IMG/VR virus record: IMGVR_UViG_3300030207_000331
Location: 1-38,679 of that record
From: a virus
Lineage: Duplodnaviria > Caudoviricetes
Strand: one strand, 5' to 3'
DNA length: 38,679 nucleotides
Part shown: piece after piece, positions 1-38,679 of the stretch
How positions within the stretch are numbered: the stretch's first letter is position 1
Layout of the letters: every line of letters begins with the position of its first letter
Translations under genes and position numbers: made by a program
Notes under the pieces: model-generated
The model's input: the letters and a program-made list of their open reading frames with translations, nothing else
What the model was told of the DNA's origin: nothing
Database searches by the model: none

Positions 1-2
1 AT

Positions 3-149
3 GCTAATGCTTTGGATTATCTGAAGAAATTAGCAACTGTAGAATTTTCTATATTCTTTGTTAGAAAGATTGTTGGATTAAGAAGCGAACTTAAAGATTG
101 CGATACTTATTCTAAATTCAAGATTGATAACCAAGACTTAGAAATTTAG
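3..149 (+). CDS. C-terminal fragment of probable AAA+ (MoxR-like) ATPase, truncated by window start
   Basis: Open frame ANALDYLKKLATVEFSIFFVRKIVGLRSELKDCDTYSKFKIDNQDLEI* ends at TAG 147-149. It resembles the C-terminal lid of phage AAA ATPases that accompany VWA/peptidase genes; the call is largely from context. Confidence 0.55.
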   Translation, partial: ANALDYLKKLATVEFSIFFVRKIVGLRSELKDCDTYSKFKIDNQDLEI

Positions 150-170
150 ATTACCACCTAGGGGGGAATT

Positions 171-203
171 AGGAATATTTATTATTAACTAGTAAATATT
201 CCT
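171..203 (+). other. Long hairpin upstream of hammerhead 1
   Basis: AGGAATATTTATTA (171-184) pairs with TAGTAAATATTCCT (190-203): 14 bp with one G-U. Confidence 0.7.
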
Positions 204-213
204 TTTCTGCCCA

Positions 214-268
214 TTCTGATATTGAGATGTGTATCTCAACTGATGACTAGAAAACTATGAAATCAGAA
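214..268 (+). ncRNA. Type III hammerhead ribozyme 1 (predicted cleavage after A221, AUA triplet)
   Basis: Stem III TTCTGAT/ATCAGAA; stem I TTGAGAT-GTGT-ATCTCAA; core CTGATGA 240-246; stem II (C)TAG-AAAA-CTA(T); core GAAA 259-262. Confidence 0.85.
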
Positions 269-294
269 CTCATTTTATTTTTTTGGAGAAAAAT

Positions 295-1260
295 ATGAAT
301 AACGAAAATGTAAATACTTTATCTGAAAATGCTACTTTGGTGCGTTTGAATACCAAACATCCAAGTGGAGTTAAATCAGATAAGGATTTAAAAGAAGGTC
401 TAGCGATAGATCAATCTGCAATGAGTGAATCTTTGCACGTTGCTAAATACATCTTTGGAAAAGAGACTAATAAATACTTTAGAAGAATTATTAATCAATT
501 CAGAAACAATGTTTATTATCCTTTGACTGTTCCATGGGATGACAATACTAGCGACTACGAAGGCAAGGTCTTGAGTGGGTGGCGTTTATGCCCTAACCAA
601 GAACTTGATACTCTTATGGATAAAGTTAACGAAGCTAAGAGTGATTTTGAGAAAGAAGTAAAAAACTTTCTTGATAATTACGACAACTTGATTGATGCGA
701 ACAGGCATAAATTAGGTCAAGCTTTTAAGCTATCTGACTATCCAACTAAAGAAGTCATTGAGACTAAATTCAGATTTGATTTTGAGTTAGGACAAGTGCC
801 AACTATTAGTAAAAGTGATGTGCGATTAAATGTATCAGAATCACTTAGAAAGAAGATTGAGCAAGATGCAATTAAGAGAGCTAACAAGAATGTAGAAGCT
901 ATTACTAGAACTACAGTAGAAACTCTTTTGGAATCCGTTGATCACCTAGCAGAAAAGTTAAAGTCTTATGATCCTAACAATAAGCAAGGTGGTGGATTCT
1001 TTAAGAACTCTAGTTTTAATAAGCTTAGACAATTTCTTGATACGCTACCATCTATCAATAATGATATTTTGGGTAATGACAAACTGATTGCTGATGCTCA
1101 TCAAAAATTAGTTAGCGTGTTTGCTTCTATTAATGATGTAGATTCTTTGAGAGAAGATGATGATTATTCTGCTAAGAAACGAAAACAAATAGCAGATGAT
1201 CTTGAAAATTCTGTTGATGAATTGAAGGGTGGATTCTTAGACAATATGTATAAGAAGTAA
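295..1260 (+). CDS. DUF3150-like protein
   Basis: ATG at 295 follows GGAG at 285-288. Helical protein with YYPLTVPW, FLDNYDNLI and DYPTKEVIETKFRFDF motifs typical of this phage/ICE family. Confidence 0.65.
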   Translation: MNNENVNTLSENATLVRLNTKHPSGVKSDKDLKEGLAIDQSAMSESLHVAKYIFGKETNKYFRRIINQFRNNVYYPLTVPWDDNTSDYEGKVLSGWRLCPNQELDTLMDKVNEAKSDFEKEVKNFLDNYDNLIDANRHKLGQAFKLSDYPTKEVIETKFRFDFELGQVPTISKSDVRLNVSESLRKKIEQDAIKRANKNVEAITRTTVETLLESVDHLAEKLKSYDPNNKQGGGFFKNSSFNKLRQFLDTLPSINNDILGNDKLIADAHQKLVSVFASINDVDSLREDDDYSAKKRKQIADDLENSVDELKGGFLDNMYKK

Positions 1261-1267
1261 GCCAATA

Positions 1268-1316
1268 AAGGGTGGAGAAAATATATTATTTACCAGTAAA
1301 TATTCTTTCCATCCTT
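1268..1316 (+). other. Long hairpin upstream of hammerhead 2
   Basis: AAGGGTGGAGAAAATATATTATT / AGTAAATATTCTTTCCATCCTT forms a ~21 bp imperfect stem. Confidence 0.7.
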
Positions 1317-1367
1317 CTGTCTTTGGATGTGTATCCAAACTGATGAGATCAAAAGATCGAAACAGAA
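1315..1367 (+). ncRNA. Type III hammerhead ribozyme 2 (predicted cleavage after C1321, GUC triplet)
   Basis: Canonical fold: TTCTGT-C-TTTGGAT-GTGT-ATCCAAA-CTGATGA-GATC-AAAA-GATC-GAA-ACAGAA. All three stems pair perfectly. Confidence 0.95.
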
Positions 1368-1396
1368 ACTCATAAAAAATCTTTGGAGGGATTATT

Positions 1397-2698
1397 ATGA
1401 ATAGTGAAAAACGAATAATTAAAGCTAGATCGAAACTAATGAAAGGTAATGTAGGTATGGCAACTATGCTATTAAAACTCACCTTAATTAGAGAAGATGA
1501 AAAGTGTCAAACAATGGCTACTGATGGCGTTAATATTTATTGGAATGATGAATTTGTTAAATCAATAACAGATGAGGAAATTCAAGCAGTATTAATTCAC
1601 GAAGCTAGTCACGTTATTTGGGAACATCCTTTGCGTAAGGGTAAGCGAGATCACCAACTTTGGAACATAGCAACAGACTATGTAATCAATGGGTGGTTAA
1701 AGTATGACTTGCATATGGAACTTCCTGAAGATGGTCTGCTTGATCGCAAGTATCATGGGATGTCTGCTGAAGCAGTTTATAGAACTCTTAGCAACGATGA
1801 TGAAGCTTTAGATGAAGCAATAGATCAGATTAATGACAATGCCAACGATGGTGATGCAGATCAATCTGCTGAAGATGGTGAGACAAGCAATAGCAACGAA
1901 GGTCAAACTCTTGCTGAGAAACTTGCTGACTTACCTCAATTAAGTGGTGAGGTTTGGGTGCCAACTAATGAAGATGGCAAAGAATTATCACCTAATGAAA
2001 TGGCTGAACTACAAGAAGAATTGCAACGAACAATAATGATGGCTGATAAGCTTGAAGGTATTGGAGACGATGCAGAAAGTAGTTTGGGTAAAGCAGTCAA
2101 GCAGATGAATAGATCATGCGTTGATTGGGTTGATGTGATGCGAGACTTCTTACAGTCTGCTATGTCAAAAAATCCTACATGGTCAAGACTTAACAAACGT
2201 CACTCATGGCGTGGTGTTAATTTACCTAGCAACGATAAAGAGCCACATGGAGGTGAGATTGTTGTTGCAATTGATACAAGTGGGAGTGTGACACAAGAAG
2301 AACTTAATATTTTTGCTACTGAAACACAGAACTTAGCTGAAGAATGTGGAGTAGATAAAGTTAGAGTTTGTTATTGCGATACTAGAGTTCATAAAAATTC
2401 ACATGGTGAGTGGTGGGATGAATACGACTTAGAATGTGAAGAACTTGAATTTCATCTTCGTGGTGGTGGTGGTACTGACTTCAATCCACCTTTCAACTTA
2501 TTCAACGACTATACAGATAATACAGATGATGTCCTTGCATTTATCTATTTTACTGATGGAGGTGGATATGTTGATAAGGAGGTTGAGCCAAATGTCCCTG
2601 TTATATGGGCATTAACCACAACTTACTATCAAGACTACTATAACGATATGACTTTTCCTTTTGGAGAAGAAGTAGTTATAGATATGTCTAGTATTTAA
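1397..2698 (+). CDS. HEXXH metallopeptidase + VWA domain protein (DUF2201-like)
   Basis: TMATDG, HEASH zinc motif, WNIATDYVIN, acidic linker, MIDAS DTSGS, GGGGTDF, YFTDG; RBS GGAGG. Confidence 0.88.
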   Translation: MNSEKRIIKARSKLMKGNVGMATMLLKLTLIREDEKCQTMATDGVNIYWNDEFVKSITDEEIQAVLIHEASHVIWEHPLRKGKRDHQLWNIATDYVINGWLKYDLHMELPEDGLLDRKYHGMSAEAVYRTLSNDDEALDEAIDQINDNANDGDADQSAEDGETSNSNEGQTLAEKLADLPQLSGEVWVPTNEDGKELSPNEMAELQEELQRTIMMADKLEGIGDDAESSLGKAVKQMNRSCVDWVDVMRDFLQSAMSKNPTWSRLNKRHSWRGVNLPSNDKEPHGGEIVVAIDTSGSVTQEELNIFATETQNLAEECGVDKVRVCYCDTRVHKNSHGEWWDEYDLECEELEFHLRGGGGTDFNPPFNLFNDYTDNTDDVLAFIYFTDGGGYVDKEVEPNVPVIWALTTTYYQDYYNDMTFPFGEEVVIDMSSI

Positions 2699-2702
2699 TT
2701 AT

Positions 2703-2772
2703 CTAATGCGTTCTAAGGGTAGGCAATTTTGGGGTATCTTATGCCCTTGCCTACTCTTAGAAAATGCGTTAG
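2703..2772 (+). other. Long hairpin upstream of hammerhead 3
   Basis: CTAATGCG-TTCTAAGGGTAGGCAA...TTGCCTACTCTTAGAA-AA-TGCGTTAG forms a ~30 bp imperfect stem. Confidence 0.75.
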
Positions 2773-2800
2773 GCGTGATCTGGTGAAGTCATTTTTGCCA

Positions 2801-2859
2801 AAACTGTATAGGAAATGCGTATTTCCTACTGATGATCGCCAAAAGGCGTGAAACAGTTT
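2801..2859 (+). ncRNA. Type III hammerhead ribozyme 3 (predicted cleavage after A2808, GUA triplet)
   Basis: AAACTGT-A-TAGGAAAT-GCGT-ATTTCCTA-CTGATGA-(T)CGCC-AAAA-GGCG(T)-GAA-ACAGTTT. Confidence 0.88.
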
Positions 2860-2895
2860 AATAACTCTTATTAATGCTTTGGAGGGCAAAATATT

Positions 2896-3141
2896 ATGAG
2901 TAAATTTAAAAAAGAATATGTTTACAAAGTAAGCGAACATTGTATTGATGTTAGATACTTTGAGATAGTTTCTGATAAAAAACTTTCACATAACGAAGTG
3001 ATAGATGCTATATGTTTACCTGATATTTCAAAAGAGGGAGACGCAAAAAAAGAAGGTGGAATTACATCAACTTTTATGTGGACTGACTTTGGAGAAACAA
3101 CAGATGTAAAAATCTTGGGAGAACTTAAAGATGACGAATAG
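2896..3141 (+). CDS. Hypothetical phage protein
   Basis: 81 aa ORF with a GGAGG RBS directly downstream of hammerhead 3. Confidence 0.7.
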   Translation: MSKFKKEYVYKVSEHCIDVRYFEIVSDKKLSHNEVIDAICLPDISKEGDAKKEGGITSTFMWTDFGETTDVKILGELKDDE

Positions 3142-3397
3142 ACAATTGTTAGAATTTACTTTGAAAGTAAACATAGGAACTTGCAACGAAATCTATACAA
3201 AGATTGATAGGCGACTAGAGGAAAGATCAGATATTGATTTGGCTCTAGTTAAATATTTCAATACTTTGGTCACGATTAATCACAAAGTACAAGATGTTTT
3301 ATATAAGCAAAGGGCAGATATGGATTTGCCCTTTCCTAAACATCTAGGATTTAATGAGAATGGTGATATTGTAGAGGTTGAAGTGCAAGAATTATAA
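3131..3397 (+). CDS. Hypothetical phage protein
   Basis: 88 aa ORF with GGAG RBS; overlaps the upstream stop and ends before a terminator. Confidence 0.7.
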   Translation: MTNRQLLEFTLKVNIGTCNEIYTKIDRRLEERSDIDLALVKYFNTLVTINHKVQDVLYKQRADMDLPFPKHLGFNENGDIVEVEVQEL

Positions 3398-3404
3398 ACA
3401 AATT

Positions 3405-3449
3405 AAGGCGTGATGCTACTGTAAAAGGTGGTGTCACGCCTTTTTTTTT
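3405..3449 (+). terminator. Rho-independent terminator of the ribozyme operon
   Basis: AAGGCGTGATGCTACT-loop-GGTGGTGTCACGCC followed by T9. Confidence 0.85.
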
Positions 3450-3574
3450 GGTCTAAAAAAAGCCAACAAGCTCATCAGATTCCGATCCAATGAAAAAATA
3501 TTTACTAGTCTATTGTTTTTCCTGAGAAAAAATCTACCAGTCCAAAATAGAAAAATATTTACTGGTTTTTTCGG

Positions 3575-3606
3575 TGTGGATGAATCTGTGGATAACTTGT
3601 AGATAA
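3575..3606. promoter_or_regulatory. Three tandem DnaA-box-like sites
   Basis: TGTGGATGA (3575), perfect TGTGGATAA (3587) and TGTAGATAA (3598), same orientation, 11-12 bp periodicity. Confidence 0.55.
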
Positions 3607-3609
3607 GTC

Positions 3610-3638
3610 TTGCAATCTGCAATCAGTTATATTATATT
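3610..3638 (+). promoter_or_regulatory. sigma70-like promoter for candidate sRNA
   Basis: TTGCAA-17 bp-TATATT. Confidence 0.55.
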
Positions 3639-3644
3639 GATAAT

Positions 3645-3743
3645 CAAGATTTGATTTCTGTCTTATTGGCAAAATTCATTTTTATATTACCTCCAAAAAC
3701 TATGTGAGTTTTAGGGACAATCGCAAGGTTGTCCCTTTTTTTT
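3645..3743 (+). ncRNA. Candidate ~100 nt sRNA with anti-SD/anti-AUG seed
   Basis: Bounded by a promoter and an intrinsic terminator, with no convincing sense ORF. Contains ATTCATTTTTATATTACCTCCAAAAA. Confidence 0.55.
3713..3743 (+). terminator. Rho-independent terminator
   Basis: AGGGACAATC-GCAA-GGTTGTCCCT (GNRA loop) followed by a T run. Confidence 0.85.
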
Positions 3744-3764
3744 GATAGTTTATAGATAGTCTGT

Positions 3765-3780
3765 TGTTCCACATGGAACA
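3765..3780. promoter_or_regulatory. parS-like palindrome
   Basis: TGTTCCACATGGAACA, 15/16 match to the chromosomal parS variant TGTTCCACGTGGAACA. Confidence 0.6.
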
Positions 3781-3784
3781 ATGT

Positions 3785-3815
3785 ATTTCACTTTGATAGC
3801 ATTTTGCATTACAAT
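3785..3815 (+). promoter_or_regulatory. Promoter/operator, copy 1 of a 31-bp repeat
   Basis: TTCACT-17 bp-TACAAT, ending 7 nt before ATG 3823; 27/31 identical to 37013-37043 (- strand). Confidence 0.6.
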
Positions 3816-3822
3816 ATCATCC

Positions 3823-4140
3823 ATGTACGCTGTAATTAGACACACATATAAACTAGATATACCTGAGCCAAACAATGTTTATTCAACAAAGTCTAGTGCT
3901 AAGTGGGTGCATTTAGTTTGGTTGTTTGAAACTGAACTAGATGCTATTGCTTTTGCTATATCTTTGTTAGATGATCCTTTGATTATGTCAAATAAATGGC
4001 TGATTGAGGGTGCCATAAAACAATTAGAGGAAGATAGGTTTTATCAAGTTGGTAGAGAAAGTGTAGCTATTGCAGAAGTGCAAGATAGTCCAAACATATT
4101 TTATACAGGAGAAAAGGAAGATGAAAAGTCTATTCATTAG
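3823..4140 (+). CDS. Hypothetical protein (probably leaderless)
   Basis: ORF track starts at 3781, but ATG 3823 coincides with the predicted +1 and has no SD. Confidence 0.65.
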   Translation: MYAVIRHTYKLDIPEPNNVYSTKSSAKWVHLVWLFETELDAIAFAISLLDDPLIMSNKWLIEGAIKQLEEDRFYQVGRESVAIAEVQDSPNIFYTGEKEDEKSIH

Positions 4141-4384
4141 ATGCTCAGAAGAAACCTATGAATTGGCACACTCTTTGGCTAAGAAGGAAAATCGCTCATT
4201 GAATAAGCAGATTATCCATATGATACATAGCGAAGCTGATAACAAAAACATATCTATAGAAGAAGATCAAGCTGAACAGGATGGTAAAGCTATCTATAGT
4301 GGTGCTATCACTAGCGAAAACTATGAATCTAAACTTGGTTTGCGAGGGATTGCTGAAACAAAGAAACAGGATTCTTATGATTAA
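4121..4384 (+). CDS. Arc/CopG-like ribbon-helix-helix transcriptional regulator
   Basis: MKSLFIRCSEETYELAHSLAKKENRSLNKQIIHMI fits the beta-strand plus A..ENRSLN..I Arc signature; purine-rich RBS before ATG 4121. Confidence 0.8.
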   Translation: MKSLFIRCSEETYELAHSLAKKENRSLNKQIIHMIHSEADNKNISIEEDQAEQDGKAIYSGAITSENYESKLGLRGIAETKKQDSYD

Positions 4385-4859
4385 GATACCAAAAAGTTAG
4401 TAGTGCATTAGAACATTCTTGCATTACTAACTCTTTTGTTTCATCTATCTTCTTTGGATTGTTCACCATAATACTCCAAAACTCTTTCTCTTTGGTATGT
4501 CCACACTCCCTTACAATTTTCTTTTGCACCTTTGATAGCATGACTGCCCTTGGAACAGGCTTGATAGAACTATGACTGGTAAATATTCTTTCTGCAGCAG
4601 GTGAGCTTTTCCCCAATGCACCACTTCTAACTATGATTTCAAGATACTTATTGCAAACATTATGCTGTTGTGCGTTTATCTTATTCTCTATAAATGATTT
4701 GTCTATGATGTGTTGGTCAAAAACAATGGCTCTACCCACCTTGCTTTTACCTATTCTTGTAATAGCGACTGAGTTTCTATGATGTAGATAAGGACTTCCT
4801 ATATCATTGACTTGCAATTCGTTAGAACTCCCAATCAAAGTTATCTTCGACTTCTTCAA
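4329..4859 (-). CDS. Hypothetical phage protein downstream of primase-helicase
   Basis: 176 aa ORF overlapping the 3' end of the primase-helicase gene. Confidence 0.65.
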   Translation of the reverse strand: MKKSKITLIGSSNELQVNDIGSPYLHHRNSVAITRIGKSKVGRAIVFDQHIIDKSFIENKINAQQHNVCNKYLEIIVRSGALGKSSPAAERIFTSHSSIKPVPRAVMLSKVQKKIVRECGHTKEKEFWSIMVNNPKKIDETKELVMQECSNALLTFWYLNHKNPVSLFQQSLANQV

Positions 4860-6591
4860 TTTCTGCGTACCTTCCGTTAACAGGATTGAAGGTCATATTA
4901 ACACTTCCTAACTTACCTTGCCAACCCCAACGAGCCTTCCAATTGTGTATTTCTACGCCATCGTCACCTCTATAGACTGTTAAACCTGTGTCTGCTTTAC
5001 TAAACCACGCATAAGATTTAGCTACATCAACACCTGTGCATACATTTTTCTTGCCATCTCTAATGAAAGGTTTAGTTGGATGTGCCACAAAGAATACCAA
5101 TATATCGTGTTGTTTAGCGAACAGTTGGACTTTTGTTAGCATTTCACTAACCATATCAGTCTCTAATCCTGTATGTTCAGTATGTATAAAGTTAAATGGA
5201 TCAATAACTAATACTCTCACTCCATATCGCATGACTGCACTTGCACCTTTCTCTAAGATAGCTTCTATCGTAGGCAACCCACCATCTTGATAATCTTGAA
5301 ACAGTATATGTTCTCTTATCCATGTCTCAGCAAAGTCTTTTTCTTCTTGTGTCATTCTAGTATTCTGACCCTCAAAGAATGGCTTACCTGTAAGGATTTG
5401 AGATAGCTGAACTGCATGAAGTTGAACTGGTTTTTCAAACGAACAAAAACAAGTTTTCCAACCATGATTCCTTGCTACATTGACCACAAGTTGATCTATA
5501 AATGCTGACTTGCCATCTCCTGCATGACCTGTAGTAACAACAAGATTGCCCGTAGATAAAGTAAATATCTCATCAACACTTGCAAACCCTGTTGATACAC
5601 CACTTGGCATACCTTTTTCATACAAGCTTTGGAACTCATCTGCGTAGTGATCTAGGTTATTTAAACCATGTAAAGGTATTGGCTGTGCGTTGATTATGGA
5701 ATCTCTTAGCTTTTCTGCACCATACTTAATCAGCACATCATTTGCATCCTTGCAATCAAAGTTATCAACCCTATAACATCTAGCTTTGTTAAGTCTCCTT
5801 GACAATTCATCAGCTAATATGTTGCCATTTTCATCTGAATCTGTGCATAGAATTATCTTTTCTACACCCTCAAACTTATCCCTTTCATTCCATACATACT
5901 TAAACCTTCCATCTTCGCTTGGATCAATCTTGTTATCTGTGATCTTGTTTGGTGCACCATTGGGAACTGAATAACAATCTACATTCATTACGCCTTCAAA
6001 AGCAGTCTTGATCGCAAGTGTGTCCATTTCTCCTTCTGTTATAACTATTGTGCTTTCTAATGTTGGCAATTTGCTATCATATACCTGTTGACCCCAAAGC
6101 TTTTGTGCGTTCCCATCCCACCAAAAACTCTTGCTTCCATTGGCACTCCTATACTTGACTGCTTCTACCTCATCACCCTGCATGAAAGAAAAACCAATGA
6201 CTGGTTTATTATTTTTTTGCGTCTGGATGACACCCGCTGTATTTGAGGCTGTGATGCTTATACCTCTAGCTTCTAACCATTTACTAGCTTCACCACCCTC
6301 TATCTTCTTTGGCATTTCTACTGGTTTCTTTTCTTCTTTTTTTATTGGTTTCATTTTTATCTCCTCTCTTATTGGCACAAGTCCGTTAGTTCCACAATGA
6401 TGACAATGATATACAACCTTTTCATCATCAATATTTACTGATAAAGGCGTGTCATGTTTGTTCTTTGTTCGCTCTCTTTGACATTGAAAGCAAGTTATTT
6501 TGTGTTGCCCAATCCTCATACCACTTGTTCTTGATTGGCTGTTGATATGATTTAATATATCTCTTTTATCCATTTCGCTATTGACATACAT
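4822..6591 (-). CDS. Twinkle/T7 gp4-like DNA primase-helicase
   Basis: Zn finger CFQC...CHHC; TOPRIM ITEGEMD, SVPNGA, DSDENG, KDAND; SF4 helicase GHAGDGKS, SFE, VIDPFN, VAHPTK; RBS GGAGG. Confidence 0.93.
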   Translation of the reverse strand: MYVNSEMDKRDILNHINSQSRTSGMRIGQHKITCFQCQRERTKNKHDTPLSVNIDDEKVVYHCHHCGTNGLVPIREEIKMKPIKKEEKKPVEMPKKIEGGEASKWLEARGISITASNTAGVIQTQKNNKPVIGFSFMQGDEVEAVKYRSANGSKSFWWDGNAQKLWGQQVYDSKLPTLESTIVITEGEMDTLAIKTAFEGVMNVDCYSVPNGAPNKITDNKIDPSEDGRFKYVWNERDKFEGVEKIILCTDSDENGNILADELSRRLNKARCYRVDNFDCKDANDVLIKYGAEKLRDSIINAQPIPLHGLNNLDHYADEFQSLYEKGMPSGVSTGFASVDEIFTLSTGNLVVTTGHAGDGKSAFIDQLVVNVARNHGWKTCFCSFEKPVQLHAVQLSQILTGKPFFEGQNTRMTQEEKDFAETWIREHILFQDYQDGGLPTIEAILEKGASAVMRYGVRVLVIDPFNFIHTEHTGLETDMVSEMLTKVQLFAKQHDILVFFVAHPTKPFIRDGKKNVCTGVDVAKSYAWFSKADTGLTVYRGDDGVEIHNWKARWGWQGKLGSVNMTFNPVNGRYAEIEEVEDNFDWEF

Positions 6592-6600
6592 AAAACCTCC

Positions 6601-6673
6601 TATAGTATGTATATACTTACTATGTAGTTAATACTACTTAATATTAAATATAGTAAGTATCTACTTACTATAC
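6601..6673. repeat. Very AT-rich tract with direct/inverted TACTTACTA repeats (candidate origin)
   Basis: TACTTACTAT at 6614 and 6662, inverted TAGTAAGTA at 6651; lies immediately upstream of the primase-helicase gene. Confidence 0.4.
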
Positions 6674-6945
6674 AAACCAAAATACCCATCAACCATTCTG
6701 CAGACATCTTCTGCTAGTCTTTTCTTTGATAACATGGGATAGGTATTTAATTCCTTAATTGCTTCTACAATGCCATCAGATTCAATGTCATTACGATTAC
6801 ACAAATTAGAAAAATCATCAGATAAGAAGTATAATAAAGCTTCTTCAGATAGTTTTGGATGCTTACTAACAACATCTCTTACTGCTTGTTTGACCACTAG
6901 ACCATCTAAAGTTTTCTGATCTGAATTTAGGTCAATCTGATTCAT
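6661..6945 (-). CDS. Hypothetical phage protein (probably leaderless)
   Basis: Likely start MNQIDL at 6945, 7 nt after the -10 box TAATAT. Confidence 0.6.
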   Translation of the reverse strand: MNQIDLNSDQKTLDGLVVKQAVRDVVSKHPKLSEEALLYFLSDDFSNLCNRNDIESDGIVEAIKELNTYPMLSKKRLAEDVCRMVDGYFGLYSK

Positions 6946-6952
6946 GTAAAAT

Positions 6953-6996
6953 ATATTACAATAAACTATTGACATTATCAACACATCATTTAAACT
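6953..6996. promoter_or_regulatory. Overlapping divergent sigma70 promoters
   Basis: Rightward TTGACA(6969)-16-TAAACT(6991); leftward TTGATA-17-TAATAT. Confidence 0.65.
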
Positions 6997-7010
6997 TATC
7001 AATGACATCA

Positions 7011-7163
7011 AAGTTTGATGTTGCTAAGAAGGTTAGCAGAAAATGTGGATAGCTATTAAAGTATAAATCCAGTTTGCTTGAAATAAAGCATATGAACAAC
7101 GCCTTCTAGCACTTCACAGACTTTGCTAGTATTTTAAACTGTGAATAATCAAGTAAACTAGCA
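7011..7163 (+). ncRNA. Candidate structured leader/ncRNA
   Basis: GATGTTGCTAAGAAGGT pairs with GCCTTCTAGCACTTC, enclosing GCAGA..TGGAT/ATCCA..TTTGC. A second stem is TGCTAGT/ACTAGCA (7124-7163). Confidence 0.4.
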
Positions 7164-7176
7164 CTTAGGAAAGCTT

Positions 7177-7338
7177 ATGACATTACTAGATGAAAAAGAA
7201 AAACTACTAATTCAAATCTTGCTAGATAACATTACTCCTCAACAACTAGCACACATAAGCAAGATGTTAAATGTCAATCAAAATTATATAAAGTCTGTAT
7301 CAGTTAAATTAAACTTTTTACCTAAGGAGATTAAATGA
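7177..7338 (+). CDS. Small HTH-like protein, 53 aa (not in ORF track)
   Basis: AGGA RBS; MTLLDEKEKLLIQILLDNITPQQLAHISKMLNVNQNYIKSVSVKLNFLPKEIK*; ATGA overlap with next gene. Confidence 0.6.
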   Translation: MTLLDEKEKLLIQILLDNITPQQLAHISKMLNVNQNYIKSVSVKLNFLPKEIK

Positions 7339-7577
7339 AGTTTGAGATTGAGGATGGCATACCTGTTCCAAGAAGGGAAGGTAGACCAAGAAAATATGAT
7401 CTTCCATTAGAGAAGATGAGTAGAGGGCAAACTATAAACATAGAATTACCCAAGTCACAAATACCCAAAGAAGCAAAGATTATTAGAAACTACTGCTTCA
7501 GATTTACGCAAAAGAATCCTAATTATAAATTTACTGTTAGATCACTAGATGATGGTGTTGGCATTTGGAGACTATGA
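7335..7577 (+). CDS. Small putative DNA-binding phage protein
   Basis: IEDGIPVP..GRPRKY..KM..G...FTVR....GVGIWR pattern; AAGGAG RBS. Confidence 0.7.
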   Translation: MKFEIEDGIPVPRREGRPRKYDLPLEKMSRGQTINIELPKSQIPKEAKIIRNYCFRFTQKNPNYKFTVRSLDDGVGIWRL

Positions 7578-8461
7578 AATACACTAATAGACACAAGATA
7601 CCACAAGAGATAATAAACGCAGTACATAACGATAGTTATAGTAAGGGTAAAGCTACTATATCTGCTACAGGTTTATTACAACCACCAAGAATTAGATTAC
7701 TGGCACAAGAGAACTACGAAAAACTTACTATAGATGTATCAGATGAAATATGGAAGTTGTTAGGTCAATCTGTGCATACTATATTAGAGAGGGCAAACGA
7801 GAATAACGAGGATGTGATCACAGAACAGCGTATGTTTACAGTTGTCAACGATTGGACTGTTAGTGGTCAGACAGACAGCATAGATGTTAAGAGCAATACA
7901 CTAAAGGATTATAAGGTCACTAGTGTATGGTCAATTGTTTCTGCTTTGAAAGAGGGGAAAGTAGAATGGGAACAACAGCTTAATATCTATGCTTACCTCT
8001 ACAAGCAGACGACAGGGAAAACAATAGACCAGTTAAATATTATTGCGATAGCTCGGGACTGGAACAAAAACCAGTATCTTCGTAGTGGTGGCGACTATCC
8101 ACCATCACCAGTCACAGTATTAGACATAGATTTATGGAGTGATGAAGAACAAGAGGACTTCATCAAACAAAGAGTTTCAATTCACCAAGAAGCAGAAGTT
8201 GATTATCTGATTAATGATAAGCTTCCATTCTGCACAGATGAAGAAAGGTGGAGAAGAAAAGATACTTATAGAGTGGAAAAGAAAGGTAGAAAGACTGCTG
8301 TTAGAGTGCTTGATACCCAAGAAGAAGCTGATAAGTATATGGAGGGTCACAAAGACATTAAGTTGCTCAAAGTCGTAGAAGCCAAAGGCGAGTGCGTTAG
8401 ATGTGCGAACTATTGCGATGTGGCAGAATTTTGTAATCAATATAACGAGGAAAGCAAATGA
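7574..8461 (+). CDS. PD-(D/E)XK (Cas4/RecB-like) exonuclease
   Basis: ISATGLL, LGQSVH, EQR, SGQTD, DYKVTS, QLNIYAYL, C-terminal RCANYCDVAEFC Cys cluster. Confidence 0.85.
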   Translation: MKYTNRHKIPQEIINAVHNDSYSKGKATISATGLLQPPRIRLLAQENYEKLTIDVSDEIWKLLGQSVHTILERANENNEDVITEQRMFTVVNDWTVSGQTDSIDVKSNTLKDYKVTSVWSIVSALKEGKVEWEQQLNIYAYLYKQTTGKTIDQLNIIAIARDWNKNQYLRSGGDYPPSPVTVLDIDLWSDEEQEDFIKQRVSIHQEAEVDYLINDKLPFCTDEERWRRKDTYRVEKKGRKTAVRVLDTQEEADKYMEGHKDIKLLKVVEAKGECVRCANYCDVAEFCNQYNEESK

Positions 8462-8709
8462 GTATTGAAAATAAAGAAAAGCCTAAACTTGATTATGGAT
8501 ATGGTTATAACGAAACCAATTCTATAGCTATTATTTGGGAAATAGATGATGTTAAAAGCATTAGATCAGATTTAACTGATGACGAGTGCATGGAAGTATT
8601 GGATTATGCAGATAGAAAACATGATGCAACATTGGGTATTACTTACGATACTTTAGAGTGGCATTGTGATTATCTTTTTCCAGTAAAGGAGGAAGCAAAT
8701 GAAAATTAA
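8458..8709 (+). CDS. Hypothetical phage protein
   Basis: 83 aa, ATGA coupling; W..DDV...R.DLTDDEC.EVL.....HDA..GI motif common in phage ORFs. Confidence 0.7.
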   Translation: MSIENKEKPKLDYGYGYNETNSIAIIWEIDDVKSIRSDLTDDECMEVLDYADRKHDATLGITYDTLEWHCDYLFPVKEEANEN

Positions 8710-8875
8710 TAAAGCAATAGACATCATAAATAATGCTTTAATGTTTTATCTAGAAGAAGCTATAGCTTCTGATAAAAAAGAACAAAAGAAACTTAGAGAA
8801 GCTTGGAATGTTCTTCATTATATGGCGAGATACATGCAAAGGCGTGGTGTTAATTTATCTAACAAGGGAGAGTAG
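8699..8875 (+). CDS. Hypothetical protein, 58 aa (not in ORF track)
   Basis: GGAGG RBS; MKINKAIDII...LSNKGE*; fills the gap before the annealase gene. Confidence 0.6.
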   Translation: MKINKAIDIINNALMFYLEEAIASDKKEQKKLREAWNVLHYMARYMQRRGVNLSNKGE

Positions 8876-8876
8876 T

Positions 8877-9599
8877 ATGAGTGATAAAGAACTTACTTAT
8901 AAAGATGTTTGGGACAAGCTATCTAAGATAGATTGTTCAGACAAGATACAAAAGAAGATGAACTTATCTTACTTATCTTGGGCGTGGGCGTGGGGTGTTC
9001 TACAAGAACATTATCCACAGGCACAATATATCTTCTATCAAGGTGATAATGATGTGCCTTATGTTCAGTTTCCAGATGGGACTGCTGAGGTTAGATGTAG
9101 AGTTTCTATTGATAATCTATCAAGAGAGATGTGGCTTCCAGTCATGGATTTTAAGAAAAATGCTGTACAGAATCCTAATAGTATGGAAGTCAATTTTGCT
9201 AAGATGAGATGTCTTACTAAGTGTTTGGGTATGTATGGTTTAGGTCATTATATATATGCAGGTGAGGATGTTCCTAGTGAAGATAGTGATACTGTTGAGA
9301 AAGCTAAACCAAAGAAGGTAGAGCCTAGATCAGTTGGTGGAAGTGCTATGACTAATGTGCAAGAAGAAACTAAACCAGTTGAGCAAGATGATAAAGGTTA
9401 TGGGACTGAAGCTTGGGCAGAACTTTTTGTAAAAAGTTTTATAGATTTAGCCAAAGTGCATAAGAATAAAAAAGCTATGACTGAATACTACAAATCAAAC
9501 ACTAAAGACTTAGCAACATTGAGGGATAGTTTTCCTAAGATGAAAGAGGATTTAGACACAGAACTTAAACAAATCGTATCAAACCTAGAGGGGGAATAA
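8877..9599 (+). CDS. Sak/DUF1071-like (Rad52-fold) single-strand annealing protein
   Basis: LSYLSWAWAW, MWLPVMD, MRCLTKCLGMYGLGHYIYAGEDVP; true start MSDKEL at 8877 after GGAG. Confidence 0.85.
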   Translation: MSDKELTYKDVWDKLSKIDCSDKIQKKMNLSYLSWAWAWGVLQEHYPQAQYIFYQGDNDVPYVQFPDGTAEVRCRVSIDNLSREMWLPVMDFKKNAVQNPNSMEVNFAKMRCLTKCLGMYGLGHYIYAGEDVPSEDSDTVEKAKPKKVEPRSVGGSAMTNVQEETKPVEQDDKGYGTEAWAELFVKSFIDLAKVHKNKKAMTEYYKSNTKDLATLRDSFPKMKEDLDTELKQIVSNLEGE

Positions 9600-9601
9600 T
9601 T

Positions 9602-9901
9602 ATGTACGACAATAAAAACCAAAGTGATGGAGCAATCTACACTAATAATTTTAAGAAAACTGAAAAGCAACCAGACTGGACAGGTAAAGTTGAGTTGAGT
9701 AGGGATATGCTTAAAGAGTTAGTCACCATTATTAAAAATGGTGGCACAGGTGAACTAAGAGTAGCTTTGTGGAATAGAACTTCTAAGAATGGCAACGAAT
9801 ACAAGTATGCTAGATTAGATATACCACAAAAGAAAGAGGAGCCAGTTGTTGATTCTAATCAAGAAGAAGAAACTTTTGGCGAAGATGATATTCCATTTTA
9901 G
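9602..9901 (+). CDS. ssb: Single-stranded DNA-binding protein
   Basis: KQPDWTG motif, acidic tail ending DDIPF, position after the annealase gene. Confidence 0.75.
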   Translation: MYDNKNQSDGAIYTNNFKKTEKQPDWTGKVELSRDMLKELVTIIKNGGTGELRVALWNRTSKNGNEYKYARLDIPQKKEEPVVDSNQEEETFGEDDIPF

Positions 9902-9910
9902 GGAGGAGAT

Positions 9911-10162
9911 ATGCAGAATACACAATATAACAAATGTGATAAGTACACTTATGGCAAGGACTTGATCACAACGATTGAGGAGAACATAGACGAGTATATA
10001 TTTTTTGAGTTTATGTCTAACTACAGAACTCTAATCCATCAGATGCGAAAAGTTGATGATGGAATGAAGTCTACTGTACATCAATTACTTTTAGAATATC
10101 TAGCTTACAAGCTTGATGAAGCTAGAGATGAACATCTAAAAGATAAACTTGGTATTGAATGA
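9911..10162 (+). CDS. Hypothetical protein
   Basis: 83 aa, GGAGG RBS. Confidence 0.65.
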   Translation: MQNTQYNKCDKYTYGKDLITTIEENIDEYIFFEFMSNYRTLIHQMRKVDDGMKSTVHQLLLEYLAYKLDEARDEHLKDKLGIE

Positions 10163-10287
10163 GTATAGAAAAGATTAGAAGATTAGCAGATTTATTCCTT
10201 GTATGTTTAACTCTTACACTAGGACTATCTTTGTTAATCTTCATGGCGAAAGCTTATATGTCACCATTTTACATAGGGGGGATTTAA
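10159..10287 (+). CDS. Small membrane peptide, 42 aa (not in ORF track)
   Basis: MSIEKIRRLADLFLVCLTLTLGLSLLIFMAKAYMSPFYIGGI*; ATGA and TAATG coupling at its two ends. Confidence 0.55.
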   Translation: MSIEKIRRLADLFLVCLTLTLGLSLLIFMAKAYMSPFYIGGI

Positions 10288-10421
10288 TGATTAAAGATAA
10301 ACATTATGTTGATAGAGTTGATAGAACTCAAATACCTGTGCATTTAAGACATCTATCAGATAGAAGATTAAAAGCATTACAGGGACTTTTTAAGGGAAGG
10401 TTTACATGGATGAGCAGATAG
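10287..10421 (+). CDS. Hypothetical protein, 44 aa
   Basis: Start MIKDKH at a TAATG overlap with G-rich RBS. Confidence 0.55.
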   Translation: MIKDKHYVDRVDRTQIPVHLRHLSDRRLKALQGLFKGRFTWMSR

Positions 10422-10744
10422 AAAGTTGGCAAAGTAGAATTAGAGATGTAGCACCAGTAATGCAAACTGCTGAATACGAACTGTTGAAAGCAGAAGCAGA
10501 TGTTAAAAGAGTAGTAGCCTTATGTAAGGCTGTTGCTCTTTCTGAAGGCATTAAGACTGCAAGTGGACAAGATAACTATGCTGAAAATCAAGAAGAAGTA
10601 TATAAGTCTAGGTTGGCTGTTGCAGTTGCCAAAGGTCAGTTGAGTGCTGTTAAAGTTGAATTAAGATCATTAGAGGTTGGCTTTGAAGAATGGCGAACTA
10701 AGATGGTCAATGCAAGAGAAGAAAGAAAGAGGTATGGAGCGTGA
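10406..10744 (+). CDS. Coiled-coil phage protein
   Basis: 112 aa helical ORF in the recombination operon. Confidence 0.7.
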   Translation: MDEQIESWQSRIRDVAPVMQTAEYELLKAEADVKRVVALCKAVALSEGIKTASGQDNYAENQEEVYKSRLAVAVAKGQLSAVKVELRSLEVGFEEWRTKMVNAREERKRYGA

Positions 10745-10974
10745 GTATAAGTAAGAATAAAGCATTTCATAAATGGTTAGGGACTTGTCCTTTTAGGATA
10801 AGTAAAATGGACTTTCAAGATTATGGTTTAACTTCTGTGACTTTTATATGGGATGATGTAGAGGATTGGTCTAATAAGAATATTGCAGATACAGTAGAAG
10901 AAGTAGAAAAATTAGAGGATAAATATCAATCTATAGATAGACACAATGAGGATTACTTTGTTAGAGAGAATTAA
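10741..10974 (+). CDS. Hypothetical protein
   Basis: GTGA coupling with the upstream gene, 77 aa. Confidence 0.55.
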   Translation: MSISKNKAFHKWLGTCPFRISKMDFQDYGLTSVTFIWDDVEDWSNKNIADTVEEVEKLEDKYQSIDRHNEDYFVREN

Positions 10975-11086
10975 GAAATACAACAAGATAATAAAGGAAA
11001 GATTAGAAAAAAAAGTTGATAGGTGTGTTGAGAAATCATTGCAAAAACAAGAGGATAGAATGACAAACCATGACAAAGGGAAGTAG
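10946..11086 (+). CDS. Hypothetical basic peptide, 46 aa (not in ORF track)
   Basis: MRITLLERIKK...HDKGK*; fills a gap in the operon. Confidence 0.4.
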   Translation: MRITLLERIKKYNKIIKERLEKKVDRCVEKSLQKQEDRMTNHDKGK

Positions 11087-11228
11087 ACAAAGACCATACG
11101 ATAGAGATAGCTTTAATGAAAACTTTGATAGGATATTTAAGAATAACAAGAAACCTATAAGAACTTATTGTCAGAAGTGTGGCAAAGATGTAGCGATAGA
11201 AGATATCAATAATCACAAATGTCAATAA
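11070..11228 (+). CDS. Small protein with C-terminal Zn-knuckle, 52 aa (not in ORF track)
   Basis: MTKGSRQRPYDRDSFNENFDRIF...CQKC...HKCQ*; GAGGA upstream. Confidence 0.6.
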   Translation: MTKGSRQRPYDRDSFNENFDRIFKNNKKPIRTYCQKCGKDVAIEDINNHKCQ

Positions 11229-11530
11229 AGGGTAGAAATCCGACAAAAGAAGAAGCTGAACATATGGACAAGGTAAGCGAGTTAGGTTGCATTGTCTGTA
11301 GGAATATGGGTTTAGGTATAGTTCCTGCTGAAATACACCACATAGAAGGCAAGACAAAGGATAACGCACACTTTAAAGTATTGCCCTTATGTTTTGGGCA
11401 TCATAGAGAAGGTGGTAGGTTTGAGCCAATGATTAGCAGACATCCATACAAAAGAAGATTTGAGAGTGCTTATGGCACAGAAGAAAAGTTATTAGAACAA
11501 GTTAATAATATGTTAAAGAATGATGATTGA
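11219..11530 (+). CDS. Ref/DUF968-like HNH nuclease
   Basis: GCIVC, AEIHH, VLPLCFGHHR, FESAYGTEEKLL. Confidence 0.8.
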   Translation: MSIKGRNPTKEEAEHMDKVSELGCIVCRNMGLGIVPAEIHHIEGKTKDNAHFKVLPLCFGHHREGGRFEPMISRHPYKRRFESAYGTEEKLLEQVNNMLKNDD

Positions 11531-11610
11531 CACTAGTGGTAATGTTGGAATAGGAACAAAGTGCCGTATAAAAATAAAATATTTACCAGTATATTGTTTT
11601 TAGAGGCTCT

Positions 11611-12003
11611 ATGAAGATTGATTTACCTTTAGAGGTTTACTACACAAAGAATAAGAAATTTATCTTGAACTTGAATAACTATCGCAACGCACATTATAGG
11701 GTGTTAGCTAGTGCCAAAAAGATTTATGCAGAAAATTTAGTTGATAGGATTAGCCATCCTATGTATGAGGAGCCTGTGATACTAACCTATACATACTACG
11801 CCAAAACCAAGAGAAGGTTAGATGTTAGTAATCCTTGCTCTATTATTGATAAGTTTACTTGTGATGCATTAGTTAAAGCGAATGTGTTAGAGGATGATAG
11901 TTTTAAACAGATCAAAGAAGTGATCTATAAATTTGGTGGGATTGATAAAGACAATCCTAGATGTGAATTGGTAATCGCAGCCGTTAGCTGCAGCATAAAA
12001 TAA
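11611..12003 (+). CDS. rusA: RusA-like Holliday junction resolvase
   Basis: RRLDVSN...KFTCDALV...LEDDS catalytic pattern, NPRCEL. Confidence 0.85.
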   Translation: MKIDLPLEVYYTKNKKFILNLNNYRNAHYRVLASAKKIYAENLVDRISHPMYEEPVILTYTYYAKTKRRLDVSNPCSIIDKFTCDALVKANVLEDDSFKQIKEVIYKFGGIDKDNPRCELVIAAVSCSIK

Positions 12004-12035
12004 TATTTACCAGTCTATTGTAATCGGGGGAGAAA

Positions 12036-12371
12036 ATGCTAGTTGATATACTACAAGAAAAGTTAGATAAAAGAAAAAGGAAGTGGTGGGAATGGCACAA
12101 AAAAAATCCACAGGTTTGGGATAAGTTTGAGGAATACACATTAGAGGCTATCCATAGTGGGAGAAAAAAATACTCACAATGGGCGATCATAAATCGTATT
12201 CGTTGGCACAATGAGATAGAAACAAAGGGTGGTGAGTTTAAGATTAGTAATGATTACATAGGTTTCTATGCAAGACTATTCCAAGCAAGGCATCCACAAC
12301 ACAAAGACTTCTTTACACTAAAACCATTGAAAGAAGAAAAAGATATAGCTATGTTAAAGGTTAAGGCTTAG
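12036..12371 (+). CDS. Conserved phage hypothetical protein
   Basis: WHKKNPQVWDKF, YSQWAIINRIRW, FKISND...YARLF motifs; GGGGAG RBS. Confidence 0.75.
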   Translation: MLVDILQEKLDKRKRKWWEWHKKNPQVWDKFEEYTLEAIHSGRKKYSQWAIINRIRWHNEIETKGGEFKISNDYIGFYARLFQARHPQHKDFFTLKPLKEEKDIAMLKVKA

Positions 12372-15300
12372 AACAGGTATATTAGCTCTCTTTCTTAGTT
12401 CTGGCACCATAGCTAGTCTCATATCTCTTTCTAGCTCTAGTTCACGAAGCATATCTGACTTAACTGATACAGATATGTTCTCATCTCTCATCAGTCTATC
12501 TCTACGCTTTCTCCAGTTGTCTAAGTATCTCTCAATCGCTCTTACTTGACCTTTGACATTCAACACGCCTTGCATATTGCTTCTGTAAGCTGATAACTCA
12601 TCAAATCGTTGTTGTTTCTGTAGCGAGTTGATAGTTGCTACTGCCCTGTCAACCTCACCTCTAAGCTCATAGAATTGTTGCTGATAGCCACCAGACTTAT
12701 CTAAATCAAGTAATAGTCTATTAAATACAGGCATCTTTGATAATTCAAAGTTAGAAGGTAGTAGAGGACTTCCTGTAGCTCCTCTAGTGATAGTATCTAC
12801 AACAGCTAATACATATCCACCAAGAGTTCCTGTATAACCTCTCATTATGTGTTCTATCTTTGCAGGTGAAATATTAAGTGATTCACCTAATATTCTTGCA
12901 AATTCATTGGTAGTTGCCCTTGCTTGTAATCCAGGTTCTTTTTGTTGTTGATAGTAAGGTACAATTTCTGTATCAGTAAAAGTATTTCTATTATTCATTA
13001 CTTCTGCTATTGGCTTTAATAATTGTATTCCAGAACCAGGACCTAAAAATGGAATATTAAAAGATGTACTAACCTGTCTTTCAATAGATGTTAAAGCTTC
13101 ATCAACAGACTTTCTTGTAAAAGCATCATCTCCCATGGTCATATCAAACACTCTTTCAGGTATGGCTTTAAATAACATACCTACTTCAAATGGTATTGGT
13201 ATCTTAACTGCATTACCATTTCCTAAAGGAAAAACCCAGTTATCATCTCTTACTTCTCGTTTAAGATTTTTGTATTCATCTGTATCACTTACCATCATAT
13301 AGTAGAGTGCTGTTAGACCTACAAGTAAAGAAGCATTTAAAGCTGTTCTTCTAAGTATTCTTGATTGTACTTCTTTTAGTGATTCTCCGATCTGTTGTTT
13401 TTCTACAGCAGAATATTGACCAGTTAATCCTCTATGTAATACATCAAGACCTTGTATTCTTGCGTTTAAGAATGGTATTGCAGCAGTAATAATTCTAAAT
13501 AATGGATCAGAACCACGCCTTCCAAAATTAATTATTTCTTGTGCCTGATAAGCTGCTTCTGATTGTGCTACTGCTTCAGAATAACCATCTTCTTTTAGTT
13601 GTTTATAAACAACATCATAAACTGCTTTACGAGTTGCACCATCAGATTTAGTGGTAAGTGCTCCAAGACCATCCCATAATTTAAAGAAAGCACCTGTAGG
13701 AGACATTGCATTATTTGGTGTTAATCCTTGTTGTCTCATTGTTTTAGTAATAAATTGTTTTACACTACCTTCATCAATAGAATAATCATAACCACCAAGC
13801 ACACCAAACTGCTCTAATTCTTCCATGCTGCCAAACATATTTTTAACTGAATCAATAATAGGTGTATATGGTGCACCACTTGTTACAGCAGAAGATAAGG
13901 TATCTCTTAAAATATTTATAACAACAAAGCCTGGGTCTCTTGTAACTGTATCTCTAAGAAACCCTGCTGGTATTGCTAAAAATTTTCCTATAGCACCTGG
14001 AGCTACTCCACCAATATTTTGTAAACTATAGACCAGTCTAGGATCATCTACTTGATAATGCCTCTTAATTCCATCCTCAAAGAAAAATAAACTATCAGCT
14101 TTACCTGCATCTTTTGCAGATATTGATTTAGCCAATCCCATTGTTTCTAAATTTTTAACTATTTTACCCATAGCATCATTTTTTAGTGCTGCTGTAAGAA
14201 TAGATAATGAGTTCCTTGATATAGCTTCTATTGGGTCTGCATCAATAATTTCTTCTGAACCTTCTATCTTTATATCTAATGGATTTCCTGGTAGTGAACC
14301 ACCTGCGATTGCAGGTCCTTTAATACCACTATCATCAACCATTTGTCTATAAAAAGGATAATAAACAGAATGTTCTCTCCATAATGCAGATTGTTCTTTA
14401 CTTAAAATACCTTTTCTTTCTGCAAGTTCAATTAAAGAATTATTCCAATTTTGATAATTACGATAAACCTCTACTACTTCTGGGTGTTGCTGTTCTATTT
14501 GTTCTATAAGAGCATAGTCATTAGGTTGCACGGGTGTATCTATTTCTCTACCACTTTCATCAAGATTTTTTGCTCTTTTTAATATGGCATAACTTTTAAA
14601 AACAGCTTCTAAATTAACATTAAGATTAGAAAATAATGGTGCAAGTATTTGTATAAGACCACCTGTTTTTCCAGTTTTATTGCCATCAGCATCAACAAGT
14701 TCGTAAGGTATTGTTTTTACTAATGAATCAACATCATCTATCTGATCAACAGCAATACCTCTTGTAAGCATACCTTGATATACACCTCTTGATTTATCAG
14801 ACATTCTTATTGATTGTTCTGCACCTGCATTTGCAAACATATTAGCAAGTGTTACATCTTTTGCTGCTATTTCAGCTTCTTCTTGTGTCCAAGGTTTTTC
14901 AGTTTTAGGATTTATTCTTAATTTACCTGTTCTTTCATCTATTCCTAAATACCATTCTGTAGTTTTACCTGCTAATAATGTCTTAGTAATATCATCGTAT
15001 TGATCAATATATCTTTGTCTAAAATTAATAAAAAAGTTTTTAATAGCTGTTATAGGGTCTTTAACAATTTCTATTAACCTTGCACCCCAAGATTGATCAG
15101 GCAATACTTCTCCACCTGTTCTTTTAATAAACTCTTGTAAATTATTATCTAATCCATCAAGTTGAGGTCTTGAAAAATTAGGTATGTCATCTGGTGCTGT
15201 AGCAGATAGGTCTCTATTAAAGTCTATAGCAGCCTTTAAGGCTGTATCTGAGGCGTTTAAATTGTAATAAGGTATTGAACCCCTAGGTGTTTGTTTAACT

Positions 15301-18300
15301 GTTTCTTCGGCTTCTGCTAGAGCTTCTCTTAATTGTATATTTTCTTGTGAGTTTGTGCCTGTATCATCTCTCCTTTTTCTACTAAACAATGGCACATCTG
15401 TTATCAAAGCAGCTTTTCTGTTTTCTAATTCTGGAGAATATTGATATGTTGGTTTTATACCACGAAGATCAGCAAGAACTTCTGCTTCTTGTATATATCT
15501 ATCATAGTTATACATTTCATCTCCAAGCAAATCTTCTTGACTTTCTGTACGATTAGGCTCACTACCTGGATATAAAAAGTCTCTAAACTCTTTTTCAAAT
15601 TCAATTTCTAATCTATCTATTTCTTTTTCTAGTTCTTCACGACTTATATCAGATTCAGTTTCTTCAAGCTCACGCTTTAAATCTTCAATTCGATAATAAC
15701 TTTCATCAAATTCTTCTTGTAATTGTTCCAAATCATCTCTTTTATAAATGCCTGAACCAGCATATGAATCTTCAAGCATATCAATATAATCTGGTTCCAT
15801 TGCTTTTAATAATATAGGTACATAACCTTTTACTTTACTCATAGGAACTTCATATCTAAGTATTTCAGGGTTCCATGCTTCACCATAACTTTGTGATCTA
15901 TTAAATAAATTACGACCTATCGATAATGCTTCTCTACTATTTAATGTTGTGCTTGCAAATAAATCTTCTGAAAGCTGTCCATAGTTTTTAATTTTCTCAC
16001 CTTCAGGAATATTTAAAGCTCTAAATAAAACCAAGTTACCTTTTTTATTTGTAAATTTTTCTAAGAATTTTTTACTAGCTCTTAATAAAGGTCTATTCTT
16101 TCTACCTTTAAATGCTTCAACTATAGCCATTTTAAGTGGTGCAGGATTATCTCTGTTACCACCATCCTCTCTACTCATTTTTAACTGATCTAATATTGAA
16201 AAAGTATCAAAGCGATTTTTACTTGCCCAATCAAAAGGAACTTCACTATCATCAGGTACTAAATTAGTTCTACTAAATAAAGGTAACTGTCCTGTGCCAG
16301 TTCGTAATTCTTCTAATCTTCTTTCTGTTTTAGCAACAACAGCTTCTGCATTATAACGCCTTCTTTCAAGAGTAATTTTTTCATCAGGTCTTAATACATC
16401 TTGGAATAATTCTCTTTCTGTTTTATAAACTAAATTACTATGATAGCTAAGACTATCTTCTAATAATTGTTGAGAGGCATTATTTATTTGTTCTTGTGTT
16501 GTTGGAAATCTACTTGGTGCTCTACTAAAGGTAGGTATGTCTCCACCTATATCTACTACTTCAGATGGGAAATATCCCCATCTTTCTAATGAATTACCAT
16601 CCCAACGAACATCACCTGCTTTTAATTCATAAGTAAATAGTTTAGAAGGAGTATCTTCAGGTATTGTTAGCATCTGATCAAATGCATCAAATAGTCCTTC
16701 ATCTCTCCTAGCAGTAAGTTCATCTACACCTCTATCTAATCTATCTTGTATTCTTGCATCTTTTTGTGCTTCTCTTATTTCTTTCTTAGTTATCTTAGAT
16801 TCATCAACAAAAAACTGAGCTTCTGATTTAGATGGTGTTATTAAATCTCCTTCACGCAATTCACTAGTAGGTGCTGCTCTATACATAGTTATAGTTGCAT
16901 TAGGATCACCTTTAATCTTTCTTAATTTATTCATAAAAGCCATAGTTTCTTTATAAATAGCTTTTTGTTCTGGATTATTCATGCCATATGATGCGACATA
17001 AAATTGTGGATTTGTATAAATATCTGAAGGAGAAAAACTATCCCCATCAACTTCTTCTAATAAATTACTAGCTCTTGGACCTCTTGTTAATGGAACAAAA
17101 TCAGCAGCCATACCAGATGATTCATCTCTTGGTGGTCTACTAAATAGAGGCACATCTCTAACATCTCTTGTATCAAGATTAATGCCAGTTGTTTGTAAGT
17201 CTAATGCTGTAGAAGCATTTTTAAGAAATGCAGATAATTCTGTATTAAGTTTTGCAGGTACAGCTAATAATTTTCTAATTGTTTCTACAAATTTATTCCA
17301 TAAATTACCAGTAGCATCTTTACCAAATGGTATAGATTCAAGCATTTCTTGAAACTCTCTATTAGTTAAACCGAATGTTAATAGTTCTGAAACATCACCT
17401 CTTTTTTGAGATTGATCGCTATATAACTGATATTTAATGCGATAGTTTTCAAAATTTCTTTTTCTAGTTTTTCTTAAACCAGTTTCTGTTCTAGTAATAA
17501 TTCCATCACTATATTCTCGTATATATATATCTGCTATTTCTTTTTCTATTGCAGGAGCTTTAGCATAATTCTCTTTATATATTTCTAAGTTTGTCTGATC
17601 ACCAGTGCTGACATCTTGAAGTATTTTATCTGATAAATCTTCATAGAATCTCATCTTACTTCTGTAATAATTTTTAATTCTATTAGCTTGACTTCTTAAT
17701 TCTTCTTGTGCTTTTAATGCTTTAGAACCACCGTCAGGAGATAATTTAGCTAATATACTTGGACTACCTGATGCAGCATAAATTTGAGCTAAGGTAGCCT
17801 GATGTATGCCTTCATGTAATATAGTTTCAAAATTTACACCATTTGGTACATCTGGTGAAGAAGCAATATCTTTTCCAAAAACATCATCTTTTAAAGACAT
17901 AGTATAAGTAAAAGGTTGACCAAATTTATCTTCTCTACCTCTAGCATCAATTTGTCCTCTAATACGCCCTGTTAAACCATTTGCATCTCCTGGTTTAAAA
18001 TTTAAAGGAAATGATCTACCTTGTTTTTTTAATGCTAATAAAGATTTGTGAACTTTTTGTGCAATAATTTTATAATCTTGACTTGGTGAATTATCTATTA
18101 ACCACTTCATCATTTTTACAGAATCATTATTACCTTTAATAGTTTTAGTTACATTACCATCTTTATCAAAAACATCTTTATCTAATATTTTTGCATCTTG
18201 TAAACCTGTAATTATTTTTGCTCTTTCAGCTTTATACTGCTCATCTGATAATGTACGAGAATTATAAATAGTTGTAGGTGTCGTAGGAGGCGTTGTAGGA

Positions 18301-21300
18301 CCTGTTGGTGCAGGTGGCACAGGTGGTGCTGGTTTGGGTTTTGGTATAGCTGTAGGTCTTATGCCTCTAGGTCTTAGAGTTTGTCTTATTTCATCACCAG
18401 GAATTGGCTCTGGTGCTCTTATAACTTCATCTCGTTCCTCTGTCGTAAGAAAACTAGCAGGAATACGACCTGTATCTACAAGCCTTGTAGTTCGCACAAC
18501 TCCTCTCTCTCTTGCACCAACTCTACCAGACTCTATATTATTAAATATTTCTGTAGCACTTTTATACCCTGAGCTACGCATTGCTTGACCCATAGTTTTA
18601 AAGAACTGAATTATCTTATTAAAAATACCATCTACTTTAGGAGGAGTATTTACTAGTAAATCTTTATTTCTAAATAACTCTGCTATAGCTTCTTCTACAA
18701 TATAATCTTCTTTAAAAGCATCAGATAAATTTCTATTTTCTAATTCTTTTCTAGTTCTATCTATGGCTTCTTTATAAAAAGTTCTTTTTTCTGGGTCATT
18801 AGGAAACTTTTTATCTTTAACTAATTTTTTTAAGTATTGATATTCTTTTTCAGTAATTAAATCTTTAGCTCTAAAAGCATGAATCATCTCATGGTCTAAT
18901 ACACCTCTAAGTCTCTCTATTATTTCTACTTCTGTGGCACCACCATCAGGATTAACTGCATTTAAAGATATAAATATAGTATCTGTATTTTTATCATATT
19001 CTCCCTCTACTGCTTCTAATGTTTCTGTAGCTCTAGTTCTTCTTGGATCAAATTTTATTTCTCCATCTACTCTCCTTAATGTAGTAGTAGAAAGTATGTC
19101 ATCACTTACAACAATACCAGTTTCTTTTAGACCTACAGCGTTTAATCTTTTTCTAAGTTCTTTTATAAATTTATTAACTTTACCTTCTTGCAAAGTCTCA
19201 GCATAGTTAATAAATTTAGGCTCTACTTCTACAGGTGGTAATAGTCTTTCTTGTTTTGTTCTTTCTTGTTCTACTAATTCTGCAATAGATTCTGCAGGTA
19301 ATTTGCCTTCTGCAGTAAGTCTTGCACCAAATTCTTCTGGTGTTTCATTAAACCCTTCTGCTTTTCTAGCTATATCAAACTCAAAGTTATCTCTAATCTT
19401 ATAGTTATTAGTGCCTTCTATTTGTTCAGCTCTGCCACTATAAATTAAATCATCTATAAATTGTTTCGTAGCAACCTCATTTTTTCTAATAGAATCTGGT
19501 CCAACTTTTAATAAAGTATTTTTATCAAAAATAATATTGTTGCTCTTTGCATTAGCAACAAAATCTGCCATCTCTTGTGCAGTATAGTTTCTTGGTCTAA
19601 AGTCTGGGAAAGTTGTTCTTGAATTGAACTTTGGAAGTGCATGAAGTTTAGCCAAAAATAGTTCTTTCTGACCTTTCTTCATCTTATTGAACTCAGGAGT
19701 ACCTGTGTATTTTTCTGCTGCATATTGAACAGCAGGTGATTGAAAGTTTAAATCTATATTTTTAGATGCAGCTATTTCTTTTATATATTTAGCTGATGTA
19801 TCTATTGTATCTTTATCTGCAATAATAGAAGGCTCACCTTTTTTCTCAGAAGCTTTAAATACTCCTTGTGCATATGCAGATGTAAATTCATTAAATTGTT
19901 TTGCAGTTAATAATTGTTTAGCTTCTGCCATAGATAATCTAGGATAACTACGAGAAGTCTTACCTGGATTTTGTGCAACAAAACTATTTACTAAACCTCT
20001 AAGAATTACCTCTTGTTTAGAATCTTTAGGCACACTATTAATTAACTGTGAAATAGTTACATCACTAGCTCTACTATCTTCTAAGCTTTGTCCTATCTCA
20101 TAAGCAGTAGAACTATTAATTAATCCTAAGTTATAAGTATCATTATCTAATTTTGATTTTAATTTTTTATTGTTAAAGTCTTGCGTTATTTTATCTCTAA
20201 CTTTAATAGCATCTATTTCTTTATCTTTTATATCAATTTGTACAGGAGCTTCAGGATTGCTAATATCAACAACAGCAAATTGTTCTTGTGGCGTGACTAT
20301 AACTTCTACAGATGGTTCTGCTCCTAGTTCTTCAGGTGCTATTATTTGTGGAACTGTAACAGATGGTATGTCTTGCATTTCTTCAAGCACACCTTGTTCA
20401 ACAGCTTGATCTTGTTTCTTCTGAAGTATTAATCTTTGTTTATTTTCTTCAGACCTTAACTCATCTTCTTCTAATTGTTTTCTTCTTGCAGACTGTTTAC
20501 CAGCCATGCTAGTAACAACTAAATCAGCAGCACCACCAATAATGCCACCAATAGTAAATTCTTCAAACATACTATCAGCCATAGGTAAATCTTCACTATA
20601 AAGACCTCTAGCTGTTAAATCTTGCAATATACTTGCAGCTACCTCTTGTCCACCCTCAAATGCACCAGATTGTAAAGCAGATACTAATCTTTCTTTTGTG
20701 TTTAAATCTGTTTTACTAGATACCTTACCTAATATACTAGCAATCGGTAATACTTCAGTTATACCTATAAGACCACCAAATAGTTCAGCAGTAGTCTCAG
20801 TAAGACCACTTACATCTTCACCCATCTCTCTAGCCATCTGCAGTCTATCGCCTTGTGCTGCTATACCTGTTGGTATTGCTAAAGCTGTCGGTGCTGTAAA
20901 TGTTGGTGATAGGAAGCCTTTAGCTGCTCCTGGTGCCTTTGCTAGAGCTCTACCTACCATACCTGCACCTAAGAAAGGAACAAACGATCCTACGCCCTCT
21001 CCTAGTTTTGTAGAAAATTTGTCAGCATATCGTGGGTCTGCTGCTAATGCAGAATCTTGTCTTAGTCTATCTTGTAAGCCTTCAAGACCTTTATATAAGT
21101 TACTGTCGTTGCCAATATCAAATAAACCAACAATACCTGTAGGCACATCTAAAGCTAAACTAGCAATACCTCTAGGTATAGCTTTACCAAATTCTTTTGC
21201 TTGTTCTAGTGCTGATGTTTGATTTATATCTATTCCATATTCATCTTTTATAACTTCAGCTAATTTTAATCTTGTTTCAACATCTAAATTATCTGGAATT

Positions 21301-21338
21301 TGTATTTTTTTCCCACCACCAATATCATATTCAGTCAT
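12354..21338 (-). CDS. Giant internal virion/ejection polyvalent protein (two HEXXH peptidase-like domains, two ART-like domains, C-terminal LPD38-like domain)
   Basis: 2994 aa. Gly/Ala hydrophobic N-terminus; HEMIH..EEAIAE and HEGIH..SELLT; ITMYRA..ITPS and VLFRAL..STT..EAEVL; INFGRRG..PFLNARIQG, IPIPFEVG, GYTGTLG. Confidence 0.8.
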   Translation of the reverse strand: MTEYDIGGGKKIQIPDNLDVETRLKLAEVIKDEYGIDINQTSALEQAKEFGKAIPRGIASLALDVPTGIVGLFDIGNDSNLYKGLEGLQDRLRQDSALAADPRYADKFSTKLGEGVGSFVPFLGAGMVGRALAKAPGAAKGFLSPTFTAPTALAIPTGIAAQGDRLQMAREMGEDVSGLTETTAELFGGLIGITEVLPIASILGKVSSKTDLNTKERLVSALQSGAFEGGQEVAASILQDLTARGLYSEDLPMADSMFEEFTIGGIIGGAADLVVTSMAGKQSARRKQLEEDELRSEENKQRLILQKKQDQAVEQGVLEEMQDIPSVTVPQIIAPEELGAEPSVEVIVTPQEQFAVVDISNPEAPVQIDIKDKEIDAIKVRDKITQDFNNKKLKSKLDNDTYNLGLINSSTAYEIGQSLEDSRASDVTISQLINSVPKDSKQEVILRGLVNSFVAQNPGKTSRSYPRLSMAEAKQLLTAKQFNEFTSAYAQGVFKASEKKGEPSIIADKDTIDTSAKYIKEIAASKNIDLNFQSPAVQYAAEKYTGTPEFNKMKKGQKELFLAKLHALPKFNSRTTFPDFRPRNYTAQEMADFVANAKSNNIIFDKNTLLKVGPDSIRKNEVATKQFIDDLIYSGRAEQIEGTNNYKIRDNFEFDIARKAEGFNETPEEFGARLTAEGKLPAESIAELVEQERTKQERLLPPVEVEPKFINYAETLQEGKVNKFIKELRKRLNAVGLKETGIVVSDDILSTTTLRRVDGEIKFDPRRTRATETLEAVEGEYDKNTDTIFISLNAVNPDGGATEVEIIERLRGVLDHEMIHAFRAKDLITEKEYQYLKKLVKDKKFPNDPEKRTFYKEAIDRTRKELENRNLSDAFKEDYIVEEAIAELFRNKDLLVNTPPKVDGIFNKIIQFFKTMGQAMRSSGYKSATEIFNNIESGRVGARERGVVRTTRLVDTGRIPASFLTTEERDEVIRAPEPIPGDEIRQTLRPRGIRPTAIPKPKPAPPVPPAPTGPTTPPTTPTTIYNSRTLSDEQYKAERAKIITGLQDAKILDKDVFDKDGNVTKTIKGNNDSVKMMKWLIDNSPSQDYKIIAQKVHKSLLALKKQGRSFPLNFKPGDANGLTGRIRGQIDARGREDKFGQPFTYTMSLKDDVFGKDIASSPDVPNGVNFETILHEGIHQATLAQIYAASGSPSILAKLSPDGGSKALKAQEELRSQANRIKNYYRSKMRFYEDLSDKILQDVSTGDQTNLEIYKENYAKAPAIEKEIADIYIREYSDGIITRTETGLRKTRKRNFENYRIKYQLYSDQSQKRGDVSELLTFGLTNREFQEMLESIPFGKDATGNLWNKFVETIRKLLAVPAKLNTELSAFLKNASTALDLQTTGINLDTRDVRDVPLFSRPPRDESSGMAADFVPLTRGPRASNLLEEVDGDSFSPSDIYTNPQFYVASYGMNNPEQKAIYKETMAFMNKLRKIKGDPNATITMYRAAPTSELREGDLITPSKSEAQFFVDESKITKKEIREAQKDARIQDRLDRGVDELTARRDEGLFDAFDQMLTIPEDTPSKLFTYELKAGDVRWDGNSLERWGYFPSEVVDIGGDIPTFSRAPSRFPTTQEQINNASQQLLEDSLSYHSNLVYKTERELFQDVLRPDEKITLERRRYNAEAVVAKTERRLEELRTGTGQLPLFSRTNLVPDDSEVPFDWASKNRFDTFSILDQLKMSREDGGNRDNPAPLKMAIVEAFKGRKNRPLLRASKKFLEKFTNKKGNLVLFRALNIPEGEKIKNYGQLSEDLFASTTLNSREALSIGRNLFNRSQSYGEAWNPEILRYEVPMSKVKGYVPILLKAMEPDYIDMLEDSYAGSGIYKRDDLEQLQEEFDESYYRIEDLKRELEETESDISREELEKEIDRLEIEFEKEFRDFLYPGSEPNRTESQEDLLGDEMYNYDRYIQEAEVLADLRGIKPTYQYSPELENRKAALITDVPLFSRKRRDDTGTNSQENIQLREALAEAEETVKQTPRGSIPYYNLNASDTALKAAIDFNRDLSATAPDDIPNFSRPQLDGLDNNLQEFIKRTGGEVLPDQSWGARLIEIVKDPITAIKNFFINFRQRYIDQYDDITKTLLAGKTTEWYLGIDERTGKLRINPKTEKPWTQEEAEIAAKDVTLANMFANAGAEQSIRMSDKSRGVYQGMLTRGIAVDQIDDVDSLVKTIPYELVDADGNKTGKTGGLIQILAPLFSNLNVNLEAVFKSYAILKRAKNLDESGREIDTPVQPNDYALIEQIEQQHPEVVEVYRNYQNWNNSLIELAERKGILSKEQSALWREHSVYYPFYRQMVDDSGIKGPAIAGGSLPGNPLDIKIEGSEEIIDADPIEAISRNSLSILTAALKNDAMGKIVKNLETMGLAKSISAKDAGKADSLFFFEDGIKRHYQVDDPRLVYSLQNIGGVAPGAIGKFLAIPAGFLRDTVTRDPGFVVINILRDTLSSAVTSGAPYTPIIDSVKNMFGSMEELEQFGVLGGYDYSIDEGSVKQFITKTMRQQGLTPNNAMSPTGAFFKLWDGLGALTTKSDGATRKAVYDVVYKQLKEDGYSEAVAQSEAAYQAQEIINFGRRGSDPLFRIITAAIPFLNARIQGLDVLHRGLTGQYSAVEKQQIGESLKEVQSRILRRTALNASLLVGLTALYYMMVSDTDEYKNLKREVRDDNWVFPLGNGNAVKIPIPFEVGMLFKAIPERVFDMTMGDDAFTRKSVDEALTSIERQVSTSFNIPFLGPGSGIQLLKPIAEVMNNRNTFTDTEIVPYYQQQKEPGLQARATTNEFARILGESLNISPAKIEHIMRGYTGTLGGYVLAVVDTITRGATGSPLLPSNFELSKMPVFNRLLLDLDKSGGYQQQFYELRGEVDRAVATINSLQKQQRFDELSAYRSNMQGVLNVKGQVRAIERYLDNWRKRRDRLMRDENISVSVKSDMLRELELERDMRLAMVPELRKRANIPVLSLNL

Positions 21339-21341
21339 AAT

Positions 21342-22667
21342 TTATACTACTTTAGTTAAACCTAATAATTCATCTCTTTCACTTTTTTGATCAGCTGTTA
21401 TTCCCTGTAATTCCTGTATTCTTTTTGATAATGCAATTTCTCTTATTTTTGCTTCTTCTGCAGTTAATACTCCAGAATCAACTAAATCATTTAAAGATTC
21501 ATATTGTTTAATAGCAATATTTAATGGCATATTAGCTACTTCTAGTTCAATTTTAGAAATCTGTGCTTCTAATAATCTACCTTGTAAACCTGCTTGCTTT
21601 ACAGCAGCTCTATCTGCCATAACTCCTCTATATGCATCAGATATACCACTACCTAATTCACCTAAATTTCTAGCTGAAGATATAGCACCACCAAGACCTA
21701 TTAATAGGTCTGCATTATCAGGAGATGTTGCAAATTCTCTAAGTTTAGTTAATCCTTTATCTGAATCTTTTTCTACTTTAGACAGAGCATCTCCTTCATT
21801 TGTTTCTACAGGTCCTTTAAATCCAGCAATACCAAATTTTGATGGGTCTAAATTAAAATTAAGTTTATTTTCTCCCATACCTATTGGTATAGTAGCTATA
21901 TCTTGATTTGCAGCAGGACTCATACCATATTCAACACCTTTATATGTTCCATAACCACCAGCAAGACTACCTACATATCTTTTATAATCAAACTGTCTAC
22001 CATATTTCATTACATCATCAGCAAAACCTAATGATTTAGCTGCATCACCAAGGTCTTGAGTCTTATTTACTCTTTCTAATGTTACAGGTTTACTATACAT
22101 ACTTTTTATTACATTTTTACCTTTTACTGCTTTATTTACAGCATCTAAAGCGAGTTTGCCGCCTCTTAATGCTATACCAACTCCAGGCACAAAAGTTAAA
22201 CCTAAAGCAACAGCATCAACAGGATTATTTTTTGCCCATTGACCAACATCACTAGCTATATCAAATAAATATTCACCAGCAGCTTGGAACTTAGTTTTTG
22301 GTTTTGGATATGGCAAAGCACCCCCTGCCATATAACCAGTTCTACCACCACCAGCCATCATCTGCATAGGAGAAGGCGGAGCCATGTTACCCATATCACC
22401 CGATGGGAAAGCTTGTTGTAAATCAGGTGGCTGGTTCATAGCTCCTAGACCAGATGGACTGTTAGCAAATTCTGCTACTAATTTTTCAGAAACAGATGCT
22501 TGTGGCTTAGGTTGTTGTGCTTCGTAAGCTTTACGCAAATCTGTTCTTCTTTTTACTTCTTGTATAGCAACAAATGGTGGAAAATTACCTTGACCTTGTG
22601 TTGCTTGTATTAACTGTTCATCAGGCATATCTTCTGCCATTTGTGATAATTCTACTAAATTTGCCAT
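21342..22667 (-). CDS. Internal virion / DNA ejection protein
   Basis: 441 aa, in the ejection cluster; MAGGG motifs and Gly-rich hydrophobic segments. Confidence 0.6.
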   Translation of the reverse strand: MANLVELSQMAEDMPDEQLIQATQGQGNFPPFVAIQEVKRRTDLRKAYEAQQPKPQASVSEKLVAEFANSPSGLGAMNQPPDLQQAFPSGDMGNMAPPSPMQMMAGGGRTGYMAGGALPYPKPKTKFQAAGEYLFDIASDVGQWAKNNPVDAVALGLTFVPGVGIALRGGKLALDAVNKAVKGKNVIKSMYSKPVTLERVNKTQDLGDAAKSLGFADDVMKYGRQFDYKRYVGSLAGGYGTYKGVEYGMSPAANQDIATIPIGMGENKLNFNLDPSKFGIAGFKGPVETNEGDALSKVEKDSDKGLTKLREFATSPDNADLLIGLGGAISSARNLGELGSGISDAYRGVMADRAAVKQAGLQGRLLEAQISKIELEVANMPLNIAIKQYESLNDLVDSGVLTAEEAKIREIALSKRIQELQGITADQKSERDELLGLTKVV

Positions 22668-23854
22668 TATGATAATCCCTTATAAAGTCCAAGTCCTTGC
22701 AGTCCCATACCTAAAGCTGTCTGAAATAATCCTGGTTGTTGTTGATAAGTGCTTACTTGTTGCTGTGGTGGAGCAGGCACACCTCTTAGTAGTCCACCTA
22801 AGAAACCTAATTGATCTCTGGTAAATCCTTGTTGTCTTAAAAAGTCTTGATAACCCATATCTAAAGAAGCTTGTTGCATACCTCTTTGTTGTGAGCCAAT
22901 ACCTTGTAATGCTGCAATTCTTTGCCTTGTATCATCTTGTATATCACGACCAACACCTCTTAAAGCATCTATAGATTCTAAGCCATATTTTTGTGTTATA
23001 CCATATGCACTTTGAGCAAATTTTTCCTCTGCTTGTCTTGCTGCTTCATTTTGTTGATCAGCAGTTAAACCTAATTTAGCTGCTGCTTGTCTAGCTTTTT
23101 CACCTGCATCATAAGCTCTTTGTCTAAATGCTTCTTCTGCTTGTCTTGATTTCTCGCTAACACCAAATTGTTGTAGTCCAAATTGTGCTCCTTTTAATTC
23201 AGCAGCTCTCTCTCTTTCAAGTTGTTGTAGTGCTGATTGATAACCAGCTTGACTACCTCTTGCTTGTATATCATCTAACTGTTGTCCTAAATTACGCTCT
23301 CTTTCTGCTTGCATTATAGCTTCACGATAGCCACCTAAACCACCTGATCTAGTAGCTGCATCTGCAGTTTTATCACCTAACATTTCTGATTGTCTTAGAG
23401 CTTCTCTTTTTTGTATATCTATAACATTTTGTTGATATGGAGACATAAACCTTTGTAGGTTTTCTTCAAAACCTAAAGGCACATATTGCTCACCAACATT
23501 ACCAGCTCCATACATTGATGTTATATCTCTAGGATCATATGAAGATTGTGTAGTCATTGCATCATATCCAGAACCATATGGTCCACCTAACATAGCTGCT
23601 CTTTGTGAAGCTACATCAAACTCAAAAGGTGATCCTGATTGTGCATAACCTCTAGTCATAGCCTGTGATGTTAATTCATCTGGTGAAAAATAAGCTATTC
23701 TTTCGCCACCATAAGGTGTATATGGCTGATTAGATTCAGCTTCTCCTCTTTTGAGTAGTCTCTCAAAATAAGGTTGTACATATTCTGGTAAATCAGTCTG
23801 AGTTACCCTTGTTTCTGTTGGTGCTGCTGGTGCACTTCTACTTCTACCACCCAT
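22667..23854 (-). CDS. DNA transfer/pilot (ejection) protein
   Basis: Q/A/G-rich helical protein; LPEYVQPY, YTPYGGERIA, FMSPYQQNVID, Gly-rich C-terminal tail. Confidence 0.7.
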   Translation of the reverse strand: MGGRSRSAPAAPTETRVTQTDLPEYVQPYFERLLKRGEAESNQPYTPYGGERIAYFSPDELTSQAMTRGYAQSGSPFEFDVASQRAAMLGGPYGSGYDAMTTQSSYDPRDITSMYGAGNVGEQYVPLGFEENLQRFMSPYQQNVIDIQKREALRQSEMLGDKTADAATRSGGLGGYREAIMQAERERNLGQQLDDIQARGSQAGYQSALQQLERERAAELKGAQFGLQQFGVSEKSRQAEEAFRQRAYDAGEKARQAAAKLGLTADQQNEAARQAEEKFAQSAYGITQKYGLESIDALRGVGRDIQDDTRQRIAALQGIGSQQRGMQQASLDMGYQDFLRQQGFTRDQLGFLGGLLRGVPAPPQQQVSTYQQQPGLFQTALGMGLQGLGLYKGLS

Positions 23855-24321
23855 TATTTACTATCCTCAAATTCATATTCAAAAAATATTGATGTTTTCT
23901 GCCAATTATTTTTTGATTTTATCCAATTCCAAAAACCTTCTCTGCCAACGCCTTCTACGCCATCACAGTCATTGGCTTTTGCCCATTTATATATAACTTC
24001 TAAACTTCTGTCTGCCCATTCATTCATTTTTTTACCAGCTACATGATCAATATTTAACATTCTTTTGCCAGTAGGATATTGACTTATTTTAGTAATAGCA
24101 CAACCTATAATATTTAAAGTTTCTGTATCAAATATAATCCATAAAGAACAAACATTTCTTATGCAATCATAAAATATATCTTTAGTAGTTGCTCTACCAT
24201 TAGAACGATTACAAGATTTTTGTAAAAACTTTTCACAATCATCCCATACCAAAGTAATTCTATCGCTTGGCATCAATGATATATCAAATTCTTCTTTTAT
24301 TTTTTCTGCTACTTCATTCAT
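23854..24321 (-). CDS. GNAT-like virion-associated protein
   Basis: WAKANDCDGVEGVGREGFW motif; typical position among podovirus ejection genes. Confidence 0.6.
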   Translation of the reverse strand: MNEVAEKIKEEFDISLMPSDRITLVWDDCEKFLQKSCNRSNGRATTKDIFYDCIRNVCSLWIIFDTETLNIIGCAITKISQYPTGKRMLNIDHVAGKKMNEWADRSLEVIYKWAKANDCDGVEGVGREGFWNWIKSKNNWQKTSIFFEYEFEDSK

Positions 24322-26639
24322 ACTGGTAATACTTTATTTGGATTTATACGACCTGCTTGTTTAGTCGTGCCTGTTTTTTCTGTTCTAACTCTATCTAACA
24401 TAGCATCTAATTGTTTAGAACCAGCATCAGAACTACCATCTCCTAACATAGATACAACATCTGCAGGAATAATATATTCATCTTGTGATACAGCAGCAGC
24501 AGTTGTATCTGCTCCTATTGACATAGGTAAGTCATCAGCCATGCCACTATTGCCATTGCCTCTAATTAACCCTTCAGTTTGTACATCTAAATTGCCTGCA
24601 GCTTGTCTTAGTATTTGATCTCGCAATATCATAAATTGTTCTTGTCCATACTTAACAATAAACTCATTTACAATGTCGCTATTATCAGTTTCTCCTAAAA
24701 TAAACTGTATAGTTTCTTGTACTATAGGGTCTTGCATCATATCTGTTGATTGACCAGTAGGCATATTTACATCTTGACCTTCTTGATAACCCATTGCTTT
24801 TACAGCTTCTCTACCTTTTTCTGTTTTAGCTAAAGCTTTTAATCCTTCATTAGGTAATTCTTTATCGGTATCTCCACCTTCTGCAAACATAGGTGCACTA
24901 AACATAGGAGTATTAGTCATAGGTCTAATACCAAATGGTTGCATTGGTGTATTAGCTGGTGCTGCTGGTGTAGGTGGTGTAGGTGGTGTAAATACAGGTC
25001 CTCTTTCATTAAATGTAGGACTGCCACCTGCAAATACTCTATTATCATTAAAACCACCACCTGGTCCACCTATTGACATTGGAGGTGCTGGTTTAGTTAC
25101 AGGCATTTCTACAGGTATAGTTACATCTGCTCCACCTTCAATAGGTATAGTAATAGTTTCTGGAGATTGATCGTATATAGTTCCACCCTCTGGTAAAGGT
25201 TTAGCAAAATCTATTGGATTAGGTCTAGGCATACTTGGTGGTTTACCACCAAATATATCTTCATCTCCTGGTCCAGTTATTGGTAACTCACTTAGGTTAG
25301 GTAAACTAGGTGTGGGCATAGGATCAGGTACTGGTCTATTAATCATTTCAGGATATACAAACTCATCACCAGTATCAACTGGAGAGGGATTAAAAGCTCC
25401 ACCTTTTGGAGATGGCACTGGTCCACCAACATTTGGTGGTGGTGTTATTGAGTCTGGTGGTGGTGTAGATATTGGTCCTTCTCCTGGTCCACCTATTGAT
25501 GGTGGAGCAGGTGGTCTTACTGGTTGTTCAAATATTGGAAATGGCATAGGCTGTTGTACAAATCTAGCATATGGATTTAAAATTTGTTGCATTTGTGGAG
25601 TACCATAAAATGTTTGATAAGTTGGAGACTGCATAAATGGATTACCATATCCTGCAAACATAGGTGGTCTACCAAATCTAGGTCCTCTTTCATTAGGTGG
25701 TCTACTAAATCTTGGTCCTCTCATTCCATATGAACTAGCAACTGGTCTATTAAATCCTAAATCAGTTGCAGTTGGATTTATATTTTCAAAATATGAAAAC
25801 TCAGGCTGAAAACCTGGCATAAAACCTCTAGGAATAGGTCTTGGTGCCCTACGAGCAGGTAGATTATATCCACCTGTTAGAGGAAAAGGATTATTACCTA
25901 CACCAACATTCCCATCATCATAATTATAGTAATCATCATTGCCATTAAAATAAACATTACGACCTCTTAGATAACCTGTTTTACCTCCACTAGCCATAGG
26001 TATTTGTTCAGGATACTTTTCATACATTAATCTTTTTCTTTCTTCTTCATCAATATCCATTTGAGCTAACATTCTTTCAAATTCTTCTTGTGATTGCATA
26101 ACACTTGCTGTACCTGCTGCAGTTCCTGCTAACATACCAGTTGGAGTCATTGCAGCACTTCCTAATGCCTGAACTCCCTCATCAAGTCCACCACTAAATA
26201 TATTTTGTAATGATTCTACTGGTCCTGTAGTCGGAGCTGGCGGTATTGGAGTACCTGGCTGCACTGGTTCAATAAATCCTGGATTAGCTACATCACTTAA
26301 AGCTTTTCCACCTAATCCTGCTGTAAGACCAGATAATAATGCTTTTTTACCAGAACCACCTGTTTGTACATAAGTAGCTAAACCTGCTCCTATTCCTGAT
26401 AATGCTGCTGAAGATAAACCTAATCCACCTAATCCACCTAAAATTGAAGGACCTAGTAAACTACCTAACATAGGTGCTAGGAAAGGTAAGAAAGCTTCAG
26501 GCTGTCCCGTCTCTGGATTTACTGTTAATGGCACAGCAGATGCTAATCCTTTAACTTCTGCAGGATTAACATGAAGTAACATAGAATCGCCAAAACGACC
26601 TTGTGCTGCTACGTTCTTAGTTTGTTGTTTTATATCCAT
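24318..26639 (-). CDS. Pro-rich internal virion protein
   Basis: N-terminal GRFGDSMLLHVNPAE..NPETGQPEAF; Pro-rich centre; C-terminal GMADD..SQDEYIIPADVVSMLGDGSSDAG. Confidence 0.7.
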   Translation of the reverse strand: MDIKQQTKNVAAQGRFGDSMLLHVNPAEVKGLASAVPLTVNPETGQPEAFLPFLAPMLGSLLGPSILGGLGGLGLSSAALSGIGAGLATYVQTGGSGKKALLSGLTAGLGGKALSDVANPGFIEPVQPGTPIPPAPTTGPVESLQNIFSGGLDEGVQALGSAAMTPTGMLAGTAAGTASVMQSQEEFERMLAQMDIDEEERKRLMYEKYPEQIPMASGGKTGYLRGRNVYFNGNDDYYNYDDGNVGVGNNPFPLTGGYNLPARRAPRPIPRGFMPGFQPEFSYFENINPTATDLGFNRPVASSYGMRGPRFSRPPNERGPRFGRPPMFAGYGNPFMQSPTYQTFYGTPQMQQILNPYARFVQQPMPFPIFEQPVRPPAPPSIGGPGEGPISTPPPDSITPPPNVGGPVPSPKGGAFNPSPVDTGDEFVYPEMINRPVPDPMPTPSLPNLSELPITGPGDEDIFGGKPPSMPRPNPIDFAKPLPEGGTIYDQSPETITIPIEGGADVTIPVEMPVTKPAPPMSIGGPGGGFNDNRVFAGGSPTFNERGPVFTPPTPPTPAAPANTPMQPFGIRPMTNTPMFSAPMFAEGGDTDKELPNEGLKALAKTEKGREAVKAMGYQEGQDVNMPTGQSTDMMQDPIVQETIQFILGETDNSDIVNEFIVKYGQEQFMILRDQILRQAAGNLDVQTEGLIRGNGNSGMADDLPMSIGADTTAAAVSQDEYIIPADVVSMLGDGSSDAGSKQLDAMLDRVRTEKTGTTKQAGRINPNKVLPV

Positions 26640-26981
26640 CTATCTATCTTCCTCTTTGGTTTCACAGCCAAACATATTAAAACTCATGTCAACTGCACTT
26701 GTATAAACTTTTACTACATCTGTTTGATTTAAGGTTATGCCTAAAACAATAGCAAAAGAATCATTTGCTGCTACTGATTTATCATAAAAAAGAAACTGCT
26801 TATCATCAGCAGTTGCACCAGCAACATGAACACTTAATCTAAATGTTATTGCTGATCCTGTTCTATTTGCTGCAACTATTGAACTTACTGTTGTTTGTGT
26901 CATATCAGGACAGGTATAAAGTGTAGTAGTTGTAGTTGCTGCTGGGTCTACTTGACCTAAAACTTTTAAATTATCAGCCAT
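26640..26981 (-). CDS. Putative small virion protein
   Basis: 113 aa, beta-rich (TLYTCP...TLNQTDVVKV). Confidence 0.7.
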   Translation of the reverse strand: MADNLKVLGQVDPAATTTTTLYTCPDMTQTTVSSIVAANRTGSAITFRLSVHVAGATADDKQFLFYDKSVAANDSFAIVLGITLNQTDVVKVYTSAVDMSFNMFGCETKEEDR

Positions 26982-27177
26982 GTTTCATTCCCATTAATAA
27001 AAATTGTTGTCTCTTTATAGCTTTGCTTGATACAACATCTTGCAATCTACTTAATCTACTAACTTCAGTAGCTAAATCCTGTATAGCTTGTTCTGTAATT
27101 CTTCTTGATACTGTTTCTTCTGTAGCATCATATTCTTGTCTAGGTATTGGTAATACTATAGTTTTAGGATGTGCCAT
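26974..27177 (-). CDS. Hypothetical virion protein
   Basis: 67 aa, LPIPRQEYD motif, coupled to the tail gene. Confidence 0.65.
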   Translation of the reverse strand: MAHPKTIVLPIPRQEYDATEETVSRRITEQAIQDLATEVSRLSRLQDVVSSKAIKRQQFLLMGMKHG

Positions 27178-29027
27178 TATCTTTTACCATCTGGTCTTAT
27201 ATCTAATCTTACATCACCTAATCGCCAACCATAATCATTTGATGAATTAGATACTCTTATTGCACATTGTCTGCTTCTAGCTCTAGTATTAGTAAATGTA
27301 GAAGCTGGAGTGACTGAAACAGTTGATAATGTTGATAAATCTTCTAAAGGATAGTTTCTACCTTTTATAGTAATAGTTACATCATCAGTTGTTGATTGCT
27401 GATCTCTAAACTGTACATCAGGTATTATACTATTAACTGCTATAAATTTTTCTCCATCTGGGTCTAAATCAAAATCACTTGATTCTATAAATGCAGTAAA
27501 ATCAGCACCATCATCACCATGACCTATTTCATGTCTATAAATATAATTACTATTGCTTGTGCTACTATTTTTACTTGCAGCTATAGGGTTAGTTAATATT
27601 AATGCTTGATCCCAAGCTGTTCTTACAAAATTATCTGATGTTGTACCAATAGACCAAACTTGCTCTAAATAATTATATAAAACATATCTATCTACTTCTG
27701 AACTATTTTTTGAAGGATAAAACCACATAATTTCATTAGCACTATCATTTACAGCACCAAATATTTTAAACGCTTGTCCTTGATTAAGATCACTTAAAAC
27801 ATAATCTAAAACTGTGCATGGTAATCTTTGTGCAGAACCTGAGTAAACATAGAATCCACCATTATCCATAAAGTAAACACTATTATTTGCACTAACTGCT
27901 GCATTTGGAGATATTAAAGAAGGACCATGTGCAACTTCATTAAAAGAAAAAACAAATGGTGCTCCTACAAATCTCATAGAGATAATACCTGCATCTGTCC
28001 AGATAAGTATTTCTTGTCTTGTTTGTAATGCTCCTATAATAATAGAACCCATAGAAAGTTGCACACCACCAGCTTGATTAGTTGCAGTTGGTGTCCAGTC
28101 AGTAATACTTTCTGTATCTGAAAATCTTACTAATAAAGGGTCTAAAGTTGATGATCCTACTGGATTACATCCAAAAGTTATAACATGACGATCTACATCA
28201 GATACCATTGTTTGTAAAGCTACTGTTGGAACATCGCTTGCTCCACTTAAAGATGTAGCATTTACAGCTCTAGTGCTTGTTCCTGATGATTCATCCCAAT
28301 AAAATATACCGCCTGCTCTTGGATTTAAAACTGTATCATCTCCAAAATTATCTATAGACCACAATCTAAGCTGATTAGTAAATGATAAAGATGTTGATGA
28401 TCCCCATGTTCCTGCTCCCCATGTTCCTGCTCCCCAACCTGTAGATTGCACATATGAATCTAAACCAGAATTAAGTTGATATACAGCATCTGCTGCAGAA
28501 CCACCATTACCAGTATCACTAGAATTTGCAGTAGCAGTTGCAGTAAATGTAAAAGTATTAGCATTTGGAACAGTATCTATTTGATATTCTTGATTTAAAA
28601 CTGCAGCAGTAATATTACCACCTAAACTTACAGCTTCACTTATAGTAACAAAATCACCTGTTACAGCTCCATGACTGCTATCAGTTGCAGTTATTGTTGT
28701 AGAGCCATTAGTAGCTGCAAAAGTAATACCATTTGTTGTTGTAGCTCTTATAGGAGTTACATCAGCATATTGATTACCTTCTAATACATAAAATTTTTGA
28801 TGTGTTCCAAGAGTAATATAATTAGAACCATCTGCAGCTTTATAGGTATGTATCTTTCTTGATGTGCCAATAAAACTATCAGTACTTTGTTTTTGCCAAC
28901 CACCTATTCTTTCAGGTCTACCTTTACGAAATCTAACTTTATCTGCATCAAACCAGCCACCTTCATTACTATAGTTGGTGCCTTCTTTATTTATTCCTGG
29001 TCTAAATACATACTTTCTTAATGGCAT
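27177..29027 (-). CDS. Tail hub / packaged-DNA stabilization protein (P22 gp10 / tail tubular B-like)
   Basis: 616 aa. PGINKEGT..W.D.DKVRFR.G.PE.IGGW, WGAGTWG repeats, VRFSDTE..DWTP, YNYLEQVW, WRLG..RLDIRPDGKR. Confidence 0.75.
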   Translation of the reverse strand: MPLRKYVFRPGINKEGTNYSNEGGWFDADKVRFRKGRPERIGGWQKQSTDSFIGTSRKIHTYKAADGSNYITLGTHQKFYVLEGNQYADVTPIRATTTNGITFAATNGSTTITATDSSHGAVTGDFVTISEAVSLGGNITAAVLNQEYQIDTVPNANTFTFTATATANSSDTGNGGSAADAVYQLNSGLDSYVQSTGWGAGTWGAGTWGSSTSLSFTNQLRLWSIDNFGDDTVLNPRAGGIFYWDESSGTSTRAVNATSLSGASDVPTVALQTMVSDVDRHVITFGCNPVGSSTLDPLLVRFSDTESITDWTPTATNQAGGVQLSMGSIIIGALQTRQEILIWTDAGIISMRFVGAPFVFSFNEVAHGPSLISPNAAVSANNSVYFMDNGGFYVYSGSAQRLPCTVLDYVLSDLNQGQAFKIFGAVNDSANEIMWFYPSKNSSEVDRYVLYNYLEQVWSIGTTSDNFVRTAWDQALILTNPIAASKNSSTSNSNYIYRHEIGHGDDGADFTAFIESSDFDLDPDGEKFIAVNSIIPDVQFRDQQSTTDDVTITIKGRNYPLEDLSTLSTVSVTPASTFTNTRARSRQCAIRVSNSSNDYGWRLGDVRLDIRPDGKR

Positions 29028-29029
29028 AT

Positions 29030-29485
29030 TTAAACCTCATGCCATTCTTTACCTTCAAATAGTAAAGATTCTGCTAATCTTCTTCGCTCTAAACCTGGCA
29101 AAACTACTTTCTCTCCATTAACTCTTGCCTTATTCCATTTACGCATTTGATGTGGAACTTCATCTTTTTTATTTTCGTTTAAAACTCTTAACATAGTGCT
29201 ACTATTTAGGTTTGTAGGACCTAAGTTATAAGTCCAAGCTACTAAAGCATCAAATTCATTTTGTTCTAATGGCACAGTTACAGCACTATTTACATAAGCA
29301 CCATAAACTGGTAATTCTTCTTCTAGCCATTTTTCTGCTTGTTCTTGTGTGCAAGTATCTCCTTCTTTTACATCTTTAGTTCGACCAAATGCTATGGTCC
29401 ATTTTCCTGCACTACATTTATAAGCTTCAAGCTCACAACCTTCAAATTTTTTAATAAGCTGTTTGCCTTCTTCTGATATTTCCAT
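29030..29485 (-). CDS. Phage lysozyme (GH24 endolysin)
   Basis: LIKKFEG..AYKCSAG.WTI..G.T, FDALV..YNLG, GLERRR.AE; start MEISEEG after AAGGAG. Confidence 0.92.
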   Translation of the reverse strand: MEISEEGKQLIKKFEGCELEAYKCSAGKWTIAFGRTKDVKEGDTCTQEQAEKWLEEELPVYGAYVNSAVTVPLEQNEFDALVAWTYNLGPTNLNSSTMLRVLNENKKDEVPHQMRKWNKARVNGEKVVLPGLERRRLAESLLFEGKEWHEV

Positions 29486-29486
29486 T

Positions 29487-29966
29487 TTACTCTCCTTTAT
29501 CGCTTGTGTGAGATGCTCCAAAATAGAATGAAATAATCGCACTTGCTAATCCCCCTAAATATCCTAATACTAGATTTATAAGAGCTTCGCTATTTTGTTC
29601 TGGTGGCTGTAGTGTTACTAAAAAAATATAACCTAAAAATCCACCAATAGTAAATAAACCTATAATTCTTGCTGTCCAATCTTTGCTAAACATACCTCTA
29701 GCGTGTTGTTTATCTTGTGTTTCTAACTTAAATATATCTACATCTAACTCTTTCATTTGAACTTCAAATTCTTGTTCAGCTTTTTTAAGTTCCATCATTT
29801 GTTCTGGTGTAGCACTTTGTAAAGCTTGCTGTATAGATTTTTGATCATTTGATACGCCTAATACTTCTGCTATCTTACCCATAGCCATGCCACCTAAAGG
29901 ACCACTTAAAGCAGTTCCTATTGTTGGTGCTACTGTACTAACTAAATTTTTTAATATCCCTTTCAT
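29487..29966 (-). CDS. Holin-like membrane protein
   Basis: N-terminal APTIGTALSGPLGG, two C-terminal TM helices ending FYFGAS; adjacent to the lysozyme gene. Confidence 0.65.
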   Translation of the reverse strand: MKGILKNLVSTVAPTIGTALSGPLGGMAMGKIAEVLGVSNDQKSIQQALQSATPEQMMELKKAEQEFEVQMKELDVDIFKLETQDKQHARGMFSKDWTARIIGLFTIGGFLGYIFLVTLQPPEQNSEALINLVLGYLGGLASAIISFYFGASHTSDKGE

Positions 29967-29975
29967 AATACTTTC

Positions 29976-31718
29976 CTACCTTAATGTATATATAGCTAAT
30001 TTATGTTTTTTGCCTTTTACAGATATTGGTTTTAGTAATTTTAACTTAAAACTACAATGTTTTTTAGTGTTATGACCTATGATTAAATCAACACCTACAT
30101 CTTTGGTAGCACTTTCAAGTCTAGCTGCTGTATTTACAGCGTCACCTATTGCACTATAATCAAAGCGTGTATCACTTCCCATATTACCTATTATCGCTTC
30201 TCCTGAGTTTACCCCTATACCTATGTCTATTCCTAGATTGGCTTGCTCCATATCTGCCTGTATTTTCTGTGCTGCTAATATGGCTTTATTCTCATGCTCT
30301 TTTAAATCTATAGGTGCATTAAATATAGCCATCATCGCATCACCTATATACTTATCTACCATACCACCATACTCTTTTACTGCATTAGCTTGTATAGTTA
30401 AAGCTCTGTTCATAATATGAGTAACTTCTTCTGGCTCTAGTTTTTCTGATAAAGATGTAAAACCACGAACATCTGTAAATAAAAAAGTGCAATACTTTCT
30501 TTCACCACCTAGTTTTAATAAGTCAGGATTATCTTGTAATTGTTTTACTTGTCTAGGATCAAGATAATGCTCAAACTGTTTTTTAATTTCTTGTCTAAGC
30601 TTATATTGTTCTCTAAATCGTAAGTAAAAAGCTATAGAAGCAGTTATAAATTGTGATATTAAAGTCCAACTAACATCTACAAGTATTCCACGCTGTATTA
30701 AATAGTATCCAGAAAATATTGTTAATAAAAATAATAGACTGGTAAATGTTATTCCTAGCGTTATTCCAAAAATATTTATTAAAAACCAGACAAATGTTAC
30801 TGTTATCACTAGAATTAATAATTCAACAGCTAAATGCCAGTCAGGAATATAAGGACTATCTTGTATTAAAATAGATTCTGCTAATGCAGCTTGTATCTTA
30901 TGTGGCTCTAATAAACCTACAGGTGTTGCTATCTGAGGCATTACTCCACTTGCAGTAACTCCAACAATAACAAACTTACCATTAACATTCATTTCTTGTA
31001 AATCTGTTTGTGGTGTATCTACCCAACTAATCCACTTACGACCCAAAGTATCTGTTTTAACTGATGGTATTCCTCGTATTGATATTTCCTCTATACCATT
31101 ATCACTAGTTTTTATAATGTATGTTTTAACATCAAATATTGATTTATATATTTGTGTGCCAAAACTAGGAATCCATTGATTTTCTGGAGTTTTAACTAAA
31201 AGAGGTATTCTTCTTACAAGTTGATCTACTTCAGTGGGAGCAATGGCTAAACCCTGCAATGTATTATCTGTAAGAGTGTTCAGGTTTTCCTTAACTCCCA
31301 AACTTACTATACCACCATTATCTTCGCCTTTCACTACTGTCCCTGTAGGTTTAGGATAATTACCTTTACCATCCTCAAACATAGCTATTACTGAAGGTGC
31401 ATAACCAAGCGATCTAGCAAAATCTTTATCACCACCAAATCTATCAGCTTGTGGAAATGATATTGCCCAACCAACTCCTATAGCACCTTTAGCTAATAAC
31501 TCTATATTTATTTCTGCAAGTCTTTGTCTTGGCAAAGGATAACCACCTTCAACCTCTACATCTTCTTCAGTTATATTTAATATTACAAAGTTTCCTGATG
31601 GTTCTGGTGTTTTTATAAAAGTGTCATACACTCTAAGTTTTAATATTTCTGTTGGCGTTGACTGATATATTAATGGCAATAACAATAATATAACTATAGG
31701 TAATATTAGTTTTTTCAT
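29976..31718 (-). CDS. CHASE2-domain class III adenylate/guanylate cyclase
   Basis: N-terminal TM; CHASE2 (GGYPLPR, VRRIPL); 3 TM; FLFTDVRGFT, DKYIGDAMMAIF, GIGVNSG, GNMGS..RFDYSAIGDAVNTAARLES. Confidence 0.92.
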   Translation of the reverse strand: MKKLILPIVILLLLPLIYQSTPTEILKLRVYDTFIKTPEPSGNFVILNITEEDVEVEGGYPLPRQRLAEINIELLAKGAIGVGWAISFPQADRFGGDKDFARSLGYAPSVIAMFEDGKGNYPKPTGTVVKGEDNGGIVSLGVKENLNTLTDNTLQGLAIAPTEVDQLVRRIPLLVKTPENQWIPSFGTQIYKSIFDVKTYIIKTSDNGIEEISIRGIPSVKTDTLGRKWISWVDTPQTDLQEMNVNGKFVIVGVTASGVMPQIATPVGLLEPHKIQAALAESILIQDSPYIPDWHLAVELLILVITVTFVWFLINIFGITLGITFTSLLFLLTIFSGYYLIQRGILVDVSWTLISQFITASIAFYLRFREQYKLRQEIKKQFEHYLDPRQVKQLQDNPDLLKLGGERKYCTFLFTDVRGFTSLSEKLEPEEVTHIMNRALTIQANAVKEYGGMVDKYIGDAMMAIFNAPIDLKEHENKAILAAQKIQADMEQANLGIDIGIGVNSGEAIIGNMGSDTRFDYSAIGDAVNTAARLESATKDVGVDLIIGHNTKKHCSFKLKLLKPISVKGKKHKLAIYTLR

Positions 31719-32839
31719 TAGCTTTCCTGTTTAATTCTTATAACACTACTACTACCACCATTTATCTTAATAGTTCTTGAAACACCATCTTGTATTAAAA
31801 TTACTGTATAGCTACCATCTGAATCTATATCAACTCTTGCTGTATTATTTACACTTCTTAATATCGTAAGTTTTTCACCTGTAATAAAAGTAGTAATCTG
31901 AGTGTCTAAATCTTGACCAAATCTAGTTCCTGCAATAGCTATAGATGATACATCTGCTTGTAATTGATCTTGTTCTTCTTGTATATTTAATTCATCAAGA
32001 ACATCTAATAAATCTTCTAAAAAATTAACATCTAAATAATTAATATCAAGTTCAGTAAATTCTAAATCAGCTTCATTATCTAAAAAATCTTCTTCTAAAT
32101 AATCTATATCAAGATCATTAAAATCTAAAATAGTATTTGACTGTGCAACAACTTCTTCTTGTTTTAATTCTTTTTCTTCGGGTGGTGATACTATTAATAT
32201 GTTATCAATTAAATCAAGAGATAAATCTAATACTACTGGTTTACTTGGTGCATTTTCAAATACAGATACAGTAGTAGCTTCAAAAGGTTTATTTAGTATG
32301 ACACTTCCTGTTGCTGTTATTACCTCTATTTCTCCACTAGATAATCCATATTGATCTGGTAAAAGTATTATTAATGATTCACCTAATTCATTTACTGTAG
32401 CTGTAAAGTCTGTTCCTCTAATAGCTATATTAGCAGTAGGAGTTTTTAAAGATATATTCTTTTTATTAAGTTTATCTATATTCCCAGAAATAAATCTAGT
32501 TGTTCCAATAGCAAATGTAAGTGCCATTTTAGATTTGCTTGGGTCTGGATCATATATATACTCGTCTATTAACAGTTGACTATGTTCTGTAAGTCTAACT
32601 GTAGAATCATCAAGAAATGTTATAGCCATACGACCATTAGAAGTTATGGCTTCATCATTGCTTTGTATATCAAAATCTACAAAAGCATCTAAGGGTTTAT
32701 CCCTTACTATTTGTGCATTACCTCTTAGTTCAGATATGTCTCCAATATTAACATCCTGTGGTTGTGCCTTGATCGTCTTGAACGACACAAATATTGGAAT
32801 TAGAAGTATTGCTAATAATTTTAAGATAATCCCTTGCAA
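31718..32839 (-). CDS. FecR-domain periplasmic protein (start uncertain)
   Basis: Signal-like N-terminus, ITFLDDSTVRLTEHS, TPTANIAIRGTDF, acidic C-terminal half. Confidence 0.8.
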   Translation of the reverse strand: MQGIILKLLAILLIPIFVSFKTIKAQPQDVNIGDISELRGNAQIVRDKPLDAFVDFDIQSNDEAITSNGRMAITFLDDSTVRLTEHSQLLIDEYIYDPDPSKSKMALTFAIGTTRFISGNIDKLNKKNISLKTPTANIAIRGTDFTATVNELGESLIILLPDQYGLSSGEIEVITATGSVILNKPFEATTVSVFENAPSKPVVLDLSLDLIDNILIVSPPEEKELKQEEVVAQSNTILDFNDLDIDYLEEDFLDNEADLEFTELDINYLDVNFLEDLLDVLDELNIQEEQDQLQADVSSIAIAGTRFGQDLDTQITTFITGEKLTILRSVNNTARVDIDSDGSYTVILIQDGVSRTIKINGGSSSVIRIKQES

Positions 32840-33473
32840 GTGTAGATGATTGCGTAATATCAATATCATTTGAACTCCCATCTAAATCTAAGTAAAAATA
32901 TCCAGAATCAGCAGATGTTGTTCCTGAATAACCACTAGCTGTAAAATCTATCGCATTTGAACTTCCATTAATATCAAGATAATTTATGGCATTCTCGTAA
33001 TCTATATCAAAATCAAGAACATTGCTGTCACCCAAGATAACCCAGTCTAAATCAAGATAAGAAGAATCAGCATTTTCTGCTATAGCTAAATCAAATTCAT
33101 TGCTTGAACCTGTAACATCAATATTAAGATTTACATAATCAGCACTTATAAGACCTGTGCTATTCATAAGTATATCCATAATATTAGAGTCACCATTCCA
33201 CTCAAAATACCCAGTAAAGTTATCACCATCAATAGCATCTGATCTAAATATGTTAGAACTACCTATCTGATTAATGTCAAGTGTCATTGACACACCATCA
33301 AGGTCTAAAGCAGTCATTGTTCCAGATGTAGCTTGTGTTCCACCTATTAAGTTTGATGACCCAAGTTGTTCTAAATCAATAGCAGCTGAATTTCCTGACT
33401 GATCTACATATATTTCATTATCTGCAAAAACAGACAATGATAAAAATAAAAAAACATTTAATAATTTATTCAT
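32748..33473 (-). CDS. Curlin-repeat (CsgA/B-like) secreted protein
   Basis: Signal peptide plus repeats of x-D/N-x-Q/x-G-x-S-N (IYVDQSG, LEQLGSSN, INQIGSSN, DVTGSSN, DINGSSN, DLDGSSN). Confidence 0.75.
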   Translation of the reverse strand: MNKLLNVFLFLSLSVFADNEIYVDQSGNSAAIDLEQLGSSNLIGGTQATSGTMTALDLDGVSMTLDINQIGSSNIFRSDAIDGDNFTGYFEWNGDSNIMDILMNSTGLISADYVNLNIDVTGSSNEFDLAIAENADSSYLDLDWVILGDSNVLDFDIDYENAINYLDINGSSNAIDFTASGYSGTTSADSGYFYLDLDGSSNDIDITQSSTLARDYLKIISNTSNSNICVVQDDQGTTTGC

Positions 33474-34278
33474 ATTTCCAGTACCCTCTCTCGTACCCTA
33501 TATTTATAAGTTGTAAAACTGCACCCTCAATAGCTTTCATTAAAGCTAAAGTAGTACTCTCATTCGAGGCAGAACCTATTTCTACCTCTACAAGCTCAGT
33601 TCCCATTTCTATAAATTTAAAGACATCCTGAGACTGTCCATAACTATATATTATTTTTTGCGACATAACTTCTATTAATATTTCACCTGTTGCTACTGAT
33701 ACCATTCGCAAACTTACACTAACAGAATCTTCTCTATACTGCATACTAGAGCCAATGCCTAAATATCTTGCACCTATTCCGCCAGTAGATATATTACTAT
33801 CATAAGATACAACTGCACCTTCTAACAATACACCTGCAAAAAGTAAAGGTGATAAGATACTTTGATCATCTAATTGTTCTCTCGTTGATCTTATAAGTTG
33901 TCTTTCTTTTGTAAGATTATCAAGTCCTACTCTTTCTACTACACGAAAAAAATTTCCATCTGAAGCGTGTTTTAATGACCTTATAAGTATAGTATTTGGT
34001 GCTTGTGTTATTGCTGATGAAAACATAGCAAACTCACTATTACTTTTTCTTTGTCCTGTTTGATCAGTAAATGCAGTAGGATATACAGCTACAACTGGTT
34101 TTACTAAAGGTGGTTGTATATTTGCTAAATCTTTTGATTGTAGATCATAGATACTAAAAGTTTCTCTACCTTCTAAATTTAAGGTTTTTGGATTTGTTTC
34201 TCTAACTACATCTATAAGACTGCAACTAGAAAGAAAAATCCCCGAGAGGCAAAGATATTTCAGTTGTTGTACCATCAT
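33466..34278 (-). CDS. csgG: Curli secretion channel lipoprotein CsgG
   Basis: Lipobox FLSSC; VAVY..FTDQTGQRK, FRVVERVGLDNLTKERQLIR, EGAVVSYDSN..GGIGARYLGIG. Confidence 0.92.
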   Translation of the reverse strand: MMVQQLKYLCLSGIFLSSCSLIDVVRETNPKTLNLEGRETFSIYDLQSKDLANIQPPLVKPVVAVYPTAFTDQTGQRKSNSEFAMFSSAITQAPNTILIRSLKHASDGNFFRVVERVGLDNLTKERQLIRSTREQLDDQSILSPLLFAGVLLEGAVVSYDSNISTGGIGARYLGIGSSMQYREDSVSVSLRMVSVATGEILIEVMSQKIIYSYGQSQDVFKFIEMGTELVEVEIGSASNESTTLALMKAIEGAVLQLINIGYERGYWKYE

Positions 34279-34726
34279 TAGTATTAAAAATTGTTAGTAT
34301 TATCATACCATCTTCTATTTTATATGAGATGATATTACCTTCTAGTTCAAATGTGCCTTCCGTTGATTGTGTTTCACCAAACATATTTTCTACAATCTGT
34401 CTGGATATTTGTGCATAAATACGACTTTCTAAATTTCTTATAAATCTTGCTAATGTAGTATTCTCAGCATCTCTTTCTAATTCATCTTGTAATGCTTTTA
34501 TTTCTTCTTTTATAGTCATCTTACGCATATGTTCTTGATTTTCTATCGTAAGATAATGAGAACTTGTATTTACACCAGAAAAAGATGGTGACTTAAATTT
34601 AAAAGTTATTTGATCAGCACTTAAATTAACACCAATAATACCTAAAGACATTACTAAACCTATTATTAGCAAGCTTCTAATTATAAATATTTTTTCTTGT
34701 TCTTCTTTAATCTTTTCTTTGATCAT
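34226..34726 (-). CDS. csgF: Curli assembly protein CsgF
   Basis: F.FKSPSFSG, L.IENQ, F..NLESRIYAQIS; directly upstream of csgG. Confidence 0.85.
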   Translation of the reverse strand: MIKEKIKEEQEKIFIIRSLLIIGLVMSLGIIGVNLSADQITFKFKSPSFSGVNTSSHYLTIENQEHMRKMTIKEEIKALQDELERDAENTTLARFIRNLESRIYAQISRQIVENMFGETQSTEGTFELEGNIISYKIEDGMIILTIFNTNDGTTTEISLPLGDFSF

Positions 34727-35057
34727 CTCTATCTGCCTTTGCTATTTTATTACTATCAATTAGTTGTGGTACACCTAATATAGTTTTAATTAATGTATCT
34801 TGTCTAATAATTTCATTGTCTAAACTTCTAATTCTATCTATAAGAGCCACTAAAATACCATGCTGACTATCAAGTTTTGTACCTAATCTTTCTTCTATTG
34901 CTGCAATTTGACTTTCTACTTTCTCATCAACAGTATCAAGTTTTGTTTCCATGCCATCTACAATACGCATAATAAGTTTATATATAAACCAACCTAAACC
35001 TAATGCTGCTGCTATTGGGAATCCTACCTCTTGTATTAATTGAACTGCAGATTCCAT
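34707..35057 (-). CDS. Single-TM coiled-coil protein (YvrJ/holin-like N-terminus)
   Basis: IQEVGFPIAAALGLGWFIY followed by a coiled coil. Confidence 0.6.
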   Translation of the reverse strand: MESAVQLIQEVGFPIAAALGLGWFIYKLIMRIVDGMETKLDTVDEKVESQIAAIEERLGTKLDSQHGILVALIDRIRSLDNEIIRQDTLIKTILGVPQLIDSNKIAKADRDDQRKD

Positions 35058-35476
35058 TATTCTATTGGTGTATATGCACCTGCATCAATAAGTTTTTGTC
35101 TATTAATAAGATGTTCTGCTTCTATATCTAATTTACTTTGACCATGATAAGAAACTGCTAAATTTTCATCAATCATTGACTGATTAATATCTTTCCCATC
35201 AATTAATATCTTACCTAATATTCTTCCAAATTTACCTTTGCTATCTTTTTCAGTTTTAATAATAGTATCTGTGCCATTATCAATATGATCTTGTATGTAT
35301 TTTGCAGCTAATTTACCTCTAGCTTTTTCATCTAAATCTCTTGTCCTAGATTCTGGAGTATCAATACCATACATCCTAACTCTAGTTTTGTGTAATATAG
35401 AAAAACCACAATCAATTATTACATCAACTGTGTCACCATCAACTACTCTAGTTATTTCACATTTATATTCATACAT
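35057..35476 (-). CDS. Thermonuclease (SNase-like)
   Basis: RVVDGDT, RMYGIDTPESR, GKFGRILG. Confidence 0.9.
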   Translation of the reverse strand: MYEYKCEITRVVDGDTVDVIIDCGFSILHKTRVRMYGIDTPESRTRDLDEKARGKLAAKYIQDHIDNGTDTIIKTEKDSKGKFGRILGKILIDGKDINQSMIDENLAVSYHGQSKLDIEAEHLINRQKLIDAGAYTPIE

Positions 35477-35718
35477 TATCTTTTTTTTCCTTTATGTAAT
35501 CCATGTTTTGCGTGTTGTTTACCTTTTCTAGTAGCTGCTCTCTTTTTTCTATTTGCTGCTGCTAATTTTCTTCTACCTTTTTTTGTTGATTTTAATCTTT
35601 GTATTTGTTTTTTAGGAGCATATACCTCTCCTGTTTCGCTAGATTTTTTACCACTAGGAGTAGTCCAATCTTGATCTGTCCAATTCTTTAGACTTTTTTG
35701 CGTTTTTTTTAAGGGCAT
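35476..35718 (-). CDS. Small basic protein (DUF5872-like second half)
   Basis: QKSLKNWTDQDWTT...GEVYAPKK; K/R-rich. Confidence 0.65.
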   Translation of the reverse strand: MPLKKTQKSLKNWTDQDWTTPSGKKSSETGEVYAPKKQIQRLKSTKKGRRKLAAANRKKRAATRKGKQHAKHGLHKGKKR

Positions 35719-36398
35719 TAATTTTCCTCATTATATAAATTATCAAATACTTGATTTACATCTAAAGCATAATCTAAATCATTTCTACTATAGTGTATAT
35801 GTTGCGATGGTTTAAAATCTGGTGCTCCATGACCAGCTTCAAACCAAGCTGGATGTGTTACTCTAACTCTATTATTTGGTAAAGCTACAATATTACCAGT
35901 CCATTTACCAGCATCTAACAACTCTAATACATGACTTTGTTTATGTTGTGCTGGATCATCTGCTATTTCATTTTCTGCATAGTCTACTGTAAATAAATAT
36001 CTAGCAGGATACATATCACCATCTATCTTAGCTAACCAAGGAGAAGGTGTTGCTCTATCTAAAACATATACTGAGTGATTATAAGAAGAACAATCCCAAG
36101 GCTGTGCTGCCCAAACAGGCATTGGTTCTGCCCATTCATCTACTGGTATATCTGCAACTAAAGCTGTTATAGGCATCCTTGCCCACATAGCTCCACCATA
36201 CACATTATCTTGATCAAGATCGTCATAGGTTTCTGCACCTGTAAATATTACTTGAAAACTCAAACAACGACATGGCATTGTAGTTACAGCTATTGCCATA
36301 GCGTGTAAAAATTCTCCATGATATTTTTCGTGATTATGTGTATATTCTTTTCTAACCCAACATTTAAAATGTGGTATATTGCTTTGTAAATAAGCCAT
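35718..36398 (-). CDS. Conserved phage hypothetical protein
   Basis: 226 aa; CWVRKEY, GGAMWARMPI, QPWDC, HKQSH, ALPNNR. Confidence 0.8.
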   Translation of the reverse strand: MAYLQSNIPHFKCWVRKEYTHNHEKYHGEFLHAMAIAVTTMPCRCLSFQVIFTGAETYDDLDQDNVYGGAMWARMPITALVADIPVDEWAEPMPVWAAQPWDCSSYNHSVYVLDRATPSPWLAKIDGDMYPARYLFTVDYAENEIADDPAQHKQSHVLELLDAGKWTGNIVALPNNRVRVTHPAWFEAGHGAPDFKPSQHIHYSRNDLDYALDVNQVFDNLYNEEN

Positions 36399-36419
36399 AA
36401 CTCTTTCCCTTAGTTTTAA

Positions 36420-36602
36420 TTATTTATATCCACCACCTGCTTTTTTATAAGCTTTAGCAAGCATTTGTGCTTTTCTTGCTGACCATTGACCAGGTCTACC
36501 GCCTTTGCTACCAGCTTTTATTCTGTTAAAAATACGCTTACGCATACCTGGTTTAGTATAATTACCAGCTTTATTTACTGTAGATTTTTTTTGTCTACTC
36601 AT
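36420..36602 (-). CDS. Small basic protein (DUF5872-like first half)
   Basis: NYTKP.MRKR....KAGSKGG.PGQWSARKAQMLA..YKKAGGGY; ATGA-coupled start at 36602. Confidence 0.75.
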   Translation of the reverse strand: MSRQKKSTVNKAGNYTKPGMRKRIFNRIKAGSKGGRPGQWSARKAQMLAKAYKKAGGGYK

Positions 36603-36784
36603 CCTATAAACCTCGATAAAATTACGCTTCCCACTATAAATGGATATACTGCCCAAAGCATCATTTCTAACTTATCAAAACGGCTAGAACCATCTTCAAG
36701 TCTTTTATCAATGCTTTTATATATAGCTTTACATTCTCTTTCGTGAGATTCAATAGCATTTAAAGCGTCTTTAACAGTAGTCAT
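36599..36784 (-). CDS. Small coiled-coil + TM protein
   Basis: HERECKAIY..I.KRL..G..RFDKLE followed by a hydrophobic tail. Confidence 0.7.
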   Translation of the reverse strand: MTTVKDALNAIESHERECKAIYKSIDKRLEDGSSRFDKLEMMLWAVYPFIVGSVILSRFIG

Positions 36785-36984
36785 TATTTTTCTTTTTTCT
36801 CTTTAGTTTTTTCTACAACTTCTTCTGCAGCATCTTTAGTATATTCTGCAAGAAGATTAGTAAAAACTGATTTGCTTGCTTTTATTTGATCAAGTTGAAA
36901 ATTTAATTGTGATTCTTTAGTGGTTAAATCTTCTATTTGTGCTTTACAATATTGTTGTTCTTTAGTTAGTTCTTTATCTGTCAT
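36784..36984 (-). CDS. Small coiled-coil protein
   Basis: 66 aa, AGGGA RBS. Confidence 0.65.
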   Translation of the reverse strand: MTDKELTKEQQYCKAQIEDLTTKESQLNFQLDQIKASKSVFTNLLAEYTKDAAEEVVEKTKEKKEK

Positions 36985-37012
36985 AATATTCCCTGTTAAA
37001 AATTAATAACTA

Positions 37013-37043
37013 ATTATAATGCATAATGCAATCAAATTGAAAT
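37013..37043 (-). promoter_or_regulatory. Promoter/operator, copy 2 of the 31-bp repeat
   Basis: TTCAAT-17 bp-TATAAT on the - strand; 27/31 identical to 3785-3815. Confidence 0.65.
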
Positions 37044-37739
37044 CTATACATCCCAACAATTAAGATTTGAGGCAATAGTTCTTCTTTCGCCTTTGCCTTT
37101 GAACGGATACACCATATGTTGTAACCAAGATGGAAATATCAACAACTTACCTACCTCTGGTGTCATTACAAATGATTGTGCTGGTTTAAGTCTATCACTA
37201 TCTATAACTGAAACTTGTCCATATTGAAAAGCTATACAGCCGTCTGAATGTCCTGATTCATTATACAAAGAATAAGTTGGACTATTAGCTGTAGCTTTTT
37301 TGCCTATTTGTGAAGGTACTTTAGTCCAAGCTGTAGTAGATATACCCATAAGAGTTTTAGTGCCATGATCGTGAATAGGATTATAGTCACCATCATAACT
37401 ATGAACTGACCAAGTTTCATCAATTTCAACTCTTTTTGCATTTTTTAATTTATTACCCATATTAGCAAAGTTTCTAATATATTCAGCACCCAAACTACAT
37501 ACAAAATCATTATATGCAATCAAACGCTTGTCTGTGTGATCTAATAATAATTGTTCTCCACTATGTATTTGACCAACTAATGTTTTAGCTAATGATTCTT
37601 TATTTTTACTTTCTCTATATTCATCCATATAGTCATTGACATCATCAATCATGTCTTGCGGCATTTGTGTCTCTAAGACATATACCGCAGGCATATTATG
37701 GAATTTATATTCTACTTTTGCTTCCCCATTATCCATCAT
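37044..37739 (-). CDS. 2OG-Fe(II) oxygenase superfamily protein
   Basis: YNPIHDH, LLIFPSWLQHMVYPF, RRTIASN. Confidence 0.85.
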   Translation of the reverse strand: MMDNGEAKVEYKFHNMPAVYVLETQMPQDMIDDVNDYMDEYRESKNKESLAKTLVGQIHSGEQLLLDHTDKRLIAYNDFVCSLGAEYIRNFANMGNKLKNAKRVEIDETWSVHSYDGDYNPIHDHGTKTLMGISTTAWTKVPSQIGKKATANSPTYSLYNESGHSDGCIAFQYGQVSVIDSDRLKPAQSFVMTPEVGKLLIFPSWLQHMVYPFKGKGERRTIASNLNCWDV

Positions 37740-38059
37740 TAACTAGGTACGCTAAATGCTTGGTCTGGCGTGCTCTCAACAGGTGGGTTAGTTATAACGC
37801 TATCTACTTGACTAGCAAATACTGCATCCCATTGTGACACAGGACAGATAGCCACTAAATTAGCGTTAGTCCAACTACTTTTAGCTTTTAGAGTAAAACC
37901 ATTTACTGCTTGCTCTACTGTAGTGTTAAAAGTAGAAGTATAGTAAGTGCTGTCACCCTCACTATCATTTGTATATGTCATCTCTATATCCCACTTATCT
38001 ACTTTACTAGATGAGTTTACATAGGGAACACATTTTGTTATTGCTTTACTTACTGCCAT
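37739..38059 (-). CDS. Hypothetical tail-fibre-associated protein
   Basis: 106 aa, GGAGG RBS, directly after the tail fibre gene. Confidence 0.7.
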   Translation of the reverse strand: MAVSKAITKCVPYVNSSSKVDKWDIEMTYTNDSEGDSTYYTSTFNTTVEQAVNGFTLKAKSSWTNANLVAICPVSQWDAVFASQVDSVITNPPVESTPDQAFSVPS

Positions 38060-38060
38060 T

Positions 38061-38678
38061 TTATTCCTCCTTTAAGGTTTGTATTTCGGCTTTTAATTCA
38101 TCTACTTGCGTAGACAGTTCTTGAATTGATTTTACTAACATGGGTATAAGAGCAGCTTCAGCAATTTCTTGTTGTCCACTTTCCATTACATTCCACATTT
38201 TAAATCCATCAACAATTTCAGGGTGACTATCTATAACTTCTTTTACTTCTTGTGCTATAAAACCATGATTAGTAGTAGCAAACTTATAAGGTTCTATTGA
38301 GTCTTTTTCATAGCCATTAAATTCTTCTGGTATATCACCTTTGTTTTTATAATTAAAAGTTCTAGGTCTTAAATCATTTATAAAACTTAATCCTGCTGTT
38401 GAATCTTCAATATCTTTTTTAACCCTTCTGTCAGAAACTGTTGCCCAAGTTGCTACACCATTTTGTGCTCTAATGTCATCAGTACCAAGTCCTATTGTAG
38501 TAAAACCACCAACAGCAGAAATACCATAACCTAATCCATTTGCGTTAGAGTCTGTTGCATTACCTGCATCAATACCAGAACCAATTAAAGTACAAAAACC
38601 TGCGGTGGTTATGTTATCGCCACAAGCAGTACCAACTACCGTATTGTGAGCACCTGTAGTGACTGATACTGCTGCACT
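38061..38678 (-). CDS. Tail fibre C-terminus with peptidase S74 intramolecular chaperone (partial)
   Basis: TTGAHNTVVG Gly/Thr repeats, then SDRRVKKDI, LRPRTF, HGFIAQEV, LVKSIQEL coiled coil; stop at 38061-38063. Confidence 0.88.
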   Translation of the reverse strand, partial: SAAVSVTTGAHNTVVGTACGDNITTAGFCTLIGSGIDAGNATDSNANGLGYGISAVGGFTTIGLGTDDIRAQNGVATWATVSDRRVKKDIEDSTAGLSFINDLRPRTFNYKNKGDIPEEFNGYEKDSIEPYKFATTNHGFIAQEVKEVIDSHPEIVDGFKMWNVMESGQQEIAEAALIPMLVKSIQELSTQVDELKAEIQTLKEE

Positions 38679-38679
38679 A

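Follow-up and report, generated by a model that had tools for sequence, protein, structure and literature searches.

Genes and spacers of the operon

The window, a stretch of 38,679 nucleotides of a caudoviricete virus (IMG/VR record IMGVR_UViG_3300030207_000331), begins within a run of plus-strand genes that ends at a terminator-like site:

1..149, plus strand: 3′ end of a MoxR-type AAA ATPase gene, an open ORF here and 354 aa at full length in the related contig L001
295..1260, plus strand: DUF3150 gene, ATG at 295, 321 aa (Pfam PF11348, E 6e-9)
1397..2698, plus strand: gene for a DUF2201 putative metallopeptidase with a VWA-like domain, 433 aa (Pfam PF13203, E 1e-34; PF09967, E 3e-16)
2896..3141, plus strand: 81-aa ORF of no known family, in a slot that is variable among relatives
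3131..3397, plus strand: 88-aa ORF overlapping the 81-aa ORF
3405..3450, plus strand: intrinsic-terminator-like site at the operon end, 16-bp stem and T run (7128-7165 in L001)

Contig L001 differs from the window by 1 mismatch over 8,695 nt, and the AAA ATPase matches the ATPase family PHROG 1297 (E 7e-60). Terminase-like genes, named by motifs rather than by profile match, lie upstream in relatives. A function for the DUF3150 protein could not be drawn from structure, as its predicted model (pLDDT 79.5, pTM 0.50) gave zero matches to PDB structures at E ≤ 0.001 and its 8 viral structure matches were every one uncharacterised, unnamed or DUF3150. A link to the IncC anti-restriction (hde) pair Vcrx089/090, through homology of the AAA gene to Vcrx089, was likewise not established; a plasmid tblastn (111 records) had no enterobacterial or Vibrio genus in the ten commonest genera, nor one among the 15 matches listed. 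The only contigs from a prophage search for the host were two distant ones from Terriglobales, with 23-25% identity and no hammerheads.

Three spacers of this operon each hold a guard hairpin, a type III hammerhead and a Shine-Dalgarno hairpin, in that order at every window copy:

161..212, plus strand: guard hairpin 1, ending 9 nt before the predicted cut, with the ACYRGTAAATAT motif at 188-199 (fold 150-290, z -3.9)
214..268, plus strand: type III hammerhead 1, predicted cut after A221 (H17) in AUA, with a C10.1.U11.1 mismatch
276..295, plus strand: Shine-Dalgarno hairpin 1, 7 bp, loop UUGGAG at 283-288, weak alone (z -0.06)
1268..1316, plus strand: guard hairpin 2, with the ACYRGTAAATAT motif at 1292-1303 (fold 1258-1400, z -2.6)
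1315..1367, plus strand: type III hammerhead 2, predicted cut after C1321 (H17) in GUC, fully canonical
1378..1393, plus strand: Shine-Dalgarno hairpin 2, 5 bp, loop UUGGAG at 1383-1388 (z -2.4)
2702..2773 and 2781..2800, plus strand: guard hairpins 3, without the ACYRGTAAATAT motif (fold 2700-2800, z -7.2)
2801..2859, plus strand: type III hammerhead 3, predicted cut after A2808 (H17) in GUA, with a U10.1.U11.1 mismatch
2875..2888, plus strand: Shine-Dalgarno hairpin 3, 4 bp, loop UUGGAG at 2879-2884 (z -0.4)

The initial annotation placed a hammerhead in front of each gene. This applies to each separately started gene, although the third unit consists of two overlapping ORFs and no ribozyme lies between the 81-aa and 88-aa ORFs. 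The predicted units of 1100 nt, 1487 nt and 641 nt to the terminator agree with its arithmetic.

Type III hammerheads in the window and in relatives

A descriptor with the order stem III, UH, stem I, CUGANGA, stem II, GAAA, stem III′ matched the window exactly three times, always on the plus strand and nowhere else, against 1 match in total on 300 dinucleotide shuffles; two looser descriptors gave 0 matches on 100 shuffles each. The bare core pattern alone is not significant (6 matches vs 2.45 expected, with 8 of 100 shuffles reaching 6). The core of CUGANGA, GAAA and NUH is complete in all three copies, and each has three stems, of which I and II are closed by loops and III is open, giving the type III topology. 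The three complete type III hammerheads of the initial annotation are thus confirmed.

Its further statement that the stems are paired in all copies needs qualification, as pair 10.1-11.1, R-Y in the consensus, is G-C in copy 2 only and is unformed in copy 1 (C247.U258) and copy 3 (U2836.U2849). Relatives mostly have U.U at the mismatched position of copy 1; among 101 distinct type III sequences, U.U replaces G-C in 62 and C.U occurs in 1. Loop 2 is AAAA as first described, while the GYGU proposed for loop 1 is better extended to a hexaloop, UGYGUA (UGUGUA, UGUGUA and UGCGUA in copies 1, 2 and 3). As sequence motifs, these loops fit the published UN3YN/RN2A pattern. When folded in isolation, copies 2 and 3 adopt the hammerhead at minimum energy (z -1.9 and -4.4), and the minimum-energy fold of copy 1 is not a hammerhead (z -1.5). 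With flanking sequence included, equilibrium folding gives stem III a formation of only 22-46%, since the core CUGA competes for its 3′ strand. Copy 2 is the one most likely to cleave fast, and copy 1 may be slow, given its C.U mismatch and 3-bp inner stem II.

Rfam hammerhead models, named in the initial annotation as a check, do not recover these copies: none of the three was found in the window at E ≤ 1, and RF00008 (Hammerhead_3) had no match on L001 at E ≤ 10. The best RF00008 scores in relatives, 38.3 and 36.5 bits (the latter a type III copy in L073), lie below the gathering threshold of 48.5 bits, and related type I copies score 28-36 bits with RF03152, all below its cut-off of 56.3. 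Since copies fall below Rfam thresholds, such arrays are likely undercounted.

A survey of related contigs was also named there. In 80 of these, 311 hammerhead matches lie on the gene strand and 1 on the opposite strand. The operon itself is best counted as having five hammerheads, because the near-identical L001 shows two more upstream of the three window copies. In a census by position, for which loci were selected by protein, a hammerhead was found before the AAA gene in 67/76 loci, between AAA and DUF3150 in 65/79, between DUF3150 and VWA in 37/73 and after VWA in 51/59. At the DUF3150-VWA boundary, hammerheads occur at 37 of 46 longer gaps and at 0 of 27 gaps of <40 nt, where the genes abut. 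Most spacered gene boundaries hold a hammerhead, of type I or type III. Type I takes the place of type III at one boundary (L010, L104; L019, L021, L022, L024, L029, L034), and decayed copies are seen in L003, L053 and L106.

In an alignment of 28 sequences, 12/16 pairs change on both sides and 94% of cells are paired vs 32-48% in slid controls, although these counts overstate independent events because the sequences were selected by a scan requiring stems and many loci are near-identical. Relatives show hardly any variation in the catalytic core and the two loops, whereas the stems covary; loop 1 is UGNNUN in 85 of 101 type III sequences and loop 2 is AAAA or GAAA in 85 of 101, which correspond to the motifs of Dufour et al.

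The suggestion that such processing belongs specifically to the AAA/DUF3150/VWA module has to be abandoned. Ribozymes of the window subtype precede genes outside the module in 66 of 125 cases, with 27 clusters of other downstream proteins; the abutting DUF3150-VWA boundaries lack them, and six distant loci with two or three module genes have no hammerhead.

Proposed transcript processing and its alternatives

UUGGAG lies within a loop at 50/53 ribozyme-preceded starts vs 7/61 other starts. An extra hairpin (z < -2) accompanies type III copies upstream in 70/101 and downstream in 13/101, and type I copies downstream in 40/59 and upstream in 14/59; the side of the hairpin tracks the topology of the ribozyme. 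For upstream hairpins, the sense strand folds better in 103/111, and G.U outnumbers A.C (32 vs 11). Three other roles for the spacers were rejected. The hairpins are absent from the terminator listing; promoter-like sites of the sigma-70 kind number 14 vs 24 expected by chance; and unmasking of the Shine-Dalgarno by cleavage is contradicted by predicted access, which barely alters from uncut to cut (0.69 to 0.62, 0.68 to 0.68 and 0.67 to 0.72 for the three window genes).

Self-cleavage into gene-sized units is the likely best reading of these sequence data, because of the covariation, the strand bias, the conservation at boundaries and the tested precedents (PMC3088659). The spacer hammerheads would probably divide the operon transcript, by cuts after 221, 1321 and 2808, into individual messages with ends shielded from decay. 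A single transcript, presumably running from a start before the window, where it diverges from the small terminase gene, to 3405-3450, would carry all five hammerheads, each folding in cis with its UGYGUA and AAAA loops docked as in viroid hammerheads. Hammerhead cleavage products carry a 2′,3′-cyclic phosphate and a 5′-OH. On the upstream piece a strong hairpin would lie close to the new 3′ end, about 9 nt from the cut, and stem I would open the downstream piece; type I copies would leave their stems upstream and have the extra hairpin downstream instead. With a hairpin or stem on each side of the cut, both new ends would therefore be structured, which may be functional, and the new 5′ end would lack the monophosphate favoured by the sensor of RNase E. 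Each gene would further obtain a fixed leader of 64-88 nt with its Shine-Dalgarno in a UUGGAG loop, independent of upstream sequence. As this leader would be the same whatever lies upstream, genes could be added or dropped as plug-in cassettes, as with a natural RiboJ.

Weighing against this reading are the partly formed stem III, the misfolding of copy 1 at minimum energy and its rare C.U, the weakness of the single Shine-Dalgarno hairpins, the nearly unchanged access to the Shine-Dalgarno and the decayed copies. An objection to end protection is that in hosts with RNase J a 5′-OH end invites decay, as in the cleavage-triggered loss of glmS mRNA by RNase J1, and cleavage might then serve to shorten or grade mRNA life (operon shut-off or product stoichiometry), with the speeds of the copies setting the ratios. 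Differing stabilities or translation are also the outcome suggested by Weinberg (2019), and the core does vary with position (G-C, U.U, C.U, an insertion of U or A after A9, an insertion of AA). Yet the variants exchange freely at one boundary, which is unexpected with per-gene rate tuning, and the extra hairpins sit on the otherwise bare side of the cut. We consider this purpose unlikely compared with the production of protected units.

A translational switch appears similarly improbable. On this reading, the element at the head of the operon has, 5′ of its own cut site, a hairpin whose CUCCAA loop would form kissing pairs with the UUGGAG loops and so control translation of all units. Of 43 close loci, 39 have the head hairpin (1940-1957 in L001), whose stem occurs in five variants while CUCCAA stays invariant in the loop, and it also covers the GUC of the head ribozyme; UUGGAG is present at 51/53 ribozyme-preceded starts vs 9/61 others, and its two U's add no pairing to the 16S tail. 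No compensatory change is seen, however, as the head CUCCAA is kept beside an adjacent AUGGAG loop (L019, L032, L100, L025, L026, L031); the 6-bp helix amounts to only -6.3 kcal/mol, UUGGAG drops to 24/61 in farther loci, and the head element lies outside the window. The switch could also be joined to self-cleavage in an RNA-only circuit, in which the unit mRNAs are end-protected and the head ribozyme frees a leader of ~350 nt whose CUCCAA kisses UUGGAG loops in trans, switching or timing translation. We consider this combination unlikely; if true, it would be a natural ribozyme-made antisense regulator with a loop-loop address code.

It is still less probable that the spacers are kept chiefly as DNA elements, operator or recombination repeat, with the hammerheads as co-copied passengers. 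The ACYRGTAAATAT motif occurs exactly 7 times in the window, including on the minus strand and away from hammerheads, its orientation is reversed between orthologous hairpins of L011 and L013, and a 13-nt repeat of the type I 5′ arm borders a segment in L001 that is missing from L003. Against this, guard hairpin 3 does without the motif, hammerhead matches are strand-specific, core and loops stay near-invariant over covarying stems, and type I and type III interchange despite little common linear sequence. Least probable of all are circular or spliced mRNAs made by neighbouring hammerheads that cut and re-ligate: hammerheads are capable of ligation and RtcB-type ligases accept 5′-OH and cyclic-phosphate ends, as would bound these units, but the cut releases a stem III strand that can base-pair with the core (YAG in 98/103 sequences), which would hinder re-ligation. 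Perreault et al. looked at three clusters for products of this kind, with a negative result (PMC3088659).

Comparison with known ribozyme systems

Self-cleaving ribozymes are known to cluster near phage genes, with a role that is largely open (PMC6765202, PMC5737381, PMC4604425). The view in the initial annotation that only isolated phage hammerheads were known does not hold, as clustered hammerheads flanking single prophage genes were published for Clostridium scindens, Azorhizobium caulinodans and Agrobacterium tumefaciens, and cleavage was observed for three triple arrangements in vitro and for one of these in E. coli too (Perreault 2011, PMC3088659). Both the window and L001 show this type of clustering, with at least two cis hammerheads, oriented like the genes, around single genes or small gene blocks. 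In both systems several cis hammerheads bracket such stretches of a phage transcript, gene identity varies and the same processing is proposed; the U10.1-U11.1 variant, a natural and tolerated exception, had already been seen (PMC3088659). The present copies differ in belonging to a large uncultured lineage and in type III copies with loop-loop contacts instead of a pseudoknot. The available text of PMC3088659 makes no mention of a cassette of guard hairpin, ribozyme and Shine-Dalgarno loop, nor of type I-type III exchange at one boundary or absence at abutting genes. The loop-1 word had 0 matches in Perreault Dataset S1, a weak result as the alignments contain gaps.

The type III hammerheads of RF00008 with UNmYN/RNnA loops (Dufour et al., PMC2632901) agree in topology and core, in the UN3UA hexaloop 1 and in the AAAA tetraloop 2. 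They are found in viroid RNA, whereas ours lie in intergenic phage DNA, and the window copies do not score with that model; at 10.1-11.1, 62 of the 101 type III sequences have U.U in place of G-C. Related type I copies weakly match the RAGATH-1 hammerhead RF03152, below cut-off. In the placement of a fixed structured 5′ leader before each gene, the cassette is a natural analogue of RiboJ, the sTRSV hammerhead and hairpin before an RBS, which increases mRNA about twofold and protein by a factor of 2 to 10 (PMC6206723). RiboJ is engineered and placed after a promoter, whereas the window unit is natural and recurs within an operon, with a looped Shine-Dalgarno and a hairpin at the 3′ end of the upstream product as additions.

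The lineage offers natural contrasts: one boundary may hold type I, type III or nothing, spacered boundaries have ribozymes that abutting ones lack, and canonical cores stand beside mismatched ones. With these contrasts, short constructs could test the processing-and-insulation hypothesis. The principle of processing by clustered phage hammerheads was already published and tested in 2011, which limits surprise at the basic phenomenon; this known phage strategy is seen here in an unusually regular cassette form.

Hammerheads and operon layout

A descriptor combining the hammerhead core with three stems, run over both strands of the window, matched the three hammerheads that the initial annotation had placed there and no others, with one match in total over 300 shuffles, and thus confirms them. 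Copy 2 has a canonical core, while position 10.1-11.1 is C.U in copy 1 and U.U in copy 3; among 101 distinct type III sequences U.U is the commonest state (62/101) and C.U occurs in 1/101. The minimum-energy fold is the hammerhead for copies 2 and 3, not for copy 1. The Rfam hammerhead models, proposed earlier as a check, reported nothing in the window for any of the three copies, and on 12 related loci gave RF00008 and RF03152 matches that were all sub-threshold, so hammerhead membership is based on the descriptor, covariation and loops. In 28 hand-picked copies of equal length, 12 of 16 pairs vary in both partners, and 94% of cells are paired (32-48% in slid controls), a result biased towards structure because these copies came from stem-requiring scans. 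Loop 1 is UGNNUN and loop 2 is AAAA or GAAA, each in 85/101 distinct type III copies, fitting the UN3YN and RN2A motifs of Dufour et al. (PMC2632901).

The near-identical contig L001, with one mismatch to the window across 8,695 nt, supplies the missing upstream part, and the operon therefore has five ribozymes.

Features of the operon
L001, divergent gene, read as small terminase subunit from its position
L001, ~400 nt, non-coding leader between divergent gene and head element
L001, predicted cut at 1956, atypical type III element at the operon head
L001, two ORFs between head element and type I hammerhead
L001, predicted cut 2753, type I hammerhead before the ATPase gene
L001, ATPase gene, PHROG 1297 match
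Window 214-268 (+), copy 1, predicted cut after A221, before the DUF3150 gene (domain match)
Window 1315-1367 (+), copy 2, predicted cut after C1321, before the VWA-like gene (DUF2201_N and DUF2201 domain matches)
Window 2801-2859 (+), copy 3, predicted cut after A2808, before an 81-aa ORF
Window 3405-3450, terminator-like site at the operon end

The predicted transcript units are 797, 1191, 1100, 1487 and 641 nt, and the promoter would lie upstream in L001, where the ~340 nt of non-coding leader at 1600-1940, ahead of the head element, had no Rfam match. The next operon is preceded by a sigma-70-like site (3610-3638) and by a DnaA-box-like 9-mer (within 3585-3640). Elsewhere the window encodes a primase-helicase (4822-6591, -), a Sak recombinase (8808-9599, +), a 2994-aa LPD38 protein (12354-21338, -), consecutive CHASE2-cyclase, FecR and CsgG genes (29976-34278, -) and a 2OG-Fe(II) oxygenase (37044-37739, -).

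Guard hairpins and Shine-Dalgarno loops

By folding, a hairpin stands directly upstream of the ribozyme in all three window copies. The side of the extra structure follows topology, being upstream in type III (z<-2 in 70/101 upstream vs 13/101 downstream) and downstream in type I (40/59 vs 14/59 upstream), the sides not being strictly comparable in either type, with windows of 60 and 30 nt. The upstream hairpin ends at a median of 9 nt before the cut; in 103/111 cases the sense strand forms the more stable hairpin, and 69/111 hairpins carry a ACYRGTAAATAT-type motif. ACYRGTAAATAT itself has seven exact copies in the window (188+, 1292+, 3498-, 3555-, 4575+, 11579-, 12003-) and is half of a near-palindrome with 18 matches at one mismatch or fewer, against 3.5 expected; the near-palindrome is possibly an operator. 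The ORF at 4070-4384 encodes an Arc-like repressor.

The Shine-Dalgarno sits in a UUGGAG hexaloop after 3/3 window ribozymes vs 0/11 other GGAG starts. The same loop is found at 50/53 ribozyme-preceded starts vs 7/61 others in the close group, where the hairpin stems vary yet stay paired across 32 contexts, and at 24/61 vs 14/77 in farther loci. In the head element (L001:1940-2017) GAAA is preceded by an inserted AA and stem III is short; in some cases CUGA has one more A. Its CUCCAA-loop hairpin covers the element's own GUC. A bolder and rather unlikely reading is a released leader RNA that would address the UUGGAG loops through its CUCCAA loop; conservation of the CUCCAA loop in 39/43 loci speaks for it, but we found no compensatory change between the two loops.

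Conservation and gene context

Related contigs were surveyed in a sample of 80 (of 133 relatives), each with a single locus picked by protein similarity and many near-identical, in which 311 of 312 hammerhead matches are on the gene strand. At the boundaries of the AAA/DUF3150/VWA genes, hammerheads are present before AAA in 67/76 loci, between AAA and DUF3150 in 65/79, between DUF3150 and VWA in 37/73 and after VWA in 51/59. Type I copies occupy boundaries where other loci carry type III.

Misses were re-inspected by eye. At AAA-DUF3150, all 11 long spacers scored as misses contain cores with large inserts; by eye, those of L077, L078, L081, L083, L094, L096, L098, L099 and L101 are type I with ~150-320 nt within stem III. 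At DUF3150-VWA there is no ribozyme in the 27 loci with gaps below 40 nt or the 8 with overlapping ORFs, and the one remaining miss (L003) has an altered A9. After VWA, 7/8 misses are insertion variants and the eighth (L053) is decayed. Type III copies in L071 (5878-5965), in L093 (2780-2877) and, after the VWA gene, in L090, L095 and L097 have two whole hairpins separating A9 from G10.1 of the core, a place where other copies carry one U or A. Before AAA, the misses comprise 3 variants, L106 with altered GAAA, and 5 with another structured element: in L086 (1680-1800), L080, L082, L087 and L092 a conserved multi-hairpin element (z -5.2), which gave no Rfam match, replaces the hammerhead.

Genes inserted after VWA carry their own ribozyme (L010-L012, L015, L021, L025, L035). 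A 13-nt repeat (L001:2343-2359 and 2697-2711) with the same sequence as the type I hammerhead's 5′ arm flanks a segment that L001 has and L003 lacks, which suggests that a cassette was gained or lost at the ribozyme.

Searched by DNA pattern, the viral collection yielded at least 132 loci. Among the matches listed, the 125 ribozymes with a downstream ORF precede DUF3150 (28), VWA (25), AAA (6) and other proteins (66), the last forming 27 clusters at 40 aa or more. No hammerhead is present at six distant loci, from three cultured phages, two bacterial contigs and one plasmid, that carry two or three module genes. A literature search for DUF3150 turned it up in an unrelated preprint.

Proposed processing and known systems

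The initial reading, self-cleavage into gene-sized units dedicated to this module, is partly supported: cleavage into such units is likely, but the ribozymes are not specific to this module. Given the anatomy, covariation, position, strand, and hairpin and loop patterns observed, the array probably serves to cut the transcript into end-protected units. The operon would be transcribed as a single unit and cleaved in cis by its ribozymes; each unit mRNA would then have structured ends and a fixed leader, and be stabilised and insulated. Against so simple a picture, stem III is predicted to be only 22-46% formed, with pairing to the core competing, Shine-Dalgarno access is predicted to be unchanged by cutting, and the Shine-Dalgarno hairpins are weak by folding. 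The sign of any cleavage effect also depends on the host, because the RNase E sensor favours a 5′ monophosphate and RNase J1 degrades the glmS fragment with a 5′-OH.

In Perreault et al. (2011; PMC3088659), multiple hammerheads flank single genes in prophages, processing into single-gene mRNAs is proposed, and three triple arrays cleave in vitro, one of them also in E. coli; the purpose of such ribozymes is called unresolved by Weinberg et al. (2019). Full-text searches of the accessible literature and a word search of the Perreault supplements turned up no paper that deals with arrays of this kind in terms of guard hairpins, of Shine-Dalgarno loops or of exchange between types. By sequence and in its presumed working, the window array groups with the clustered phage hammerheads described in the accessible 2011 text, relative to which the repeated three-part cassette of guard hairpin, ribozyme and Shine-Dalgarno hairpin appears to be new.

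Follow-up and report, generated by a model that had tools for sequence, protein, structure and literature searches.

The window analyzed here, a stretch of 38,679 bases, is an entire virus record and opens inside a gene for an AAA ATPase. A relative with an identical DUF2201 protein (L001) extends the sequence to the terminase genes. The rightward operon at the start of the window contains, in order, the genes for the AAA ATPase, DUF3150 and DUF2201 proteins and two small ORFs, and its place and gene content suggested that it is an early operon. Hammerhead-like RNAs were found before three of its genes (Table 1). All three had the CUGANGA and GAAA core, an NUH site and three stems and were considered to be putative ribozymes; the first pair of stem II was a mismatch in two of them, and searches of Rfam detected no match for those in the window. 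A longer variant was present before the AAA ATPase gene at positions 2700 to 2808 of L001, upstream of the window start.

A small RNA unit with a promoter-like site and terminator of its own sits behind the 3405-3450 terminator. The first-pass annotation of this DNA had proposed that the unit encodes a trans-acting small RNA, antisense to the translation starts of the ribozyme-led genes. Its sequence strings, reverse complement, coordinates and gene starts (295, 1397 and 2896) were all right as written, with CCTCCAAAAA at 3690-3699 and ATTCAT at 3674-3679 being confirmed in the letters. Both of the signals that it described were also found, namely a promoter of the form TTGCAA-17-TATATT and a GNRA-capped terminator consisting of a 10-pair stem (3713-3736) with a GCAA loop followed by a T-run. 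As a scan of the window detected no more promoter-like matches than were found in shuffled sequences (32 versus 33.3), the promoter is supported by conservation and not by the scan; of 57 distinct units, 49 retained the pattern, with two of these probably being mis-called. Transcription would start near 3645. The + strand of the unit folded better than shuffled sequences (z of −3.6, chiefly due to the terminator), while folding of the − strand was not better than that of shuffles (z of −1.6). The + strand was further supported by two relatives, L095 and L223, in which a second structured RNA module, located on the sense strand elsewhere, lies inside the unit in the same orientation. No match to the unit was detected in a search of the whole window with Rfam at the gathering score, and the nine weak matches for the unit at E values up to 5 did not include c4.

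Table 1. Positions, strands and supporting evidence for the predicted RNA elements and target regions of the window
Feature	Position	Strand	Basis
Hammerhead-like RNA (type III) preceding DUF3150 gene; cleavage predicted after 221	214-268	+	Core and stems by sequence
Predicted target leader of DUF3150 gene; AGAACUCA block, SD in hairpin loop, ATG at 295	265-297	+	Pairing, co-variation
Hammerhead-like RNA (type III) preceding DUF2201 gene; cleavage predicted after 1321	1315-1367	+	Core and stems by sequence
Predicted target leader of DUF2201 gene (start 1397); best match in window	1363-1399	+	Pairing
Hammerhead-like RNA (type III) preceding 81-aa ORF; cleavage predicted after 2808	2801-2859	+	Core and stems by sequence
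Predicted target leader of 81-aa ORF (start 2896); weaker, rank 5 of 46, cofold −8.2	2863-2898	+	Pairing
Terminator ending the early operon, parting it from the small RNA gene	3405-3450	+	Sequence scan
Sigma-70-type promoter, TTGCAA-17-TATATT	3610-3638	+	Sequence scan; conservation in relatives
Predicted small RNA gene, ~99 nt	3645-3743	+	Folding, synteny, conserved signals
5′ hairpin, bearing accessory anti-AUG AUUCAU (3674-3679)	3647-3683	+	Folding, comparison
Seed CCUCCAAA, complementary to UUUGGAG(G) of leaders	3690-3697	+	Predicted mostly unpaired (P, 0.84)
Middle hairpin; second block UGAGUUUU (3705-3712) on loop and 3′ strand	3696-3712	+	Folding, pairing, co-variation
Intrinsic terminator, GCAA loop, 8 T	3713-3743	+	Sequence scan; pair changes in aligned units
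Primase-helicase start region; predicted further target without ribozyme, rank 3 of 46	6589-6629	−	Pairing, co-variation

Conservation was investigated by synteny, using the downstream 105-aa gene as an anchor. Among 122 loci with at least 250 nt of upstream DNA, a number that includes redundant copies, a fixed rule detected the unit upstream of this gene in 104 (47 distinct). Of the 18 loci missed by this rule, 13 were regained with a relaxed rule and 2 by eye, while no unit was seen before the gene in the remaining 3 (L119, L130 and L131) or, among 120 further loci, in L162, L246 and L257. Two loci with a visible unit (L115 and L117) and one false clade J leader were left out of the analysis. 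A tree of the 105-aa anchor protein defined 16 clades, and the unit was present at the same genomic place across all of them. The conserved parts were the promoter pattern, a CCUCC string, usually a downstream AGUU block, and the terminator. CCUCC was the only near-invariant string of letters and occurred once per unit, usually between hairpins. The 5′ hairpin was free to vary in both sequence and length, such that the 5′ part ranged from ~16 to >130 nt across the family, and the second block was absent from five clade B units. Two-sided changes were observed in seven of the eight consensus pairs of the terminator among 22 aligned units. The predicted probability of the seed being unpaired had a median of 0.82 over 49 units, with values of 0.35 to 0.42 in clade E. 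Window DNA was present in four marine DNA runs; no DNA match was detected in the GenBank phage collection, where only ~30% relatives of the AAA ATPase were found, and a host and prophage search of genome contigs gave 21 candidate stretches, none of which was a relative. At the level of sequence comparison, these analyses confirmed that the predicted unit is a real and conserved feature of a family of uncultured marine phages.

Pairing of the small RNA with translation starts was examined using computed energies, which are model values that ignore kissing geometry. The mean energy of the duplexes with the three ribozyme-led leaders was −23.4 kcal/mol, as compared to −15.5 kcal/mol when CCUCC was fixed and the flanks were shuffled (5/2000), and hence the match to these leaders exceeds chance. 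With CCUCC fixed, pairing was as good in 0 of 2,000 trials when the 3′ flank was shuffled but in 515 of 2,000 when the 5′ flank, on the anti-AUG side, was shuffled. Among 46 starts in the window, the three leaders ranked 1, 2 and 5, with the primase-helicase and Sak starts occupying ranks 3 and 4, respectively. Net predicted binding was −15.7, −15.5 and −8.2 kcal/mol for the three leaders, −15.2 kcal/mol for the AAA ATPase and −13.3 kcal/mol for the primase-helicase, as compared to −5.0 to −5.7 kcal/mol for three strong-SD controls; Sak (−13.7 kcal/mol) and the start at 3131 (−11.4 kcal/mol) were less clean cases. Computed pairing with the AAA ATPase leader of L001 was also good. Across 16 loci, mean pairing was −20.3 for 36 ribozyme-led starts and −14.9 for 189 other GGAG starts. 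The predicted duplex spans the SD with 8 to 9 pairs, and a second block, UGAGUUUU, is complementary to an AAACUCA stretch upstream of the target SDs. This block had been missed by the first-pass annotation, as had a primase-helicase target and the location of the SD within the loop of a target hairpin. An SD in a hairpin loop closed by at least three Watson-Crick pairs was found in 146 of 171 early starts versus 79 of 312 downstream starts, and one closed by at least four such pairs in 127 of 171 versus 43 of 312. The stems of these hairpins change while the loop stays, most often as UUGGAG, the complement of CUCCAA. Both the spacer and the SD's 3′ end lie within the hairpin, which would be opened by pairing with the small RNA.

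Co-variation between the small RNA and the leaders was examined by clade. For the ribozyme-led leaders of the 16 clades, cognate duplexes averaged −21.0 kcal/mol and non-cognate duplexes −15.8 kcal/mol, a difference reached in none of 100,000 permutations, although these values are optimistic as the clades share ancestry and the permutations overstate their independence. After centring, the cognate seed was the best in 11 of 16 clades but fell to rank 5 in clade C and rank 4 in clade F. The SD flank (8.3 versus 6.6 nt for cognate and non-cognate, respectively) and the second block (6.5 versus 5.0 nt) were each significant alone. The match was limited to these two blocks, with the linker being at background; in the SD region, the co-varying positions were the two letters before GGAG and the three after GGAGG. 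Several clades were represented by just one to three leaders. To control for a style common to the whole phage, GGAG starts located downstream were also analyzed; these had a z of −2.0, compared to −7.2 for the ribozyme-led starts. Downstream starts with a full GGAGG did, however, co-vary (z of −4.1), indicating that part of the signal reaches beyond the early operon. A gene-by-gene test of 13 genes, each with 7 to 16 clades, detected co-variation for the AAA ATPase (z of −5.7), DUF3150 (−6.8), primase-helicase (−4.9) and DUF2201 (−3.1) genes and for a 99-aa gene at 9602 (−3.6), presumed to be an SSB from its place in spite of having no family match. No co-variation was detected in the other eight genes (p of 0.06 to 0.84). 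As these flat controls come from the same clades, they argue against ancestry alone as the cause of the signal.

A held-out set was assembled from the 120 further loci, of which 109 extended far enough upstream and 87 matched the rule. Some of these matches were spurious, and five rows that had caught a coding CCTCC were excluded. Six groups were formed, with hand-picked leaders, and two of these (L241 and L199) lie near clades of the first analysis. When ranked among 22 seeds, the groups' own seed reached 1, 1, 2, 2, 3 and 2 after centring and 5, 1, 3, 2, 8 and 2 in raw values, the ranks of 5 and 8 being those of the L201 and L241 groups. The L201 seed has lost a C, whereas UGGAGG is retained in the leaders, so that pairing requires a bulge; the predicted UGAGG leaders were not found in this group. 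Perfect second blocks of 13 and 12 nt were present in L141 and L201, respectively. In an analysis of G-U asymmetry as a sign of pairing at the RNA level, wobble-type changes made up 0.23 of the mismatches in cognate pairs and 0.20 in non-cognate pairs. The architecture, conservation and co-variation of the predicted small RNA and the predicted accessibility of its seed were established by comparison of sequences, and its covering of the SDs of ribozyme-led genes in trans is a well-supported prediction.

These results bear unequally on the two parts of the original proposal, in which the small RNA would occlude both SD and AUG. The predicted occlusion of the SD was supported by the clade-specific co-variation. 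The AUG part was weak, given the outcome of shuffling the 5′ flank and the detection of UUCAU at start-codon spacing in only 6 of the 16 clades (A to D, J and one unit of O). A first sign that the anti-AUG stretch is not general was the failure of an early search pattern, which demanded an upstream CAT, to catch a distant clade. As the stretch is limited to these clades, it may be an accessory at best, and in some clades only.

An alternative reading of the same letters, also raised in the first-pass annotation, is that the functional element is a translated minus-strand mini-ORF of 11 codons (3679-3644). This frame is present as written and in the window has a good SD, spacing and ATG, with an ATG at 4 to 12 nt from the SD also occurring in 30 of 57 units, spread over 9 of 16 clades. 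Such an ATG was, however, absent from the other 27 units and 7 clades, and where it was present the frames varied from 2 to >100 codons with no common peptide; in a close relative (L006), a frameshift reduces the frame to 6 codons. The mini-ORF was therefore rejected, and a function for the peptide is extremely improbable. It is also quite improbable that the unit represents an inverted leader copy whose similarity is maintained by recombination, or that it is a decoy of the sense strand, produced by read-through from the leftward genes, that would sequester a protein binding to UUGGAG hairpins. The reverse complement of the unit does resemble a leader, the leftward genes are directed towards it and a 3-pair stem around the SD is possible in 20 of 41 reverse complements. 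A 4-pair SD stem, however, was found in just 7 of these 41, as compared to 127 of 171 real leaders; promoter and terminator were conserved only on the + strand, no part of a hammerhead was copied, identity was confined to the two blocks and the primase-helicase start co-varies although it is far from the repeats.

More closely related to the antisense reading is a generic anti-SD RNA, which would mimic the 3′ tail of 16S rRNA and either damp messages with strong SDs, mainly those of the host, or titrate a host factor, the matches to phage leaders being a by-product. This explanation would account for CCUCC being the sole near-invariant string, for the cognate signal at downstream GGAGG starts and for the short clade B units, which are barely more than seed and terminator; C-rich anti-SD RNAs with many targets are, moreover, described in the available text of PMC4615179. 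Three genes of the window with strong SDs (37739, 8699 and 9602) nevertheless paired poorly with the small RNA (−9.6 to −10.7), the second block tracks clade-specific leader letters over up to 13 nt and the eight matched genes showed no co-variation, such that a generic function is unlikely. Pairing with the leaders could alternatively stabilize or activate the messages, as might occur if the SD hairpin were opened or ribozyme-cut 5′ ends were shielded. While opening of the hairpin is the predicted consequence of pairing, the 8 to 9 pairs of the predicted duplex cover the SD itself, which by established mechanism would exclude the 30S subunit, and activation is considered to be very unlikely.

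The preferred reading is that the unit specifies a stand-alone antisense repressor that acts in trans on multiple targets among the early and replication genes of the phage, a prediction that is probably correct. It has the attributes of a trans-acting base-pairing small RNA, namely its own promoter, an intrinsic terminator, no conserved ORF and a conserved seed predicted to be accessible. In such a mechanism, the host sigma-70 polymerase would transcribe the small RNA from the + strand promoter, and first contact would be made between its seed and the UUGGAG loop of the target hairpin. The AGUU block would then zip onto the upstream AACU stretch, covering the SD, with loss of 30S binding and a block in translation of the early genes and the primase-helicase. 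The small RNA would accumulate through infection and damp early messages already divided by hammerhead cleavage into pieces of one gene each. Messages with ribozyme-cut 5′-OH ends may persist for long periods and would require an active means of shut-off. Families for tyrosine integrases, resolvases and ParA (PF00589, PF00239 and PF13614) were absent from all five complete relatives, and hence a role in timing or dosage control during lytic growth is considered likelier than one in prophage immunity. A broader and doubtful extension is that this one small RNA is a master brake, silencing ribozyme-cut early messages together with that of the primase-helicase in phages that have no integrase, so as to set the switch from early functions to replication, capping genome copy number in the manner of plasmid antisense RNAs and mediating sequence-specific exclusion of phages from the same clade, with the seed and the hairpins that bear the SD loop evolving together as lock and key.

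Several known systems share features with the unit. The c4 antisense RNA of P1 and P7 is described, in the available text of PMC12197685, as binding to complementary regions around the ribosome-binding site of a phage mRNA and blocking translation, with a sequence specificity that separates related phages. The small RNA is likewise predicted, from pairing and co-variation, to act in trans around a ribosome-binding site. Unlike c4, it did not match the Rfam c4 model and has several predicted targets, the early ones of which lie behind hammerheads; these encode an AAA ATPase, DUF3150 and DUF2201 proteins and a primase-helicase in phages whose complete relatives lacked the integrase, resolvase and ParA families, whereas c4 acts on an antirepressor message of temperate phages. 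The cuckoo small RNAs of Alphaproteobacteria, as far as they are described in the available text of PMC4615179, are similarly stand-alone, with stems that vary and an anti-SD motif rich in C. They have two to four hairpins with CCUCCUCCC loops, whereas the small RNA has a second block matched to phage leaders. With one CCUCC and no CCUCCUCCC loops per unit, identity with the cuckoo RNAs was rejected. The YUNR motif is a scaffold for the first contact between sense and antisense RNAs in plasmid and toxin systems (PMC3834814, available text); the UUGG of the target loop fits this motif, while the AUGGAG or GGAGGU loops of some clades do not. An antisense block of replication-gene translation, predicted here, is known for RNAII of pMV158 (PMC4485353). 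Those plasmid and toxin antisense RNAs are encoded in cis and have one fully complementary target, whereas the small RNA would act in trans through short blocks.

Clustered hammerheads flank single genes in prophages and in the early genes of HF1 and HF2, and the available text of PMC3088659 and PMC6765202 states that their purpose, and the reason for their location before phage early genes, is unknown. The hammerhead-like RNAs of the window resemble those in these reports in that a single polycistronic early transcript contains several of them, located shortly before start codons. They differ in having a predicted antisense partner; neither "antisense" nor "small RNA" is mentioned in the available main text of PMC3088659. 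No description of the small RNA was found in the literature searched, which covered few subscription papers, and the supplement of PMC5737381 may hold a ribozyme-gene-linked motif. A co-evolving antisense RNA aimed at hammerhead-led leaders makes the question of hammerhead purpose testable with reporters and suggests a protein-free shut-off of early genes, and the clade-specific pairs of RNA and leader could serve as orthogonal translation switches. One relative (L207) lacks the AAA-DUF3150 operon and has a different early module with repeated leaders and a hammerhead core before only 1 of 14 upstream ORFs. The small RNA unit is retained in this phage, where its 5′ part is long, and matches the phage's own repeated UUUUGGAG leaders. 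As unit and matching leaders are retained with almost no hammerhead cores, the small RNA may be an older and more general part of the system than the hammerheads.

Other elements were detected in the vicinity. The half-palindrome AATATTTACYRGT occurs at 188-200, 1285-1304, 3497-3509, 3554-3566, 4575-4587, 11578-11590 and 12002-12014, with 14 matches at up to one mismatch in the window versus 0.7 expected; the repeats are mostly intergenic, in both orientations, and are also present in relatives, and from this distribution they are likely to be a protein-binding site. TGCWATC repeats (3611-3624 and 3795-3801) lie in the promoter spacer of the small RNA gene in most clades and, reversed, in the next promoter. 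They were not enriched across the window (18 versus 12.7) and are a possible operator. The 105-aa gene, for which only unnamed viral look-alikes were found, has its ATG (3823) directly behind a promoter-like site (3793-3825) with no SD; it is probably leaderless and would thus be beyond the reach of an anti-SD RNA. The N-terminus of an 87-aa ORF (4121-4384) may resemble that of ribbon-helix-helix repressors, for which Pfam, PHROG and PDB gave no support. Short AGTAAGTAT-like repeats, kept in many relatives, are located at 6600-6660 upstream of the primase-helicase start and may be an origin or operator. Ahead of the rightward replication operon, a conserved structured RNA module with a possible pseudoknot is present on the + strand at 7028-7106. 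Modules of this type lie inside the small RNA unit of L095 and L223 and occur twice in L046; there was no Rfam family for the module, which may represent a ribozyme or a leader element not yet catalogued. Among the late genes, a gene with CHASE2 and adenylate/guanylate cyclase domains (29976-32881, − strand) adjoins a gene with a FecR domain.
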